In this document: positions 1-64,000 of the stretch, one piece after another
How the letters are laid out: the number at the start of each line of letters is the position of its first letter
Numbering within the stretch: position 1 is the stretch's first letter
NCBI GenBank assembly: GCA_963798485.1
Contig: CAWCTR010000004.1
Location: forward strand, 96,001 to 160,000
Origin: an uncultured delta proteobacterium
GTDB taxonomy: Bacteria; Desulfobacterota; Desulfomonilia; UBA1062
DNA length: 64,000 nt
Reading direction: 5' to 3'
Made by a program: the position numbers and the translations under genes
Notes under the pieces: generated by a model
What the model was told of the DNA's origin: nothing
Databases searched by the model: none
Seen by the model: the letters and a program-made list of their open reading frames with translations, nothing else

Positions 1-37
1 TATTTTACAGGGCAGGAAAAGACGGGTGTTCCTTCTG

Positions 38-1348
38 TCAACCCCTTGATACACGTCGTTGTTTGCCTGCGCTCTTCTTTGAAGGGAATTTTTGTGAGCA
101 GATATCGAGGTTCTCCGGGTTTATATATGTCCCCCGGTGAGTAATGCGGAAATCGAGGTGAGGACCTGTTGCAAGCCCTGTCATGCCCACATATCCTATT
201 GTCTCACCCTTGCGCACCCTTTTTCCAAGCATGAGGTTCTGGGAATAATGGGAGAGATGCCCGTACTGCGAGATGTACCCATTGGAATGCATGATGCGGA
301 TGGTCTTGCCGAAGCCCCCATCCCACCCAACATAATTCACCCGTCCTGGTCCTATGGAATGTACCGGGGTCCCGGTTGGGGCAGAGTAATCAATGCCGAG
401 ATGGGGTTGGGCCAAATTGGTAAAGGGATCTACCCTGGAGTAACTGAACCCGGATGATATCCGCCGATAGGTGAGTGGCACCCTAAGGAAGGTGGCCTCA
501 TCGGCTTTTGCCATGCGGGCTTTACGTGTCTTCTTGGATCGAGCGTTTCTATGGAGTATAGGCCCATTCTTCTTGTCAGGGGCATGGAATTTTGTTGATG
601 ACAGGTCTTGATTCCCGGCATCTGCAGGATTGTCCACTGCCGTTGTTGTTAAGGAATCTTTGTCCAATGGCGGCAGTTCAGGGGATAGCACCAGACCGCT
701 TGCCAACAACTCGTAAGGGCTCTGGGTGGTTGTGCGTACACTATCAGGCAGGCCGCAGTTATAGGATGAGAATGTTTTTATGGTGTTTCCGGTCGTTACT
801 GAGGCAACGGGTTTTATTTGAGGGAGAGATGACTTGGCAGAGGCCTGACGGTTCTTTAACGGTTGATTCGGTCTTACGCCAGGTTGGTTTTTTTGAGTGA
901 AGAGAGTATTTGGTCTTGCCTGAACGAGTCTTATAACCTTGCCGTTATACAGGACAACCTTTTTTCTGCTGGACGGCGTATAGTTAATCTCCTGAAGGCC
1001 CGTGCCATCCTGGCTGAAATAGAACTCAAGCTCGCCGCCCGGCCGCATCTTGGTGAGCTTATATACACGGAAAGCCTTTTTCGAGATGTACAGGGCGTCT
1101 TTCCTTGATACACCGGCCTTCACCAGGATGTCACAGAATACATCGCCTTTCTGTATGACATATACGTTCATGGGTTTTGTCGATGGGGCAGGGGGGATTT
1201 TATGGGCAAGCTGTTCCTTCACCAGTCCCGCCCCGGTTGGTGAAGAAGTCATGCCGGTGCTGGCGTACAGGACAGAAGGCAGGAAGATTTGCCCCAGGAG
1301 ACCTGCTATGCATACAAACAAGATATTCCGCACGCAGAATATTTTCAT
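38..1348 (-). CDS. M23 family metallopeptidase (murein endopeptidase) with N-terminal membrane anchor and OapA/LysM-like region
   Basis: HLGIDY (HxxxD) and ATGPHLDF (HxH) M23 zinc motifs, YGHL. Start placed at MKIFCVRN (ATG 1348) rather than ORF-track 1420. Confidence 0.85.
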   Translation of the reverse strand: MKIFCVRNILFVCIAGLLGQIFLPSVLYASTGMTSSPTGAGLVKEQLAHKIPPAPSTKPMNVYVIQKGDVFCDILVKAGVSRKDALYISKKAFRVYKLTKMRPGGELEFYFSQDGTGLQEINYTPSSRKKVVLYNGKVIRLVQARPNTLFTQKNQPGVRPNQPLKNRQASAKSSLPQIKPVASVTTGNTIKTFSSYNCGLPDSVRTTTQSPYELLASGLVLSPELPPLDKDSLTTTAVDNPADAGNQDLSSTKFHAPDKKNGPILHRNARSKKTRKARMAKADEATFLRVPLTYRRISSGFSYSRVDPFTNLAQPHLGIDYSAPTGTPVHSIGPGRVNYVGWDGGFGKTIRIMHSNGYISQYGHLSHYSQNLMLGKRVRKGETIGYVGMTGLATGPHLDFRITHRGTYINPENLDICSQKFPSKKSAGKQRRVSRG

Positions 1349-1517
1349 GTCTTTTATCATGGGATGGAACCTCCCCGCAGAATTCCCTGATAGATCTATC
1401 AGGCTCAATAACATTAACAACGGCTATACTATGGAGGAAAGAGAAATGCAAGTTCAGTTAATAATTTAATGATATCAATATGATATTCAGGAAATATGCA
1501 TTCTCGTATTTTATAGT

Positions 1518-1793
1518 TTAACGCATGTCGCTGCCGCCGGGTGGCAACTCGGTGGCAGGCTTGGTGAAGTCGCCTTTGCGCTTATCCCTGTCCCGCTTCC
1601 TCTCCTGGCAGAGGAAAAGCAGTGCGGCGGCATTGGCCTTTACATGGGCAAACAGGCTTTCCGGCCCTGTGTATTTTTCATAGTGCTCCAGATTATATTC
1701 AAGATCCTTGATGGCCTTGGCCAGGGCCTCCTCATGCATACTGTGCTTTTTCTGTACCATGATCTTTTTGGCTTGGGCTTCAAATTCATCCAT
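1518..1793 (-). CDS. hypothetical protein, 91 aa
   Basis: AGGAGG RBS upstream of ATG; helical charged composition; no family recognised. Confidence 0.6.
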   Translation of the reverse strand: MDEFEAQAKKIMVQKKHSMHEEALAKAIKDLEYNLEHYEKYTGPESLFAHVKANAAALLFLCQERKRDRDKRKGDFTKPATELPPGGSDMR

Positions 1794-1841
1794 GGCAATC
1801 CTCCTTTGGGTTTAATGAGATGCCGGCAAGCAATGGCCCGG

Positions 1842-2165
1842 TCAATTCTTAGGCACAGTGTTCTTATCGGCCTTCTCGATCTTATCGTTTTTTTCCACCT
1901 TGTCAACCTTCTCGTCAACCGACCACTTGTATTCGGATACCTCGACCTTCTTCTTGGTTTCCACCCGCTTCACCGGCACCGGTTTGAGGGTTATTTCATA
2001 GAGCTTGCCCTCGCCCGTGTAATTATCCAATGCATCTTTTAAGGACTGATAGATCTCGATCTTCTGGCTGCCGAACATGGTGTCCTTTATAATTGCATAT
2101 TCTTTTGCAGATGCCGCACTTGTGATGATAAGAACGGCCACGCAGAGCATGAATAATTTTCTCAT
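1842..2165 (-). CDS. hypothetical exported protein
   Basis: Classical signal peptide MRKLFMLCVAVLIITSAASA; G-rich RBS. Confidence 0.7.
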   Translation of the reverse strand: MRKLFMLCVAVLIITSAASAKEYAIIKDTMFGSQKIEIYQSLKDALDNYTGEGKLYEITLKPVPVKRVETKKKVEVSEYKWSVDEKVDKVEKNDKIEKADKNTVPKN

Positions 2166-2284
2166 AGCCTATCCCCCCTTCATCATCTAAGTGTTTTTTG
2201 TCCGGTATTTTCACAGATATGTCAATCGGAACATAGACGATAGGGTTACAGGCATCGGGCATTAAGTCAAAGAAATGGTTGCAG

Positions 2285-3439
2285 TCACCTCCGGCCTAAA
2301 GCCTTCTCAGCCAGAGTCTCTTTATATTTTTCGAAACACATCCGCTCAATGGAAGAGAGCCTTTCAAAGGCCTTTTGGAAAGAGATTGCAGAGCTTGTAA
2401 AGACCCCGTGACCGTGGACAATGGCTGCATGGCCCGCTTGCATGGCCTGAGGCAATGTGTGCACAAGCCCACGACTTCCTGCGCCGACCTCGCCGGCCAC
2501 CACGGGCACATCGCCGACGGTTCTCGTTTGCCCGAACTGCAATGGCTCGCCCGCCATGGACATGATCACCGAGAATCGAGGATGGCCGTGCAGGATAGCC
2601 GTATCACCGGTGAGTTCATATATCTTCACATGGGCTGAGAGTTCGGATGACGAAGTGAGCTCGCATGTGGAGGAACCATCCAGAGGCACACAGTCTATGC
2701 GGCCCGGCAGCTCATCCAGGGAGGATCCTGTCTGGGAGATGTAGATGAGGGAGTCTTTCCTGAAGGATATGTTGCCGAAAAAGGAATCCACCAGTCGTGC
2801 AGCCACGGTTGCCTTGCCTGCGTCGTCCATGGCCTTAATGATGCCGGCCTCGTCAATGGGCCTTTTTCCGGAGAGGGGGTTCGAGAAGGCAGGTGTGTCG
2901 AACGGTAAGAGGAAGCCGCCGCAGGCATCGATCTGCCGTGCTGATGGTTTTGCAATATCGCCAAGGCCTTGCAAACCCAAGAGGATGTCGGCAAAGAATT
3001 TGACAAAGCAGGCGAAGCATATGGAGCTCATAACAATGAAGGCCTGCTCAAGTGATACGGTGCCGGTAGTAATGATACCGAGGTCCTTGACAATGCATCC
3101 CTTTCGGGAATTCAGGGCGCAGGCGACGAGGCCCGGATCAAACGAGTCGACCACCGGTATATCGTGAATAAAGGTAAGGCTCTCGGTGTCCTTAGGGGAG
3201 ATGAGGCCAGGGTTTGCAAGGACCAGTTCGCTGATGATCGCCCACCTGAGTGGATCGGGCCTGGCGATGAGCAGGCTGTTGATAGCGAGGTCATCGAACA
3301 GGGCGCTGACCTTATCAGGTATCCTATCGTTGTTGGAGTAGATCTCATCGTCCAGGCCGTAAAGCTGCGCATCAGCCGGGGCGGTTATGAGGCCGTGGTC
3401 CAGCAGTTTCTTAAGATATTTGTTCACCTGGTCCTGCAT
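2285..3439 (-). CDS. class II aldolase/adducin family protein with extra N-terminal domain
   Basis: FFGNIS, SSELSAH, ILHGHP, VHGHGV metal-binding motifs. Start MQDQ (3439) overlaps the AOR stop. Confidence 0.8.
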   Translation of the reverse strand: MQDQVNKYLKKLLDHGLITAPADAQLYGLDDEIYSNNDRIPDKVSALFDDLAINSLLIARPDPLRWAIISELVLANPGLISPKDTESLTFIHDIPVVDSFDPGLVACALNSRKGCIVKDLGIITTGTVSLEQAFIVMSSICFACFVKFFADILLGLQGLGDIAKPSARQIDACGGFLLPFDTPAFSNPLSGKRPIDEAGIIKAMDDAGKATVAARLVDSFFGNISFRKDSLIYISQTGSSLDELPGRIDCVPLDGSSTCELTSSSELSAHVKIYELTGDTAILHGHPRFSVIMSMAGEPLQFGQTRTVGDVPVVAGEVGAGSRGLVHTLPQAMQAGHAAIVHGHGVFTSSAISFQKAFERLSSIERMCFEKYKETLAEKALGRR

Positions 3440-5181
3440 ACACCCAGGTCCTTCATGCGCGTCTCGGTGAGAGTGCCGTCTTCGTTGCATCCGCGAATCC
3501 GGTAGTATCTGGAAAGGGCCTCATCAAAGGCCGCCCTGTTAATGGGTAGGATGTCAATGCCCGGGCCGTTCGTACCGGGCTCTTTATAGAAACGCTCCGG
3601 GAGCATGTCGTCCTTGCGGGTGAACCCTCTAATGGTGTTGATATGACGTTCAAGGGTATAGATATTGTCCCCGATCTTAAGCAGGTCCTGGGTGTCGTAT
3701 TGAAGCCCGGTTACCGCAGCGAATCCCTTTGCATATTCTTCAAGCGTGGCGCCCAGGTATGCAAACTTGCAGGTGCCTATGGAATCGATGACGGCATTGA
3801 GGTCCTCTGCTAGTTTGATGATCCTTGCCTTGCCGGAAAAGGAGAAGCGGTCTGTGGCAACAGGCTTGCCAAGGATCTCATGGGCGATGGGGTAGGCCCT
3901 GAGGTGGCATCCGCCACGACTTGAGGTGCCATAGGCCAGCGCCATGCCATAGGCCCCCCTCGGGTCATAGGCGGGCAGTTCCAGTCTTTTGACGCTCATG
4001 GATTTGTCAGGTGCACCGAGCTCGAGGGCAAGGGCTGCAGACCCCATCATCAAAAGTCCTGAATCCTTTTGGGCGCCCAGGATGTCGCGCACCTTTCTCA
4101 CAAGGACCTTTCCGGTATAACGCTCACCTCTTATCTCGGCCAGGCATGCTATGGTGGAGGCCGCGGTTATGGTGTCCATGCCGGTCTCGTTGCAGATATG
4201 GTTTGCCTCGATGATGGACCCGAGGTCGTCATTTTCGTTGAGTGCGCCAAAGTGCGACAACGTCTCGTACTCGGGTATCTCCCTCATAGACTTCTGCTTG
4301 CAGGCAATGGGGCAGCCGTGGCAGGCATAGTGTTTCGGCTGTTCCTTTGAGCGTATGGTAGGGCCGCTGAAGGATTTGTACCCTTCAAAGAAGGTCCTGC
4401 GGAAATTGGCTGTAGGCATCATATAACGGGATGCTATGAGGTCTACCAGGGCGCTTGTGCCGTAGGCGCTGATCCCCGACCTTCCCATGATGAAAGGCGT
4501 TGCATCGAAGAGCCGTATGATGTCTTTGCGGGCAATCTCTTCTGCCTGGGGGTCATGGACCTCGGCATGTGCGCTGCCGCTGCCGCATACCGTAATGGCC
4601 CTGAGGTTTTTTGATGCCATCACAAGGCCCAGACCTCCCCTTCCTGAGGCAAAACAGGAGTCCACCATGATGGAGGCATACCGGCAGCCCTTGAATGCGG
4701 CCTCTCCCACGGCTGCAGTAGAACCCTTGCGTGAGTCCAATTTTTTGAACACGGCGGACAACGGTGTTTCGGCTGCCAAAGAGACTTCTTCAAAGCTAAC
4801 TGTCTCATCTTGGACACATACAACGAGCTGCTTATCACCCCTGCCGGTTATATGGATGAGGTCAATGCCCGCTTTCTTCATCTGCAAGGCCAGAGAGCCG
4901 CCTACGGAGCAGCTGAACACCGTGTTGGTAAGGGGCGAGAAGGCCGAGATCATCATGCGGCTCGCAGAAGGGATGCGTGAGGCTGTGAGTGCGCCGATGG
5001 CAAAAATAAGCGGGGCATGGGCATCACATGCCTTTAGTGATGGCGTATTATGAAGAAAATAGGCGCCTATGCCCCTCCCGCCGAGGTATATCCCGGCCAA
5101 GGCAGGGTCGAGCCTTTCCCTGCGGGAGCGCCTTGCGGCCATGTCGATAAAGAGGCAGACAAGTGAAAATTCCTTATGCAT
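3424..5181 (-). CDS. aor: aldehyde:ferredoxin oxidoreductase (W/Mo AOR family)
   Basis: YLGGRG, GRGGLG.VMASKNL, CHGCPIAC, PEYET, GMDTI, YDPRG, RGGCH, DDMLPERF. Confidence 0.92.
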   Translation of the reverse strand: MHKEFSLVCLFIDMAARRSRRERLDPALAGIYLGGRGIGAYFLHNTPSLKACDAHAPLIFAIGALTASRIPSASRMMISAFSPLTNTVFSCSVGGSLALQMKKAGIDLIHITGRGDKQLVVCVQDETVSFEEVSLAAETPLSAVFKKLDSRKGSTAAVGEAAFKGCRYASIMVDSCFASGRGGLGLVMASKNLRAITVCGSGSAHAEVHDPQAEEIARKDIIRLFDATPFIMGRSGISAYGTSALVDLIASRYMMPTANFRRTFFEGYKSFSGPTIRSKEQPKHYACHGCPIACKQKSMREIPEYETLSHFGALNENDDLGSIIEANHICNETGMDTITAASTIACLAEIRGERYTGKVLVRKVRDILGAQKDSGLLMMGSAALALELGAPDKSMSVKRLELPAYDPRGAYGMALAYGTSSRGGCHLRAYPIAHEILGKPVATDRFSFSGKARIIKLAEDLNAVIDSIGTCKFAYLGATLEEYAKGFAAVTGLQYDTQDLLKIGDNIYTLERHINTIRGFTRKDDMLPERFYKEPGTNGPGIDILPINRAAFDEALSRYYRIRGCNEDGTLTETRMKDLGVCRTR

Positions 5182-5328
5182 GGGCGCCTAGTGTAATGTA
5201 ATCTTCCCTCAAGCTCAACGGGAATGAGCCAGATTATGGCTTTTCATAGAGAATGCCGTCCTAAGTTGCCAGGGCCTGTTAAGTGTGATAATGCTTGTAA
5301 GCTACTAGTAATAAGGAGGACGAAAACT

Positions 5329-5523
5329 ATGATTAGCACATCGCATCTTCTCATCCTGCTGGTTATCGTACTTGTTATCTTTGGCGCCGGCAAGCTGCCC
5401 GAGGTGGGAAGCGCCCTGGGAAAGGGTATCAAGAATTTCAAATCCGCTATGGATGAAACCCCCGGGAGCAAGGAGGCGAAAGGCGATATCGAGGACAAGA
5501 ATAAAGGGCAGAAGGCAGACTGA
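5329..5523 (+). CDS. tatA: twin-arginine translocase TatA/TatE subunit
   Basis: [24 protein letters not shown] signature; AAGGAGG RBS before ATG 5329. Confidence 0.95.
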
Positions 5524-5587
5524 CAGTGAAGGCCCATCTGTAATAGCCAAGATCCGACCATACATCAAACTCTTATAAGGGGTTCGT

Positions 5588-5945
5588 ATGGAGATAAGCA
5601 AACGATGGTGTGTTGTAGTGCTTATGGCACTTTTAGCCCTGTGTTTCTCATCAAACCTCCTTGCGGTTGATATCGGCGTGGCCTGGGAGGGAAAGTCCGG
5701 GATGGCGAACAATGTCATAAAGGGCTTTGCCGAAGGGATCAAGGGAGCGGGCATCAATAATGAAAAAGATTCTGCCTTCGATGAAGTCGGTGATGCTCCT
5801 CATGGAAAAAGGACACCCTTCCGCCCCCATAGAAGAGGAAGAAACAAAAGCGGCCTGCATTGCATTCAAAATATCCTACCATGGCAAAATGTGTTCATCT
5901 GTGGATGAGATCCTGACTGCCGTGAAGGAAAATAAAGACTCTGAA
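5588..5945 (+). pseudogene. internally deleted, frameshifted and truncated ABC transporter substrate-binding protein
   Basis: Signal peptide + IGVAWEGKSGMANNVIKGF in one frame. Shifts at about 5760 to KKILPSMKSVMLLMEKGHPSAPIEEEETKAAC in another frame, which resembles a more central part of such proteins, then degenerates. Confidence 0.55.
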
Positions 5946-6025
5946 CGGGAACACATACAAGAAGCTCGGCCTTCAGATACCGCCCAATGTTCTGGGTGCA
6001 GCAAAGATCATTCAGTAAAAATTTT

Positions 6026-6053
6026 ACCCTCTCTCCTCTTCCGGGGAGAGAGG
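6026..6053. repeat. polypyrimidine/polypurine hairpin (BoxC/PIT-like)
   Basis: ACCCTCTCTCC-TCTTCCG-GGGAGAGAGGGT inverted repeat. Confidence 0.6.
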
Positions 6054-6167
6054 GTCTTTCTGTATCATATTGAATATACAAGCTCCATGTTTATCTAATA
6101 CATATTCTTAAAAGGCTTCGGCCCCACCAGTTTATTTCCAACTAGCCGTTATTTCACATAGAACGAT

Positions 6168-6298
6168 ATAGGGACAGCGCCTATTTTATATTGATAAAAT
6201 AGTGTCCATTTGGTAAGCTTTACGTATGACGCGAATTACAAGGGTTGTAGCCCCCATGGGACCGAAAAAGGAGGAGGTTAAATAGGCGCTGTCCTTAT
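6168..6298 (+). mobile_element. miniature element with 15-bp perfect terminal inverted repeats; probable deletion derivative of a RAYT/Y1 transposase gene
   Basis: GGACAGCGCCTATTT (6172-6186) / AAATAGGCGCTGTCC (6280-6294). Internal TTGATA-N17-TAAGCT promoter and 19-codon ORF MTRITRVVAPMGPKKEEVK (6226-6285). Confidence 0.65.
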
Positions 6299-6356
6299 TA
6301 TTCCCACAATGTGAGAACAATTTTCAAATAAAATAATATTATGGAAGGAGAAGTAT

Positions 6357-6923
6357 ATGGGCAAAAGGATGAAGATGGCAATTGTTTTGCTGGCGGCATT
6401 AATGGTGATCCCGTGCGGGTTGTTCGCAGCAGGTTCCTACGAGGGGCTGACGGCGCGGGTGGGCATAGGCCATTTGACCGACAGCGATATTGGCGATTAT
6501 GCAAAGATGCCTCTTGATATTTTTGTGGACTATGATATTCCCCTACCGACTGTCCATGAGGTGACCATACGCCCGAATATCGGCCTGATCTATATAAAAG
6601 GCAAAGATGAGGCGGATGGGATGACTATCAAGGAGATCCCTGTCATGGTCGACGCAGTGTACCATATCAGCCAGCCGGGCATGCAGGTGAGGCCGTATTT
6701 TGGAGCAGGCCTCGGGTTTATCCATGGAACGCTGAGCGGTACCGAAGATAATGATGGGAGTGAAACAAGATTTGCCTTTGGTTTTTTGGGTGGGGTGGAG
6801 TTCCCCCTGAGCCCGACCGGCAGCTTTGTAGCGCAGCTGGATTACATCTTGTGCCATTCTGATAAGTTGGATGTAGACATGGATATGTTCAATCTCTCTG
6901 TGGGGTATAAGTTCCGCTTCTAA
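6357..6923 (+). CDS. outer-membrane beta-barrel protein (OmpA/OmpW-like porin family)
   Basis: Signal peptide, RPYFGAGLG strand, amphipathic strands, C-terminal YKFRF BAM motif. Confidence 0.88.
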   Translation: MGKRMKMAIVLLAALMVIPCGLFAAGSYEGLTARVGIGHLTDSDIGDYAKMPLDIFVDYDIPLPTVHEVTIRPNIGLIYIKGKDEADGMTIKEIPVMVDAVYHISQPGMQVRPYFGAGLGFIHGTLSGTEDNDGSETRFAFGFLGGVEFPLSPTGSFVAQLDYILCHSDKLDVDMDMFNLSVGYKFRF

Positions 6924-6972
6924 ACACAGCGGGTAACAAGAAGCAAACATTTAAGAGAAATTCATCTTGCCT

Positions 6973-7038
6973 GTCACCCCCGCGGAAGCGGTGTCTGGGA
7001 AAGTTTATAACACCGGGCCCCGCTTCCGCGAGGCATAC
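6973..7038. repeat. degenerate GTCA(T/C)CCCCGCG-type palindromic repeat pair (dRS3/NTS-like)
   Basis: GTCACCCCCGCGGAAGCGG ... CCCCGCTTCCGCG; same family as 21075-21143. Confidence 0.65.
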
Positions 7039-7067
7039 ATCACGTAACTTCCAGGAGAGAAATTAGG

Positions 7068-7117
7068 GGTTCACATTATTACCTTGCAAGGATGAAAGAG
7101 AGAAACGTTCCCTTTTC
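7068..7117 (+). repeat. 50-bp dispersed element, copy 1 of 5
   Basis: GGTTCACATTATTACCTTGCAAGGATGAAAGAGAGAAACGTTCCCTTTTC aligns ungapped with 44704, 46044, 46445 and rc 55672-55721. Confidence 0.85.
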
Positions 7118-7188
7118 TTCCCAAAAGATTATCCGGTTTTTCATGTTGCCCATTGATTCATCCATGAAGCTGTGGTGAGATCACCTCT

Positions 7189-7674
7189 ATGAATCTCGAT
7201 GAAACCGACAAGGCAATCCTTGCCCTGGCCGGAGGGGATGTAGAGGTATGCATGCGGCCCTTTGACGCGTGGGCGGATAAGCTCAGCATCCCGGTTGGAG
7301 AATTGATATCGCGGCTCCAGGCCCTCAAGCAAGAAGGTGTGATCAGGGAGATCAAGGCGGTCCTCAGGCATACGCAGGCAGGCTTTACTGCCAATGCCAT
7401 GGTGGCATGGTCCGTTCCCGAGGCCCATGTAGATGAGATCGGGCAGAGAATCGCCTCTTCTCCTGCGGTGAGTCACTGCTATGAGCGGGGCGGCTTCGAC
7501 CGCTTCAATATCTTTTCCATGATCCATGCGCGAACGGATGATGAGATCTTGGAAAGGGTGAATGCCATATCCCAGGCGACCGGCATCAATGATTACCGGA
7601 TATTCCGGAGCATCAAAGAGCTGAAAAAGACCTCCATGAGGTATTTTTGCCAGGAGGGTTCTTGTGACGAATGA
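7189..7674 (+). CDS. ahbB: siroheme decarboxylase beta subunit (AsnC-like, alternative heme pathway)
   Basis: RPF...L, LRHTQAGFTANAMVAW, VSHCYER, MIHA motifs; overlaps hemL. Confidence 0.85.
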   Translation: MNLDETDKAILALAGGDVEVCMRPFDAWADKLSIPVGELISRLQALKQEGVIREIKAVLRHTQAGFTANAMVAWSVPEAHVDEIGQRIASSPAVSHCYERGGFDRFNIFSMIHARTDDEILERVNAISQATGINDYRIFRSIKELKKTSMRYFCQEGSCDE

Positions 7675-8938
7675 GGGTCTGTTCGCAGCTTCACAAAAGG
7701 TCATACCGGGTGGCGTAAATTCACCGGTGAGGGCATTCCTGAAGGTGGGAGGCATTCCCCGATTCATAGAAAGGGGTGATGGTGCCTTCATTACGGATGC
7801 CCAAGGAAAACGATATATCGATTTCGTCCTCTCCTGGGGGCCGCTTATCCTGGGTCACTGCCGCCCCTCTGTCGTAGAAGCTATCAGGCGCCAGGCAGGC
7901 CTCGGCATGAGTTATGGGGCCCCCACAAGGCTGGAGACGAAGATGGCCGAGCTGGTATGCTCCGCCTTTGACAGTATCGAGAAGGTCCGGTTTGTCAGCT
8001 CCGGCACCGAGGCCGCAATGAGCGCCATAAGGCTCGCGCGGGCAGCTACCCGCAGGCAGCTCATCGTCAAGTTCGAGGGGTGCTACCACGGCCATGCAGA
8101 CAGCCTCCTGGTGAAGGCGGGATCAGGTTTGCTGACCCTGGGTGTCCCCGACTCCGCGGGTGTGCCCGACGCGGTCGCGTCCGCAACGGCAGTGCTGCCT
8201 TACAATGACACACCGGCCCTTGAGGAGTTCATGAAAAACCGCTGCGCAGAGGTGGCTGCGGTCATCGTGGAGCCTGTGGCAGGGAACATGGGCATGGTGC
8301 TGCCCAGGAAGGGTTTCCTGGAGTCGATCAGAAGGTTGACCAGCCTTTGCGGAGCACTCCTTATCTTTGATGAGGTGATCACGGGCTTCAGGTTCTGTTT
8401 CGGCGGCTATCAGAACATTGCAGGCATAATGCCTGACCTTACCTGCCTGGGCAAGATCATCGGCGGCGGCCTGCCTGCTGCTGCCTTTGGTGGTAAGGCC
8501 GACATCATGGACCTGCTGGCCCCCCTGGGCCCGGTTTACCAGGCAGGGACGCTCTCGGGAAATCCCCTGGCAATGGCCGCAGGCCTCGCGACATTGGAGA
8601 CACTCAAAGGGCTCGCCCCCTATGAGATGCTCGGACAGGCCATGGCTGCATTCACCTCAGGGCTTGAGGATCAGGCAAAGAAGGCGGGCATCCCGCTGAC
8701 CATCAACGCTTTAGGCCCCATGGCCGGGATGTTTTTCCATGAAGGGCCGGTGGAGACCTTTGAAGATGTCATGGCATCCGATGCAGCAAGGTATGCGAAG
8801 TTTTTCCATGCCATGCTGGATGAGGGTGTTTACCTGGCGCCGTCTCCCTATGAGTCGCTCTTTGTGAGCACGAGCCACACCGTCGAGGTGATTGATCAGG
8901 CCTTGACGGCCGCAGCGATTGCGTTTGCCGGTCTCTAA
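7664..8938 (+). CDS. hemL: glutamate-1-semialdehyde 2,1-aminomutase
   Basis: IPGGVNSPVRAF, SGTEA, FEGCYHGH, FDEVITGFR, GKIIGGGLP, YQAGTLSGNP. Confidence 0.97.
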   Translation: MTNEGLFAASQKVIPGGVNSPVRAFLKVGGIPRFIERGDGAFITDAQGKRYIDFVLSWGPLILGHCRPSVVEAIRRQAGLGMSYGAPTRLETKMAELVCSAFDSIEKVRFVSSGTEAAMSAIRLARAATRRQLIVKFEGCYHGHADSLLVKAGSGLLTLGVPDSAGVPDAVASATAVLPYNDTPALEEFMKNRCAEVAAVIVEPVAGNMGMVLPRKGFLESIRRLTSLCGALLIFDEVITGFRFCFGGYQNIAGIMPDLTCLGKIIGGGLPAAAFGGKADIMDLLAPLGPVYQAGTLSGNPLAMAAGLATLETLKGLAPYEMLGQAMAAFTSGLEDQAKKAGIPLTINALGPMAGMFFHEGPVETFEDVMASDAARYAKFFHAMLDEGVYLAPSPYESLFVSTSHTVEVIDQALTAAAIAFAGL

Positions 8939-8964
8939 CCCTTAAGGAAGGGGAAGAACTAAGA

Positions 8965-11142
8965 TCAGTTCTCTTTCAATATTCCATTGATCTTCACTGA
9001 TAGCTCACCCATGGTAAAGGGTTTCTGGATAAAGCCCTTGCATCCTTTCTCCATGATCTCCTTCGCATGGTCGTCCAGGCTGTAGCCGCTCGATAGCATG
9101 ACATTCACGTCTTTGTTGATCTTGCAGAGCTCTTTGAAGGTCTCTTTCCCGCTGATATCGGGCATGATGATATCCAAAACCACGAGATCGACCTTGTTAC
9201 TGTTCTGCCTGTACATCTCGATCCCGGCTCTTCCGCCCTGTGCCGACATTACTGTGTACCCGAGAGTGGAGAGCATCTGAGATCCTACATCAAGGATCAT
9301 CTCCTCGTCATCGATCAGCAGAATTCTCCCTCTCCCCTTACGCACCTCTTCGACAACAGCGGCCTTTTCTTCTTCCACCAGGACCTTGTCCGAGGCAGGG
9401 AGATATACCATAAATGCACTGCCGGAGGCGGGCTCGCTCTCTACATAAATAAACCCTCCGTGGTGCTTCACGATGCCATAGACCGAGGCAAGCCCCAGGC
9501 CTGTCCCCCGGCCGAGCTCCCTGGTGGTGAAGAAAGGCTCAAAGATCCTGGCCTTGGTGGGTTCATCCATGCCAATGCCCGTGTCAGCCACGGTCGCCTT
9601 GACGTACCTTCCGGGTTTGAGCTCATAAGGCCTCACCTCAACCTCACCCAGTTCCACGTTTTCGACAGAGATTGAGAGATCGCCTCCGCCAGGCATGGCC
9701 TGCAAGGCATTCACAAACAGGTTCAGAAATACCTGCTCCATCTGACTGTGATCCACCTCCACGCTCCAGAGTCCCTCCTGTATCGTATGGCGGATCCGGA
9801 TTTCTTTCCTGGTCCGGCCGAACATCTCTGAGCTTTTTCTGATGAACTCCCCGAGGTTCGTGGTCTTGACCTCGTATTTACCTCCCCGTGCAAACCCAAG
9901 TAGCTGCTTCGTGAGGTCGGAGGCACGCTTGACGTATTCCTCTGCATGTTTCAGCCTGGTGTGCGAGGGATCGTTTTCATCGATCTTCATGAGGACCAGC
10001 GACACATTCCCCAGGATCCCCATGAGGAGGTTGTTGAAGTCATGCGCGACACCGCCTGCCATAGTCCCTATGGCCTCCATTTTCTGTGACCTCATGAGCC
10101 GCTCCTCAAGGTCCTTCTTCTCGGTGATGTCTATGAGGAATCCTCTCAGGCCTGCAGGTTTACCGTCACGGATTATGCGAGTCGTATGCGCCATGGCCGG
10201 GAAAGGCGTACCGTCCTTTCTCCTGGCCGTGTACTCGGTAAGGCCGGCCTTCTCACCAGAGAATATGGTCTGCATATTGTGCTTCAAGGCAGCATGATCT
10301 TCAGGGGCAATAACGTCAAAGACCCGGAGGCCTTCACCAAGATCATCCGGTACGTAGCCGAACTGATCGAATGCGCTGCGATTCACGAAGGTTATCCTGC
10401 CTTCAAGGTCTGCCTCGAAAACCGTCTCGGGCAAAAGCTCGGCAAGATCCCTGAACCGTTCTTCACTCTGCCTGATGAGTGCATTGGCATTATTGAGCTC
10501 ATTGTTTGTCTTGCTCAGCTTTTTTCTCAGCTCATTGATATAGCTGCCGATAAAAGAGAACCAAATGAGAACGATAAAGAGGGTAATAAGATAAAATATC
10601 TCCAGTCTGAGGTTGACGCTTTTCGGGTGATTGATGAGGAGGAGCATGATTACTAAGCCATATCCCATCGGCGCGAACAGAGAGAGAAAAAAGAACTGGC
10701 GAAAGTTCAGTCTGAAGGTGCCAAAGGTGAAAACTACCATGTAAAGTAAAAGCATGATCCCCCGGCCCTCATCCAAGGAGTATGCCCAGACCATGTTGTA
10801 TACCGTTGCGAGAATGATTTGAATCAGGGTGAGGCTCGGATCCTTGAAGCGTAGATTTAATCCAGTACGGAGCAGGAAGAAAATAATCAGGTTAGTCGTA
10901 ACGATAATTGCAAAAATCCAGAAAATCGGTATCAGATACCTTACGAACAACCCATTGTAATAGCAATACAGTGCGATGAGCATCCATACAATATACGTGG
11001 CAAAGGCCATGAGGAATCTCTTTATCCTCAAGGCCTGTTTAGGGTCATCTCCGGGTATTATGCACATCATCTGTGATTCACCTGCACAGCCTGTAATGTA
11101 TTGTATATAAGTTCGGAATCTTTCGCTAAAAGATAAAGACAT
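8965..11142 (-). CDS. hybrid sensor histidine kinase (multi-TM N-terminus, PAS, HisKA, HATPase, REC)
   Basis: [12 protein letters not shown]-box, FEPFFTT, GTGLGL, C-terminal receiver LIDDE...DIIMP...KPF. GGAGG RBS before ATG 11142. Confidence 0.92.
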
Positions 11143-11271
11143 TAATTGACCTCCTGCCGGATTTGAGAGAAAGGATCCGGTACACCTTACGCTGCCTCCC
11201 CCCGATTTATACTTTTTCGAAGACGATGGGATCAACGGTCCATCCAGCTCATACTGAGGGCAATTTCATCC

Positions 11272-11300
11272 TTGACAGCTTACTTACTAGTTAGTAAATA
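11272..11300 (+). promoter_or_regulatory. sigma70 -35 box with overlapping TetR-type operator
   Basis: TTGACA at 11272-11277; palindrome TTACTA-GT-TAGTAA at 11284-11297 just upstream of tetR. The -10 box is ambiguous. Confidence 0.65.
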
Positions 11301-11316
11301 TAAATAAGAGACGAAT

Positions 11317-11892
11317 ATGCGTAAACCACAAAGCGAGACGGGAAAAAAGATAATCGATCTTGGAGAAAAGCTGCTCCTCCGTCAGGGTTTTAACGGCTTC
11401 AGTTATGCCGACATCGCGGCCCCTTTAGGGGTAAAGAATGCTGCCATCCATTACCATTTCCCCAGCAAGTGCGATCTTGGCCTTGCCGTTATCCAACGGG
11501 CCAGGAGCCGTTTTAAAAGATGGTGCACCGGGGAGGGAACGGCCAGGATGAGCGACTGGGAAAAGCTCAACGGCTTTTTCCAGATTTACCACCATTACCT
11601 CGCCAAGAGCGATTCGGTCTGTCTGAGCGGTGCCCTGGAAACGGATTTCACAACCCTGCCGCCGCCGATGCAGGAAGAGGCCCGGGGATTGGTGTTGGAT
11701 CTCCTTACATGGATGGATCAGTTCTTAAGCGGTGCGCGGGACAGGGGAACATTTTCATTTCCGGGGACTCCTCGCGATCAGGCGATTGTAGTGCTTGCAG
11801 TCATGCAGGGCAGTTTGCAGATGATACGGGCAATGGACCCGTCAATATTTGAGGCTGCGGTGGGCCAGGTACGCCGCTTGCTTGAACCGTAG
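11317..11892 (+). CDS. TetR/AcrR family transcriptional regulator
   Basis: QGFNGFSYADIAAPLGVKNAAIHYHFPSK HTH. Confidence 0.93.
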   Translation: MRKPQSETGKKIIDLGEKLLLRQGFNGFSYADIAAPLGVKNAAIHYHFPSKCDLGLAVIQRARSRFKRWCTGEGTARMSDWEKLNGFFQIYHHYLAKSDSVCLSGALETDFTTLPPPMQEEARGLVLDLLTWMDQFLSGARDRGTFSFPGTPRDQAIVVLAVMQGSLQMIRAMDPSIFEAAVGQVRRLLEP

Positions 11893-11992
11893 AGTCCGGG
11901 ATAAGGGGCCTGTGATTCTTTTTTGATCGTACGGGAAAGCCGCCGGCCGGTTTCATCTGAAATAGTGTGAATACGAAATTCAGGAGGGTTAC

Positions 11993-13174
11993 ATGGATAA
12001 CACGATACCAAGATCAAAAAACAACGATTATTCAAAGGATATCATTGGAGAACGCCATCAGTTTCTCAAGGAAAAGACCGGCATAGAACTGAAACATGTG
12101 GATAAGTATTCCTTTGACCCTGCCGTACTCCCGGGGAATATCGAGCATTTTATCGGGGTAGCCCAGGTGCCCATAGGAATTACCGGCCCTTTGCTCGTAA
12201 ACGGAGAATATGCCCAGGGTGAATTCTATGTCCCCCTGGCGACGAGTGAAGGAACCCTTGTCGCAAGCTACAACAGGGGAATGAAGATCATAAAACTGTG
12301 CGGCGGTGTAACTACGACGATCCAGGAAGAAGCGATGCAGCGCGGCCCTGTATTCATATTCGAAAATGCCCGTCAGGCCCGTGATTTCGGTATCTGGCTG
12401 AAAGAAAATTTCGAAGAGATCAAGAAACAGGCCGAGAGTACGACCAGAACCGGAAAGCTTATCACCATTGAGCAGTATCATGCCGGCCGGTTTGTATACA
12501 CCCGGTTCGATTATACCACCGGTGATGCCGCAGGCCAGAATATGACGGGGAAGGCCACCTTTATCGCGTGCGAGTGGATCAGGAGAACCAACCCCCAGGT
12601 AAAGAGATACATGATAGACGGCAATTTCTCTACGGATAAGAAGCATTCAACCATAAATCTCCTCAGGACCAGGGGCAAGAGGGTTACAGCCGAGATCACG
12701 GTCCCTGAGAAGATCGTCAGGGAGCAGATGAACCAGTCACCGGCAAGGCTGCAGTTTTACCACGGTGTCGGGATGCTCGGATCATATATGTCCGGCGCCA
12801 TAAACAATGGAAGCCACTCCGCCAACGGGATCACCGCCCTGTTCATCGCAACGGGGCAGGATGTGGCAAACGTCGCGGAGGGGTCGGCTGCAATAACCTA
12901 CAGCGAGAGGACAAAGGAGGGTGACTACTACTTTTCAGTCGTTATCCCCGCAATGATTGTTGCAACCCATGGAGGGGGTACAGGCCTTGCGACCCAGAAA
13001 GAATGCCTCGATCTGATGGGCTGCTCCGGGAAAGGCAAGGTAAAGAAGTTCGCCGAGATTGTCGCTGCCACAGTCCTTGCAGGGGAGCTTTCATTGATGA
13101 GTGCGATGAGAGTGAATAAGGACGGCACGAGTGACTGGATATCAAGTCATGATAAATTGGGGAGGAACAGGTAA
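11993..13174 (+). CDS. hydroxymethylglutaryl-CoA reductase family protein (class I-like)
   Basis: NIEHFIG, PLATSEGTLVAS, TGDAAGQNM, TDKK, ATGQDVANVAE, HGGGTGL, LAGELS, C-terminal catalytic-type His (SHDKLGR). Confidence 0.9.
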   Translation: MDNTIPRSKNNDYSKDIIGERHQFLKEKTGIELKHVDKYSFDPAVLPGNIEHFIGVAQVPIGITGPLLVNGEYAQGEFYVPLATSEGTLVASYNRGMKIIKLCGGVTTTIQEEAMQRGPVFIFENARQARDFGIWLKENFEEIKKQAESTTRTGKLITIEQYHAGRFVYTRFDYTTGDAAGQNMTGKATFIACEWIRRTNPQVKRYMIDGNFSTDKKHSTINLLRTRGKRVTAEITVPEKIVREQMNQSPARLQFYHGVGMLGSYMSGAINNGSHSANGITALFIATGQDVANVAEGSAAITYSERTKEGDYYFSVVIPAMIVATHGGGTGLATQKECLDLMGCSGKGKVKKFAEIVAATVLAGELSLMSAMRVNKDGTSDWISSHDKLGRNR

Positions 13175-13229
13175 GTTTCATCTCAGGTGTTTATTTCTCT
13201 CTCAAGATCATGAATATGGAGGTTTCAAT

Positions 13230-15122
13230 ATGGCAAACAATAGTGACCAAAAGAAGGGATATGTAATCCCCGAGGAAGAATTCAAGAGGCAGATGGAGTA
13301 TATCAATACCATTGATCCGTACCCTCCGCATATTTTCTACCAGAAATTCCTTGAAGTGATCCACAAGGCTAAAACAGAAGGAGGAATAAACTGGGGTACC
13401 ATATACGAAAAAACGGCTGAAGAATTCCCCAACAGAATAGCGGTCAAATGGGATAATTCCGATACGACGCCGACTTCCATGCAGGAGGTCATCCCCCATA
13501 TCAAGTATAAGGAATTCAATGAGGCGGTAAACCGTTATGCAAACTACTTTCTAGAAACCGGTGTTCAGAAGGGAGATGTCATATGCATCCTGCTGGCCAA
13601 CAGGGTGGAGTCGCTGGAACTGCATGTCGCTGCCGCCAAGATCGGGGCAGTCTCATCAATGATGAATACGGGATGGCGTGGCAGAACCCTCGCCTACGCC
13701 TTGAACCTGATTCCCGGCAAGGCGGTCATCGTGGGGGAAGAGTGTATCGATTTGTACCAGGACGCACGCCCTGAAATGAAGAAAACCGAGGGGCAACAGA
13801 TCTATTACCTGGAAGATGCAGGCGGATCACCCATGCCGGACGGGTTTATCAATATCAAGGAAGCTCTAAAGGATATCTCTGCACAGAATCCCCCCACAAC
13901 AGGCGCGATAGGCATCTACGACCCTTGCCACCTCGTGTTCACTTCCGGCACCACGGGCGGCATGCCCAAGGCTGCATTCACGACCCATAAGACCATGGTG
14001 GAAAATGCGAATGCATTCCAAATGATCCTGGATATGCAGAAGAATGACACCATCTATGTCCCTCTCCCCTTCTTTCATAATACCTTCCTCGTTTCAGCCT
14101 GGCCTCCTGCAGCACTGAGCGGAGGGGCCATCGCCATCCGCAGGAAATTCAGTGCAAGTCATTTCTGGAATGACACACGAAAATTCAGGGCGACGAAATT
14201 CTGTTATGTCGGAGAATTGTGCCGCTATCTGATGAACCGGCCGGAAAGGCCCGATGACGCTGCAAACCCTGTTGAAGGGATGTTCGGCAATGGCCTCCGC
14301 CCTGAGATCTGGAAGGCGTTCAAGAAGCGCTTCGATATACCTGCCGTCAATGAATTCTATGGCGCAGCGGAGCTGCCGAGCGGGTTTGTAAATCAGTACA
14401 ACTTCGACTGTACGATCGGCCGCAGCGTAAAAAACAATGCTGTCGTAAAGTATGACATACATAAAAGCGAACCGGTCCGGAATAAGGACGGCTTCATGGA
14501 GAAAGCCGATTACGGCCATACCGGTCTGGTCTTATTTGAAATTTCAGTATCGGAACCACTGATGGGATACACCAACAAAGAGGATACGGAGAAGAAGATA
14601 TTCCATGACGTGTTCAAGAAAGGTGATACCTGGTTCAATACCGGCGACTTAATGCGGAATATCGGATACGGGCATCGGCAGTTCGTCGACAGGCTGGGTG
14701 ACACCTTTCGCTGGCACGGTGAAAACGTTTCGACCACCGAAGTGGAAGCCGTGCTCGATTCATTCAATCAGATATACATCTCGACCGTATACGGTGTCAG
14801 AATACCGAATACCGACGGAAGTGCGGGGATGGCGGCCATCGTACCCTTAGACACAAGTCTCGAGGATTTTGATTTCTCATCTCTGGCAGACCACCTGAAA
14901 AAGGAGCTGGCGGATTTCGCTGTTCCTAAATTCATAAGGATCAAAAACGAATTGGACCAGACCCCGACCATGAAATTCAAAAAGGACAAGTTGAAGAAAG
15001 ATGGGTATGATATAGAAAAATTCAGCGACCCTGTTTATGTCCTGTTGCCCGATGAATCGGGATATGTGCCGTTGACTGTGGATGTGAAGAACAAGATCGA
15101 CAGGGGAGAGTACAGGTTCTGA
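13230..15122 (+). CDS. long-chain acyl-CoA synthetase (FATP/FadD6-like)
   Basis: FTSGTTGGMPKAA, YVGELCRYL, GNGLRPEIW, DRLGDTFRWHGENVSTTEVE; GGAGG RBS before ATG 13230. Confidence 0.92.
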   Translation: MANNSDQKKGYVIPEEEFKRQMEYINTIDPYPPHIFYQKFLEVIHKAKTEGGINWGTIYEKTAEEFPNRIAVKWDNSDTTPTSMQEVIPHIKYKEFNEAVNRYANYFLETGVQKGDVICILLANRVESLELHVAAAKIGAVSSMMNTGWRGRTLAYALNLIPGKAVIVGEECIDLYQDARPEMKKTEGQQIYYLEDAGGSPMPDGFINIKEALKDISAQNPPTTGAIGIYDPCHLVFTSGTTGGMPKAAFTTHKTMVENANAFQMILDMQKNDTIYVPLPFFHNTFLVSAWPPAALSGGAIAIRRKFSASHFWNDTRKFRATKFCYVGELCRYLMNRPERPDDAANPVEGMFGNGLRPEIWKAFKKRFDIPAVNEFYGAAELPSGFVNQYNFDCTIGRSVKNNAVVKYDIHKSEPVRNKDGFMEKADYGHTGLVLFEISVSEPLMGYTNKEDTEKKIFHDVFKKGDTWFNTGDLMRNIGYGHRQFVDRLGDTFRWHGENVSTTEVEAVLDSFNQIYISTVYGVRIPNTDGSAGMAAIVPLDTSLEDFDFSSLADHLKKELADFAVPKFIRIKNELDQTPTMKFKKDKLKKDGYDIEKFSDPVYVLLPDESGYVPLTVDVKNKIDRGEYRF

Positions 15123-15316
15123 CATTTTTGCGAGCTTCCCATGGGAATCCTTAAGCTCGCAAAGCCTGTCGAATACCATGTGTTCCTCTATGTTCTATTC
15201 CTGCCCATGATTCGGATGCCTCTGCAGGATAGAACAGAGGGATTTCGATCTCCTCATCTGCTCCCTGGTAATCCGTTCCTCCTCTTATACATGGAGGGAG
15301 ATGTATTGTGATGACA

Positions 15317-16528
15317 TCAATCCACTCGAATAACCACGGCATCCCCCTGGGCAAGACCCCCGCAGATGCCGCAGACGCCGTAGCCGCCGCCCCTTCTCTT
15401 TAATTCATACATCATGGTCATCAATATGCGGCCGCCGCTTGCCCCCACCGGGTGGCCGATAGCGATGGCCCCGCCGTTGGGATTAGTCCGCTCCAGGAGC
15501 AAGCGCCACTTCTTCTCGTCCCTACCGGCCAGGATCTTTGTTGAGACAAGGGTAACAGCCGCAAAGGCCTCGTTGATCTCAATGACCTTCATATCATCGA
15601 TCGTGAGAGATGACCGCTTCAGGGCCTTTTTGATGACAAAGCCCGGCAGCTCCGCCATCCTCCTGGGTTCGCTTGCCCCGCTCGCTACGGACATGATGGT
15701 GGCCAGTGGTTTTATCCCCAAAGCCTCAGCCTTGGACCGCCGCATGATAATCACCGTCGTCGCCCCGGCGTCCAGGCCCGGGGCATTGCCCGCTGTCACC
15801 GTGGGGCTGCCGTAGATGGTCTTCAGTTTGGATAAAGCCTCCATCGTGGTATCCGGCCTGGGTAATTCATCTTTCTTGAATATGAAGGGCGTCCCTTTTT
15901 TCTGGGGGATCTCAATAGACACCAGTTCATCATTGAACCGGTCGTCCTTGTCCGCCTGGGCCCATTTTTTGTGCGACCCTACCGCCCAGGCATCCTGCTC
16001 TTCCCTGGATATGCCGTACTCGATGGCGATCTCCCCGGCATCCTTGCCCAGCGGGGTATATTCGCGGTAGGTGATGGGATTCAGATAATCCTGTACAAGA
16101 AGCGGCTTCATACCGGAGCCCCAGCGGTGGTTATTTATGAGAAGAGGCGTATTGCTCATGTTCTCGGCGCCCACGGCCATGCAGGTGTCCGCCTCATTCA
16201 GCAGGATTGCCCTGCGGCCCAGTTGGACCGCGCAGAGAGACGAGCAGCAGGCCCGGTCTATGGTCAGGGAGACTAAAGTATCGGGCAGACCTGCACGCAG
16301 AAGGGCCTGCCTTGCATTCACGTTGTCATAGAGCGCAGCCTCGGCCTGGTCGCACATGCCGTAGTACAGCTCGTCCAGGTCCTCGCCTTTCAGCCCGGAG
16401 CGTTTCAGGCTTTCTTTGATCACGATGACCCCGAGGTCAGTGCTGTGCATCTCCTTGAGCACCCCGCCGAACTTGGAAAAGGGTGTCCGTACCCCGCTTA
16501 CGATAACCACATCATCTTTGTTTTTCAT
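15317..16528 (-). CDS. thiolase (acetyl-CoA C-acyltransferase)
   Basis: RTPF, DRACCSS (catalytic Cys), EINEAFA, NGGAIAIGHPVGASG, CGGLAQG. Confidence 0.95.
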   Translation of the reverse strand: MKNKDDVVIVSGVRTPFSKFGGVLKEMHSTDLGVIVIKESLKRSGLKGEDLDELYYGMCDQAEAALYDNVNARQALLRAGLPDTLVSLTIDRACCSSLCAVQLGRRAILLNEADTCMAVGAENMSNTPLLINNHRWGSGMKPLLVQDYLNPITYREYTPLGKDAGEIAIEYGISREEQDAWAVGSHKKWAQADKDDRFNDELVSIEIPQKKGTPFIFKKDELPRPDTTMEALSKLKTIYGSPTVTAGNAPGLDAGATTVIIMRRSKAEALGIKPLATIMSVASGASEPRRMAELPGFVIKKALKRSSLTIDDMKVIEINEAFAAVTLVSTKILAGRDEKKWRLLLERTNPNGGAIAIGHPVGASGGRILMTMMYELKRRGGGYGVCGICGGLAQGDAVVIRVD

Positions 16529-16541
16529 ACAGCGCTCCTTT

Positions 16542-18008
16542 CTATCGTATCTGGTCGCCTTTGGCTATTCCGCACAGTTCTTTGGCAATCTTCTGCTTGC
16601 CCTTCATGTTCACGAGCCTTGCGATCATGATCCGCTGTGCCTGGGGTGAGCCCGCACCATGCATGGACTCGGTGAGGTAACCTACGGCAGCGGTACCCAT
16701 GGTGATGTTTTCGATAAGCCTCAATATCCTCATCCGGTATTCTGTGGGGACATCCGCCTTTGTCCGGTAGTATTTCTTCACCCACTTACCCACCACCGGC
16801 GAGTTAAGGTCGGCCTCCGACGGGCAGGTGACCACTACGCCGCCTGCAATATCCTGGGCAAGCCTGGCGATCTCATAGGGGAAGCGCGTCACGTTCTGCT
16901 TGTGCACATTGGCCAGGAGCACATCCACCAGGTATGTCCCGCTCGCCTCCTTGTGACCCTCTGATGCGCAGGCGATGCACCCGCAGAAGAGCGTCTCGTT
17001 CAAGTGGTTCATCTCGATGATCTTGTCTTTCACATGGGAGGCCTTCTCTGCACCGTTGTACTCGGCAACGGTCTGGGCAGCGCCGATAAGCACATCGCCC
17101 ACCCCCACCTTGCATGCGTAGCTCTGGCGGTGGTAGGCGGAGAAGCTCTCCACCAACTGGGTGGTGAAGTCATACTCCTTGTACATGAACACGCGTTCCC
17201 AGGGCACGAACACGTCCTCGAAGACGACCAGGGCCTCGTGGCCTCCGTAGAACATGTTGCCCCTATCCATGGTCATGCCTTCGAGTTTCCTGGTGTCGCA
17301 GGACTGCCGGCCCATGATGTAGGTGATGCCTGCTGTATCACTGGGGACTGCAAAGGCCACTGCATAATCCTTGTCCTCTTCCCGCATGGTGATGGTCGGC
17401 ATCACGATGATCTCATGGGAGTTGACCGCGCCGGTCTGGTGGGCCTTCGACCCCCTGACCACGATGCCGTCTTTACGCTCTTCTACCACATGGAGGAACA
17501 TGTCAGGGTCGAACTGTTTGTGGGGGGGCTGGGAACGGTCGCCCTTGGTATCGGTCATGGCGCCGTCGCAGACCAGGTCGTTTTCTTGAACGTATTCGAG
17601 AAATTTGAGGAAGCGCTTGTTGTACTGCGTCTTATATTTCTGATCGATGGCATAGGTAACAATAGACAGGGCATTCATGGCATCCATTCCCACGCAACGC
17701 TGGAAACAGCAGGCGGTCAGAGACCCCAGAAGCCTTCCCATCTTGCTCTTCTTCACCAAATCATCCACGCTCTGGTGGATATGGGTGAAGCGGTTGATCT
17801 TCTTGCCCGTAAGGTGTGATTTGACGGTCATGATATCTTCATATTCCGGCCTGTGGGCAAATTCGTAGGTGGCTGCCACCGCATTCATGGAGGGCCTTAT
17901 GATAGGGTCATCCACCACGTTCTCCACCTTCTTGCCGAACATGTACACGTTCAGCTTCAGCTTCCTCAAACTCTCTTCGTACTCTTTTGCATTCATGAGC
18001 TTAGTCAT
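16542..18008 (-). CDS. abfD: 4-hydroxybutyryl-CoA dehydratase / vinylacetyl-CoA isomerase
   Basis: CFQRCVGMD [4Fe-4S] motif, GAMTDTKGDR, KAHQTG, YHRQSY.CK, ESMHGAGSPQAQR; GGAGG RBS before ATG 18008. Confidence 0.88.
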   Translation of the reverse strand: MTKLMNAKEYEESLRKLKLNVYMFGKKVENVVDDPIIRPSMNAVAATYEFAHRPEYEDIMTVKSHLTGKKINRFTHIHQSVDDLVKKSKMGRLLGSLTACCFQRCVGMDAMNALSIVTYAIDQKYKTQYNKRFLKFLEYVQENDLVCDGAMTDTKGDRSQPPHKQFDPDMFLHVVEERKDGIVVRGSKAHQTGAVNSHEIIVMPTITMREEDKDYAVAFAVPSDTAGITYIMGRQSCDTRKLEGMTMDRGNMFYGGHEALVVFEDVFVPWERVFMYKEYDFTTQLVESFSAYHRQSYACKVGVGDVLIGAAQTVAEYNGAEKASHVKDKIIEMNHLNETLFCGCIACASEGHKEASGTYLVDVLLANVHKQNVTRFPYEIARLAQDIAGGVVVTCPSEADLNSPVVGKWVKKYYRTKADVPTEYRMRILRLIENITMGTAAVGYLTESMHGAGSPQAQRIMIARLVNMKGKQKIAKELCGIAKGDQIR

Positions 18009-18088
18009 ATGTTCCTCCAACACCTTCATTCCATTCCGAGTCAGAACGAGGTATCTTCCTGCCTATAGTTTTCCTTTTTCATCGATAT

Positions 18089-18955
18089 TCATGGGGAAAC
18101 TTCTCCTGCATGTATCATCCAATGGGATAGGAAATCCTCTCCTGCCTTCCTTCCAAGCCTGTAATCAGCTTCTATGGATCCATCACCCATGGATAGACGC
18201 CCGGAGCGAAGAGGTCCGGGGGGCTTTATCTCACAGATCGATGCATCAGGGGGAGGGTACCGGATGAACCGGACGGCATCCCGGTATACACGGTTGAGGC
18301 GATGGATTCTGGCGCGGAGCGCTGGGTAGCCCCGCAGAAAGAAGAAGGCCAGGAACGAGTCCAGGAAGCATCCTTTGGAGGCGTTTGCCGGACGGGTGCG
18401 GATAACGACTATCTTCCGTGCACCACGGAGATATGCCTCCCGAGCGGGCAAAGGCTCTGCCACACCGCCGTCGGCGACCCGCCTGCCCTGAACCTCAATG
18501 AAGTCACGATAGAGCACCGGCAGGGCACTCGATGCCTTCAGGTAGTGTGAGAGGGTGTCTTCATCAGGATGCACAAATACCGGCTTCCCTGTCAGGGCAT
18601 CGGTCACACCTATGAGGTATTCATGGGCCGGGTTAGAGGTGGCGGACTTTGTATCGAGGGGTTCATGCTCGGCTGCATATTCCCAGAGCCAGTCCAGATC
18701 CATCAGGTGCCCGCCGCTCAAGAACCGTCTGAAACTTAAGAATTCCCCCATATTCATGGGGCCTGTGATGATCCGATAGTATCTCTGATATTGCCCGGAC
18801 AGGTAAGAAGCGAGCGTGATCGCCCCTGAAGAAACTCCTATGAGAAGATCGAAGGGATTGAAGCCCTCCTGGAGGAATGCATCGAGCACACCGGCGGCAA
18901 AGATGCCGCGCATGCCTCCGCCTTCCACGACCAGGGCTTTCTTGCCATCCGGCAT
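18089..18955 (-). CDS. patatin-like phospholipase (YjjU-like)
   Basis: EGGGMRG, GVSSG nucleophile elbow, ASSALP, DGG. Confidence 0.9.
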   Translation of the reverse strand: MPDGKKALVVEGGGMRGIFAAGVLDAFLQEGFNPFDLLIGVSSGAITLASYLSGQYQRYYRIITGPMNMGEFLSFRRFLSGGHLMDLDWLWEYAAEHEPLDTKSATSNPAHEYLIGVTDALTGKPVFVHPDEDTLSHYLKASSALPVLYRDFIEVQGRRVADGGVAEPLPAREAYLRGARKIVVIRTRPANASKGCFLDSFLAFFFLRGYPALRARIHRLNRVYRDAVRFIRYPPPDASICEIKPPGPLRSGRLSMGDGSIEADYRLGRKAGEDFLSHWMIHAGEVSP

Positions 18956-19154
18956 TATAATCCCCTTTTGGGTACCATGTAATTCATGCGTCTCTAGCCC
19001 TCACAGAGCGCCTGGAGTATGTCCCCGTATTTCTCATGACATTATGAATGGTTGGCTCTTTTCTTATTCAGAAATGTTACATAGTACTGGGCCGTCTCCT
19101 GTGGTCTCTCCAGCATGGGCATGTGACCGCAGTCCATTGAATGGCTCGGGCCTC

Positions 19155-19949
19155 CTATCGGTCCTTGAATTTTGGTTCGCGCTTTTCCATGAATGCGGCT
19201 GCGCCTTCCTTCTTGTCTTCACTGGCGTAGCATGTGCCGAAGAGCTCGCGCTCGAGCCTCATGCCCATGTAAAGGTCCATGGACATGCCTTCGAGCACTG
19301 CACGCAGAGCGGCCTGAACTGATACACGGCTCTTGGAGGCGATTGCACCTGCCAGCTTCATGGCCTCATCCACCACAGCCCCCTTGGCAACGGCCCGGTT
19401 CACCAGGCCATATGCCTCGGCCTGTCTGCCGTTAAGGAAATTGCCGGACAGGATGAGCTCCAGTGCCCTGGCGGGGCCGATGAGACGCGGGGTCCTCTGG
19501 GTGCCCCCGTAGCCCGGGATGATGCCGAGCTTGATCTCAGGGAGACCCAAGGTGGCGCTTTCATCTGCCAGCCTGATGTGGCAGGCTAGCGCCATCTCCA
19601 TGCCGCCACCCAGGCAGAAGCCGTTGATGGCGGCAATAATGGGCTTGTCCGCATTCATGAACAGGTGCGAGAGTTCCTGGCCCCTGATGAGTGAATCCGC
19701 CCCTTCCTGGGCAGTGGTGAAGTCGTTAAGCTCGCTGATGTCCGCCCCTGCGATGAAGGCCTTTCCTGCCCCGGTGAACACGAGCGCCCGCACATCCTTG
19801 TCTGAGAGCACCTTTAACAAGGTATCCCTGATCTCACCAAGAACAGCCCAGCTGAGCGCGTTCATGGGCGGGTTGTTGATCTCCATCAGCGCTACGCCTT
19901 TATCGCGCACGGTATATGCGCACCGTGTTCCTTCATTGACTGTCTTCAT
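19155..19949 (-). CDS. enoyl-CoA hydratase/isomerase (crotonase)
   Basis: FIAGADI, GGGMEMALAC, PEIKLGIIPGYGGTQR, FMEKREPKF. Confidence 0.94.
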   Translation of the reverse strand: MKTVNEGTRCAYTVRDKGVALMEINNPPMNALSWAVLGEIRDTLLKVLSDKDVRALVFTGAGKAFIAGADISELNDFTTAQEGADSLIRGQELSHLFMNADKPIIAAINGFCLGGGMEMALACHIRLADESATLGLPEIKLGIIPGYGGTQRTPRLIGPARALELILSGNFLNGRQAEAYGLVNRAVAKGAVVDEAMKLAGAIASKSRVSVQAALRAVLEGMSMDLYMGMRLERELFGTCYASEDKKEGAAAFMEKREPKFKDR

Positions 19950-19967
19950 GGATATACCTCCATATTA

Positions 19968-20759
19968 TTATATTTTCCTGCCCGGCAGGCTCATCGAAGC
20001 GGTAATCCCGCCGTCTACCGGAAAAACCTGTCCCGTGATGTAGCTTGCCTCGTCGCTTGAAAGGAAGAGTATGGCCCAGGCAACCTCTTTCGGCACCGCG
20101 GCGCGTCTGAGCTCGGAATACTTGCCCACCTGCCCCTCCTTGCCCGCACTCCTGGCGTAATCGAAAAAGGGCTGGGTCATGCCGGTCTCGATAAGGCCCG
20201 GGCACACGGCGTTGATGCGTACATTGCAGTCGCCCACCTCGCATGCCGAGGTCTGTGTGAAGTTGATCAGCGCCGCCTTGGATGCGCTGTAGGAATTGCC
20301 GCCCGCCCCTGAGCGGATGCCTGCCACCGAGGCGATATTGATGATTGAGCCCTTACGCCTTCCTTTCATGTGAGCTATGATATGCTTTGTGGCAAAGACA
20401 GCGCCCATGACGTTGACTGCGAATACCCTGTGCCAGTCTTCCGCGGTCTGGTTCTCCAGGGGGTCGAGGCTGCCCGGTATTCCTGCGTTATTCACCAGGA
20501 TATCGATAGAGCCGAACTTTTCTATGGCAAGGCCGATCAGGTCTTTGACTTCTTCCTCCGACGATACCTCGGTCTTTCTGATGGTTACCGGCCCACCTTC
20601 GGCAGCGATCTCATCACGCACCCGGATAAGCCGCTCTTCGTTCATATCCGCAAGAACCAGGCGTGCGCCTTCGTGGGCAAAGAGCAGGGCCGTGGCCCTG
20701 CCTATGCCGCTCGACGCGCCGGTTATGATCGCCGTTTTATTGCTGAGACGTCCTTCCAT
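19968..20759 (-). CDS. short-chain dehydrogenase/reductase
   Basis: TGASSGIG, NNAG, YSASK, PG.IET, VDGG. Confidence 0.94.
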   Translation of the reverse strand: MEGRLSNKTAIITGASSGIGRATALLFAHEGARLVLADMNEERLIRVRDEIAAEGGPVTIRKTEVSSEEEVKDLIGLAIEKFGSIDILVNNAGIPGSLDPLENQTAEDWHRVFAVNVMGAVFATKHIIAHMKGRRKGSIINIASVAGIRSGAGGNSYSASKAALINFTQTSACEVGDCNVRINAVCPGLIETGMTQPFFDYARSAGKEGQVGKYSELRRAAVPKEVAWAILFLSSDEASYITGQVFPVDGGITASMSLPGRKI

Positions 20760-20906
20760 ATGTTTCTCCCATAATATATACTCGCCTCCCGTCACGAAGA
20801 CCGGCCTTGTATTCCTCTACGGTTCGGATCGACATAGTGTTTCTTCCTTTGCCCTTTGTTTACGGAAAAGGTGCTGACCAAAGGGGCTGTCTTGGAAAAA
20901 GCCCAT

Positions 20907-20959
20907 CTATTAATCAATTAATAGTTTATATATTAACAATTAAACATCAAACTTGTCAA
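20907..20959 (-). promoter_or_regulatory. sigma70 promoter and palindromic operator for the SDR-crotonase operon (MarR candidate)
   Basis: Minus-strand TTGACA (20959-20954)-N18-TAATAT; perfect palindrome CTATTAAT-CA-ATTAATAG at 20907-20924. Confidence 0.6.
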
Positions 20960-21049
20960 CCACAATCCATTCAGTCCTGACACATTCACAATATGCCTGA
21001 TCATCTTGCGTTGTTTTCACCATAGAGATTCATTTGAAATACAATCTGC

Positions 21050-21165
21050 CCAATTGCAAAACTCGAAAAAAGCCGTCACCCCCGCGAAGGCAGGGGTCCA
21101 GAGATCCATGAAAAGACTGGATTCCCGCTTCCGCGGGAATGACGTTTCGGGAGTTTTGCAATTGG
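21050..21165. mobile_element. MITE-like element: 15-bp terminal inverted repeats enclosing a dRS3/NTS-like palindrome pair
   Basis: CCAATTGCAAAACTC / GAGTTTTGCAATTGG; internal GTCACCCCCGCGAAGGCAGGGGTCCA and TGGATTCCCGCTTCCGCGGGAATGAC. Confidence 0.75.
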
Positions 21166-21201
21166 CTCCTTCTTGATATTTTTAGAGAGAAAGGGGGGGA
21201 T

Positions 21202-21636
21202 CTAGACGGTCTTTTCAATGACATCCAGGATCTGGATGAGCTTTTTGATTTCTTTGCTTCCGACCAGTCCCTCGATCTTCTTGTTCAGCGTTTGGGCAAC
21301 AGGCAGCAACTTGATGGCCAGCTCACGCCCCTTGGGGGTGAGGTGGATCTTCATGGCCCTCCGATCTTCCTTGTCGACAAAACGTTCCACAAGGTCCTCA
21401 CGGATAAGACGATCCACAAACCCGGTGATAGCCGGACTGTCCACCTGTACCCGGTCTGCAATGTCTTTTACGGAAGTGCCGTCATTGTCCAGAAGGTCGA
21501 AGAGGATGAATGTCTGGCCCACGGTCAAACCGTATTTGGCATATTCTCTGTTGACATAGCGCCATATCCTGCGGGTCACGGCGCCGATGCGGAAACAATA
21601 GAATCCGTCAAGGATGTTCATCTTTTTCACGGTCAC
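21202..21636 (-). CDS. MarR family transcriptional regulator
   Basis: GLTVGQ...DIADR...ITGFVDRL...EDRR...LTPKG. Confidence 0.92.
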   Translation of the reverse strand: MTVKKMNILDGFYCFRIGAVTRRIWRYVNREYAKYGLTVGQTFILFDLLDNDGTSVKDIADRVQVDSPAITGFVDRLIREDLVERFVDKEDRRAMKIHLTPKGRELAIKLLPVAQTLNKKIEGLVGSKEIKKLIQILDVIEKTV

Positions 21637-21785
21637 TCTTCAATCGTGCAAGTGTCATTTAACTCTATGAAGCGGCTCTGAGTCGTATTTTTTGACGGAG
21701 CATTCATCGAATTAAAGCGATAGGAAATTACCTTCACCCGCACGTGCTGTCAATAGAAATATCTTGACATCCTAAAAATTCCCCC

Positions 21786-21836
21786 TTGCACTGCCTGGCA
21801 TTCAGGTATATATTGTCAGCTGGCCATACCACCAGC
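21786..21836 (+). promoter_or_regulatory. sigma70 promoter with FadR/GntR-type operator
   Basis: TTGCAC(21786)-N17-TATATT(21809); inverted repeat GCTGG-CCATACCA-CCAGC (21819-21836) near the presumed +1. Confidence 0.6.
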
Positions 21837-21855
21837 CATATATAATGGAGACCCC

Positions 21856-22596
21856 ATGAAAGATATCCTGAAGCCGCTTCATTCTGACAGCCTGGTAGAG
21901 GTGTTCATCTCGCGCTTCGAAGACCTCATCCTTACCGGCAAGATCGCCATAGGCCAGAGGCTGCCTTCAGAGCGTGAGCTGGCCCTGCAGCTGGGTGTCA
22001 GCAGGCCCGTGGTGCACGAGGGGCTTGTGGATCTGGCTGCCAAGGGCCTGGTCACCATGAAGCCTCGGGTAGGGACTTTTGTGAACGACTACCGGAAAGA
22101 GGGGTCGCTCAGCATCCTGAACTCCATCATCAACTACCAGCAGGGCTCGCTTGACGAGGACCTTCTGGAAAGCCTGCTGGCCACGAGACTCCTGGTGGAG
22201 ACAGAGAACACCCGGCTCGCCGCTGCCAAGCGCACCGAAGAACACCTAAGGGAGTTTCGCGTGATCCTTGAGGCGGAAGAGGCAACAGGGCCGAAAGATG
22301 TGAAAAATATCACCGCGCTTGACTTCCGCTTCCACCATACCATCGGAATGGCATCGGGCAATGTCATTTATCCGCTGCTCATCAACTCGTTCAAACCCGT
22401 GTACATGAATTTCACCGGCATATTTTTTTCAGAACCCGCCAATGTATTGGATACGATTCGGTTCCACCGCAAGCTCGTGGATGCCATCACGGAGAAGAAC
22501 GCTCCTCGGGCGGTAAATATTATGATCGAGACACTCCACCACGGCGAAATGCATTTGCGCACTATCCTCAACCAGCCCAAAAGGAGAAGGCCATGA
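21856..22596 (+). CDS. GntR/FadR family regulator
   Basis: GQRLPSERELALQLGVSRPVVHE wHTH; FCD domain DFRFH...ASGN; ATGA overlap with the next gene. Confidence 0.93.
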   Translation: MKDILKPLHSDSLVEVFISRFEDLILTGKIAIGQRLPSERELALQLGVSRPVVHEGLVDLAAKGLVTMKPRVGTFVNDYRKEGSLSILNSIINYQQGSLDEDLLESLLATRLLVETENTRLAAAKRTEEHLREFRVILEAEEATGPKDVKNITALDFRFHHTIGMASGNVIYPLLINSFKPVYMNFTGIFFSEPANVLDTIRFHRKLVDAITEKNAPRAVNIMIETLHHGEMHLRTILNQPKRRRP

Positions 22597-25109
22597 GTAC
22601 GTCGTCAGCACTCAAAGGCGTTGCTAAGATCAAGGAACCGAAAAACCTGTCTAACCGAATAACCTGGCTGCGGGATTATTACTATAAAGGCGTGGATCGC
22701 GCATGGAACAACGAGTTCACTGCCTGGACCACAGGAACGCCCTGGGATGTGCAGTTCGACGAGATGACCTTCTATATCGTGCCCGAGACCTACCCCTTTA
22801 TGCAGACCTTCCGCTCCTCAATGCAGCAGGCGGCAAGGCCGGTGAAATTGCATCCCGACTTCTGGAAGTGGAGCCTGGTCGAGCGTAAGGCCTGGTTCGT
22901 CAGGGAAGTGATGGTGAACTATGTGCCCCGGGAGATCTTGCCCGGCGACCTCATTGCCGGGGGCCGCTTCAACCTCCAGACGTCCAAGTGCTGGACAAAA
23001 CAGGAGGCAAGGCTTCGCGACAAGCTCATCTACGGCAAAAAGGGCGCGCGAGCATCCATGAAGTGGTTCCACGACCACGGCTATGGCAACTCGGGCGCCA
23101 CGAGCGGCCACCTCATCCCGGGCTATGAACGGGCCTTGAAGATCGGATGGAGGGGCATATACGAAGACCTTGAAGATCGCTACAATACCCTGCCCGGCAA
23201 GGATAGGGAGGGCAAGAAGGGCGCCCAGCTCAGGGCCATGATGACGGCCGCCACCACGGCGCGCGACCTGGCAGCCAAATATGCCGCGCTGTGCGAGGGT
23301 ATGGCCCTCGAAGAGAAGGAGCCAGTGAGGCAAGGCGAGCTGCAGCGCATGGCAGCAATCCTCAAGCGCGTTCCCTGGGAGCCCGCGGTCACCTTTTGGG
23401 AGGCCGTACAGGCCCTGTGGATCACACATATGCTCGTCATGAGCGATGAGAACTATCCCGGCCCAGGTGTTTCCTTCGGCCGCATCGACCAGTATCTGCT
23501 GCCCTACTGGCAGCGTTCCCTTGCAGGCGGCATGGAGAGGGAAATGGGCAAGGAGATCATGAAATGCCTCTGGGTGCACGCCAATACGGTGTACGACGCC
23601 ATGATCCGCGTGGGTGACAATGGTATCACCGCGGGCTACGGACAGCTCATCACGCTCGCAGGTGTTGGTGAAAACGGCAAGGATATGACCAATGACCTGA
23701 CTTACGCCATGCTGGAGGTCATCGACGAGATGACCCCCATGCTGGAGCCCAAGCCCAACGTGCGCCTTCATCGGGGGACGCCGGAGATGCTGCTGGACAA
23801 GGTGGTGGACATGATCGCGGTAAGTCAGGGCGCGCCCTTCCTGCTCAACTTCGACGAGCGGTCGATCGCAGGGATGCTGCGCGAGGCAAAGAAGGCCGGG
23901 GTGGAACACCTCATCAACGAGACCAACGTGCACGACTATGCACCCGTGGGCTGCCTGGAGAACACCATGCAGGGCAATGACCGCTCGGGCACGGTGGACA
24001 ACAACCTGAACCTCTTAAAGGCCGTGGAACTGGCGCTGAACGACGGGAAAGACTTCTTTGATTTTACTGACCCCATAACGGCCAAGAGGGAGAAGGTGAA
24101 ACAGGCAGGCCCGAAGACCGGCGATGCCGCAGCATTTGCCGACTGGGATGCGTTCTGGAAGGCCTATGCCGAACAGACGCAGTTCATTGTGCAAAAGTGT
24201 GTGGGGCTCTACGAACTCTCCGAATCCATCCGGGCCCGGTTCTGCCCCACGCCGTACCTCTCCTGCCTGGTGAAAGGGTGTGCGGAAAAGGGGCTCGACA
24301 TCACCCAAGGGGGTGCAGAGCTGGGCTTCACAACCCTTGAGGCCGTGACCTTTGCCACCACGGTGGACTCGCTGCTGGCCATCAAAAACCTGGTGTTCGA
24401 CAAAAAGGAATGCACCATGGCAGAGATGATCGCAGCACTCAAGGCCAACTGGGATGGCTTTGAGAAGCTACAGGCCAAGGCCAGGTTCAAGGCCCCGAAA
24501 TACGGACGCGACGACGATGAGGCCGATGCCATGGCTGTAAAGGTAATGGGGCTGTGGTGCGAGGAGACCTGGAAGTACAAAACCATCTCGACAAACCGCC
24601 GGTTCCGTCCGGGCATGCTGAGCTGGAACTACTGGGTTGGCGACGGCTTCATCCTGCCGGCAAGCCCGGACGGCAGGCCCAAGGGGAGGTTCCTTTCAAA
24701 TGCCATCTGCCCGGTGAGCGGGGCGGACATCAACGGCCCCACCGCCAATGTGAACTCCGTGGGCAAGGCCATGGGAGGCAAAGACCTGCAAGGCCCGGGG
24801 GACTATAGGGGATATTACAACTATCTGCCCAACGGTGCGAGCCACACCATCACCATCAACCCCTCGCTGCTGAAGAACCCGGAGCACCGCTCAAAGTTCA
24901 AGTCCTTTTTGAGGGGATACGTGGAAAAGGGGGGCAGTGCGCTGCAGATCAATATCCTTGACGCGGATATGCTTAAACACGCCCAGAAGAGGCCCGAAGA
25001 CTACCGTTCGCTCCTGGTAAGGATAACAGGGTACAACGCGTACTTCACGAGCATCGGAAGAGAGCTGCAGGATGAGGTCATCGCCCGCCTCAGCCATGAG
25101 TCACTGTAA
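22593..25109 (+). CDS. glycyl-radical enzyme 1 (PFL2/eliminase-like, function unknown)
   Basis: SFGRIDQYL, Cys loop VGCLE, ASPDGR, Gly-radical loop LLVRITGYNAYF. Confidence 0.92.
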   Translation: MSTSSALKGVAKIKEPKNLSNRITWLRDYYYKGVDRAWNNEFTAWTTGTPWDVQFDEMTFYIVPETYPFMQTFRSSMQQAARPVKLHPDFWKWSLVERKAWFVREVMVNYVPREILPGDLIAGGRFNLQTSKCWTKQEARLRDKLIYGKKGARASMKWFHDHGYGNSGATSGHLIPGYERALKIGWRGIYEDLEDRYNTLPGKDREGKKGAQLRAMMTAATTARDLAAKYAALCEGMALEEKEPVRQGELQRMAAILKRVPWEPAVTFWEAVQALWITHMLVMSDENYPGPGVSFGRIDQYLLPYWQRSLAGGMEREMGKEIMKCLWVHANTVYDAMIRVGDNGITAGYGQLITLAGVGENGKDMTNDLTYAMLEVIDEMTPMLEPKPNVRLHRGTPEMLLDKVVDMIAVSQGAPFLLNFDERSIAGMLREAKKAGVEHLINETNVHDYAPVGCLENTMQGNDRSGTVDNNLNLLKAVELALNDGKDFFDFTDPITAKREKVKQAGPKTGDAAAFADWDAFWKAYAEQTQFIVQKCVGLYELSESIRARFCPTPYLSCLVKGCAEKGLDITQGGAELGFTTLEAVTFATTVDSLLAIKNLVFDKKECTMAEMIAALKANWDGFEKLQAKARFKAPKYGRDDDEADAMAVKVMGLWCEETWKYKTISTNRRFRPGMLSWNYWVGDGFILPASPDGRPKGRFLSNAICPVSGADINGPTANVNSVGKAMGGKDLQGPGDYRGYYNYLPNGASHTITINPSLLKNPEHRSKFKSFLRGYVEKGGSALQINILDADMLKHAQKRPEDYRSLLVRITGYNAYFTSIGRELQDEVIARLSHESL

Positions 25110-25118
25110 AGGAAAGGC

Positions 25119-26123
25119 ATGACAAGCGCACAAAACAAACACCAGGGAACAATCCTGCGCATCCAGCGCATGTCCACCGAGGACGGGCCGGGCATCAGGA
25201 GCACGGTCTTCTTCAAGGGATGCCCGCTCTCATGCATATGGTGCCATAACCCGGAGGGCATCTCACGCGAGCCCCAGGTGCATTGGGTGAAGTCCAGGTG
25301 CATCGGCTGCAGAGGCTGCATAGAAGCCTGCCCAAAAGGGGCCCTTGCCATGGGGGACAGCGGCATAACCATTGACCGGTCGCGGTGCGACTCGTGCTCC
25401 GAGTGTGTTCAGGCCTGCCCATCCACGGCCATGGAGGCCTACGGCGAGGTCTTTTCCGCCCACGATCTGGTGCGTGAGGTCATCAAGGACAAGGTGTATT
25501 TCCAGAAGTCAGGCGGCGGGGTGACGCTGTCGGGAGGCGAACCCACCATGCAGCCGGTCTTTACCGGAGAGCTGCTTTCATCTTTCAAACAAAAAAGTGT
25601 CTATACCGCCCTTGACACCTGCGGGCAGTGTTCGTGGGAAACCCTTGAGGCCCTGCTTCCGCAGGTGGACCTGGTGCTGTACGACCTCAAAGAGCTCGAT
25701 CCGGGAAACCATAAGCGATTCACCGGCATCACCAACAAGAGGATACTGCAGAACCTCATAATGCTGGGGCGCCTTATGAAGGATCGCGGTATGCCAGGGG
25801 ATCTCTGGATACGCACACCCTTGATTCCGGGCTGCACGGCAACACCGGAAAATATCAAGGGCATCGGCGCCTTCATCAGGAAGCACTTACATTCGGTGGT
25901 AAGCAGGTGGGATCTGTGCACCTTCAATAACCTGTGCATCCACAAGTATGATGGGTTGGGGATGGACTGGCGCTTCAAAAGCTCTGTGCTCCTTGATGAG
26001 GACCAGGCACATCACTTGCTTACCCTTGCCGGGTCCTCGGGAGTCGATGCAGGGATTGTCCACCTGAGCGGGCCCATGAGAACAATCTATCCGGATATGA
26101 GTGCAGTTGGAGGAAAAATATGA
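25119..26123 (+). CDS. glycyl-radical enzyme activating enzyme (radical SAM with ferredoxin insert)
   Basis: DGPGIRSTVFFKGCPLSCIWCHNPE, CIGCRGCIEAC, CDSCSECVQAC, GGVTLSGGEP. Confidence 0.95.
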   Translation: MTSAQNKHQGTILRIQRMSTEDGPGIRSTVFFKGCPLSCIWCHNPEGISREPQVHWVKSRCIGCRGCIEACPKGALAMGDSGITIDRSRCDSCSECVQACPSTAMEAYGEVFSAHDLVREVIKDKVYFQKSGGGVTLSGGEPTMQPVFTGELLSSFKQKSVYTALDTCGQCSWETLEALLPQVDLVLYDLKELDPGNHKRFTGITNKRILQNLIMLGRLMKDRGMPGDLWIRTPLIPGCTATPENIKGIGAFIRKHLHSVVSRWDLCTFNNLCIHKYDGLGMDWRFKSSVLLDEDQAHHLLTLAGSSGVDAGIVHLSGPMRTIYPDMSAVGGKI

Positions 26124-26968
26124 AGAAGACCTATACGAGTTTTGATGCCCTCGATATGAAGCAGTTCGAGCCCGAGGCAAAGGTGGGCCTCATCGCCACA
26201 ATAAACCACGAAGGCCTGCCGCACGTCACCCTCATCACGGCCCTGCAGGCAAAGACGCCCGAGAAGCTCATCTGGGGCCAGTTCTCCGAAGGCATGAGCA
26301 AGGAGCACGTGAAGACCAATCCGAAGACAGGCTTTGCCATCATGACCATGGACAAGAGCCTGTGGCGCGGCAAGGCGCTCTACACCCACAGGGCCGCCAG
26401 CGGTGAAGACTACGAGATGTTCAACTTGAAGCCTATGTTCCGCTACAATGCCTACTTCGGCATTCACACCGTGCACTACATGGACCTCTTTGAGACCTAC
26501 GGAAAGGAATCCCTGCCCCTTGCCCGGATCGCCCTGGGCTCTGTCCTGGCCCTGGCGGGACGATCCGCCGCGAGGCAAGGGCATGAAGAACGCATCTTAA
26601 AGCCCTGGGCAGAGGGCCTGTTCAAGAGGCTCGACACCATCAAGTTCATCTCTTACGTAGGGGGTGACGGGTTCCCGGTGATCATCCCGCTCATCGGCTG
26701 CCAGGCAGCAGACAGCACCAGGCTCGCCTTTTCGCCGTCGGCCTACGGCGAGGAGCTCAAGGCGATAAGGCCGGGTGCAACCGTTGCCGTGTTCGGCCTT
26801 ACCATGGATATGGAAGACGTGCTGGTCAGGGGCACCTTCAGCGGGTTTGAGAGGCACCGGGGCATTACGCTCGGGTGTGTGGACATCACCTGGGTTTACA
26901 ACTCCATGCCGCCGAAACCCGGCCAGATCTACCCGGACTCAGAGCTTAAGCCTGTAGTGAATTTCTGA
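26120..26968 (+). CDS. pyridoxamine 5'-phosphate oxidase-like (split-barrel) protein with two internal repeats
   Basis: KVGLIATINHEGLPHVT...SKEHVKTNPK and a second repeat IKFISYVGGDGFPVIIP; ATGA-coupled to the activase. Confidence 0.7.
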   Translation: MKKTYTSFDALDMKQFEPEAKVGLIATINHEGLPHVTLITALQAKTPEKLIWGQFSEGMSKEHVKTNPKTGFAIMTMDKSLWRGKALYTHRAASGEDYEMFNLKPMFRYNAYFGIHTVHYMDLFETYGKESLPLARIALGSVLALAGRSAARQGHEERILKPWAEGLFKRLDTIKFISYVGGDGFPVIIPLIGCQAADSTRLAFSPSAYGEELKAIRPGATVAVFGLTMDMEDVLVRGTFSGFERHRGITLGCVDITWVYNSMPPKPGQIYPDSELKPVVNF

Positions 26969-26982
26969 TTGGAGGAACACGC

Positions 26983-29361
26983 ATGAAATCCCAAACAGCA
27001 CAACCCAGACCCGACGGCAGGTTAACCCCGCCCGAGCGCTTTACACGCATCAAGGATGCCCTGCTCTCTCAGAGAGTGCATCTCTGTACCGAGCGGGCCC
27101 TGCTCATCACGGAGTTTTTCAAGAAGCACGACAATAAGAAAGAGCCCATGGTGATCCGCAAGGCCAAGGCGCTGCGCTACCTGCTCCAGAAGAAGTCGGT
27201 GAAGATCTTCGATGATGAGCTCATCGTCGGCAATGTGGGCGGCTTTCGGAAATCGGTTATCATGCAGCCTGAGCTCTCCGGGGTCGTCATGAGCGAGGAG
27301 CTACTCTGGATGGGCTCCCGCAAGACAAACCCCTATCCCATTTCCTGGGCGGAGCGCCTGAAGCTCGTCTTTAAGGTCATCCCGTACTGGTACTTCAGAA
27401 ATATGAACGCACGGGCATTCAAGTGGTACAGCCCGAAGCTTATCCGTTTCGTATTGGCGCAGCTTACCGCCACCAACTACCTCATCAATGAGTCCGGCGG
27501 CATAGGCCACTTCCTGCCCGATTACGGTAACATGATAAGGCTCGGCATCAAAGGCTACATGGAAACCCTTGATGAGTCGAAGTTCGACCTCCATGCAGCA
27601 GCGCTCATCGCCTGCGAGGGCCTGGCAGACTATGCAAAAAGGCTCTCTGCAGAGGCATCCAGGCTCGCATCCAAAGAGGAATCGCCCACGAGAAGGCAAG
27701 AGCTCTTTGAGATTGCGCGCGTCTGCGACAAGGTGCCCCTGGAGCCTGCCAAGACCCTGCACGAAGCCCTGCAGGCCCTGTGGCTCACCCACATGGCCGT
27801 ATGCCTTGAAGGGATCAACTCCGCCGTCTCTTTTGGGAGGATAGACCAGTACCTTTACCCGTACTACAAGGCCGATATCGCCTCCGGCAGGCTCGATGCG
27901 GAGAAGGCCCGGGAGCTCCTTCTTTGCTTCTCTGCCAAGACCACCGAGCATATGTTCCTCCTTTCCAGCAGGGTCAGCGAGTATCACGGCGGATACCTGG
28001 TGGCCCAGGCCGCTACGGTAGGAGGCATGGACAGCCAGGGCAATGATGCGGTGAACGACCTCACATACCTGTTCCTCGATGTCATGGAACTGGCGGGTCT
28101 TCGCGACCCGAACTACATGGCAAGGATCCATGCATCTTCTCCCGAGGAATATGTGCGCCGGGCCGTGGAGGTGGCATGCAAGGGTAGCAATGTGCCGGGC
28201 CTGTTCAATGATGAGGCCACCATAGCATCGCTCACCTCCCACGGTTACGCCCTCGAAGATGCCCGCGACTATGGGGTCGTGGGCTGCGTGGAACCGACCA
28301 TCCCGTCAAAGAGCTTCTGCTCCACTGATGCCGCACTCTTCAACCTGCCCTTGTGCCTGGTCCTGGCCCTGAACAAGGGCATGCGGCCGGGCACCTGGTT
28401 CAGGGTGGGTGCTCCGACACCCGATCCGGCCACGTTCAAAACCATGGAGAACCTCATCGAAGCCTTCAAGGCCCAGGTGGAATTCATGGTGAGCCGACTG
28501 ATCAAGGACATCCGGATAATCGAGCGGGCCAATCGCGATTTTCACCCCACCCCGTTTTCCTCCATGTTGGTTACAGGCTGCCTGGAGAGCGGCCGCGACG
28601 TGACGTCAGGCGGCGCACAGTTCAACTCCAGCGGTATCCAGGGCGTGGGCGTGGCGGACGTAGCTGATTCCCTTGCCGCCATCTTTGAGGTGGTGTTCAC
28701 ACGCAAGTCTTACACCCTCTCAGAGGTGATCAAGGCCATGGGGGAAAGCTTTAAGGACAAGGGGAAACTCAGCGCAGCGCTGCTCTCGGCCCCGAAGTTC
28801 GGAAACGACAACGGCATGCCTGAGCGATACGCCGATCTTGTCGTGCATATCTTCCATGATGCCTTGATGAGGTATCGCAACACACGGGGAGGCCCCTATA
28901 TATCGGGGTTCTACTCCTCGACAACCCATGTGGGCTTCGGCAGGAGGACATCTGCCCTGCCGAGCGGCAGAAAGGCGGGAGAGCCTTTTGCGGCAAGCAT
29001 GGGGTGCTGCAACGGGCGCGACAGGAACGGCCCCACAGCCCTGCTCAACTCGGTGGCTGCGATTGATTCAAGGCTGTCGCCCAACGGCTATGCCCTGAAC
29101 ATGCGCTTCGATGTATCCTCATTGAAAGGTGAAAAGGCCCTGGACACCATGACCGCCCTTACCAAGGGCTTCTTTGCCCAGGGCGGTATGGAGGTGCAGC
29201 TCAATGTGCTCGATCCGTCGGTCCTGGCCGATGCCCGGTCGCACCCCGGCAAGTACCCCGGCATCGTGGTGAGGGTTGCCGGGTACTGCGCCTACTTCGA
29301 TGAGCTTCCGGACACCGTGAAGGACGAGATAATCAGCAGGACCAGGATGGAACTGGGGTAG
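26983..29361 (+). CDS. glycyl-radical enzyme 2 (PFL2/eliminase-like, function unknown)
   Basis: IFDDELIVG, SFGRIDQYL, Cys loop VGCVE, PKFGND, ALPSGR, Gly loop IVVRVAGYCAYF. Confidence 0.93.
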   Translation: MKSQTAQPRPDGRLTPPERFTRIKDALLSQRVHLCTERALLITEFFKKHDNKKEPMVIRKAKALRYLLQKKSVKIFDDELIVGNVGGFRKSVIMQPELSGVVMSEELLWMGSRKTNPYPISWAERLKLVFKVIPYWYFRNMNARAFKWYSPKLIRFVLAQLTATNYLINESGGIGHFLPDYGNMIRLGIKGYMETLDESKFDLHAAALIACEGLADYAKRLSAEASRLASKEESPTRRQELFEIARVCDKVPLEPAKTLHEALQALWLTHMAVCLEGINSAVSFGRIDQYLYPYYKADIASGRLDAEKARELLLCFSAKTTEHMFLLSSRVSEYHGGYLVAQAATVGGMDSQGNDAVNDLTYLFLDVMELAGLRDPNYMARIHASSPEEYVRRAVEVACKGSNVPGLFNDEATIASLTSHGYALEDARDYGVVGCVEPTIPSKSFCSTDAALFNLPLCLVLALNKGMRPGTWFRVGAPTPDPATFKTMENLIEAFKAQVEFMVSRLIKDIRIIERANRDFHPTPFSSMLVTGCLESGRDVTSGGAQFNSSGIQGVGVADVADSLAAIFEVVFTRKSYTLSEVIKAMGESFKDKGKLSAALLSAPKFGNDNGMPERYADLVVHIFHDALMRYRNTRGGPYISGFYSSTTHVGFGRRTSALPSGRKAGEPFAASMGCCNGRDRNGPTALLNSVAAIDSRLSPNGYALNMRFDVSSLKGEKALDTMTALTKGFFAQGGMEVQLNVLDPSVLADARSHPGKYPGIVVRVAGYCAYFDELPDTVKDEIISRTRMELG

Positions 29362-29486
29362 AAGACGAGTGGATGTACGAATATGCGTGAAAGGGTATTA
29401 TTGTAGGGTCATTTCGATCATCGCACAGCGGGAGTTGCTACGCTGGTATCCATGCAAGAAACTATGCTTAAGCTATGAGAGATAGG

Positions 29487-29601
29487 TCCCCCTCCTTCGT
29501 AAGGAGGGGACAGGGGAGATTTGTTCAAAACATGTATGGATCGGTCACGACCGTTCCCTGTAAGAAAATCCCTCCTGTCCTCCCTTTACAAAAGGGAGGG
29601 A
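29487..29601. repeat. composite PIT/BoxC-like repeat pair with an internal REP-like palindrome
   Basis: CCCCTCCTT-CGT-AAGGAGGGG-ACAGGGGAGATTT ... AAATCCCTCCTGTCCTCCCTTT-ACA-AAAGGGAGG; inner CGGTC-AC-GACCG hairpin. Inverted copy at 32312-32423. Confidence 0.75.
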
Positions 29602-29725
29602 CCTTTCTGCACGTTTCCCAGCATCTAAACTGATACGTTATATCCTACTGATGGTACTGTCATGAAATCAGGTTTTTTCGGATGCGCCCAAGGCTAGGTG
29701 GCAGTATACTTTCGCCGTGACTGCT

Positions 29726-30742
29726 TCACCCGAGATACTCGCGATACACCGATGAGAATCTCCTGAGTTCTTTATAATCCATAACCGTGGACATGGGGAG
29801 GTTTGTCTCCTCCACCCCGGCCTCCCTTGCCGAGGCAACAGGGTTGAGGCCGCCTAACAGGATGATGCCCATCTTATTGATGTCCACACTCACCTGACAG
29901 ACGCTCTCGCCCATCTTACCCATGGAGATCACCGGCTGCATGTCGACGCCTTTTAACAGTTCGATGACCTCTTCCACCCCGTCCCTGCACACCCCGGCAA
30001 CCTCGCTGAAGTTAGCCAGGATCTTTCCCTCACCCCTTCTCAGAACCTCCCGAACGGCCGTCATCCGTGCGCTGATGAAGGCCTCCGATGGATCCAGGGA
30101 GGTTCCGGAGTAGTGGATGAGGTCCGCAAAACGCATGGGTTTATGTTCACTTATCTGGAGGATGCCGCCGAATTTTGACTCCAGAGGGATGCCGCGTTTT
30201 AGCAGCATACCGGAAAACACGATGCTGCACACCGTAGCAAAACCGATGCACCCTGGCGGCACATGCACGTCGCCTAAAAAGGCCCCTTCGGGCGCCACGG
30301 CCACCAGGTCGCTTACACAGTAACCCTTTTCAAAGGCCGACTTCATCCCCTTGAGTGCATCCTTGAAACTTTCCCGGGGAAAGAACGAGACATTACTGGG
30401 GATAAGGCCCTTGCCTGCGGTTGCATCGAAGGTGGTCTTGTAGGCAAGGATCTCCATACGGGAGATGCAGTAGCCGACCTTGTCCTGGACCCTGGCGTTG
30501 CGGAGCTCCTCTATGCCTTTTTCCGTGATGAGCCTGCCGTCCCTCCTCCCGATAAACCGTGTAAGCTCGCGCTGGTCCATGAATTGAAGGTGATAGCGGA
30601 CGGCGCGCTCGCTCAGGTTGATCCCGTATTCCTTCATCCTCCTGGCGATGATGCGCGCGCCGAGCGGTTGCCCTGCATGGTTGAGGATTCTCAGGATCAG
30701 GATGCTCTTCCGTTCCATCTCATCATATGCAAACATGTTCAT
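29726..30742 (-). CDS. NrpR-like regulator (wHTH + DUF128/NRD domain)
   Basis: PLGARIIAR...LSERAVRYHL, TVCSI, FGGILQ, YSGTSLDPSEAF, GGLNP. Confidence 0.85.
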   Translation of the reverse strand: MNMFAYDEMERKSILILRILNHAGQPLGARIIARRMKEYGINLSERAVRYHLQFMDQRELTRFIGRRDGRLITEKGIEELRNARVQDKVGYCISRMEILAYKTTFDATAGKGLIPSNVSFFPRESFKDALKGMKSAFEKGYCVSDLVAVAPEGAFLGDVHVPPGCIGFATVCSIVFSGMLLKRGIPLESKFGGILQISEHKPMRFADLIHYSGTSLDPSEAFISARMTAVREVLRRGEGKILANFSEVAGVCRDGVEEVIELLKGVDMQPVISMGKMGESVCQVSVDINKMGIILLGGLNPVASAREAGVEETNLPMSTVMDYKELRRFSSVYREYLG

Positions 30743-30862
30743 CTCCTAAAGAAATATCGGTAGGGTATTGCCGATAATGGTTACACGCCGGAGAAAAAGC
30801 TGTCAACGTTTGCATGACAATTCACATTATTTCGGATACAACAAACCCATAGAGGGAAAGGC

Positions 30863-31525
30863 ATGGGCCGGATCAGAGACAATGTGTCGAGGCTGCTCTC
30901 GGAGATACCACCAGGCATCACGGTGGTGGCAGCCGCCAAGTCGAGAAACGCTGCGGAGATCCTTGAGGCTATTGTTGCGGGCATCACCGTCGTGGGCGAG
31001 AATTATATGCAGGAATCCCGTACAATGATCGAGGCCATCGGAGCGAAGGCCTCATGGCACTTCATAGGCCACATCCAGAAAAACAAGGTCAAATTCATCG
31101 TGCCGCTTTTCGACATGATTGAGACAGTGGACTCCATGGAGCTTGCATCCATGATAGACCGGCATGCCGCCAGGTATGGCAAGATCATGCCCGTGCTCGT
31201 CGAGGTGAACATCGCCCATGAGGCACAAAAGCACGGGGCCATGCCCGAGGATGTCCCCGATCTTATCAGGCAATTGAGCGGCCTGAAAAATATCCTAGTA
31301 AGCGGGCTCATGACCATGGGGCCCTTTGTGGAAGACACTGAGGAACTCAGGCCTTACTTCAGGCAGACCAAGGTCCTTTTCGAGGAAATCAAGGCATTGA
31401 ATATTGCGAAGGTGAGGATGGACTATCTCTCCATGGGCATGAGCGATTCCTTTTCTATAGCCATCCAGGAAGGGGCCACAATGGTCCGCATCGGCACCAG
31501 GATCTTCGGAGAAAGGCCGCACTGA
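30863..31525 (+). CDS. yggS: pyridoxal phosphate homeostasis protein
   Basis: GENYMQE, WHFIGHIQKNK, GLMTM, LSMGMS, VRIGTRIFG. Confidence 0.95.
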   Translation: MGRIRDNVSRLLSEIPPGITVVAAAKSRNAAEILEAIVAGITVVGENYMQESRTMIEAIGAKASWHFIGHIQKNKVKFIVPLFDMIETVDSMELASMIDRHAARYGKIMPVLVEVNIAHEAQKHGAMPEDVPDLIRQLSGLKNILVSGLMTMGPFVEDTEELRPYFRQTKVLFEEIKALNIAKVRMDYLSMGMSDSFSIAIQEGATMVRIGTRIFGERPH

Positions 31526-31535
31526 ACTTATCCTG

Positions 31536-32261
31536 TCAACAAATCTTCACCGGCATCCCGACCCTTGCCCCGATGATCTTGGCCGCATTTACCCGGTTTG
31601 CCGCTATCTCGATGGTGGAGGCACTGCCGCAGATGAGGCCCAGAGATCCGGCAGGGATGTCTGCAAAGGTCTTTGCGCAAATTGTAATGACCTGCCCGTT
31701 CAATTCGAGCGAAATATCCGGCTTGGCACTCTCACAGAAGATGTTGGTGATCACGTTCCCGAAGGTGTCTATGTGCACGACCATGGGGTCCTTTACCTCA
31801 AGGGATACCGGTTCAAGAGCAGGTATGCCCAGTTCATGTATGTCATCTCCCGCCAGTATCCTTGCCACCAGCAGTGCAAAGATATCCCTGCCGTGGAAGG
31901 TTGACGATACGGCCCCCTGGGGCCTCCAGGTGATCTCCATGACCGTCTCGGCCGGGAACAGGAACGAGAATACCCCGTTATCAGGCCCGACAAAGACATG
32001 ACCATCCTTCCTCACGTAAAGGATTCCGCGCCCGGTCCCAACGCCGGGGTCAACTATGGCCAGGTGTATGGTGCCGGCGGAAAAGAACCTGAAACTGGTG
32101 GCCAGCAGCCATCCCGCAGATATGATGCCGAAGGCGTCAATATCGTGAGTGATGTCTATGATCCGGGCTTCCGGGGCCTGAGTGAATATGACGGCCTTTA
32201 CTTGGGCCACATAGGCATCCTTCAGGCCGAAATCCGAGATGAATGTTATGGTGGGGATCAT
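31536..32261 (-). CDS. SAM hydroxide adenosyltransferase (DUF62 family)
   Basis: SDFG..D.YV, DITH, VDPGVG, GPDNG, SSTFHGRDIF, HIDTFGN. Confidence 0.9.
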   Translation of the reverse strand: MIPTITFISDFGLKDAYVAQVKAVIFTQAPEARIIDITHDIDAFGIISAGWLLATSFRFFSAGTIHLAIVDPGVGTGRGILYVRKDGHVFVGPDNGVFSFLFPAETVMEITWRPQGAVSSTFHGRDIFALLVARILAGDDIHELGIPALEPVSLEVKDPMVVHIDTFGNVITNIFCESAKPDISLELNGQVITICAKTFADIPAGSLGLICGSASTIEIAANRVNAAKIIGARVGMPVKIC

Positions 32262-32311
32262 GCCGCCTATAGTACGCCAAACCGGATGGCGGTCAATATC
32301 ATGTTTACCGA

Positions 32312-32423
32312 TCCCTCCCTTTAGCAAAGGGAGGATAGGAGGGATTTGAAATCTCCCTTATGTGTCATAGACCTTGAACAAGAAAACCAAATCTCCCCTG
32401 TCCCCTCCTTATAAAGGAGGGGA
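32312..32423. repeat. composite PIT/BoxC-like repeat pair, inverted copy of 29487-29601
   Basis: TCCCTCCCTTT-AGC-AAAGGGAGG-ATAGGAGGGATTT ... AAATCTCCCCTGTCCCCTCCTT-ATA-AAGGAGGGG. Confidence 0.75.
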
Positions 32424-32634
32424 ACCCAGGCAACCATGGAATGAAGCCAATTCATGTTTGATCAGCAAGCCTGTCTATGACACCTGCCAACTTTATTTGG
32501 GATATGATGGATCTCAAAGGAAAGTATAAAAGGATTTCATCCTTCGTGTCCTTCGTGGTGCGGAATCCTTTTCATACATCACCTTCATCAGTCATCTCTT
32601 GCACCACCGGCAAGCTTGCTTTATATTGGCTAAA

Positions 32635-33384
32635 ATGATGATCACCGAACAGAGCTGTTTCTATCCTGACAGTTACGTATACTTCGATCCGGCATCGAAG
32701 GGTTTCCAAAGGGAAGACATCTTTCTGGATGGCCGCATCCACTGCTGGTTCATCCGCCCCCAACTGCGCAATGCGAAGCAATCCCTGATAGTCCACCTCC
32801 ATGGCAATGCCGAGAATATGACCTCCCACATCACAGGCGCCCTGTTCCTCCTGGAGGAGGGCTATCCTATACTGGCCTTTGACTACAGCGGCTACGGCCG
32901 GTCCAAGGGCACCCCGACCCTGGCAGGGATACAGGACGACGCCAGAGTAGTCTTTGGCCACATATTCGCAAATCCCGACACGTTCGGCAGCTGTGTCTTC
33001 GGGTTCGGCCAGTCCATGGGGGCGTATACACTGGCGCGGGTCCTGCCGGATTTTCCAGGGCTCAAGGGCGTCATTTTAGAGGCTGGGTTGTATTCATTCC
33101 ATGCATTGTTCTGTGAGGCCTATCCGGCGCTCACGTGCACCGTGCCTGAGAAAGGCTACTCGGCCCTTGATACGCTGCCCAAGAGTGCCGTACCCAAGCT
33201 CTTTATCCACGGGACTGCAGACGGCGTTGTCCCTTATTCCCACTCCATACAAATGCACGAGGTTGCAGCAGAACCGAAAGATATCCTTATCCTGGATGGT
33301 GTCGGCCATATCGAGGCCTTCATCTCCAGACAGGCCATGACCTACCGGGAAAAGATCCGGCAATTTTTGAAGCAGAACAGTTAG
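32635..33384 (+). CDS. alpha/beta hydrolase
   Basis: HLHGNAEN, DYSGYGRS, GQSMG, HGTADGVVP, GVGH catalytic triad motifs. Confidence 0.9.
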   Translation: MMITEQSCFYPDSYVYFDPASKGFQREDIFLDGRIHCWFIRPQLRNAKQSLIVHLHGNAENMTSHITGALFLLEEGYPILAFDYSGYGRSKGTPTLAGIQDDARVVFGHIFANPDTFGSCVFGFGQSMGAYTLARVLPDFPGLKGVILEAGLYSFHALFCEAYPALTCTVPEKGYSALDTLPKSAVPKLFIHGTADGVVPYSHSIQMHEVAAEPKDILILDGVGHIEAFISRQAMTYREKIRQFLKQNS

Positions 33385-33612
33385 CAGCCTGCCCTCATGC
33401 TTGGATTAATAACCGCGAGGTGAGCTGAAGGCAACGTTTCATAAGTGGTTGTTTCCTGCGTGCAGTCGTTGCCTGCAGCTCTTCGTGATGCAGTGGCGCC
33501 TCATGATGAAAAACTTAGGGTGTGCGGTCGCAAGTTGTTAATCATGTAAAATGGCGCCTTCGTGGTGCCCCTCGCGGTCAGATGGGAACCTGCGTTCCCT
33601 TGTCTGCCTGAA

Positions 33613-33840
33613 TCAGGTAAATAAGCCGGCCAGGCCTTCCCAGTAGAGCGTCCCCCAGGAGTTTATCCTGGGGTCTGTCTTACAGATAGGGCAGAAGTGG
33701 ACGACTACGATGTGTTTCGGGTCAGAGGTGGTGATCTCCTGGTGTCCGCAGTGCCTACATACCGGAGTCCCGCACCCTGAGCATGACGTTTCGGTATGGA
33801 TGCCGCAGGTGCAAACATCAAGTTTCCGTGCCGGTTGCAT
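33613..33840 (-). CDS. small Cys-rich putative zinc-binding protein (75 aa)
   Basis: CTC...CSGC...CRHC...CPIC; GAAAGGGG RBS before ATG 33840. Confidence 0.65.
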   Translation of the reverse strand: MQPARKLDVCTCGIHTETSCSGCGTPVCRHCGHQEITTSDPKHIVVVHFCPICKTDPRINSWGTLYWEGLAGLFT

Positions 33841-33892
33841 TGAGATACCCCTTTCATGCCTTGTTGGTGCAGCTACCGATATGAAAGGGACT

Positions 33893-33907
33893 GCCATTTC
33901 TATGCCA
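33893..33907 (-). promoter_or_regulatory. putative sigma54 promoter
   Basis: Minus strand TGGCATAGAAATGGC (GG-N10-GC) about 50 nt upstream of the Cys-rich ORF. Confidence 0.5.
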
Positions 33908-34034
33908 AACGGGAAGGCTCTCGACAATCAGAGGCCTGAATTAAAAAAATCAAGTTATATTAATAAGCAATAAATTTGCCCGAGATAGTATTCCCATGAA
34001 ACCATAAAATGTGATGGGTCCGCATGCCATAAAT

Positions 34035-37000
34035 TTATGGCGTCTGTGCCATAAGACATATCCGAATCGCCCTTGCGACGGCATTCTTGGTAAAGGGTTT
34101 TTCAATATACTCTTTTATTCCTTGCTCAAGGGCTTCTTTGGGGGTGATGGTTTCACTATAACCGCTCATGAGGATGATGGGCACCCAACGTATCTTGAGG
34201 ATCTCGCAGGCCAGCGCTGATCCGGTCATGCCGGGCATGGTCTGGTCCGTGATGACGAGGTTGAATTTTTCCGGGTCCGACTGGAAGAGGGCCAATGCCT
34301 CGGTGCTTGAAGACAGGCCAATGACCTTATAGCCCAACTGAACCAACATGGGCGTTAAATAATTGAGGATCACCTCCTCATCATCTACCAGCAGGATGTT
34401 CTCCCCGTTTCCCGGTTCCGGGGTTTCTTCAGATTCCTCCAGTTCCTCCGGCTCCCCGGTGAATACAGGGAGATATACATCGAATGTGCTGCCTTTTCCA
34501 ATTGCTGAACTCACGAAGACCGCACCGCCGAGGCTTGTAACGATACCATGGACCGTAGCCAGGCCGAGGCCGGTTCCCTTGCCCTTTTCTTTGGTGGTAA
34601 AGAAGGGGTCGAAAATACGCTTGATTGTCTCGGAGTCCATGCCGCAGCCGGTATCGCTCACCGTGAGCCTCAGATGTTCCCCTTCACAAAGGGGCGGGTG
34701 CTGGGATGAAAAAAGGGCATCGAGGTACATCTGCTCCAGTGATACGGTAAGAGTTCCGCCGTCAGGAAGCATGGCATGGTAGGCATTGGTGCACAGATTC
34801 ATGATTATCTGGTGGATCTGGGTGGAATCTGCAAGGACAAATCCTGTAGAGGGGTTTATGCGATCAGTGATGGTGATGGTGCTTGGTATGGAAGACCTCA
34901 GCAGCTTGAGTGACTCCTTGATGATGTAATGGATTTTAACAGGGCTTCGCTCGGTCTCCACCTGGCGGCTGAAGGTGAGGATCTGCTTGATAAGCTCCTT
35001 AGCTCTGCATCCTGCATTGAAGACCTCCATGACGCTCTCATAGGAAGGGCTGTCTTTCGGAACCTCATCCTGCAACAGTTCGGAATTGCCGATGATGGCG
35101 GACAGGATATTATTAAAGTCGTGTGCAATACCGCCCGCGAGTGTGCCGATGGCCTCCAGCTTCTGGGAGCGCATCAACCGGGCCTCATAGACGCGTCGTT
35201 CCTCGTCGGCCTGCTTTCTCTCCGTGATGTCATCTGCGATGCCGGCAAGGTAGACTACGGAACCCTGTTCATTGCAGATGGCCGAACGCCTGTTTCGTAT
35301 CCACCTTATGGTTCCATCTTTTTTCATATAGCGGAACTCGTATTCATGCTCAATGTCCTGGGTGTTTTCTGCCATCGATAAAACTAACCCGATATCATCA
35401 GGGTGTACAAGTTTGAGCCATAGGCGAGGGTTCTTATAGATCTCTTCGCAGGGTATGCCGGAGATCCTTTCGAAGGCAGGGCTGAGGTAAATCACCTTGG
35501 TCCAGTCGGGCAGTGTGATCCAGAAAATCTCAGGACTTGCCTCTGCCAGCTTTCTGAAGCGCTCTTCGCTCACTCTGAGCTTATCCTCGGCCCTTTTGAG
35601 ATCGGTAATATCATGCACCAGCGAGAAGATATAGGAGGTGCCTTCAACATCTATGAGCGTTGCCGAAAGGAGGACGCCCCGGATATCACCGGATCTGTTT
35701 TTAAGTTGAACCTCCGCATTCTGAATGTTGTTCCCCGCTACCAGCTCATTGATAAACCATGAACGGTCATCCTTGTTCACCCAGACGCCCAGCTCGGCAG
35801 TGGTGCGGTCTATAATCTCTTCCTTAACGTATCCCGACCATGTTACAAAGGCGGTATTGGCATCGATAATCTTCCGGTCTGCAGGGTTTATGATGCACAT
35901 GGGGTCAGGGCCTGAATCGAAGGCAGCCTGGAATTTCTTCTCGGAAAAAGAGACAAGTCCCTCTGCACGCCTATGCTCGGTAACATTGATACCGATACCA
36001 AAGATGAACTCAAGTTCACCATTATCCTTAAAGACCGCCTTTCCCTGCCACTGGACGAAAAGGGTTCTCCCGTCTCTTGTCATTACCCTGTTCTCATGCA
36101 CTATAGGGATCCTTAAGGAGATCATAGAGTCTGTTGCTTTCAGGAACAGGTTATGGTCTTCTTCGGGAACGAATTTTTTGAGATAGTCCTTGCCTACTAC
36201 ATCTGCGAGCTCATAGCCTAAGGCGTTTGTCATGGCTTCGTTCATGAAGATCGTCTTGCCTTGAGGATTCACGGCGTCGTAGAAGGCCGGCGATGTCTGG
36301 ATGATGGAGGTGATGAAATCCCGTTCCTTCTTCAACTCCCGCTGGGTGCGGAGTCTGGCGGTGATGTCCCGGGCTGAGCCCCGGACGGCGATTGCGTTTC
36401 CCTCGGGGCCGGTAACCAGCGAGTTGTGATACTCCAGGACACGTTCAACCCCGTTCTTGTTTATAATAGTAAGGAAGCCTTCGTCAAAGCCTTTGTCCAT
36501 TACGTTTCGCATATAATTCTCAAAGCGGTTTTTGTGCCTTTGGGGCAACAGGTCTTTCACCGAGAGGTTGGTTATCTCGGGCTCCGAGTAACCGGCTTTT
36601 TTCTTGAATGCCATGTTGGTCTCTATGAAATTGCCCTCGAGATCGTGGAGATAGAGATAGTCCGAGACGTTGAGGAAGATATCGCGATATTTAGCCTCAC
36701 TCTTTTTTAAGGCATCCTCGGTCAGCCTGCTGTCGGTTATGTCGCGTAGCGTTTCGATGGCTCCTATGGTCTGTCCGTTTTTATCATAGATCGGACCGGC
36801 CTTGATCCAGAGGCATCTTTTCATGGGCAGCCCTGTTGACTCGGCATAGATGCTGTCCCCTTGCCGGAGGATGGAAGTATAGTTCTTCTCTATTTCATGG
36901 TCACGCTTCAGCACCAGGTCGACGATTACCGGCCTCCGCTCTCCATAAAGCGGCAGGGAGTGCTCATAGTTCGACTTCCCCATCATTTCCTTCGCACTGA

Positions 37001-37142
37001 TCCGGGTGAGCCTCTCCATTGCCCGGTTCCAGATTATCACCCTCCCATCCCTGTCGATTGCAAAGGTGGGGTCAGGCAGAAAATCGACCACCTGTGAGAG
37101 CAGCAAAGTGGACTCGTCAGGGCTGTCTTTGCGCTGCTTCAT
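34035..37142 (-). CDS. cytoplasmic multi-PAS hybrid histidine kinase
   Basis: About five PAS/PAC repeats ending DIT/NVT, GGIAHDFNNIL, FDPFFTTK, receiver LVDDE...DQTMP...KPF. Start set at ATG 37142. Confidence 0.93.
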   Translation of the reverse strand: MKQRKDSPDESTLLLSQVVDFLPDPTFAIDRDGRVIIWNRAMERLTRISAKEMMGKSNYEHSLPLYGERRPVIVDLVLKRDHEIEKNYTSILRQGDSIYAESTGLPMKRCLWIKAGPIYDKNGQTIGAIETLRDITDSRLTEDALKKSEAKYRDIFLNVSDYLYLHDLEGNFIETNMAFKKKAGYSEPEITNLSVKDLLPQRHKNRFENYMRNVMDKGFDEGFLTIINKNGVERVLEYHNSLVTGPEGNAIAVRGSARDITARLRTQRELKKERDFITSIIQTSPAFYDAVNPQGKTIFMNEAMTNALGYELADVVGKDYLKKFVPEEDHNLFLKATDSMISLRIPIVHENRVMTRDGRTLFVQWQGKAVFKDNGELEFIFGIGINVTEHRRAEGLVSFSEKKFQAAFDSGPDPMCIINPADRKIIDANTAFVTWSGYVKEEIIDRTTAELGVWVNKDDRSWFINELVAGNNIQNAEVQLKNRSGDIRGVLLSATLIDVEGTSYIFSLVHDITDLKRAEDKLRVSEERFRKLAEASPEIFWITLPDWTKVIYLSPAFERISGIPCEEIYKNPRLWLKLVHPDDIGLVLSMAENTQDIEHEYEFRYMKKDGTIRWIRNRRSAICNEQGSVVYLAGIADDITERKQADEERRVYEARLMRSQKLEAIGTLAGGIAHDFNNILSAIIGNSELLQDEVPKDSPSYESVMEVFNAGCRAKELIKQILTFSRQVETERSPVKIHYIIKESLKLLRSSIPSTITITDRINPSTGFVLADSTQIHQIIMNLCTNAYHAMLPDGGTLTVSLEQMYLDALFSSQHPPLCEGEHLRLTVSDTGCGMDSETIKRIFDPFFTTKEKGKGTGLGLATVHGIVTSLGGAVFVSSAIGKGSTFDVYLPVFTGEPEELEESEETPEPGNGENILLVDDEEVILNYLTPMLVQLGYKVIGLSSSTEALALFQSDPEKFNLVITDQTMPGMTGSALACEILKIRWVPIILMSGYSETITPKEALEQGIKEYIEKPFTKNAVARAIRICLMAQTP

Positions 37143-37265
37143 GGTTGTTTTTATCCTTACCTTGGGTTTTTTGTTGATTCCATCCCTTATATAAATATTG
37201 CCGGAGTGTTTAATGACAAGATCATGAACGGAAAAATGTGAATTGAATATATAAGGCATTCATTC

Positions 37266-39101
37266 TTAAAAGAGCTCCAGGTTCTCCCAGTTATCGTCTC
37301 CGGTGCTCGTTTTCTCAGACCCTGCCTCATCTTGGGGCCCTGACTCAAGGTGTTGCACATGGATGTCACGCTCGCTCTTTGTGGTGTAGAGCCTGTCGAG
37401 GTTAGACATGAGAGATGATGCCGCTGATTCAAACCCGGATGGACAGACGAGACGGGCGTTCTGCGCCGTATCCTCAATGGTCTTCATTACCTTTTTCAGC
37501 ACGCTTTCCACCTTCTCGTGCACCGTGATATCATCCGCTGTATCCTGGAGGTCCCTCAGGAGCGATTCGCCCAAGGTTGTCATTTCATGCAGCATTACAT
37601 GTACGGCGTCATTAATGCTGCGCAGCGACTTGATCAGTTCCCTGAGTTTGTCCACCATAAACCCTATGGTCTTTGATTGCCTTTCCTGCATGAGGAGCAT
37701 GTCTTCCTTGAAGCGCAGCGAGATGTCCACCAGTGTTGCCAGGACCTTGCTTAAGTCTTTTGTGTCTTCACGGGCAGTCTTTGAAAGTTCGTATATGCTT
37801 CCCGAGATTGTATCAAGCATGGCCCCTTCTTTTCCCAAGTGGGCAGCCTTGATCCGTGCGTTCAACGCGATGAGCTGGAGATTCAATCCCAGCGATTCAA
37901 TATCCTTCACGAACACGGACATCTCGGATACCATTTCGCTTGCAGAGTTTACCGTTCCACTTAAGTTTGCATGCTCTTCGGCAATGGCCTTTAAGCACTC
38001 TATGACCGAGGTTATCCCTCTGTCGATGCCCTCCATGAAAGACTGCCCCTTTGTATCAGAGGCCCATGCAACGTCTTGGGTCTCCAGGAGGACATCGCCT
38101 ACATTTTTTGTAATATTCTGGAGGCTTGCAATAACCTTGAACACGGCATTTGCCAACTCCTCATAGGACTGCTTGAGCTGGGCATGCTGCAGGGTCAAGA
38201 CATCCCTTACCATGGCGGCCTTTTCGAGTCTGGTGTAATCATCCTGACCAATTGCCGTACAGAGGTGGTCCAGTACCTCCTTCACATGTTCAAGCTGCTG
38301 ACGGGTGATGTCATGGAACTGCATTGAAATGACGATGTCGCCGATGCTTGAGGCTATGTCCCTGCTTACCTCTTCCACGAGCCTTGCCGACTCTGATGCG
38401 CTTTTAAATTTTTGGGAAAGGGCGTGGTGGTTGGTTACCGCCTTTTCCAGTGTTATGCGGGCGCTTTCGCTCTGGGTTCTCTCAAAGTCGATAATCTTGG
38501 AAAGCGCCAGCGTAACAAAGGACTGCACATTTACCGATACATGGTTGATATGTAATGATTTCTTCTTGATGATATCAGAGAGATTCCTCACATCATCGGT
38601 CAGCGTTGCGAACCCTGTATTCTCGGTGACGATATGTGCATTTTCCACCCGTGTAAGAAAACCCAGCATGGTGAGGTTGAGCACATGCAGTTTGAAGGAC
38701 TCGATGCTCGATGACAGCTTTGAGAGTTCCAAACGATGCTGCTGGAAGACCTTGCTTATCTGTGAGAAGTGACCTTGAGACTCGTTGATATGATCTTTGA
38801 GCTCTTCAAGGATTCCCTGCAACCCATTTGTGGCGGTACCCAGTGCCTCACCGGTCATGATTTGTGCAACCCCGCTCGATTTATCGCACATCTTTTGGGC
38901 GCGCGTGTAGTATTCCTGGAGGTTCTCGGCAATCCTGAGGAAGTCCTTTTCTGACGCCTCGATGAGCCTGTCGAGCAGACTATCCACCTGGTCAATGGAA
39001 TCTGTCCACTGGAACTGAGTTTCCGGTGTAATGGCTAGAGTGCTCCCTTTCCTTTTAATAATGTGCACAGAAAGGCTTTTCACTGTCCCAAGCAGACTCA
39101 T
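37266..39101 (-). CDS. soluble methyl-accepting chemotaxis-like coiled-coil protein
   Basis: MQFHDITRQQLEHV, LIALNARIKAAHLG, C-terminal NWENLELF; no TM segments; start uncertain. Confidence 0.75.
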   Translation of the reverse strand: MSLLGTVKSLSVHIIKRKGSTLAITPETQFQWTDSIDQVDSLLDRLIEASEKDFLRIAENLQEYYTRAQKMCDKSSGVAQIMTGEALGTATNGLQGILEELKDHINESQGHFSQISKVFQQHRLELSKLSSSIESFKLHVLNLTMLGFLTRVENAHIVTENTGFATLTDDVRNLSDIIKKKSLHINHVSVNVQSFVTLALSKIIDFERTQSESARITLEKAVTNHHALSQKFKSASESARLVEEVSRDIASSIGDIVISMQFHDITRQQLEHVKEVLDHLCTAIGQDDYTRLEKAAMVRDVLTLQHAQLKQSYEELANAVFKVIASLQNITKNVGDVLLETQDVAWASDTKGQSFMEGIDRGITSVIECLKAIAEEHANLSGTVNSASEMVSEMSVFVKDIESLGLNLQLIALNARIKAAHLGKEGAMLDTISGSIYELSKTAREDTKDLSKVLATLVDISLRFKEDMLLMQERQSKTIGFMVDKLRELIKSLRSINDAVHVMLHEMTTLGESLLRDLQDTADDITVHEKVESVLKKVMKTIEDTAQNARLVCPSGFESAASSLMSNLDRLYTTKSERDIHVQHLESGPQDEAGSEKTSTGDDNWENLELF

Positions 39102-39309
39102 ACTATCGGTCCAATCTGAGATGAATGTTTGTGAGCACCGTGTTTCCCCGCATTTTCCCAATGCCTCTTCCCTTAAATGTTACGGGTGTCCCCGACCTGT
39201 TCATACTGAGAGCCTGTTTTTTTCACAGGGACTGATATATTGATCGGTTGGATGCATGCTTTGACTTTATAATATCTTTATCCTGTTGCCGTCATCGGTT
39301 ACGAGGGAG

Positions 39310-39450
39310 CCGGCCTCGATGATGCCCTAAGATCCTGGGAAGACAAGGCGAGTGCTTTCAGGGGCGCCGCCCCGATACCGGGATACTCGTGCCCACGGTG
39401 CACAAGAACGAAGAATATATGATCGCAAGCCTGAAGGCCGGGGCACTGAG
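39310..39450 (+). pseudogene. remnant of a NarL-type response regulator receiver domain
   Basis: RRPDTGILVPTVHKNEEYMIASLKAGA resembles receiver beta4-alpha4-beta5; no intact start or HTH. Confidence 0.55.
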
Positions 39451-39479
39451 CCTCATCCCTCGATCCATTGACCCCCGGC

Positions 39480-41624
<2,145 letters not shown>

Positions 41625-41716
41625 GGCTTCATTCCTTCAATCCGGATGATAGGGAAGGTATACCACAGGATCGTATTCTTTTACATCATGTTTACTTTAA
41701 GGAGGGTGTCGGGGCG

Positions 41717-41835
41717 CCAAAGTTTCCTCCCCATCAAGGGGAATGTCAGGATACCAAAATTCCCTCCCCTTTGAGGAAAGGTCAAGGTACCAAGGTTCCC
41801 TCCCCTTCAAGGGGAGGGACTTAGGTGGGGATGGG
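41717..41835 (+). repeat. three tandem ~36-bp units ending in a full PIT-like element
   Basis: CCAA(A/G)(G/A)TT(T/C)CCTCCCC.. x3; final CCCTCCCCTTCAAGGGGAGGGACTTAGGTGGGGATGGG. Confidence 0.8.
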
Positions 41836-41839
41836 GTTA

Positions 41840-43489
41840 TTATTGAATGGGCCTGATTCCGGAATCGCGGCCCAAACCGTCCAGGACAGCGCTGTCACGG
41901 TTATAGGGGTCTTTCTTGAAATAGACGATGCCGTCTTTGTCCACCTCCACCGTCACGTAGAGCAGCAGTATGGTAACGGGTCTGGGCAAGGTGAGTATCC
42001 GGGTTTTTCCTGATTCGGCCGCCTTCATGATGTTTTCCTGGCTCCACCTGGATGGATCGTCCAGCAGCAGCTCCGAGAGTTCGAAAGGCTTCTCCAGGCG
42101 TATGCATCCCGAGCTGAATGTCCTCTCCTCGCTGGCGAACAGCTCCTTATGCGGGGTGTCATGCATGTACACGGAATAGGGATTGGGGAATATGACCTTG
42201 ATGCGCCCCAGGGCGTTTCCGGCGCCAGGGTTCTGCCTGAGCGTGTAAGGAAAAGGACGCGCAGGGTACAACGACCAGTTGACGGATTTCGGATTCACCT
42301 CGGAGCCCTGATGGTTTAGAATCTTGAGGCCCTTCTTGTCGAGGTAGGAGGGGTCCTTCCGGACAGCCGGCAGGATGTCCTTTTTAAAGATAGTCGGCGG
42401 CACCACCCACGCGGGATTGAGCTCTATATGCGTGATCTTCGATCTGAACACCGGCGTGTCGCGATAGGGCTGCCCCACCTGTGCCCTGCACGACCATATG
42501 ACCTTGTTGTCTTTGTTGAAAGACACGCGGAACCCGGCAATGTCCACGAGGACGAATGGGTTCCCCGTGTCACGGAGCACCCACCTGGCGCGCTCGAGGT
42601 TCACGCGGATCTGGTCGATGCGGTCCTCCACCGGCACATTCAATGCTGCAAGCGTCTCTTTCCCCACCACGCCGTCTTCTTTCAGGCCGTGCCTGCGCTG
42701 AAAATGGATGACTGCCTGCCGGAGCGGCCCATCGAAGGTAAGGGGGTCTGTGGCCGGTTCCTGCAGGGCATCGGTTTTGCCCAGGCGCCTGCGCAGCGAT
42801 GAAACCCTCGGGTCGATCATGCCTTTTTTCAGGGCAGGGCCGGGGGGCACCGCTTCCCAGCCGCCGCTGCCCCTTATTGCGCGATACGCCCCGAGTGCTT
42901 CCTTCAGGCGGGAGTAGGACGGGTGGTTTATCTTCCATGCGTTGATTGTTTGTACAAGCGAGGGTGATGCGATGGTATGCTCGATGAAAGCGACCGGGTC
43001 CGTATCAGCGATCTTCCGGTCGAGGTTCCACTGAGGGTGATAGGTCAAGGGATCTTGCTTGCCGCAGTTGGAGTGGTTGGCGAGAAGGACAAGGGCATCG
43101 GTGAGGAGGAGGTCCAGCGATGCCGCGAGTGACGGGTCAAGGGACGTGCCTGTACGGGTCATGGACCACTGCCGCCGGATCTCTTGAAGGTGATAATCCT
43201 CAGGGTCGAGGCCGTCTTGGTAAGTATTCTCTATGGCACGAACGAGTTGCTCGATTGATTGTGCATTCACCCAGATCGGACGATATTCACGCCGTTTATA
43301 GAGCTCCGGAATGACGGTGAGAGACGAGATCCGGCAGGCTCCCACGCTGAAACCGCCGGTGATCTGTGTGCCGCCAAGCTTCTGTCGGATTATTGCGGCA
43401 ACGGCATCATCGGAGGTCTGGGCAAGGCATGTTCCGGTATAAATGAGCATGAAGCCCAGCAGAAAGGTAATGAGAATTCTCCGTGACAT
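41840..43489 (-). CDS. ldtD: L,D-transpeptidase (YcbB/LdtD family)
   Basis: Signal peptide, GLDPEDY, PG-binding FQRRHGL..DG.VG, NLERARW, NALGRIK, YMHDTP, SSGCIRL. Confidence 0.92.
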   Translation of the reverse strand: MSRRILITFLLGFMLIYTGTCLAQTSDDAVAAIIRQKLGGTQITGGFSVGACRISSLTVIPELYKRREYRPIWVNAQSIEQLVRAIENTYQDGLDPEDYHLQEIRRQWSMTRTGTSLDPSLAASLDLLLTDALVLLANHSNCGKQDPLTYHPQWNLDRKIADTDPVAFIEHTIASPSLVQTINAWKINHPSYSRLKEALGAYRAIRGSGGWEAVPPGPALKKGMIDPRVSSLRRRLGKTDALQEPATDPLTFDGPLRQAVIHFQRRHGLKEDGVVGKETLAALNVPVEDRIDQIRVNLERARWVLRDTGNPFVLVDIAGFRVSFNKDNKVIWSCRAQVGQPYRDTPVFRSKITHIELNPAWVVPPTIFKKDILPAVRKDPSYLDKKGLKILNHQGSEVNPKSVNWSLYPARPFPYTLRQNPGAGNALGRIKVIFPNPYSVYMHDTPHKELFASEERTFSSGCIRLEKPFELSELLLDDPSRWSQENIMKAAESGKTRILTLPRPVTILLLYVTVEVDKDGIVYFKKDPYNRDSAVLDGLGRDSGIRPIQ

Positions 43490-43527
43490 GGTCCCTCGAC
43501 ATCCCTGCTGAGCGCGTACTGCAGGGC

Positions 43528-44112
43528 TTACCAGTATCGTACGCGTCCCACATCCACGTGGACGAAGTCGGACTCCGGATAGTAACCCACCCCTCCACCC
43601 TTCAGGTCAATTGCTGAGCGCCGCAGTGATGACAGGCTGTATCCCGGCAGACGGATATCCGCCGCTTTCCCCTCCATGTGGAGGCTGTGACCGGCCACCC
43701 CGCGGCTGTTCTCGCGCAGGCGGGCGTTCGTGGCAGGGGAACGGTAGCCGGAGATTATGTGCAGCATCTCGTGAGACCCTGTGTTGTTGTGAAGATCATG
43801 GAGAAGATCGAGAAGGCCGGTGTCGATGGGCAGTATCTCTTCAGTGCGAAAGTCCCTGAGGATATGGTTGATCTCAGAGAGTGCATCAGAAACATATTCG
43901 CCTTTGATCCAGTACGCTGTCTTGAGTGTTTCTCCGGTGTGCAGGTTGTAGAGCGCCAATGTCCGTTCAGGCGATTGCGGTGCCTGTATGGCCCCCAGAA
44001 GGGTGCAAGGGAATAGGCTTGCCCCCAGCGCAAGCGCCCCTGCCTTCAGGAAATTGCGGCGGCATATTTTGTGTTCCAGAGCCTTGTGCACAACCGACGG
44101 ATGTTTATTCAT
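43528..44112 (-). CDS. mepK: YcbK/MepK family peptidoglycan endopeptidase (DUF882), Tat substrate
   Basis: RRNFLK Tat motif, NLHTGE, ISGYRSPATN, SLHMEGKAAD, GGVGYYP.SDFVHVD. Confidence 0.92.
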   Translation of the reverse strand: MNKHPSVVHKALEHKICRRNFLKAGALALGASLFPCTLLGAIQAPQSPERTLALYNLHTGETLKTAYWIKGEYVSDALSEINHILRDFRTEEILPIDTGLLDLLHDLHNNTGSHEMLHIISGYRSPATNARLRENSRGVAGHSLHMEGKAADIRLPGYSLSSLRRSAIDLKGGGVGYYPESDFVHVDVGRVRYW

Positions 44113-44360
44113 CGTTCCTCTTACCGGGGATAAATACCAAGCATGCCCATGCCTTGTCAACCCGATCGGCCCCGGTGGGCGCAGGCCCTAAGTTTTCTTA
44201 GATGTTCACCATCCCCATCGTCATCCAACGGCCGGGACTTAAGCCGGCGGATGAACCAAGCATAAGACCGGCATGTGGAGATGCGGGAACAGAGGAGGAG
44301 GTGTGCTTGGTTTCTCACCTCGATTATTCTGCAACACATTCCTTTCGAGCGTAGTATAAT

Positions 44361-44670
44361 GGTACCAAATTACCCTCCCTGTGAATGTGAGAAACAGGGC
44401 ATCAAAGTACCCTCCCGTTAAGGAGAGGTGACAGGGTACCAAAGTACCCTCCCCTTCAAGGGGAGGGACTTAGGTGGGGATGGGCCTAAATCCCGAAGTC
44501 TCTTTGGCTGAGGGACCCGATGAAGGGCACCTGAACCCCTTGGGCCGTTACGGGAGAGAAGCAGAGTGAAGGAAGCTCTAAACCCCCTCGCCCCTTTAGG
44601 GGGAGAGGGCCGGAGTGAGGAGGCATTCAACCCCCTCCCCCCTTGCGGGGGAGGGTTGGGGAGAGGGGGC
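44361..44670 (+). repeat. stack of PIT/BoxC-like units
   Basis: Three tandem units ending in a core at 44447-44484 identical to 41798-41835; further variants CCCCTCGCCCCTTTAGGGGGAGAGGG and CCCCTCCCCCCTTGCGGGGGAGGG. Confidence 0.8.
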
Positions 44671-44703
44671 AGAAATTACATCCCCACTCCAAGACGGAAA
44701 TCG

Positions 44704-44753
44704 GATTCACATTATTCCCCAGTAAGGATGGAAAATAGAAATGTTATCTTTTC
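44704..44753 (+). repeat. 50-bp dispersed element, copy 2
   Basis: GATTCACATTATTCCCCAGTAAGGATGGAAAATAGAAATGTTATCTTTTC. Confidence 0.8.
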
Positions 44754-44801
44754 AATTTTTGTTCTCAAAAATAAATCTACCCCCTTTTTCCGGAGGCATT
44801 C

Positions 44802-45812
44802 ATGAACAATGACGCACAGGCATTTTATGAACAGGTCAACCATGCCCGGTATCAGGGACTTGCCCAGGGCCACTATGAGAGCTTCTTCCAGCGCGCCAAC
44901 CACCCACAGCGCCCCCTGGCATTCTGGACAAGGTACACGGTCTTCAGCCCCAAGGACCATCCTGAGAACGCCATCGGCGAGCTCTGGGCCGTGTTCTTCA
45001 ATGGCGAGGCCAACTCCCACGTGGCGGTCAAGAAAGAGATGCCGTTTAAAGAGTGCGTCTTCAATACATCTGCCTTCGATTGCCGGATAGGGGATGCACA
45101 TCTCAGTCCTCAGGGCCTCATCGGCGCTGCAGAGAAAGGCACGGACAGCATCTCGTGGGACCTGACCTTTCACGGCGCATCGGCACCGCTCCTGCTGTTT
45201 CCCCTAAGGCTCTATTCCACGAAGCTGCCTGCGGCAAAGAGCCTGGTGTCGCTTCCCCTGGCGCGCTTCAGCGGCATTATGCAGGTGAACGGGGAGACCA
45301 TCGAGGTAACGGACTGGCTCGGGAGCACCAACCACAACTGGGGATTCAAACATACCGACCTCTACGCCTGGGGCCAGGTGGCCGGATTCGACACCGAGCC
45401 TGACAGCTTCCTGGAACTCGCCACGGCAAAACTCAAGATCGGCCCCTTCTGGACACCGGCGCTCACGCCCATCGTATTCCGGCACCGGGGACAAGAGTAT
45501 GCACTAAACGGCCTGCTCCAGACAGTGAAGGCCAATGGCTCGTTCACCTACTTCACCTGGAACTTTTGCTCGGAGACGCCCCGGGTGGAGATCGAGGGCA
45601 CCATCACGGCCCCGCGCAAGTCCTTTGTAGGGCTCACCTATTACAACCCACCGGGCGGCACCAAGACCTGCCTGAACAGCAAGATCGCCTCGTGCACGCT
45701 CCGCTTCAAAGATAAGGTGCATGGGATAACCGATACCCTGCAGGCGCATAACCGCGCCGCATTCGAGATCCTCACCGATGATACGGGCCACGGGGTGCCC
45801 ATAGCGGTATGA
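44802..45812 (+). CDS. hypothetical protein, tocopherol-cyclase/CrtC-like beta-barrel candidate
   Basis: GHYESFF, SISWDL, NHNWG..H, YAWGQ motifs; GGAGG RBS. Family call tentative. Confidence 0.6.
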   Translation: MNNDAQAFYEQVNHARYQGLAQGHYESFFQRANHPQRPLAFWTRYTVFSPKDHPENAIGELWAVFFNGEANSHVAVKKEMPFKECVFNTSAFDCRIGDAHLSPQGLIGAAEKGTDSISWDLTFHGASAPLLLFPLRLYSTKLPAAKSLVSLPLARFSGIMQVNGETIEVTDWLGSTNHNWGFKHTDLYAWGQVAGFDTEPDSFLELATAKLKIGPFWTPALTPIVFRHRGQEYALNGLLQTVKANGSFTYFTWNFCSETPRVEIEGTITAPRKSFVGLTYYNPPGGTKTCLNSKIASCTLRFKDKVHGITDTLQAHNRAAFEILTDDTGHGVPIAV

Positions 45813-46498
45813 AGTTTCGAAAAGGCCCGGTCTGATCCGTAGGGTGGGTGGAGCGAAGCGAAACCCACCAAGACTCTGTAGGAGCGGCTTCAGCCGCGAA
45901 TTCATCTTGAAATTGGGGACGGTCACATTCAAGGAGAGAGACAGGGTACCAAAGTCGCCTCCCTTTCAAGGGGAGGGACTTAGGTGGGGATGGGTTTAAA
46001 TCTCCCTTTCTCTTATGGCAGAGGGATTCGGATATTGGGTACTGGTTCAGATTATTCCCCTGATACGATGAAAAATAGAAACGTCCCCTTTTCATTTTTC
46101 TCAGTTTCAAAGATAAGGTGCATGGAATAACCGAGACCCTGCAGGCACATAACCGCGCCGCATTCGAGATCCTGACCGATGATACGGGCCACGGGGTACT
46201 GATGGCGGTATGATGTTTCGAAAAGGCCCGGTCTGATCCGTAGGGTGGGTGGAGCGAAGCGAAACCCACCAAGACTCTGTAGGAGCGGCTTCAGCCGCGA
46301 ATTCATCTTGAAATTGGGGACGGTCACATTCAAGGAGAGAGACAGGGTACCAAGGTCGCCTCCCTTTCAAGGGGAGGGACTTAGGTGGGGATGGGTTTAA
46401 ATCTCCCTTTCTCTTATGGCAGAGGGATTCGGATATTGGGTACTGGTTCAGATTATTCTCCTGTTAGGATGAAAAATAGAAACGTCCCCTTTTCATTT
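45705..46498 (+). repeat. tandem duplication, period 401 bp (45705-46097 and 46106-46498)
   Basis: Each unit = last 35 codons + stop of the 336-aa gene, two GTAG-type REPs, a PIT-like core and the 50-bp element (copies 3 and 4 at 46044-46093 and 46445-46494). Confidence 0.95.
45839..45899 (+). repeat. GTAG-family REP sequences
   Basis: GTAGGGTGGGTGGAGCGAAGCGAAACCCACC and GTAGGAGCGGCTTCAGCCGCGA; the latter recurs at 46279-46300 and 46609-46630. Confidence 0.8.
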
Positions 46499-46510
46499 CC
46501 CTTTTCATTT

Positions 46511-46568
46511 CAAAACTTCTGGACCCCCGTTTCGCTGGGGTGACACCATTTTTTGAGTTTTGCCATTG
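46511..46568. repeat. partial copy of the 21050-21165 MITE-like element
   Basis: CAAAACT...TGGACCCCCGTTTCGCTGGGGTGAC...GAGTTTTGCCATTG. Confidence 0.6.
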
Positions 46569-46856
46569 CCTCGAATGGCTGTAGTTCAGGTGGATCTTCA
46601 GCATAACTGTAGGAGCGGCTTCAGCCGCGAATTCATCTTGATGCCTCGTTCCAGCACTATGCCCATAAACGTAGGAGAACCGAGTACCCCTTTTTGCCGT
46701 TTTTATGGTACAATTAGATTAAGTAAAAAATGACAATGGATTGCGATGAAAGGGGAATGGGCATATTGTCAGTTCCAGAAAACATTCGGGCACTGTTTCT
46801 CCACTTTTTTCATTTAAAAAATGTATTCAACTGTAGTGAGCGATAAGGAATGTAAT

Positions 46857-47576
46857 GTGACTTCTGAACGTATTAGAAACTGGCCCGCAAAAGAACGTCC
46901 GCGCGAACGACTTCTTGCTGAAGGTCCTGATAGGATGACAGATGCCGACCTGCTCGCAATCATCCTTCGGGTTGGATTAGGGACGTTCAAAGTGGGTGTT
47001 CCAGGGAAGAACGCCTACGATTCTGCCCTCTCAATTCTGAGGGAATTCCGAGGGCTCCGCGGGCTTGACCGTGCCCGCATTCATGACCTGCTCAAAGTTC
47101 CCGGCCTTGGGCCTGCGAAAGTCTCGCAAATCAAGGCTGCATTCGAGCTCGGGAAACGTGTGTGTGCCGGAAAACTCACCGCCCCTGCTTTCGAATCCTC
47201 AAAGACTGTTGCCGACCACTTCCGCCCGCGCTTTACTGGAAAACGGCAGGAGATAGTCATTGCTTTGTTTTTGAACGGACAGAACCAGCTCCTTGGTGAG
47301 AAAGACATCACCGAAGGGACTCCGACGCAAGCTACCGTGTATATTCGCCGCATTCTGGAAGAAGCACTCCATGAATCAGCAGCGGCAATCGTCCTTGTCC
47401 ACAATCACCCCTCGGGCAATCCAGAACCCTCAGCCAGTGACGATGAGACGACGCATAGCCTCTTGCGCGCTTGTAAACTGGTGGGTCTGGTCCTGCTTGA
47501 CCACGTGATTGTTGGCGAGTCCGACCATTATAGCTATGCCGAAACCGGTCGGCTCAATGAACTTGAACCAGAATAG
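46857..47576 (+). CDS. radC: RadC family (UPF0758) JAB-domain protein
   Basis: ERPRERL, HhH GLGPAK, HNHPSGNPEPS..D, LLDHVIV; GTG 46857 with AAGGA RBS. Confidence 0.92.
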   Translation: MTSERIRNWPAKERPRERLLAEGPDRMTDADLLAIILRVGLGTFKVGVPGKNAYDSALSILREFRGLRGLDRARIHDLLKVPGLGPAKVSQIKAAFELGKRVCAGKLTAPAFESSKTVADHFRPRFTGKRQEIVIALFLNGQNQLLGEKDITEGTPTQATVYIRRILEEALHESAAAIVLVHNHPSGNPEPSASDDETTHSLLRACKLVGLVLLDHVIVGESDHYSYAETGRLNELEPE

Positions 47577-47587
47577 AAGGGTGCCAT

Positions 47588-49852
47588 ATGTCCAAGAAGA
47601 AAATAGAACCCCAACCTTATGCTAAGCCGGATCAGATCCAGATTCGCGGGAACCAGATTTACAGCCATGTCCGCAAGACATGGGTGCCGTTGACACCCGA
47701 GGAACGCGTCCGGCAGGATTATCTCTTTGTCCTGATTAACGAATACGGATATTCACTGGATCAGATTGATGAAGAGATATCGGTTACCAGCCGTGGCTCC
47801 GCACAGGCCCGCGCAGATTTCCTTATTTGGCGCACACCAGAAGCCAAGAAGCAACAGGAACACGCCCTGATTGTCATTGAATGCAAGGCCGACAACGTAA
47901 CCATCTCCTTGAAAGACTACGTGCAGGGAGCCAATTACGCACAATACGAACATGCACGGTTCTTTGTCACCCATAACCACCGCGAGACCAAGTATTGGAA
48001 AGTGGATGACAAACGGCGGATGCCTAACTACGATGAGATCGCGAACATTCCACATGCAGACGCAACAGACAAGGAAATCGACGAATTACTGGCACGTCTG
48101 AAAGTTTTCAAGGAGGACGAATTTGCTAAGCTGCTCCACGAATGCCACAACGTCATCCGCAATCGCGAAAAGCTCGACCCCGCAGCAGCCTTTGACGAAA
48201 TAGCCAAGATTCTCTTTGTGAAAGTCTATGTTGAACGGGAGCTACGGGCCAAACGCGCGCGGAGGAACCTCTTTAGCGTCGAGTATCTTGACGATCAACT
48301 TGGCAAGTACCCGCTCAACACGCTCTTTGGGCAAACCAAAGAGGCCTATGCGGATGACAAGATCTTTGAGGACGATGAGGAAATACGGCTCAAACCCGCC
48401 ACGGGTAGGGAAATCGTCAAGTTGTTGCAACGCTACAATCTTTCCGAGACCAGCGAGGATATCAAAGGTATTGCCTTTGAGCGATTTCTCGGTCGCACAT
48501 TCCGGGGCGAGATTGGGCAATTCTTTACACCGCGCACCATCGTCGAGTTCATGATTCACATGGTGGAGCCCCATGAGGAGGACGTGATTTGCGACCCCGC
48601 TAGCGGCTCCGGAGGGTTCTTGATTCGCTTCTTTGAGATCGTGCGGCAACAGATTTTGGCAGACGCCGACCGCCAGTACCAGGAATTCAAGACCAAGGTT
48701 CAGGCCGACAATAAGCTCTCACCGGACAAAAAGGCAACCATGCTCCGTGAGAAGTTCGACGCCATCCAGGCAACCCTTGACTCTAACAAACCCGGCTCTC
48801 GCCTGTGGAAGCTGGCCAACCGCTGCATCTTCGGCACCGATGCAAACGACCGCATGGCTCGCACCAGCAAGATGAACATGATTATGCACGGTGACGGCCA
48901 CGGCGGGGTGCATCACCATGACGGATTCCTGAATGTCAACGGTATATTCGAAAGCCGCTTCGACATCGTCCTCACCAATCCGCCCTTCGGAGCCAACGTC
49001 GAGCCTTCCGACGTGGTGCATGAATCTGATGCGACGGTGAGCCGCGAGGCTGAAAAACGCTATGCTGAAGAGTACGGCAAACTCTATGCTGAAGCCTTGG
49101 CTCGTGTACACGCCGCTGTGGGGAACCCCATCGCCAGTCTCTTTGAACTACCCAAAGGCAATGGCACCGAAAAGGAACGCAACAAACGGGTCAAGTCGGC
49201 CAAGATCAAAACTGAAATTCTATTCATTGAACGCTGTCTTTCCCTGTTGAAGCCGGGCGGGCGGCTTGGCATCGTTCTGCCCGAAGGGATCTTCAACAAT
49301 CCCTCACTTGTCTACGTGCGCGAATTCTGTGAAAACCGCGCCTTCATCCGCGCAGTTGTCAGCTTGCCCCAAGAGGCATTCTTTTCCTCTGGCGCAAGCG
49401 TAAAGGCATCATTGCTGTTCCTTCAAAAGTTCACTGAGGAAGAGCAGTCCGATTTCGATACCAAGCAGGCCGAAGCAAACGTCGAGGTGAAGGCGAAGCA
49501 TGCCAAAACCATCGCCACGGAGACCGCACGGCTTGAGGCAGCGATAGCGGTAGCCAAGGAAGCGCGGGATACCGAGAAACGAAAGACACTTCAAAAGGAA
49601 TTGGCCGACTTTGAGAAGCGAATGGCCGAGACCATCGCAAAAGAAACCCGCGCCTTGCTCAAAGAGCGTTTCCCGTATCCCATCTTTCTTTATGAAGCGG
49701 AGAAGGTGGGCATCACTGCCACAGGTGAACAGGACCAAAATGAGCTGGTTCCAAACGATAACCTGCCACAGGGAACTACAAAGACGTGCCTTGAGCTTTA
49801 TCAGGACTTCCGACATGACCCCCAAACCATTCTTTCTCACAGAGGCAACTGA
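47588..49852 (+). CDS. fused restriction endonuclease (HsdR-N-like PD-(D/E)xK) and N6-adenine methyltransferase
   Basis: TPEERVRQ, RADFLIW...IECK nuclease motif; GQFFTPR, DPASGSGGFL, NPPF, GIVLPEG. Confidence 0.92.
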   Translation: MSKKKIEPQPYAKPDQIQIRGNQIYSHVRKTWVPLTPEERVRQDYLFVLINEYGYSLDQIDEEISVTSRGSAQARADFLIWRTPEAKKQQEHALIVIECKADNVTISLKDYVQGANYAQYEHARFFVTHNHRETKYWKVDDKRRMPNYDEIANIPHADATDKEIDELLARLKVFKEDEFAKLLHECHNVIRNREKLDPAAAFDEIAKILFVKVYVERELRAKRARRNLFSVEYLDDQLGKYPLNTLFGQTKEAYADDKIFEDDEEIRLKPATGREIVKLLQRYNLSETSEDIKGIAFERFLGRTFRGEIGQFFTPRTIVEFMIHMVEPHEEDVICDPASGSGGFLIRFFEIVRQQILADADRQYQEFKTKVQADNKLSPDKKATMLREKFDAIQATLDSNKPGSRLWKLANRCIFGTDANDRMARTSKMNMIMHGDGHGGVHHHDGFLNVNGIFESRFDIVLTNPPFGANVEPSDVVHESDATVSREAEKRYAEEYGKLYAEALARVHAAVGNPIASLFELPKGNGTEKERNKRVKSAKIKTEILFIERCLSLLKPGGRLGIVLPEGIFNNPSLVYVREFCENRAFIRAVVSLPQEAFFSSGASVKASLLFLQKFTEEEQSDFDTKQAEANVEVKAKHAKTIATETARLEAAIAVAKEARDTEKRKTLQKELADFEKRMAETIAKETRALLKERFPYPIFLYEAEKVGITATGEQDQNELVPNDNLPQGTTKTCLELYQDFRHDPQTILSHRGN

Positions 49853-51238
49853 GTGAAAGCTACAAACCCAATTACACTCCGTGCCTTTGCTGTCTGGTGG
49901 AAGGATTTTGAACGCTGGGACGTAAAGTTTTTTTCGGCACACGTACGCAGCACTTATCCTGTCGTGCGGCTTGCTCCTTTAATTCATGAACACAGCGAAC
50001 GAGTAAAGCCTTTTGATTGCCCAGAAACAACATTTCGCATTTTGGGGGTCACGAACACGGGTGGAATTTTTCACGCCTATGATTCGCTTGGGAAGAAGAT
50101 CAAACAACCATACCAGAAGGTTGATGCCGGCGACTTTGCTTACAATCCTTACCGTGTTAATGTTGGTTCAATCGGCGTTGTTCCGACAGAGCTGGGAGGT
50201 AACTATATCAGCCCCGCCTACGTTGTTTTTGCCACTGACAAGGCAAGGCTACTGCCTGAATATCTTATCTTGATCCTGAAGGCCGATTGGTTCAATCCAA
50301 TGGTCAGGGCTGCGACAGCAGGCTCAGTCCGACAGAACCTAACTTTCGATCTTTTAGGCTCATTAGAGATTCCGCTCCCATCGCTGGCTGAGCAAAAGGC
50401 CATCGTCGCGCGTTGGCGCAAGGCGCAAGACGAAATAGTCGCTGTCCGAGGACGTGTAGTGAGACTGGAAGTGATGTTGCCTCTAATTGTTTATCAGGAG
50501 CTTGGGACACCGCCACCACTTGCAGAAAAGGCGACAGAAAAATACCTCATTATGTGGTGGAAAGATATGGAACGATGGAGCTTCACCTACTTGAGCCGAG
50601 CCAGTCAAGGTTTGTTGGGCTTCGCAAAATCGAAGTTCCCGATTGAACCGTTGGGAAACCATCTGATTGAAACCATGAACGGATATTGCATCAAACCCGT
50701 GGCAGGAACGACCCCGCACAAAATGCTAAAGTTGAACGCGCTCAATCCCGCTGGCCTGGATTTGACTGCAAGCAAATTCATCAAAGTCTCTGATCGTATC
50801 GCAGAACGATTCTCACTTCGTAAGGACGATATTTTGATTTGTCGGAGCAACGCCTACGAGTATGTCGCGAAGTGCGCGTTGGTTCGAGAAGATCAACCAG
50901 CATACTTATTCCCGGATATTATCATTCGGGCACGTGTGAAAACCACCGTCCTTCCTGAGTTTGTAGCCGAAGTCATTCAAACACCGCTGGGACGTTCATA
51001 TTTCCAAATCAACTCCCGCCGTGCGGTTGGTGGAATGTGGAAAATAAGCGCTGACGACATTCTCAATTTTCCTCTGCCAGTACCGCCACTAGCCGTACAA
51101 AAGCTGATAGTGGAACGTATAACGGCAGGCCGCGAAGAAATTACCCGCGAACGTGAAGCTGCCGACCGCCTTGCAAAAGAAATCAATGCAGAAATCGAAT
51201 CATTAATTCTCGGTACTAAAAGCTTACAGGAGTCATAG
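49853..51238 (+). CDS. hsdS: restriction-modification specificity subunit (HsdS-like, two TRDs)
   Basis: IPLPSLAEQKAIV and LPVPPLAVQKLIV conserved repeats; GTG directly after the REase-MTase stop. Confidence 0.88.
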   Translation: MKATNPITLRAFAVWWKDFERWDVKFFSAHVRSTYPVVRLAPLIHEHSERVKPFDCPETTFRILGVTNTGGIFHAYDSLGKKIKQPYQKVDAGDFAYNPYRVNVGSIGVVPTELGGNYISPAYVVFATDKARLLPEYLILILKADWFNPMVRAATAGSVRQNLTFDLLGSLEIPLPSLAEQKAIVARWRKAQDEIVAVRGRVVRLEVMLPLIVYQELGTPPPLAEKATEKYLIMWWKDMERWSFTYLSRASQGLLGFAKSKFPIEPLGNHLIETMNGYCIKPVAGTTPHKMLKLNALNPAGLDLTASKFIKVSDRIAERFSLRKDDILICRSNAYEYVAKCALVREDQPAYLFPDIIIRARVKTTVLPEFVAEVIQTPLGRSYFQINSRRAVGGMWKISADDILNFPLPVPPLAVQKLIVERITAGREEITREREAADRLAKEINAEIESLILGTKSLQES

Positions 51239-51239
51239 T

Positions 51240-52829
51240 ATGGCTCGAAGCATACGTTACCTTACATTTGAAGGTCAGTTTGAAAGCAGCGTACTTGGCA
51301 CGTTCCGCATCATCCGTGGCTTTGCCAATCTCAAAGACCTTGCAGAAGTCTCCGTGCCTTACGAGATGGAAGACAGTGATGGTTGTGATCAAGTCAAAGG
51401 TCAACAACGAAAGCTTGACCCTCAACATGCCGAGCGAATCAAACGATACCTGGAGAGCGGTGAACAGCGCTTCTTGCCTGAGGTAATCCTCTCCGTTCGT
51501 GCCGACTTGACAGAAACCTCGGATGAAAATTTCAAATTGATAGGAGTTGAGAGCAAAGGTACAGAAGATGGCATCACAATTAACCGACGATGGAAAAGTC
51601 ACAATATCCGCGTTCATCGTATGTCGGTTGATCGTAAGAAGCTCTCCGAGATTCGGAGCAAAAAACTCATTCGTCGTGTGGATGGAAACCACCGCCTTGC
51701 ACTTGCCGAAACGCTAAAAGACGATCCGAGCATCCCCACGAAATATCTGGCTCCGTTTTGCCTTGTTCTCTTAGGCCCAACTGGGGAAGCTGCGGATGAC
51801 TATTCCGAGTCGCTGATTTTCCATACCATAAATAGTACCGCACTTCCTCTGGAATCTGAGCATGCACTGAAACTTATTCTTGGACAACACGCAGATTACG
51901 ATATGACGCCGGGAAAAGAATTTGCCTTCAGCCCTGACCTACATTTTACACGTCTTCTTAGAGATGGCCTTTTAAGGCTGCCGGAGCCAGCGCAATCACG
52001 GCTCGGGAATCATCCTTTGACATGCTTGCGCAACGCAGTACGTGGTCTGTTGGAGATGGATAAAAATGTAGCCAAAGATCTCCCCTCACTTCGCGAGTAT
52101 TCGAAGACATTACTTGCAGCCTTGAATGACATTGTGACACGTTTGGAACCTATTCGACCTTCGCTTTGTCAGGCAGACTTTTTTATCGAATTGGCGGCCC
52201 GTGTCTGGAAAGGAACACCGGACAGTGATAAACATTCTAAACGCGTAAATACAACTGTTGCCTACCTGGAACAGTTGGCCGGTTGGCTGGGGCAGGATGG
52301 ATTGGTAGAATTGAATGAAAACCAGTCACTTAGCAAACAGCTGCTTGATATATTCAACGCAGTTAGGATGCGGATTCCTAGAAGGGTTTTCCTCGCTCGT
52401 TGGTATCCCACGGCAAGCGACGGTGAGGAATTCGAGAAGGCTAAACTACGTCTCACGCAGATTCGACAGGCTCTCAAAGAACTAGAGAAGGAGATGGGAG
52501 CTCAGCTCGAACTCGTAGACCTGGGGACGCAAACCGGCACTACTTTTCCAATTCACACCAAGATGTACAATGCTATTGCATCAGCTGACATCATCCTCGT
52601 GGACCTGACCGGGGTACGCCCAAACGTATGCGTGGAAGCTGGTTTCGCACTGCGAAATCACGAAAAGAATCGGCTCATTTTCATCTTTCAGCCAACAAAA
52701 AAATATAAAACTGTTCCCTTCGATTTGAATACATACCGATATGAGTCTTTCAAGGATACGGGAGAAATCCCTGAAAAGATAAAGCCCCATATCACCGCAA
52801 TTCTTAGCAACGCAGCAATAGGTTCTTGA
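51240..52829 (+). CDS. DGQHR/DndB(ParB)-like domain fused to a C-terminal TIR/nucleoside-deoxyribosyltransferase-like domain
   Basis: QRKLD..H...I..YL, FLPEVIL, RVDGNHR, IFHTIN; C-terminal VFLA, IASADIILVDLTGVRPNVCVEAGFA, VPFDL. Confidence 0.75.
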   Translation: MARSIRYLTFEGQFESSVLGTFRIIRGFANLKDLAEVSVPYEMEDSDGCDQVKGQQRKLDPQHAERIKRYLESGEQRFLPEVILSVRADLTETSDENFKLIGVESKGTEDGITINRRWKSHNIRVHRMSVDRKKLSEIRSKKLIRRVDGNHRLALAETLKDDPSIPTKYLAPFCLVLLGPTGEAADDYSESLIFHTINSTALPLESEHALKLILGQHADYDMTPGKEFAFSPDLHFTRLLRDGLLRLPEPAQSRLGNHPLTCLRNAVRGLLEMDKNVAKDLPSLREYSKTLLAALNDIVTRLEPIRPSLCQADFFIELAARVWKGTPDSDKHSKRVNTTVAYLEQLAGWLGQDGLVELNENQSLSKQLLDIFNAVRMRIPRRVFLARWYPTASDGEEFEKAKLRLTQIRQALKELEKEMGAQLELVDLGTQTGTTFPIHTKMYNAIASADIILVDLTGVRPNVCVEAGFALRNHEKNRLIFIFQPTKKYKTVPFDLNTYRYESFKDTGEIPEKIKPHITAILSNAAIGS

Positions 52830-52860
52830 TTATTGAGAAAACTATTTAGGATAATCGGAT

Positions 52861-52927
52861 AATCAGGGTCAGAGTCGATTTAACAGCTTATTTATGTTTA
52901 TGCAGACCCCTCTTGATATTCGACTAA
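52861..52927 (+). repeat. ~60-bp direct repeat, copy 1 (copy 2 at 55851-55910)
   Basis: AATCAG(G/T)GTCAGAGTCGATTTAACA..TTATTTA...GCAGACCCCTCT.GATATTCG.CTAA. Confidence 0.85.
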
Positions 52928-53443
52928 CATTCGGGCTACATCTGCAGCTGCATCTCGTGCCTGTTCAATTGGGATATGTGGCTTGATCTCATTTACGCGC
53001 ACAGCACACTGTTCGGTATTCCGAATCGCTTCTTCCTTGCATACATACAAAGCAGTGGATAGGCGCTCCAATGCCACGACGCCCTTCGCACCGAGGTTTT
53101 CCACAATAAATGCCATGTCGGGATCATACTGCTGAACAGCCCCAAGGTATTGCTGATAAAAACGAATCCCTGCCTCGGAAACGGATAAGTTCGGGCCATA
53201 GGGGTAAGGGTTTATCTCAATGGTGAGATAGCCGTCCGCCCTCATTTCTGTGAGTTCATCCCGTAATTCGAATGAGAAGGGGCCGTGTTTGTATAAGACA
53301 AATTCATAATCCACGGGTGTATTGGTTATTTCCTTGAGAGAAAACATAGCCTTCTGGATATGAGTTTCTCCGCACCAACTGCCTTTATTACGAAGAGACT
53401 TGACCAGATCAAGCAAAATGGCTCTGCGGACAGACTGATCCAT
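52898..53443 (-). CDS. YwgA/SocA(Panacea)-like winged-helix protein
   Basis: GETHIQKAMF, YEFVLYKHGPFSFEL, LERLST; ATG 53443 four nt after the HD gene stop, GGAGG RBS. Confidence 0.7.
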   Translation of the reverse strand: MDQSVRRAILLDLVKSLRNKGSWCGETHIQKAMFSLKEITNTPVDYEFVLYKHGPFSFELRDELTEMRADGYLTIEINPYPYGPNLSVSEAGIRFYQQYLGAVQQYDPDMAFIVENLGAKGVVALERLSTALYVCKEEAIRNTEQCAVRVNEIKPHIPIEQARDAAADVARMLVEYQEGSA

Positions 53444-53447
53444 CTTT

Positions 53448-54785
53448 CTACCCTCCCCCTGATTCAATAATACCACTTCTTTCGCTTTCAAGCCACTGCT
53501 TTGCTTCATACTCCAACTCTCTCTTGATGAAGATGTATTCGGTTTTCACCACAGGGATCTGATTGAGAGTTTGTGATAGAGAGCTGGATGATTCAATTCT
53601 CCCATCTTTCATGAATACCGGGAAATCAATAGATTCACCCTTCTGGGATGGGCTGTCGAACCTGATATTCTCAGGACCATATTTTCTATACGCTGCATCT
53701 TTTATCAATGTTGCCGCCTGTTGGTTCTTTTGAAAGTCGGTTGGATTCCGTTCATACAACCTCTTGTAGTGCTGTCTCTTGATAATCCGTGCAGCATGAA
53801 CTGACCCTGGCATGCCTTCGTCAAAAGCAGCTTTCCTGAGCTCAACTAAAATTTCATGATCAGTGGAGGATAAGTGGCGATCAGGTTCCGTAGGGAATTT
53901 GCCACCAGTAAGCATATCCACAAGATAATCTTTCAGGTGGATATCATAAATCCTTCGGACAGGGTGAAAATATACCTGTGAATACATGAAGTATCTTGCC
54001 AGCAGAAGGGCTTCTGCGGATTGGAGTCCGCCTGCTTCAACCCCAAGAGTAGGTTCTTTTGACTTTTCCTGTTCTCCACCTGAAGGTGGCGGTGTAAGTA
54101 TGCGCATCGTATCTATCAACCGATAATGATCAAATCTGCCGTAAGCAACACCTATGTGATATGAGTCCCTCAACAAATAATCCATCCGATCAACACCGAA
54201 TGCATCACCTACAATGATCTCAGAAAGAATAGTCTCCCAGTCATCAAATGTAAGGTCAGGGGCCTTCTGTTTTCCAATGGCCAGTTTGACGATATCTTCG
54301 GCCCTCAATGGTGGGGTCATCCGTTGCCAGATCTCCTTCAGCTCATCATTCATAATGAGCTCTCGGGTTAATTTCTCATGATCCCAATTCTCAGGAAGCA
54401 ACTCCTTCTCTGCTGCATGGGAAAACGGCAGGTGTCCTATGTCGTGACATAATCCAGCCATTCGAAGTGCTTTCCTCCAGTATGCGCGTACCTCGTCCTT
54501 ATTTAATTGAGGAAAAAGATCCCTTACTTCGGGCAAGAGATGATTCGGATGGGTAACAATATCAAATACCCTTCCGGCAAGTTCCATGACCCCCAGCGAG
54601 TGTTCGAATCTCTTATGAGAAGCGCCTGGATACACAAGATATGTGAGCGCTAACTGATGAATGCATCGTAATCGTTGAAATGGTCTTGAATCAAGGACAT
54701 CCCTTTCTTGATCATCTAACTTGATGAAGGTGTGGATGGGATCCCTGATTTCATGGAAGATCTTTCTCAAATCCTCCTCCATCAT
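53448..54785 (-). CDS. HD-domain dNTP triphosphohydrolase-like protein (SAMHD1/YwfO family)
   Basis: RDPIH, FQRLRCIHQL, RFEHSLG, HDIGHLPFSH, DRMDYLLRD, RYFMYSQVYFH. Confidence 0.9.
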   Translation of the reverse strand: MMEEDLRKIFHEIRDPIHTFIKLDDQERDVLDSRPFQRLRCIHQLALTYLVYPGASHKRFEHSLGVMELAGRVFDIVTHPNHLLPEVRDLFPQLNKDEVRAYWRKALRMAGLCHDIGHLPFSHAAEKELLPENWDHEKLTRELIMNDELKEIWQRMTPPLRAEDIVKLAIGKQKAPDLTFDDWETILSEIIVGDAFGVDRMDYLLRDSYHIGVAYGRFDHYRLIDTMRILTPPPSGGEQEKSKEPTLGVEAGGLQSAEALLLARYFMYSQVYFHPVRRIYDIHLKDYLVDMLTGGKFPTEPDRHLSSTDHEILVELRKAAFDEGMPGSVHAARIIKRQHYKRLYERNPTDFQKNQQAATLIKDAAYRKYGPENIRFDSPSQKGESIDFPVFMKDGRIESSSSLSQTLNQIPVVKTEYIFIKRELEYEAKQWLESERSGIIESGGG

Positions 54786-55024
54786 TTCATCATAATGGTC
54801 ATGGAGTCATTGCAAAGATGATATGACGGAATATAAATCACAGTATTTAAAACACATCAAGTGGTATTCTCCATACAGATTCTGCCCAGAACCATATCAC
54901 CATCTTGATGAAAAATCTTGATGAAAAATTCTTGACTTTTCTAGTGCAGATTACTAACAACTCGATACTGTAATATTTAGCGTCAGTCATAGTGTGATGT
55001 TTTCGATACAATTTGGAGGGGAGT

Positions 55025-55201
55025 ATGAGCAGGAAAAGTAGTGTACTAAGTGTTAATAAAGACAATTTAAAAGCCCTTAAAACGGCGTCTGCCCAGAGAC
55101 GTATCAAAGAAAACAGAGAGCGATCTCAAATCATCCAGGACCAGATTCGTGAAGACCTCCGTGTATCACCCGACAAACTAGAATACTACTTCAATATCTG
55201 A
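55025..55201 (+). CDS. small hypothetical protein (58 aa)
   Basis: Strong GGAGGGGAG RBS before ATG; basic helical sequence. Confidence 0.45.
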   Translation: MSRKSSVLSVNKDNLKALKTASAQRRIKENRERSQIIQDQIREDLRVSPDKLEYYFNI

Positions 55202-55392
55202 TTCGAGCATCACATCGATGCCATCCCTTGAAGTTGTTCCATATAGTATTGATGAACTCCGGAGAATCCTCCAATGAAATTTCTCTAGACGCCAAATTGC
55301 TCGGCAGAAAAGGGGGGGCAATTTTCTGAATACCAGGACCTGACAATATTACTGCTTGATCTAAAAATAGAACAAACCCTTTTCCCTGTCAT

Positions 55393-55626
55393 TTATTCGG
55401 TTTCAATAATAACGCCGCATTGCTCACATTGATAGCGGGTCTTTTCTTGATCGATCGCCTGGACTTCCTCAAAGTCATATTGCTTTTTGCCGTGTACCTC
55501 AAAACATTCCGGGCAATACCCATCCGATAGCTCATCGGCGGTGATGGTCAGATGGCAGTTCCGGCAGCGCAGCCTGCTTTTCTGCTGCGGCAGGAGGACC
55601 AGGTGGAGATGTCTGCATGATGTCAT
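55393..55626 (-). CDS. small multi-CxxC zinc-ribbon protein
   Basis: CRH, CRNC, CPEC, CEQC in 77 aa. Confidence 0.65.
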   Translation of the reverse strand: MTSCRHLHLVLLPQQKSRLRCRNCHLTITADELSDGYCPECFEVHGKKQYDFEEVQAIDQEKTRYQCEQCGVIIETE

Positions 55627-55671
55627 ACGACAAGCCTTTAAAGAATTTATCGCAGTGAATCAAGAAAAGAA

Positions 55672-55843
55672 GAAAAGGGGGCGTTTCTCATTTTCATCCT
55701 TACAGGGGTATAATGTGAACCTGCCCGGCCCTTTCCCGTAAGGGGTGAGGGGCATAAGTGTGCCCCACCGAGCCCCTCAGCCATGAGATGCAGAGTATTT
55801 AAACCCATCCCCACCCTGTCCCTCCCCTTGAAGGGGAAGGGAC
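55672..55843 (-). repeat. inverted composite end: 50-bp element copy 5 (55672-55721) plus PIT-like core (55804-55843)
   Basis: rc GGTTCACATTATACCCCTGTAAGGATGAAAATGAGAAACGCCCCCTTTTC; rc CCCTTCCCCTTCAAGGGGAGGGACAGGGTGGGGATGGG. Confidence 0.85.
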
Positions 55844-56063
55844 TTTAAGTAATCAGTGTCAGAGTCGATTTAACATTTTATTTAGGCAGACCCCTCTGAT
55901 ATTCGGCTAATTCTCATTCAAGTCGGACTAGGTTAAGTATATGATATGCCCTTGTTAGATTTTATAAGCAGGTGTTTTCAAGCCTTGGATCCTCTTTTTT
56001 AGCATCGAATGGGTATTATAAATAAGGAAGAGTAGGTTCTATCATCCATAAAAGGAGTTCATC

Positions 56064-56570
56064 ATGAAAAAATGTGATCCCCCGGCCATTTCCGAAGAGG
56101 TGACAACCCGGATTAAAAAAGGCGCTTTCCTGACCGTCAAGGCCGGAGACTCTATGAACACCATGACCATCGGCTGGGGCCTGATTGGATTCATCTGGCA
56201 GCGGAGCGTCTTCATGGTGGCCGTGCGCGACTCGCGTCATACCTTTTCCATCATGGAAAAGGCTTCTGATTTCACTGTCACCGTGCCGACGGGGGACATG
56301 AAAGACGCCCTCATGTTCTGCGGCTCCAAATCCGGACGGGATCTGGACAAGTTCAAGGCCTGTAATCTGATTCCTGTAGCGGCGCGGCACACGGTATCCC
56401 CGATTCTCCAGGTGCCAGGTATCCACCTCGAATGCCGGATCTGTTTCAAAGCGCCCATGGACCCCGTTTATCTCGATGGGGCACTTGAAGATCTTTATCC
56501 GGCAAAGGACTACCATACCCTCTATTTTGGTGAGATCGTGGCCTGTTACGAAACTGATGCACCACTGTAA
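56064..56570 (+). CDS. flavin reductase-like (flavoredoxin) protein
   Basis: NTMTIGWG, VRDSRHT, CGSKSGRDLDK, DYHTLYFGEI. Confidence 0.9.
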   Translation: MKKCDPPAISEEVTTRIKKGAFLTVKAGDSMNTMTIGWGLIGFIWQRSVFMVAVRDSRHTFSIMEKASDFTVTVPTGDMKDALMFCGSKSGRDLDKFKACNLIPVAARHTVSPILQVPGIHLECRICFKAPMDPVYLDGALEDLYPAKDYHTLYFGEIVACYETDAPL

Positions 56571-56762
56571 GCGGTGGAATGGGAACTCACCATGAATTTA
56601 GGTGACCTTCGAAAAACGAGTGATTAGGCCTTGGTTTTTGCTTATTGGGCTATGGTATATAAAGGGGATGTGGGGATGTGGAGATGTGGAGGGTCTTGCA
56701 TTATTAGACAATATAGCAAAGCTTAAGAAGCACGTTGCGAAATTGCTCTTTACATCACCGAA

Positions 56763-57629
56763 TCATGACTCATACGGGCGTGTCCCCTTGCACTTGGGGT
56801 ACGTGGAACAGCCGTAAAATTTGTTGCCGGGTGTCGGGCCTTTCTTTGCTATGCGCAGTACCATCTTACTGCCACACAAGGGGCACAGAGGGGGCACGGG
56901 GTTTTCGCTGCGGACAGGTGTCTTCATGACTGCCGGTTTATTTTTAGGGAATAGTAATACCTTGTTTTTGATTTCACCGATCATTGCATGTAGTTCTTTG
57001 CCGTTCACGAGTTCGATGGGGTTGCCCCTGGCAAAATCGAGAGCCTCCTGGGTAAAGGTGCCGGAGGTGATGACGATCCCTCCCGATGCCTTCTTGTCGT
57101 AGACCACTCCAAGCAGTTCCCTGACTATGATTACGCCCACGCTCTCCATCTTCCAGTGCTTGCACTGGACAAAGATGGTTTCGCCGTTTTTGTTCAGCAC
57201 AAGGTCCACCCCGCCATCGGCCCCACCGCCACCGGTCTCGGTGATGGTGTAGCCCTTTCTTCTGTATGCCTCGCCCACGAGCCGCTCGAAATCCTGCCAG
57301 CTCAGTGATCGGAGTGTTTCCCTATTCTTCTGGTTATTGAAGAGAGCGATCCTCTTCTTGCTCCTGAATAAATAATTCAAGAAGGAAAGGGCGGCCATGG
57401 AGAGGAAAAAGAGCAAGGCCGAGTTGGCCAGGTATGGGCTTACCTGTGCCAGGCTGTTGAGGAAAAGATTGGGTGGAATGCCATTGGAACCTGGTGCTGC
57501 ATGTTGATTACCCCATATTGCCGGAATCGCAAACTTCAATAATCCATAACTGAAAATAGCAAGGATGACGCTGACCCACCACGAAGCATCGATCAGGTCA
57601 TCAGCCAATGAGGTGTTTCTTCGAGCCAT
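56763..57629 (-). CDS. membrane-anchored Mrr-family restriction endonuclease with C-terminal topoisomerase-type C4 zinc finger
   Basis: Two N-terminal TM helices; LSWQDFE, GADGGVDL, VQCKHW, TSGTFT..A, IELVNG; CPLCG...FYGCSTYPKC. Confidence 0.88.
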   Translation of the reverse strand: MARRNTSLADDLIDASWWVSVILAIFSYGLLKFAIPAIWGNQHAAPGSNGIPPNLFLNSLAQVSPYLANSALLFFLSMAALSFLNYLFRSKKRIALFNNQKNRETLRSLSWQDFERLVGEAYRRKGYTITETGGGGADGGVDLVLNKNGETIFVQCKHWKMESVGVIIVRELLGVVYDKKASGGIVITSGTFTQEALDFARGNPIELVNGKELHAMIGEIKNKVLLFPKNKPAVMKTPVRSENPVPPLCPLCGSKMVLRIAKKGPTPGNKFYGCSTYPKCKGTRPYES

Positions 57630-57928
57630 GTTCGAATCCTTTCCTTTTCCTCTTAACTACAATAACTATATCGAATTATTTTATGATTTTAGTTAAGCCA
57701 AGTGATACTCCAGCAAAAGAGGTCGCAAAAATGAATGCATATCTCATCTGTTATTTCTTTATGCCATTTCATGCCCCTTAACACACGTTTCATTCAATCC
57801 CTTTGAACATTTCATTGAATGAATCATGGTTTTTCAAGAGTTGTTAACTGCCATCTATGAGCTGCAATTCAGTTAATAATAAATATTAACAATACACTAT
57901 GCGATTATTTTCGATCATTCCGTAAAGT

Positions 57929-57943
57929 TGGCACAATGTATGC
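57929..57943 (+). promoter_or_regulatory. sigma54 (-24/-12) promoter
   Basis: TGGCACAATGTATGC (GG-N10-GC) 43 nt before ATG 57986; AT-rich upstream region. Confidence 0.65.
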
Positions 57944-57985
57944 CTTATAGAGGGCATCAAGTAAACATGAAGGAGGGCAATTAAA

Positions 57986-58261
57986 ATGAAAAGGACAATC
58001 CAGACAATAATCGTAGCAATGTTCGTGGTAATGATCACCGGTACGTTTGCCTTTGCAGCCGCAGCAACCTCAGGCGGAAACAGCTTCCCCTATTTCCACC
58101 TTGGCTGCCTGATCATGGGCGGGCTTACCATCATCTCTGTGAAGTATCGTTATGAGAGGATGTATCTCAGCGAGGCAGTGGGATCTTTCGCACTCTATGC
58201 AGTGCTGGTTGCCCTGTTCACCGCACCGGTCATCGAGGCAGTAAAAGGCCTGGTGAGCTGA
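57986..58261 (+). CDS. small membrane protein (signal/TM + two TM)
   Basis: AAGGAGG RBS; three hydrophobic segments. Confidence 0.75.
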   Translation: MKRTIQTIIVAMFVVMITGTFAFAAAATSGGNSFPYFHLGCLIMGGLTIISVKYRYERMYLSEAVGSFALYAVLVALFTAPVIEAVKGLVS

Positions 58262-58333
58262 GAAGATTATAAACAAACACCGACCCGCCCTCGAGACCTG
58301 GGGGCGGGGATAGCCTAAAAAGGAGGAGAGGCC

Positions 58334-58597
58334 ATGAAAAGGGTAAGAAGAAACAAACTCCAGACCAAGACCTTGAATCAGATCATCCTGCTGAGTGCAT
58401 GGAGCTTCACCCTGGTCATCTCCTCATTCCTGTTCCTGTTCGCCGGCCGGTGGATCGATGTGAAGTTCAATACGGAACCAACCTTCATGCTTGGACTGTT
58501 CGTGTTGGGCATCGGGTTATGCATTGGCCGGATGTACACGGACTACACAAAGGCCAAAGATGCGTTGAACAACCGAAGGATCAGGTACCAGTCTTAG
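58334..58597 (+). CDS. AtpZ/AtpI (ATPase gene 1)-like protein
   Basis: Two TM helices with GRWIDVKFNTEP.FMLG (G.xxD..F.T.P.F) loop motif; AGGAGG RBS. Confidence 0.8.
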   Translation: MKRVRRNKLQTKTLNQIILLSAWSFTLVISSFLFLFAGRWIDVKFNTEPTFMLGLFVLGIGLCIGRMYTDYTKAKDALNNRRIRYQS

Positions 58598-58643
58598 TCG
58601 ATACTCAAGAAGGCCGGGTAACTTTCCGGCTCCCTGCATCACG

Positions 58644-58680
58644 AAAGCGGGCCGCCCTCTTCGGCGGCCCGTTGCTTTTC
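58644..58680. terminator. intrinsic terminator between convergent operons
   Basis: CGGGCCGCC-CTCTTC-GGCGGCCCG hairpin flanked by AAAG and TTGCTTTTC. Confidence 0.7.
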
Positions 58681-58793
58681 AGCGAAAGAATCATTGAATA
58701 AAAAAACACGACCCTTTTGGGAGTCTCGTGGTGTGTGATATGGATCGTTTCTGGGGAGGAAGAACGCTGTAGAGAATTAGGTGTCCCGGTTGA

Positions 58794-58898
58794 TTATCGG
58801 CTATGCACTGTCCCGGGAGCGTGTCCTGCGCGTTTCATGAACCTTACCGTCAGGGCCAGGAATGCTGTGAAGCCGATGGTGACAAAGATGATTGTCAT
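58794..58898 (-). CDS. 34-aa single-TM microprotein (below ORF-track cutoff)
   Basis: MTIIFVTIGFTAFLALTVRFMKRAGHAPGTVHSR; ATG two nt after the upstream AtpZ-like stop. Confidence 0.5.
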   Translation of the reverse strand: MTIIFVTIGFTAFLALTVRFMKRAGHAPGTVHSR

Positions 58899-58900
58899 GG

Positions 58901-59143
58901 CTAAGCCCTCTTTACCCTTCTCTCGATCACGACCTCTTCGATGAACCCCTTGAAGCCCAGTGCAATACCGGCCACCAGGCCGACCAGCGTGAAGTTTGGG
59001 GCCATGTTCAATGTCTTATCGAGGTACATACCGCCATACATCCCGAGGAAGGTCATCGCAACAAGCACTACGCTGTAGCCGCTGATCCGGCAGAGCCTGT
59101 TGGCCAGTGCCTTTTCGATCTTTTCTTTCTTCATCCGTTTCAT
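58901..59143 (-). CDS. AtpZ/AtpI (ATPase gene 1)-like protein
   Basis: GMYLDKTLNMAPNFTLVGLVAG motif between two TM helices; AAGGAGG RBS. Confidence 0.8.
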   Translation of the reverse strand: MKRMKKEKIEKALANRLCRISGYSVVLVAMTFLGMYGGMYLDKTLNMAPNFTLVGLVAGIALGFKGFIEEVVIERRVKRA

Positions 59144-59183
59144 GGCCTTCCTCCTTATCCGCCTTTGCTGTTTAAGTCCTACC

Positions 59184-59360
59184 TTAGAACAGGCTCATGA
59201 GGATCTCACGTGCCGGTCCGGTGTTGATGGTGACTAGTGTCACGACCAAGACGAATACTGCGCTTGCTTCAGCCGGGGTGAGTCCCAATACCTTGTAGGT
59301 GAACCTGATGCCGGTGCCGGTCATGAACAGTGCGCCGATTACGATCCATAATGTCATCAT
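59184..59360 (-). CDS. small two-TM membrane protein (58 aa)
   Basis: MMTLWIVIGALFMTGTGIRFTYKVLGLTPAEASAVFVLVV...; AAGGAGG RBS before ATG 59360. Confidence 0.7.
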   Translation of the reverse strand: MMTLWIVIGALFMTGTGIRFTYKVLGLTPAEASAVFVLVVTLVTINTGPAREILMSLF

Positions 59361-59409
59361 TGTCTTGCCCTCCTTCGGGGTTTGTTTTTTTCTTTCTGTC
59401 TTATATAAG

Positions 59410-59424
59410 GCAAGGGGCGTGCCA
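59410..59424 (-). promoter_or_regulatory. sigma54 (-24/-12) promoter
   Basis: Minus strand TGGCACGCCCCTTGC, exact TGGCACG-N4-TTGC consensus, 50 nt before ATG 59360. Confidence 0.8.
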
Positions 59425-59628
59425 GGGACTGTAGATTTATAACTCACTGATAACAGGGAATAATAAGAAGCGCAGTCTTTATGATATTGCCATTTTGGCA
59501 GAAAGGCCTTCAGCCAGGACATGGGCAGGTACAAAATGACAAAATAACCTAAGCAGACATTACCGGAAGTGTCAGAATGACAAAGTCGGTGTTCACACTC
59601 ATGATCCATGCGCGAAGGGATTCTCTAA

Positions 59629-59669
59629 TAAAAATAAAAAAAGGGCCACGATTCTCATCGTAACCCTTT
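59629..59669 (-). terminator. intrinsic terminator downstream of the tRNA 3' end
   Basis: Minus strand AAAGGGTTACGAT-GAGA-ATCGTGGCCCTTT followed by a T-run. Confidence 0.7.
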
Positions 59670-59678
59670 AATGATATT

Positions 59679-59724
59679 TGGTAGTCCCAAGGGGAATTGA
59701 ACCCCTGTTTACGGCGTGAGAGGC
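59679..59724 (-). other. att site: displaced 3' half of tRNA-Glu(CTC)
   Basis: Minus strand GCCTCTCACGCCGTAAACAGGGGTTCAATTCCCCTTGGGACTACCA = anticodon loop CT-CTC-AC, T-arm, CCA; D-arm and 5' strand absent. Confidence 0.88.
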
Positions 59725-59879
59725 GAATGATAGAAAAAATGATCGGCCTGTAAATTGGCTCTCTGAGCAAATTCATGAAGTTGCATTTTTAGAGTGGTGT
59801 CCTTTTTGGTGTACCAAGCCGTTTTTGGAGTTAAATTTCATGCCTCGGTACACCACTTGGGACACCAGCAAAGAGCTCC

Positions 59880-60938
59880 TCATGATGCCTTGACCTCTTC
59901 TTTTTTTAGCTGTTCTTCGGGGGTTTCTGTGCTCAACAATTCCATATACTGTTTTTGGTCGGACACGATATTGTAGACATATCTCTCTGTCGTTGATACC
60001 GCTGCATGACCAAGTACATTCTGGATCACCTGCAGCGGAACATTTTGGACTGCCATATACGAAGCAACATGACGCCTCAAGGCATGAAATCCCATCTCTT
60101 TAATTCCCGCCCTCTTGCACAGTCCAGCTAGAAAGCGACGTCTCATGGTGAATGGCTTTCCATAATGCGGAGATCTATCATCTATCACCACGAACACATA
60201 GGGTGTGTCTTTGACAGGTCTTGCTTTCCACCACCATTCGAGGGATGTCTTCAACTCGCTTGTCATATCCAACCATCGGGCTTTCAATGACTGGTCTCGT
60301 GTCTTTCGTGTCCATAGCCGGAGCTTCCCATTAGGGAAATCGATGTCTTCCCATGTCAATCTGAACAGCTCACTTTTTCGTGCCCCTGTGTGAAGATATG
60401 TCAGGAGCATTGTCCATTCATCGGGCTTGCATACGGCCTTGAGTTTCAAGACATCACTTCTCACGGGTGTGAATTGAGGCTTTCGGTCATGTGCAAACTT
60501 GGGGACCTTTGCAGCAGGACAGTCTTGAACATCTAAATAAGATCTTGCATAGGCCCACATTGCAAGGATGTTTTTTCTGTCAACGTTGGCGGCATTTGCA
60601 CTGCGCGCTTGCTTCTGCTTTGTCAGGTAATCCAGGCACATTTTCGGAGTTATGTGATTGACAGGCTGGTCCTTTCCCCATTCTGCAAGAAGTCGGTTGC
60701 ATAGAGCTAATTTTTCACCAACAGTGCGTGAGGAAAACCGTGCAGAATACTCCATGTACTCAATCGTCAGAGAACCTAAGACCAAGCCGTTTTGCTCGCG
60801 CTGCTTGATCTGTTTCCGCTCTTCGAGCTCCCACTTGACGGCGGACCGGCTCGTGGCGAACCCTCTTTTGGTGGCAACCCTCTTGCCGAGGATCTTTACC
60901 ACAGCTCTCCATGTCCCATCTTTTTCCTGATAAGGCAT
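59880..60938 (-). CDS. int: tyrosine recombinase/integrase
   Basis: HTGARKSE, TRK, FHALRR, LGH, TTERY catalytic residues; adjacent to att. Confidence 0.95.
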   Translation of the reverse strand: MPYQEKDGTWRAVVKILGKRVATKRGFATSRSAVKWELEERKQIKQREQNGLVLGSLTIEYMEYSARFSSRTVGEKLALCNRLLAEWGKDQPVNHITPKMCLDYLTKQKQARSANAANVDRKNILAMWAYARSYLDVQDCPAAKVPKFAHDRKPQFTPVRSDVLKLKAVCKPDEWTMLLTYLHTGARKSELFRLTWEDIDFPNGKLRLWTRKTRDQSLKARWLDMTSELKTSLEWWWKARPVKDTPYVFVVIDDRSPHYGKPFTMRRRFLAGLCKRAGIKEMGFHALRRHVASYMAVQNVPLQVIQNVLGHAAVSTTERYVYNIVSDQKQYMELLSTETPEEQLKKEEVKAS

Positions 60939-61134
60939 CTTGCACTCCTTGACTTGTGAAGAAGTATGTTCTCCCTATCTTGGTGCCGTTAAGTTCATTG
61001 TAGTGATCTCTCACCCATCGATCACTCATTCCAATATAGTGAGCAACCTCTAGGGATGAGAGTACTTCTTTTGGGATAGGATTAATATTATGTTGCAACA
61101 TAGCCAGCTCGGTCAAGTTCATAGTAGAATCCAA
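60760..61134 (-). CDS. excisionase-like HTH protein overlapping the int 5' end
   Basis: EVLSSLEVAHYIGMSDRWVRDH...KIGRTYFF Xis/HTH_17-like pattern. Confidence 0.65.
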   Translation of the reverse strand: MDSTMNLTELAMLQHNINPIPKEVLSSLEVAHYIGMSDRWVRDHYNELNGTKIGRTYFFTSQGVQDALSGKRWDMESCGKDPRQEGCHQKRVRHEPVRRQVGARRAETDQAARAKRLGLRFSDD

Positions 61135-61749
61135 AAGCTTTTCCTCCCCTGCCCTTAAAAATAAAAAACCAATTTTCCTGCCTTCCCCCTTTCACAAACG
61201 ACTGAAGGGGAAGGGAGGAACGACCGGGAAAAGAACAGCCTGAAAGGCTAACCTTATGTAGTGGTCACAGTTAGTGACCACAGGGAACACCCGAAGCGCT
61301 GCAAGCAACATGACAACAAGTTTCTCTGTTGGCGTGCTGCTTTGTAAGCAAGTGCAGGGGGTCTGCCTTTAGTAGTTTGGCAGTTATAGGTTAATAGTGT
61401 TTCCAAGCGGCCGCGGCACTTGCGCCGCGTCCGCTTGGCCATGTGAATTTAATGCAAGGTATTTACTAAGGAGAGAAATTATTTCTGACCACAAGTGCTT
61501 TCAGCTTTAATGCTGGGAATTAGTAAAACAAATCTAAATTCCATCTTCCTCCTTCACTTGCTTTCGAAGCGTTCTGCCAACGGAGTTGTCATACCGCTTG
61601 CAGCGTTACAGAGGCATGAAAGATTCTCAATGCCCAACAAATGGTGGCTTCGCAGTCTTTTAGTCCATTTTTCTGAAACCCTCAGGGCTTTGTGAAGGGG
61701 TTCAGGAAAAATGTTTTTTGGAAAGATTCTGAAAATGCGGAGCTATCGT

Positions 61750-62193
61750 ATGAACGATTCAATCCTTCGATACAAAGAAAACAGTGAAGACAAACCCCTT
61801 GATCCTTTCGCGGAGTTCTACAGACAGATGGAAGAGAAATATGCGTATATTTTATCGGGCGATGACCCACATGAGTATGCTACGGATATCTCTGGAATAT
61901 ATGATAATATTTTATACTACAACCTTAGTCCTCAGGAGCTTGACGACTACTTGATCGAATTCAATGAGGATGCTGGCAAGACGCTGGTTATATCCGATGT
62001 CAAAGCCGTAATAGCTGATTGCATAGGCGATATGTTAGAAACATATCGTTATGAATCGACAGAAGAAGGCCAGGCTATCGAGGACTACATCGATCAGCTT
62101 CTCGCTATCGTTAAGAAACATGAAATAGAAACACAAAAAAGTGACTTCACAAAGACCTCTTTCTCCTTTCATCAGGCGTGCCTTCGCGTTTGA
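61750..62193 (+). CDS. acidic hypothetical protein (element cargo)
   Basis: GGAG RBS before ATG 61750; no family recognised. Confidence 0.5.
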   Translation: MNDSILRYKENSEDKPLDPFAEFYRQMEEKYAYILSGDDPHEYATDISGIYDNILYYNLSPQELDDYLIEFNEDAGKTLVISDVKAVIADCIGDMLETYRYESTEEGQAIEDYIDQLLAIVKKHEIETQKSDFTKTSFSFHQACLRV

Positions 62194-62439
62194 GATCTGT
62201 TCTTCGATCTTGATTTTCTGCAGAAGTTTATTAAACGAGACTTCTTTTTCGGTTGCATTCTACCCACTCAAAAGAATATAAGTACAAATATTGATATGTG
62301 TTAAAGCATGTGAGGTTAGATGTCAAACGAGAGCACCCCAAGGCTTCTTTTTATCTCGGTAGCATATTGGGACAGAACTTAACGGAAGAGGTAACCCCTA
62401 TGCGTGAAAAGACCGAAGGGCCAAAAACTTTACGAAGGA

Positions 62440-62468
62440 AAGGCGCACATACATGTCGCAGGCGACAT
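62440..62468 (-). other. predicted MOBQ oriT
   Basis: Minus strand hairpin ATGTCGC-CT-GCGACAT followed by GTATGTGCGCCTT, resembling the MOBQ nic consensus TAAGTGCGCCCT; 36 nt upstream of the relaxase. Confidence 0.7.
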
Positions 62469-62504
62469 ATGCGCTCAGTGCTTGAGCAAATAACGGGACT
62501 ATAA

Positions 62505-64000
62505 ATGGCGTGTTATCATATCCAGGTTAAAATAATCAGCAGGGGCGGAGGCAAATGCGCCGTTTCCGCCGCTGCATACCGCTCGCGGGATAAGCTCTAT
62601 GATGAACGCCTGGACATGACATTCGACTATACGAAGAAGAAGGACCTCGCCTATGAAGAGATCCTCCTTCCGGAAAATGCACCCGAAAGACTGAAAGACC
62701 GGCAGACTCTCTGGAATGAAGTCGAAAGAGTAGAGAAGCGAAAAGACGCACGCCTCTCCCGGGAAGTCGAGTTAGCTCTTCCCAAGGAACTGAACTTCGA
62801 ACAACAGGTAGCTCTTGTAAAAGAATATGCTCAGTCACAATTCGTGGATAAAGGAATGATAGCCGACATCTGCATCCACAAGAGCGATAAAAATCCTCAT
62901 GTTCATATCATGCTTACAACTAGAGAAGTTACCAGTGATGGCTTTGGTAAAAAAGTAACCGCATGGAATGATAAAGCAGAACTCCTGAAGTGGCGGGAAG
63001 AGTGGGCGAATATCCAGAACAGGAAATTGTTGGAAGCAGGTCACGATATCCAGGTTGACCATAGGAGCTTTGCAGATAGAGGCATTGACCTTGAGCCACA
63101 CATCGAAGATCGGGATAGCAGCAAAATACCTGCCCAAAGGCTACCTCCACTTGCAAGAAACCCGAGGACTTGATCGCCTCGAAGAGTACCAGAGAATATG
63201 CAGAGAGAATGGGGAACGGATTATCAATGATCCGGCAAAAGCCTTGAAGCTCGTTGGACATTACGATGCCGTGTTCAAGCGGGAAGACATCATGGATTTC
63301 GCCTTCCGACACAGCGCTGATGCAGATCAGTTCAACCGTGTTTTCTCTGCCCTTGAGAACTGCCAAGAGCTTGTCAGAGTCGGGAAAAATGAGAAGGGAG
63401 AAGACCTGTTACTCAACTCGTACCATGGTGCTGAGCGAGAGGACCATGCTCAATAATGCGCAGAAAATGAATTCTTCAAATGGCCACCTCTTGGAGCAAA
63501 ATATCATCAATCAGACTGCGAAGAATTACACAATGAGTAAGGAGCAGGAAACAGCATTCAGAAACATAGTGGAGAGTGGAGATATCTCCGTGATGATCGG
63601 TCGTGCTGGAACAGGGAAAAGCTATACGCTTGGTGCAGTAAAAGAAGCATATGAAGCAGGAGGATATCGGGTAAGAGGCTTGCACTTTCGGGTATTGCAG
63701 CAGAAGGCCTTCAGAATGAAAGCGGGATCGAAAGCACAACCATCTTCAGGCAGTTGGAGGACTGGGAAAATGAGAGAAATGTACTCAGCAAAGACCAGAT
63801 CCTGGTGATCGATGAAGCGGGTATGGTCGGTACCAGACAGATGCATAAGATCTTGGAACACGCTCATGAAGCAGGAGCAAAAGTGATCCTGGTGGGAGAC
63901 AACGAACAGCTCCAGTCAATCGAAGCAGGAGGATCATTCCGAGGCATCATCCAGAGGACCGGATACGTAGAACTGGCAGAAGTAAGAAGACAACATGTCG
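62505..64000 (+). pseudogene. traA: Ti-type TraA: MobA/MobL (MOBQ) relaxase fused to RecD-like helicase; three frameshifts; runs off the window
   Basis: MACYH, AAAYR, LWNEVE, LALPKEL, NPHVHIM, VDHRS; GRAGTGKS Walker A, VIDEAGM, LVGDNEQL. Frame changes at about 63098, 63408 and 63682. Confidence 0.85.

Follow-up and report, generated by a model that had tools for sequence, protein, structure and literature searches.

We analysed a window of 64,000 nucleotides from an uncultured delta proteobacterium, in which five adjacent genes on the forward strand include two glycyl radical enzymes (GREs). The reading that we favour, and consider moderately probable, is that a self-regulated cassette of a repressor, GRE1, a GRE activase (AE) and a split-barrel protein (SB) encodes a two-subunit GRE, with GRE2 as an optional passenger. 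The conserved unit is GRE1 together with AE and SB, rather than a twin GRE pair. SB follows GRE1 at all 60 informative loci, including the four of these where AE is missing. Among 301 genomes of the phylum 41 carry a GRE1-clade gene, and all 39 genomes with SB are among these 41; the surveyed genomes are assembled bins throughout, and the large searches scored three candidates per genome. The pairing extends to a sister clade with about 50% identity in the GRE and about 25% in SB. GRE2 is found intact downstream of GRE1 in 12 of 55 loci, and the five-gene order, whose conservation the first-pass annotation proposed to check, proves to be a genus-level arrangement. GRE1-clade loci are also known from Spirochaetota, Bacteroidota and Myxococcota.

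The cassette and its control

The features of the locus are as follows.

21786 to 21814, forward strand: putative sigma70-like promoter (TTGCAC, 17 nt, TATATT), read by eye and weak
21815 to 21837, forward strand: operator for the FadR-type regulator, a palindrome with consensus GGCTGGTGGTAATACCACCAGCC directly behind the -10 box, recognised by conservation
21856 to 22596, forward strand: GntR/FadR-family repressor, 246 aa (Pfam, homologue conservation)
22593 to 25109, forward strand: GRE1, 838 aa, PFL-like, VGCLE with C454 and E456, RITGY with G813
25119 to 26123, forward strand: AE, radical-SAM activase of the AE1 clade with a 2x[4Fe-4S] insert, 334 aa (TIGR02494, motifs, tree)
26120 to 26968, forward strand: SB, tandem split-barrel (PNPOx-like) protein, 282 aa (model, fold searches)
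26983 to 29361, forward strand: GRE2, 792 aa, diol-dehydratase-like, VGCVE with C435 and E437, RVAGY with G767

All five open reading frames are present with the positions, sizes and motifs given by the first-pass annotation, and the tight spacing that it described (overlaps or gaps of at most 14 nt) is borne out at -4, +9, -4 and +14 nt. It also correctly reported that genes for a shell, a transporter and a small Fe-S subunit are absent; none was found among the flanking ORFs scanned. Its promoter and operator fared differently: the operator stands, while the promoter call is weak because a consensus scan did not list 21786-21814. Upstream there is a MarR/SDR/enoyl-CoA hydratase/thiolase block on the opposite strand, which is not conserved with the cassette.

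The regulator matches the Pfam GntR and FadR_C/FCD domains, which places it in the GntR/FadR family, and the PDB sequences nearest to it are FadR-type. It scores under every cut-off of the named NCBIfam regulators. Residues R111, D156, H160, H204 and H229 are conserved among 52 homologues. A TGG-N4-ACCA core lies upstream in 52 of 53 regulator-bearing loci (1.6 expected by shuffling) and is found in none of 33 GRE1a loci without the regulator, 17 GRE1b loci and 21 orphan GRE2 loci. Judging from this conservation across loci, the operator at 21815-21837 is real. It is the best-scoring site in its own genome, where no second convincing operator was found (the next sites score 18-23 bits and point to no informative gene); a search of 31 genomes gave a single site each in 17. 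The repressor would bind just behind the -10 box, and a substrate-related effector would release it.

The surroundings offer few clues to a substrate. The 388 flanking ORFs form 265 clusters, of which NrpR is the largest (10), and all are lineage-local. In a Pfam scan of 97 of the 265 cluster representatives, neither a transporter nor an aldehyde dehydrogenase or shell protein recurred. We also weighed thiamine genes, glycerol kinase, 2-hydroxyacid dehydrogenases and FAD oxidoreductases as pointers to the substrate, but set them aside because they are local or distant. In the literature searched, with subscription papers mostly outside its scope, we found no published account of a GRE1-AE-SB cassette.

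GRE1 and its split-barrel partner

The two GREs are clearly dissimilar, as first noted, with 31% identity across 677 aligned residues. Both score above the cut-offs of PF02901 and PF01228, but the PFL-like match of GRE1 starts at residue 170 and its N-terminal 165 residues are divergent. The glycine loop motif is present in 96 of 97 GRE1-clade sequences, the lone miss being a frameshift-like tail, and in 34 of 34 GRE2 sequences; C454 of GRE1 is invariant in alignments A2 and A3, and C435 of GRE2 is found in 34 of 34. Other invariant columns of GRE1 hold H173, E456, R464, T467, D469, E583, W678 and G813. GRE1 forms its own clade with support 100 in a FastTree of 57 rows, which carries long-branch warnings on the reference sequences. 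The lone GRE1 model (pLDDT 85) reaches TM 0.70-0.77 to many GREs, and none of the GRE families stands out in the fold search.

An assignment of both enzymes as uncharacterised CxE-type GREs holds up. The motif of GRE 1,2-eliminases and isomerases is present as CLE in GRE1 and CVE in GRE2, both score under every cut-off of the curated NCBIfam GRE families, and identity to glycerol and propanediol dehydratase, HypD, CutC, PflD and YbiW is 27-35%. In the tree proposed as a check, neither GRE groups with glycerol or propanediol dehydratase. The pocket of these dehydratases (H164, H281, S282, Y/F339, D447, Y640) is kept at three of six positions in GRE2 (H, D, Y) and at one in GRE1 (H), which is without equivalents of D447, Y640, H281, S282 and Y339. 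Scores below are given for GRE1 and GRE2 in turn. Pyruvate formate-lyase was rejected on the single Cys in place of CC and on TIGR01255 (89 and 142 bits against 994). CutC was assessed by the TIGR04394 cut-off, the Asp at the His164 position and the aromatic cage; it was rejected at 318 and 480 bits against 1050, with His in place of the Asp. The same applies to HypD (NF043068, 341 and 487 bits against 1100; its D278/S334/D339/F340-type pocket differs) and to the sulfonate-acting HpfG and HpsG (NF048009/NF048011, 368/354 and 467/462 bits against 1000). The decarboxylases HPAD and IAD give 176-344 bits against 1100-1150, and the small Fe-S gene typical of HPAD is absent from the cassette. The X-succinate synthases (BssA/MasD) are among the weakest GRE matches; the CxE loop is present here and genes for beta/gamma Fe-S subunits are absent.

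SB has no match in Pfam or NCBIfam. Its model consists of two split barrels (pLDDT 91.8), and the halves are homologous by profile comparison (hhalign, prob. 97.4), although BLAST of half against half is not significant. The nearest structures in fold searches are HupZ and FMN-binding proteins, that is, FMN/F420-binding split barrels; SB thus has the fold seen in the superfamily of FMN-binding split barrels, the second barrel through homology to the first. Invariant residues are F55, R108-Y109-N110-x-Y112 and P264-P265-x-x-G268. With 282 aa and no invariant Cys in its alignments, SB is unlike the known HiPIP- or rubredoxin-like GRE subunits. The first-pass annotation gave too little weight to SB, the invariant and predicted binding partner of GRE1.

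The predicted GRE1-SB complex scores 0.83, where the best of three controls scores 0.00; among solved pairs 116 of 157 come up to the mark of the GRE1-SB prediction, and among mismatched pairs 2 of 215, a rough guide here, where our own alignments were used. Prediction runs have at least 92% of contacts in common and a partner pLDDT of at least 87. Eight of 12 invariant SB residues fall within the 39-residue interface (hypergeometric p 3e-5), as do residues 55-58, the alignments being the same for the model and the conservation count; on the GRE1 side conservation is no higher than elsewhere (0.75 against 0.76). The complex was modelled with GRE1 residues 12-735, omitting the radical domain. 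SB is predicted to contact a clade-specific N-terminal helix (65-82) and segments 336-346 and 679-686 of GRE1, and the cleft of SB appears to be taken up by a helix of GRE1. Residues 342-349 and 679-685 of GRE1 have pLDDT below 50 in the lone model. Mapped by strand counting and the description in PMC13450708, segments 336-346 and 679-686 would lie before barrel strand 3 and after strand 8, the channel elements of benzylsuccinate synthase. Because the invariant residues of SB touch, in the model, segments that line the channel in other GREs, we regard it as a probable new type of GRE accessory subunit.

Activases install the glycyl radical on their cognate GREs, and AE would place it on G813 of GRE1. 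SB would dock on the helix and the two segments, and its cleft would gate or seal the substrate channel in the manner of BSS-beta. The C454 thiyl radical would then take a hydrogen from a carbinol carbon, E456 would deprotonate the hydroxyl and H173 would help the neighbouring group leave. The combination of CxE and His suggests either 1,2-elimination or ring-opening isomerisation. CxE alone is insufficient for the 1,2-eliminase class, because decarboxylases carry it too, and it also occurs in isomerases; radical 1,2-elimination is our best guess from the sequence. The invariant R464, D469, E583 and W678 would form a new pocket. Because neither a transporter nor a downstream enzyme accompanies the cassette, we guess at an intracellular substrate, a hydroxylated carboxylate or acyl-type metabolite.

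GRE2, activase sharing and competing readings

By alignment GRE2 (key residues H176, H335, C435, E437, D449, Y644 and G767) has counterparts of H164, C433, E435, D447 and Y640 of glycerol dehydratase, with S, A and A for H281, S282 and Y339. AE is absent from 19 of 19 orphan GRE2 loci, 12 of which have at least 2 kb on each side. Operonic GRE2 is nested among orphan GRE2 in the tree, and a separate branch (G127) lies upstream of a GRE1b-AE-SB set. On this evidence, GRE2 is a diol-dehydratase-like member of an activase-less orphan clade that has joined GRE1 cassettes twice. A non-adjacent GRE2 orthologue is present in 7 of 47 genomes without a neighbouring GRE2. GRE2 would act as a separate C-O lyase on a vicinal diol larger than glycerol.

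The window's AE has a CxxxCxxC motif at 35 and CxxCxxCxxxC at 61 and 90. TIGR02494 identifies it as a GRE activating enzyme (314 bits against a cut-off of 174), and it scores under each cut-off of the substrate-specific families. The glycine loops are R[IV]TGYNA in GRE1 and RVAG[YF]CA in GRE2, differing at three of seven residues. AE is likely shared by both GREs despite these unlike loops, because a 98%-complete relative (G014) holds two GREs and one AE. GRE/AE counts elsewhere are 3/1 (G369), 3/2 (G002), 4/2 (G117) and 3/2 in the window's own genome; in 18 of 20 further genomes GRE domains exceed AEs, and some genomes hold 9-26 GREs and only 4-5 activases. G009, with four of each, leaves room for a dedicated activase. 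In G022 (97% complete), which has GRE2 and no GRE1, the lone AE lies inside the AE1a clade with support 99, in a quick tree of 57 of 107 rows that kept every third AE1a row. The other 13 of the 14 GRE2 genomes have a GRE1-clade gene; however, GREs 40-45% identical to GRE2, some of which come with an AE of their own, co-occur with GRE1 in 6 of 8 cases as well, and co-occurrence is therefore partly a matter of niche. The counts, the AE-less orphan loci and the AE tree make the earlier suggestion of a single activase for both GREs very probable. An AE1-clade enzyme would activate GRE2, and this dependence would explain why GRE2 was twice drawn into GRE1 operons.

That GRE1-SB and GRE2 serve one pathway, as sequential steps or by acting on stereoisomeric or analogous substrates of a single class, is possible but doubtful, and compatible with the passenger reading rather than exclusive of it. 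The two independent joinings speak for it, as does the GRE1-clade gene in 13 of 14 GRE2 genomes; moreover, within the window's genus GRE2 stands under the common operator and occurs in 13 of 14 genomes. Yet most GRE1 cassettes are without GRE2, one lineage (L011) retains only a 34-residue stub, orphan GRE2 lacks the operator (0 of 21), and G022 has GRE2 but no GRE1. An obligate heterodimer of GRE1 and GRE2 served by one activase is extremely unlikely: the single operon in the window's genus and the conserved helical interface by which GREs dimerise (PMC13450708 section 4.4) are set against 31% identity, the divergent GRE1 N-terminus and the absence of the term "heterodimer" from that review. 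Neither this nor an obligate two-step pathway, the alternatives originally offered, is supported, because GRE1-AE-SB mostly occurs without GRE2 (intact in 12 of 55 loci) and GRE2 occurs without GRE1 in G022.

For SB, the alternatives turn on its fold. We consider it rather unlikely that SB is a bound flavoenzyme module, with FMN at the channel mouth, that would oxidise, reduce or tautomerise the product or radical intermediate of GRE1 and so give net redox instead of plain elimination. Its closest structures bind FMN or F420, no other downstream enzyme is conserved, residues 55-58 are in the interface, and sister-clade SB retains the helix motif K-[ST]-x-x-N-L, which we take to be the flavin-phosphate site. 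However, the lysine of this motif is not conserved in the window's clade, the GRE1 helix apparently occupies the cleft, and many split-barrel proteins are described as being without flavin in the part of PMC11602992 available to us. A broader version, also unlikely, would couple GRE1-SB, through an FMN in the SB cleft above the substrate channel, to net redox on a substrate derived from sediment necromass, with a generalist activase for several unrelated orphan GREs whose glycine loops differ. GRE activases need a one-electron reductant, and a flavoprotein fold adjoins AE here, but it is very unlikely that SB is the electron donor of AE in place of flavodoxin, with GRE2 served by another activase. 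SB stays at GRE1 even where AE has moved elsewhere, GRE1 is its predicted binding partner, no SB was found in G022, which has AE1, and G014 holds a single AE.

Comparison with known systems and significance

Glycerol dehydratase (1R8W/1R9D) and propanediol dehydratase (5I2A, 9RCO) are C-O-cleaving, B12-independent GRE 1,2-eliminases. Both window GREs share with them the PFL-like barrel, the Gly loop, the single-Cys CxE and the His164 equivalent, GRE2 also the D447 and Y640 equivalents, and AE has the ferredoxin insert. They differ in identity (27-28% for GRE1, 34-35% for GRE2), in the loss of H281/S282/Y339 from both, in R464, D469, E583, W678 and the divergent N-terminal 165 residues of GRE1, in the absence of alcohol dehydrogenase and microcompartment genes, in the extra subunit and in GRE2 being without its own activase. 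The best PDB sequence match of both GREs is Archaeoglobus fulgidus PFL2 (2F3O; E 4e-89 for GRE1, 2e-149 for GRE2), a homotetramer of debated function for which a split-barrel partner is not reported.

A 2026 review (PMC13450708) lists accessory subunits for three GREs only (HPAD, BSS and MASS), all iron proteins. BSS-beta and MASS-beta plug the substrate channel, according to its sections 4.2-4.3 and the part of PMC12358834 available to us, and SB is likewise predicted to sit over channel-forming segments. Their small subunits are HiPIP- or rubredoxin-like, whereas SB, at 282 aa, is built as a tandem split barrel, and GRE1 is a CxE enzyme with far lower scores against all three. SB shares the split-barrel fold with HupZ, Swol_0183 (3IN6), LDB0262 (2HTD), YviC and the Desulfovibrio FMN-binding protein (Z scores of 11.7-14.4 and rmsd 2.5-3.7 across 113-130 residues); these are single-domain homodimers at 9-16% identity, whereas in SB two such domains are fused into a pseudo-dimer that carries the invariant motifs RYNxY and PPxxG. 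SB appears to form a flavoprotein-like cap, a type undescribed among GREs. A possible parallel in a GRE operon is LssP, a PNPOx-like protein of unclear function inside the limonenylsuccinate synthase operon; in the part of PMC12583861 available to us the GRE is fumarate-adding with its own beta/gamma subunits and LssP is not proposed as a subunit. The sequence of LssP did not turn up in the supplements covered.

GRE activases are described as specific (PMC13450708 sections 2.5 and 4.2), and known cross-activation is between near-identical glycine loops (section 2.5), as with E. coli PFL-AE, which activates PflB and TdcE with identical loops. One activase for two GREs would be common to both systems, but here the loops differ at three of seven residues and identity between the GREs is 31%. 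GRE2 in the window is a normally solitary GRE that has joined the operon and probably borrows the cassette's activating enzyme.

Enzymes of the GRE1 type are oxygen-sensitive and belong to sediment bacteria. If our reading is true, the split-barrel subunit would be a new GRE architecture in a clade that is widespread (41 of 301 sampled genomes of Desulfobacterota), and GRE1-SB would probably add a new reaction to anoxic carbon turnover. With a natural activase that serves divergent GREs, the specificity of activases could be tested directly. Activation is the main barrier to assigning GRE functions (PMC13450708), and a broad activase could ease this bottleneck.

The operon and its conserved core

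The five co-directional genes of the first-pass annotation are confirmed in position and spacing:

21856-22596, regulator gene, codirectional with the other four
22593-25109, GRE1, a glycyl radical enzyme (GRE); gap after regulator -4 nt
25119-26123, activase (AE); gap after GRE1 +9 nt
26120-26968, tandem split-barrel protein (SB); gap after AE -4 nt
26983-29361, GRE2, the second GRE; gap after SB +14 nt

GRE1 and GRE2 both match PF02901 and PF01228 and are as dissimilar as had been claimed (31% identity). All NCBIfam GRE cut-offs lie far above both proteins (best specific scores 368 vs 1000 for GRE1 and 487 vs 1100 for GRE2), and AE passes the cut-off of the generic activase model only. Judged by sequence, both belong to the PFL-like GRE superfamily and to no characterised family. 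Among the nearest genome loci, at 80-95% identity, one carries the label Bacteriovoracaceae and the others Desulfomonilia or delta proteobacterium; the window probably comes from a Desulfomonilia bacterium.

Scanning GTDB genomes yielded 272 stretches with GRE1 relatives, from which 73 loci were retained. SB lies downstream of GRE1 in all 60 loci that reach far enough, with AE absent between them in four; GRE2 comes next in 13 of 55, counting one 34-residue stub, which leaves 12 intact or frameshifted. The stub (L011:14459-14560, Syntrophobacteraceae) stands behind SB and is missing from close relatives. For 47 of the 73 loci, picked for having no full GRE2 adjoining and with genome completeness unstated, a whole-genome search found a GRE2 orthologue elsewhere in seven (59-69%), a sister protein only in two and no GRE2 at E 1e-150 in 38. 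Of the 14 genomes from the window's genus, 13 encode GRE2 at 70% or more. In a phylum sample of 301 genomes, SB occurs in 39, all of them among the 41 with a GRE1-clade gene (20 at 68% or more; in 21 the gene belongs to the sister clade GRE1b, at 45-53%). In the two left over, SB is split or a contig ends. No gene flanking the cassette loci is conserved across lineages. From these counts we regard GRE1-AE-SB, often with the regulator, as the unit, and the order of all five genes as a form seen at genus level. At one locus, L228:7103-15422, GRE1b-AE and a single-barrel SB lie within a LIV/HAAT-type ABC transporter operon beside transposase-like genes, the only case seen of a transporter in the same gene run.

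The regulator's sequence is similar to that of E. coli FadR, yet it retains R111, D156, H160, H204 and H229, presumably the metal/carboxylate site of FCD regulators; our guess for its effector is a hydroxy-carboxylate or acyl compound. Its operator lies upstream of the genes in 52 of the 53 loci that carry the regulator; the 91 other upstream regions have none. Since there is one site per genome, the regulon is this operon. A perfect operator palindrome was also seen upstream of an FAD oxidoreductase of the Amino_oxidase family with no GRE nearby (L299:4066-5823, G016:C248).

Elsewhere in the window, a fatty-acid/CoA block at 13131-21636 holds, by Pfam, a long-chain acyl-CoA synthetase-like protein, a thiolase, an HpaB-family protein (which we take to be probably a 4-hydroxybutyryl-CoA dehydratase), patatin, enoyl-CoA hydratase, SDR and MarR; the conservation of the cassette does not extend to it. 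An NrpR nitrogen regulator (29726-30742) is convergent with GRE2, with synteny limited to the family. The lower-GC region 46821-60938, with RadC, an N6-methylase/HsdR fusion, an HD protein, an Mrr nuclease and an integrase, is likely a defence or mobile island.

Active sites of the two GREs

We take H281, S282, Y339, D447 and Y640 of glycerol dehydratase to be pocket positions. GRE2 is like this enzyme at positions 164, 433, 435, 447 and 640 (its H176, C435, E437, D449 and Y644) but unlike it at 281, 282 and 339, where it has small residues, and it carries a conserved new H335; the simplest reading is that GRE2 is a C-O lyase acting on a bulkier diol. GRE1 keeps H173, C454, E456 and T467, whereas V, L, P, G and G replace the pocket residues at 447, 640, 281, 282 and 339; R464, D469, E583 and W678 are invariant. 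This would amount to a new pocket, and we somewhat favour a 1,2-elimination or isomerisation as the reaction. The roles of the other residues of the reference GREs in these alignments were taken from the available parts of a review (PMC13450708).

GRE2 and the activase

The proposal of one activase for both GREs stands as a fairly probable sharing of AE between GRE1 and GRE2. AE is absent from all 19 orphan GRE2 loci retrieved, 12 of which have at least 2 kb on each side; several sister proteins at 40-45% to GRE2 have their own AE. Operonic GRE2 sequences form a nested group among the orphans (support 97), and a separate branch, in genome G127, lies directly upstream of GRE1b-AE-SB, a second joining of GRE2 and the GRE1 cassette, in a different order. 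GRE2 occurs in 14 of the 301 genomes, and 13 of these also carry a GRE1-clade gene; the 14 span seven families, so related genomes do not count as independent cases. In the one exception, G022 (97% complete), three GREs and two AEs are present, none of them next to another; one of the AEs shares 53% identity with the window's AE and falls inside the AE1a activase clade (support 99, quick tree). GRE/AE counts are 2/1 in G014 (98% complete), 3/1 in G369 (95%), 3/2 in the window's own genome (97%), 3/2 in G002 (100%) and 4/2 plus a weak fragment in G117 (100%). Of 20 further genomes, 18 have more GRE domains than AEs; the two numbers are equal in G009 (4/4) and G215 (1/1, no GRE2). GRE2 is not decaying, since Cys, Glu and Gly are kept in 34 of 34 sequences.

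These data also allow a GRE2 with a dedicated AE, for which G009 leaves room, or a co-occurrence of GRE1 and GRE2 partly due to niche. The glycine loops differ, R[IV]TGYNA in GRE1 and RVAG[YF]CA in GRE2, and the cross-activation described in the available parts of PMC13450708 involves near-identical loops. GREs at 40-45% to GRE2 co-occur with GRE1 too (6 of 8), so niche contributes to the co-occurrence. We nevertheless prefer activase sharing, with GRE2 as a passenger.

Several related arrangements were seen. The third GRE of the window's own genome (about 998 aa; contig C2, L074:9026-13045) has an extra N-terminal 200 residues, an RISGY loop and its own AE; it adjoins TetR and SDR genes, is widespread in the genus and is in no assigned family either. 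Acinetobacter and Moraxella plasmids carry a relative of the GRE2 sister clade together with an activase of its own (L308:4935-8310), unexpected in aerobes. GRE2 is adjoined, in operonic as well as orphan loci (L015, L025, L095, L107 and others), by a 453-aa Fe-S protein bearing two ferredoxin-like motifs. Family f43 genomes (G119, G155, G302, G328) have 9 to 26 PFL-like matches and just 4-5 activases each, with no AE in the operon of GRE1-SB and a single AE1-clade activase gene located elsewhere. Apparent activase-GRE fusions of ~1120 aa match activase and Gly-radical models (G245:C12:1461-4517, G275:C8:10385-13435, G042:C201:707-3760).

The split-barrel protein as a predicted partner of GRE1

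SB has no match in Pfam or NCBIfam; the Atlas groups it with PNPOx_N-like clusters of Thermodesulfobacteriota, Chloroflexota, Bacillota and Promethearchaeota, and 3579 relatives were found. Two barrels, homologous by profile comparison, make up its model (pLDDT 91.8); the closest structures (Z 14.4, rmsd 2.9 over 119 residues) are those of HupZ and small FMN-binding proteins. The K-[ST]-x-x-N-L helix motif, which we take to be a flavin-phosphate site, is kept in the sister clade, while its lysine is not kept in the clade of the window. The SB of L228 is a single barrel of 147 aa carrying both invariant SB motifs (RYNxY and PPxxG), which suggests that the ancestral SB was a homodimer whose cleft specialised after fusion. 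Many proteins in the split-barrel superfamily bind no FMN, according to the available text of PMC11602992.

We found no published description of the GRE1-AE-SB cassette. In a term search of the accessible part of PMC13450708, neither split barrel nor FMN, orphan or heterodimer occurs, and the GRE small subunits named there are iron-containing only. The nearest published case is the PNPOx-like gene LssP, whose role is unclear and which lies within the limonenylsuccinate synthase operon (PMC12583861, seen in part); its sequence was not found in the supplements.

Modelling of GRE/split-barrel complexes, a check proposed in the first-pass annotation, came out positive for GRE1-SB as a prediction. 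With GRE1 residues 12-735 and SB 4-279, both given 80-row alignments drawn from one set of loci, the score was 0.83 vs 0.00 for the best control; of 157 solved complexes 116 attain the score mark, as do 2 of 215 mismatched pairs, rates that apply only roughly to a run with alignments of our own. At least 92% of contacts recur between runs, with partner pLDDT of at least 87, and our PDB searches turned up no GRE/split-barrel complex on which the prediction could have drawn. This supports, and does not show, binding. Eight of the 12 invariant SB residues (F55, R108, Y109, N110, Y112, P264, P265, G268) are among its 39 interface residues, an enrichment (p about 3e-5) that is not independent of the alignment fed to the model; the GRE1 side is not enriched in conservation (0.75 vs 0.76).

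On GRE1, the contacts fall in the clade-specific N-terminus (34-82, 110-114 and 129; the Pfam match begins at 170) and in 336-346, 494-497 and 679-686. Residues 342-349, preceding strand 353-356, and 679-685, following strand 670-675, are below pLDDT 50 in the lone model; by counting, these strands would be barrel strands 3 and 8. In BSS the channel is formed by helices alpha3' and alpha8' and the loop after beta1, with the beta subunit as a plug (available parts of PMC13450708 and PMC12358834). The segments contacted by SB appear to match these channel-forming elements. SB is probably an accessory subunit of GRE1.

Follow-up and report, generated by a model that had tools for sequence, protein, structure and literature searches.

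The window, a stretch of 64,000 nucleotides from an uncultured delta proteobacterium, contains four co-directional ORFs on the + strand (46821-47576, 47588-49852, 49853-51238 and 51240-52829) that encode proteins of 251, 754, 461 and 529 aa: RadC, a nuclease-methyltransferase fusion (RM), an HsdS-type specificity subunit (HsdS, or S) and a protein that we call G4. The intergenic gaps are 11, 0 and 1 nt for RadC/RM, RM/S and S/G4, respectively, the same values as in the first-pass annotation, which had described the four genes as tightly coupled. That annotation had read radC in the correct frame, but its start at 46857 is codon 13 (GTG) of an ORF that opens at 46821. The start codon of the HsdS gene is also GTG. 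A promoter and terminator scan of 46000-53600 returned no more sites than did shuffled sequence. The features of the cassette are as follows:

46821..47576, +, cassette-borne RadC paralog, facultative first gene, with UPF0758_N/HhH and RadC JAB domain
47588..49852, +, RM subunit, N-terminal PD-(D/E)xK nuclease fused to a gamma-type N6-adenine methyltransferase
47696..48052, +, RM nuclease domain (residues 37-155) with D77, E98-x-K100 and QxxxY
48455..49447, +, RM methyltransferase catalytic region (residues about 290-620) with SAM motif CDPASGSGGFLI and NPPF
49853..51238, +, HsdS-type specificity subunit with two target-recognition domains (two Methylase_S stretches)
51240..52829, +, G4 (529 aa), with ParB-like (DGQHR-type), helical and TIR/NDT-like parts
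51240..51884, +, G4 N-terminal DGQHR-type ParB/Srx-like domain (residues about 1-215)
51885..52364, +, G4 helical middle (residues about 216-375), family-specific
52365..52829, +, G4 C-terminal TIR/nucleoside-deoxyribosyltransferase-like domain (residues 376-529)

Pfam assigned the HSDR_N_2 (residues 37-155, E 1.7e-21) and N6_Mtase domains to RM, whose translation contains the motifs ARAD (D77), IECK (E98 and K100), QGANY, CDPASGSGGFLI and TNPPFGA. In an alignment of 46 homologs, the nuclease and methyltransferase motifs were at least 95% conserved. RM scored 767 bits against the PADLOC model MTase_I PDLC03018, and its identity across phyla was 55-89%. Gene 3 has two Methylase_S stretches and matched the PADLOC type I model Specificity_I PDLC03148 over its full length (residues 16-451). 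The HsdS sequence was highly variable between loci (22-62% identity), as expected because target-recognition domains get swapped. No helicase domain was found in the four genes or their neighbors, and the HsdR family TIGR00348 had no match in the whole genome (97.5% complete). The initial description of a PD-(D/E)xK nuclease fused to an NPPF methyltransferase, with a separate two-TRD specificity subunit, no motor and a type IIB-like layout, was therefore borne out.

Type IIB enzymes such as BsaXI and BcgI likewise combine a nuclease-methyltransferase fusion with a separate two-TRD S subunit and no ATP motor. RM.BsaXI was the closest solved relative of RM by sequence (E 3e-26), in an alignment confined to residues 280-622 (the methyltransferase), with the nuclease domain unaligned. 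Unlike in BsaXI, the nuclease here is of the HSDR_N_2 type, and PADLOC classes RM under type I methyltransferases. To our knowledge, type IIB enzymes have no ParB-glycosidase partner. The domains and motifs suggest that RM-S forms a complete restriction-modification enzyme of the type IIB kind, which needs no motor and is guided by S; host sites would be methylated, and DNA lacking this methylation would be cut. The assembly of BsaXI is described as (RM)2S (PMC11997821), and by analogy RM-S probably assembles in the same manner.

RM and S also resemble MAD2 and MAD5 of MADS, and the PADLOC mad2 and mad5 models matched. MADS is described as a system with m6A-based self/non-self discrimination and separate effector modules (10.1101/2023.03.30.534895, PMC13662399). 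It comprises an eight-gene operon (mad1-8) with the ATPase-nuclease modules MAD3/4 and MAD7/8 and a kinase, whereas here the other six mad genes are absent, only four genes lie on the strand, the neighbors are unrelated and the effector is G4. NCBIfam scores fell far under the equivalog cutoffs, at 281.4 bits versus 720 for MAD2 on RM and 33.8 bits versus 400 for MAD5 on S. Accordingly, we rejected membership in MADS.

Gene 1 consists of a RadC JAB domain and UPF0758_N, and scored 211.9 bits against the NCBIfam RadC equivalog (cutoff 180). A second RadC in the same genome, on contig C7, is 32% identical to the cassette copy. Because this second RadC is the one shared by same-genus and same-family relatives, the cassette gene is not a housekeeping radC that happens to lie beside an inserted island. 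RadC was encoded directly upstream of RM in 17 of the 44 genome loci with enough upstream DNA, so that the earlier placing of radC within the cassette holds for a subset of loci; the extra RadC is a fourth component that not every cassette has.

The translation of G4 contains the motifs GQQR, RRVDGNHRL, FHTIN, DLTGVRPNVCVEAG and VPFDL. In its N-terminal region, DGQHR-type motifs are located at Q56-R57, D148-G-N-H-R152 and F194xxxN198, with the Q of the pentapeptide replaced by N, and QR, DGNHR and FxxxN are invariant in both G4 clades. QR, DGQ(Q/H)R and FxxxN are given as motifs of the N-terminal ParB/Srx-type domain in PMC4619093. G4 matched TIGR03187 with an E value of 4.2e-10 (39.8 bits, under the cutoff of 58.85) and PF14072 DndB with 17 bits (under the cutoff of 29.1); among 35 relatives, the DndB model matched 29 and DpdB 17. 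When the N-terminal model was searched by Foldseek, ParB, Noc and KorB occupied the top rows, as weak matches (E 0.037 or worse, prob 0.99, TMt 0.56); the best of these weak rows were ParB-CTP structures, and BrxU stood at rank 9. Similarly, VIA-align listed PadC, Pnob8 ParB and KorB with weak Z scores of 5.7-5.8. These results support the DGQHR/ParB-like character that had been proposed for the N-terminus, which probably serves as a nucleotide-dependent switch and/or DNA binder.

The helical middle of G4 was modeled by AlphaFold with a pLDDT of mostly 80-95 and contains an invariant residue, W349; VIA-align returned generic helical matches only (Z of at most 6.4). Pfam found no DUF1524 HNH nuclease in G4 or in 35 relatives. 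Whole-protein G4 gave no meaningful Foldseek match in the PDB, and the G4 family alignment, used as a profile against PDB sequences, yielded zero matches.

In the C-terminal domain, the conserved residues are D455, N462-V463, E466 (codon 52635-52637), G468 and D495, and E466 was invariant across G4 clades that share 28-31% identity. E466 is the putative TIR-type catalytic Glu, assigned by its place in the motif rather than by residue-level superposition. The PADLOC TIR effector model PDLC00733 matched G4 (E 9.8e-12) and 35 of 35 members, and PF10137 gave 13.2 bits on G4 (cutoff 24.7) and weak matches in 31 of the 35. PF05014 (Nuc_deoxyrib_tr) was found in 4/35 members of the close clade and 5/5 of the divergent clade, with a best E of 3.7e-5 and 24.3 bits in the divergent clade; its scores were at most 26.7 bits, against a cutoff of 28.8. 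All family-HMM scores of G4, for TIGR03187, DndB, PF10137 and PF05014, were under the curated cutoffs. In VIA-align, the C-terminal domain matched MilB with a Z score of 11.2, the NDT structure 7o62 with 9.5 and RCL with 9.4, as well as TIR structures (10.3-10.8) and TIR-STING (10.3-10.6, 17-18% identity). The receiver domain ComE scored 11.5, level with the TIR and NDT-like folds, and the fold alone is therefore no proof of a glycosidase. Taken with the HMM matches and the invariant Glu, the Z scores support the TIR/NDT-like C-terminus with an intact putative catalytic Glu claimed at first pass. In other genomes, a G4-type C-terminal domain was fused to SLFN_AlbA_2, another nucleic-acid-binding head, a pattern typical of sensor-effector defense proteins.

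We then compared G4 with proteins of known systems. Like G4, GmrSD, BrxU and SspE join an N-terminal ParB/Srx-type domain to a C-terminal effector and are linked to DNA modification (PMC4619093, PMC3632139). Their effector is a DUF1524 HNH nuclease, whereas that of G4 is predicted to be a TIR/NDT-like glycosidase; in addition, G4 has the motif DGNHR and a family-specific helical middle region, and resides in an operon with an m6A-type methyltransferase and S, whereas theirs are found alone or with PT or BREX genes. The TIR effectors of CBASS and Pycsar (Cap12 TIR-STING and PycTIR; PF10137) resemble the C-terminal domain of G4, which matches PDLC00733 and has a conserved Glu. Unlike those systems, the cassette has no cyclase or cyclic-nucleotide sensor domain, G4 is under the Pfam cutoffs, and its sister clade looks closer to nucleoside 2-deoxyribosyltransferase. 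DndB and DpdB have the DGQHR signature motifs, show weak HMM matches to G4 and are partners of DNA-modification enzymes, but the cassette has no dnd or dpd genes and G4 carries the extra TIR/NDT-like domain. As general precedents, fusions of ParB-like DGQHR/DUF262 domains with toxins, linked to R-M, were proposed to be programmed-cell-death modules (PMC3632139), and an Abi effector role was suggested for NDT domains (PMC3710099). PADLOC models labeled generic parts of the cassette only, in keeping with the earlier remark that the architecture was not recognized as a named system, and in the literature we found no description of the RM-S-G4 cassette or of the G4 architecture.

The ParB-TIR/NDT architecture is a large and widespread family, not peculiar to this locus, with 252 representatives at 50% identity that matched with an E value of 1e-30 or better. 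Among loci with enough upstream sequence, the RM-S-G4 order was kept in 46 of the 48 from genomes (3.8 kb or more) and in 48 of the 50 from metagenomes (4 kb or more), a recurrence beyond chance; the loci come from many phyla and one archaeon. S and G4 mostly overlapped by 4 nt or were separated by 1 nt. Wherever the upstream DNA could be read, a G4 relative was preceded by restriction genes; the linkage of homologs to RM genes, which the first-pass annotation had set as a test of its proposal, is strict. In two loci (L117 and L118), a G4 relative is encoded behind HsdM-HsdS-HsdR, and in a third (L108) behind HsdR. Because G4 follows HsdR genes in these loci, and RM also has its own nuclease, G4 is no replacement for HsdR.

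The dependence of G4 on RM genes is one-way. In a phylum sample of 401 genomes, RM-S was present without G4 in 5 of 10 other RM-bearing genomes, and full-length G4 was never found where an RM homolog was undetected. Distant G4 clades (22-31% identity) stood behind equally distant RM homologs (27-32%), and the divergence of RM correlated with that of G4 (r = 0.91, 60 pairs that are not independent). G4 clades that are about 29% identical also stood behind RM proteins 67-89% identical to the RM of this locus, and few residues outside the two active sites were conserved between clades. This mixing of clades, together with the small number of shared residues, argues against a specific conserved protein interface between G4 and RM. 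Fic genes and RhuM-like genes, in five loci each, were found at positions like that of G4. No G4 relative was found in a search of a phage collection.

The locus is a mobile, horizontally acquired defense cassette. RM was present in 11 of the 401 phylum genomes and in 0/6 genomes of the same family, and GC content falls from 0.57-0.59 to 0.46-0.53 at the locus. Its neighbors are a Mrr-type nuclease, an HD/dGTPase-like gene, an integrase and relaxase fragments. By tblastn, the downstream ORFs (203 aa and an HD protein of 445 aa) stood beside the cassette in 0/55 loci. Within 20 kb, the L,D-transpeptidase and M15 peptidase genes (41840-44160) alone are common to two same-genus genomes, placing the left border of the island beyond 44160.

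Restriction-modification is the commonest bacterial defense, and a back-up that acts when phages evade or inhibit it is known from very few cases, of which PrrC is the classic. PrrC of the PrrC/EcoprrI pair is an anticodon nuclease encoded in a type Ic hsd locus, a latent suicide effector that is optional for restriction. The G4 gene is also embedded in an hsd-type operon and optional there, whereas the proteins differ: PrrC is an ABC-ATPase-like anticodon nuclease, and G4 combines ParB-like and TIR/NDT-like parts. The analogy suggests a guard logic of the PrrC kind, with which a dependence of G4 on RM genes in one direction only would agree. The best explanation, which we favor tentatively and rate a little short of an even chance, is that G4 acts in abortive infection as an N-glycosidase, optional in the cassette, which either depends on the HsdS-guided restriction enzyme or guards it. 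Its ParB/DGQHR-like domain would signal that restriction has failed or been inhibited, or would respond to the DNA products that restriction leaves. In response, this sensor would unleash the TIR/NDT-like N-glycosidase at the C-terminus, and the destruction of NAD+ or nucleotides would abort the infection. Enzyme activity, substrate, trigger and abortive outcome are the parts of this explanation that we infer.

A bolder version, which we regard as rather unlikely, holds that G4 represents a new class of restriction-coupled effector, in which the ParB-like switch reads the state of the HsdS-guided enzyme and triggers the TIR/NDT-type N-glycosidase. The enzyme might be engaged at an unmethylated site or obstructed by a DNA mimic; alternatively, the signal might be the short fragments excised by a type IIB enzyme. 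Restriction would then be hard-wired to depletion of NAD+ or nucleotides or to base excision from DNA, and the RadC paralog would be a further regulatory part. The G4 family joins modules of two kinds that have roles in other branches of immunity, the ParB-type nucleotide switch and the TIR/NDT-type glycosidase. Should G4 be an effector coupled to restriction, causing suicide or nucleotide depletion, it would provide a general, testable example of layered defense inside one operon and a new regulatory head for TIR-like enzymes. With three or four genes, the cassette is small enough for direct tests in E. coli.

Alternatively, G4 might act on DNA itself, a reading that we consider decidedly unlikely. 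Its ParB/DpdB-like domain would load near sites marked by RM-S, and the NDT-like domain would cleave or exchange bases at 2'-deoxyribose. G4 would then be a restriction glycosylase, leaving foreign DNA with abasic sites, or else provide a second kind of DNA modification; it would not be a toxin that depletes small molecules. The matches to DpdB and DndB, both partners of DNA-modification machineries, are consistent with such a role, as are the best score of the divergent clade, for nucleoside 2-deoxyribosyltransferase, and the presence of MilB, an N-glycosidase, among the top structural matches; a possible attack on DNA by the NDT domains of Abi-like proteins was proposed by Anantharaman et al. 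in 2013 (PMC3710099). The strict linkage to DNA-recognizing RM-S genes points in the same direction. However, the closer clade matches the CBASS-type TIR effector model, and with the RM nuclease intact a second restriction chemistry would be unneeded. Relatives of CBASS-type TIR effectors hydrolyze NAD+. We know of no NDT/TIR-type enzyme that acts on the bases of polymeric DNA, and this lack of precedent also speaks against a DNA-acting G4.

RM has an intact nuclease and exists without G4, and so G4 could be an unrelated hitchhiker: an independent selfish or defense gene, encoding a stand-alone toxin-like Abi protein, that travels uncoupled at the 3' end of RM operons. We judge this to be very unlikely. 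It would agree with RM-S being a working unit by itself, with the Fic and RhuM-like genes at similar positions, with the recombination that has reshuffled G4 clades relative to RM, and with the presence of G4 behind canonical type I operons. Against it stand the near-obligate linkage in genome and metagenome loci, the conserved spacing to S, the deep co-divergence of RM and G4, and the phylum sample, in which genomes where RM was undetected had no full-length G4.

Least probable of all is that G4 is a DndB-like regulator, not an effector, which binds DNA and a nucleotide ligand and thereby tunes the expression or activity of the methyltransferase and nuclease, with a C-terminal flavodoxin-like domain that is ligand-binding or receiver-like: DndB is described as an ATP-modulated negative regulator (PMC10853773, PMC4507180), receiver domains match the C-terminal fold as well as TIR does, and half of the RM-S cassettes lack G4, as expected of a modulator, but the invariance of Glu466, Asp455, Asn462 and Asp495 in a TIR/NDT-type motif across clades of about 29% identity points to catalysis, Pfam shows no receiver-type phospho-acceptor signature, the C-terminal domain on AlbA_2 heads elsewhere is an effector-like pattern, and G4, at the end of the operon, is translationally coupled to S.

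One ORF on a Leisingera plasmid reads from an RM-like methyltransferase half into a G4-like protein. We set it aside as a fusion that would prove the partnership; it is more likely a deletion chimera, because its methyltransferase alignment ends just past NPPF and its G4-like part begins after the first ~100 residues of G4.

The cassette consists of four ORFs on the + strand at 46.8-52.8 kb, separated by 11, 0 and 1 nt in our ORF map, the same spacing as in the first-pass annotation.

46821-47576, + strand, gene 1, RadC: full-length, with UPF0758_N and the RadC JAB domain
47588-49852, + strand, gene 2, RM: HSDR_N_2 PD-(D/E)xK nuclease and N6-adenine methyltransferase
49853-51238, + strand, gene 3, the HsdS specificity subunit (S): two target-recognition domains
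51240-52829, + strand, gene 4, G4, 529 aa: DGQHR-type N-terminus, TIR/NDT-like (NDT, nucleoside deoxyribosyltransferase) C-terminus

Translations and family scans agreed with the domains that had been assigned to the four products from sequence alone. RadC scored 211.9 bits against the NCBIfam RadC equivalog (cutoff 180). In RM, the HSDR_N_2 PD-(D/E)xK domain spans residues 37-155, and D77, E98-C-K100, QxxxY, CDPASGSGGFLI and TNPPFGA are all present, each at least 95% conserved among 46 homologues. The G4 translation contains GQQR, RRVDGNHRL, FHTIN, DLTGVRPNVCVEAG and VPFDL. The pair had been described as RM plus S without a motor; indeed, family scans found no helicase in the cassette or neighbouring genes, and the window's own genome (97.5% complete) has no match to the HsdR family TIGR00348. 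The nearest solved relative of RM, in its methyltransferase part only, is the type IIB enzyme BsaXI, reported to assemble as (RM)2S (PMC11997821). RM-S would be a self-sufficient restriction-modification enzyme.

A search of genome contigs gave 55 G4 loci, spread over numerous bacterial phyla and a single archaeon. RM and S lie upstream of G4 in the same order in 46 of the 48 genome loci with at least 3.8 kb of upstream DNA, with RM at 55-89% identity to that of the window; of the remaining two, one is rearranged and one decayed. RM and S mostly overlap by 4 nt, and the S-G4 junction is mostly a 4-nt overlap or a 1-nt gap. When all flanking ORFs were clustered, RadC was the sole further recurrent neighbour, immediately preceding RM in 17 of the 44 loci where the sequence reached far enough; five loci had a RhuM-like gene and five a Fic gene. 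A second search, with distant G4 clades (22-31% identity to the window's G4) against metagenome contigs, placed an RM homologue upstream of G4 in 48 of the 50 loci whose upstream DNA reached 4 kb or more, bearing out the proposed co-occurrence of G4 homologues with RM genes. These RM homologues are equally distant (27-32% identity, nuclease domain included). Identities of RM and G4 to the window's proteins correlated at r = 0.91 over 60 pairs, which are not independent, and the two proteins appear to have co-diverged deeply. The two metagenome loci that depart from this pattern, L117 and L118, lie on almost identical contigs and carry HsdM-HsdS-HsdR-G4 (1014-8371), and in the locus L108 (112-3997) G4 overlaps the end of HsdR. 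Distant members of the G4 family are thus found behind canonical type I operons too, and their position behind HsdR rules out G4 as an HsdR stand-in. In a Caulobacteraceae MAG (L022:7103-9997), RM and the specificity part form one 964-aa ORF ahead of G4, a natural RM-S fusion.

We searched a phylum sample of 401 genomes for RM homologues (E 1e-80 or better) and found them in 11, the window's genome included, and in none of six genomes of its family. Among the ten other RM-bearing genomes, G4 is intact in two, begins at a contig end in one, is truncated or broken in two, and has no match in five. The last five carry RadC-RM-S-Fic, RadC-RM with a split S, RM-S plus three unknown genes, RM-S at the start of its contig, and a deletion derivative. 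Full-length G4 was found by its profile only in genomes of this sample that also have RM. The dependence is one-way, of G4 on RM genes and not of RM-S on G4. In our preferred reading, G4 would be an optional add-on needing an HsdS-guided enzyme nearby; a rival reading makes it an uncoupled hitchhiker.

Several individual loci depart from the standard layout. In L071 (G135:C16, 626-11139), RM and S occur without G4. A gene with DUF2726 and a zinc ribbon comes before them, and three same-strand genes of 448, 340 and 1208 aa come after, with no Pfam family except a weak DNA_pol_B_2 match in the 1208-aa one; the three may be an alternative accessory module. Decayed cassettes were seen in L073 (G316:C41, 3706-5640), where one ORF joins RM residues 1-234 to S, in L074 (G264, 5906-6454), with G4 truncated to 182 aa, and in G360:C14 (180616-185737), where stop codons interrupt both RM and G4. 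On the Leisingera thetidis plasmid NZ_CP109788.1 (L090:6984-9227), an ORF of 747 aa that carries the annotation N-6 DNA methylase resembles the methyltransferase of RM in its first 337 residues, as far as the NPPF motif (32% identity), and G4 residues 107-519 in residues 340-741 (23% identity; IDGNHRL and NVYHEIGY are present). A deletion within a distant cassette probably produced this chimera.

Searching a 90%-clustered protein collection with G4 gave 510 relatives (E 0.001 or better), nearly all of 520-540 aa and without an assigned name; a profile built from both G4 clades retrieved 252 cluster representatives (50% identity) with E values of 1e-30 or better. The DGQHR signature comprises a QR pair, DGQHR and FxxxN (PMC4619093). 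Its counterparts in G4, Q56-R57, DGNHR and F194-N198, are invariant even across clades with 28-31% identity, in line with the DGQHR/ParB-like N-terminus first proposed; the domain model TIGR03187 matched at E 4.2e-10, below its curated cutoff. In the AlphaFold model of residues 1-375 (pLDDT 86), the top Foldseek rows were ParB-CTP, Noc and KorB, all weak (E 0.037, prob 0.99, TMt 0.56), and VIA-align placed PadC, Pnob8 ParB and KorB at Z 5.7-5.8. We read the N-terminus as a ParB/Srx-type domain, chiefly on sequence. The DndB model matched 29 of 35 G4 relatives and the DpdB model 17 of 35; one rival reading makes G4 a DndB-like regulator. Residues ~216-375 are helical and family-specific.

At the C-terminus, the PADLOC TIR effector model matched residues 376-529 in all 35 relatives (best E 8e-14), PF10137 (CAP12/Pycsar TIR) matched 31 of 35 weakly, and a nucleoside 2-deoxyribosyltransferase model matched five of five members of a G4 sister clade. 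In the full-length model (pLDDT 81), this domain aligned with MilB (Z 11.2), RPS4/RRS1 TIR (Z 10.8), TIR-STING (Z 10.3-10.6, 17-18% identity) and NDT (Z 9.5), and receiver domains aligned equally well (ComE, Z 11.5), so the fold does not decide function. D455, N462-V463, E466, G468 and D495 do not vary between clades, and this motif points to TIR/NDT-type function rather than a fold-alike receiver. The original TIR/NDT-like call is supported by HMM matches and motif; on fold it tied with receivers. Matches to this domain only occurred in 19 further genomes of the phylum sample (ORFs of ~190-420 aa); of two scanned, one is an SLFN_AlbA_2 and NDT-like fusion, indicating that the effector domain is reused with other nucleic-acid-binding heads, and the other has the NDT-like match alone. 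Proteins of ~290-300 aa with a homologous C-terminal domain lie at L085:427-1293 and L086:994-1908, one with an SLFN_AlbA_2 N-terminal domain and the other with an N-terminus without family match.

These features suggest that the ParB-like domain would act as a nucleotide or DNA switch, and that the TIR/NDT-like domain might cut the N-glycosidic bond in NAD+ or nucleotides, leading to abortive infection once restriction fails or is inhibited. This reading fits earlier proposals that R-M-linked fusions of ParB-like DGQHR/DUF262 domains to toxin domains are cell-death modules (PMC3632139) and that NDT domains are Abi effectors (PMC3710099). A rival reading of the same two domains is a DNA-directed glycosylase or DNA-modification activity. 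G4 clades at ~29% mutual identity follow RM genes whose products are almost identical, and little is conserved between clades outside the two active sites, which argues against a specific RM-G4 interface.

PADLOC HMMs named the cassette by generic parts only (MTase_I, Specificity_I and TIR effector), consistent with the initial view that it matches no named system. MADS membership (10.1101/2023.03.30.534895; PMC13662399) was ruled out by scores and gene content. No description of a DGQHR/ParB-like and TIR/NDT protein with RM genes was found in the openly searchable full-text literature (main texts outside subscription journals), nor of a DndB-TIR-restriction architecture in the accessible part of PMC10853773. 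We classify the G4 cassette with R-M-linked ParB-like sensor and effector proteins and RM-embedded suicide effectors.

The window's genome has a second RadC gene (contig C7:333333-333947, - strand), 32% identical to the cassette RadC and orthologous to the single RadC of same-genus and same-family genomes (27-33% identity). Cassette RadCs of other phyla are 43-84% identical to the window's cassette copy. The cassette RadC is therefore cargo; a housekeeping role was ruled out, the C7 copy being the one shared with relatives. RadC and RM are closest to those of the locus L049 (84% and 89% identity), which has a G4 with just 29% identity; the window's G4 is closest to that of L001 (78%), whose RM is 73% identical. 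By sequence comparison, the cassette looks recombinant, and the two G4 clades appear interchangeable behind RM. GC content is 0.57-0.59 in the flank but drops to 0.46-0.53 over the cassette, and the following features lie downstream.

52898-53509, - strand, 203-aa ORF: PADLOC DarG C-terminal part (E 2.5e-10), also PDC-M19A
53448-54785, - strand, 445-aa HD and HD_assoc_2 protein: weak dGTPase model match
56763-57629, - strand, 288-aa Mrr_cat nuclease: C-terminal Top1-type zinc ribbon; type IV methyl-directed restriction and PDC-S02 models
59880-60938, - strand, tyrosine integrase
62505-63173 and 63254-63808, + strand, two short ORFs: MobA/MobL relaxase and AAA_30 matches

The 203-aa and 445-aa genes, which share a 62-nt overlap, are convergent with the cassette and are not conserved beside it in the 55 genome loci; they may be a separate two-gene defence candidate. 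The two short ORFs resemble fragments of a disrupted relaxase, and together with the integrase they may be what is left of an integrative mobilisable element at the boundary of the island. Genes similar to the Mrr_cat nuclease lie near the cassette in the loci L003 and L032.
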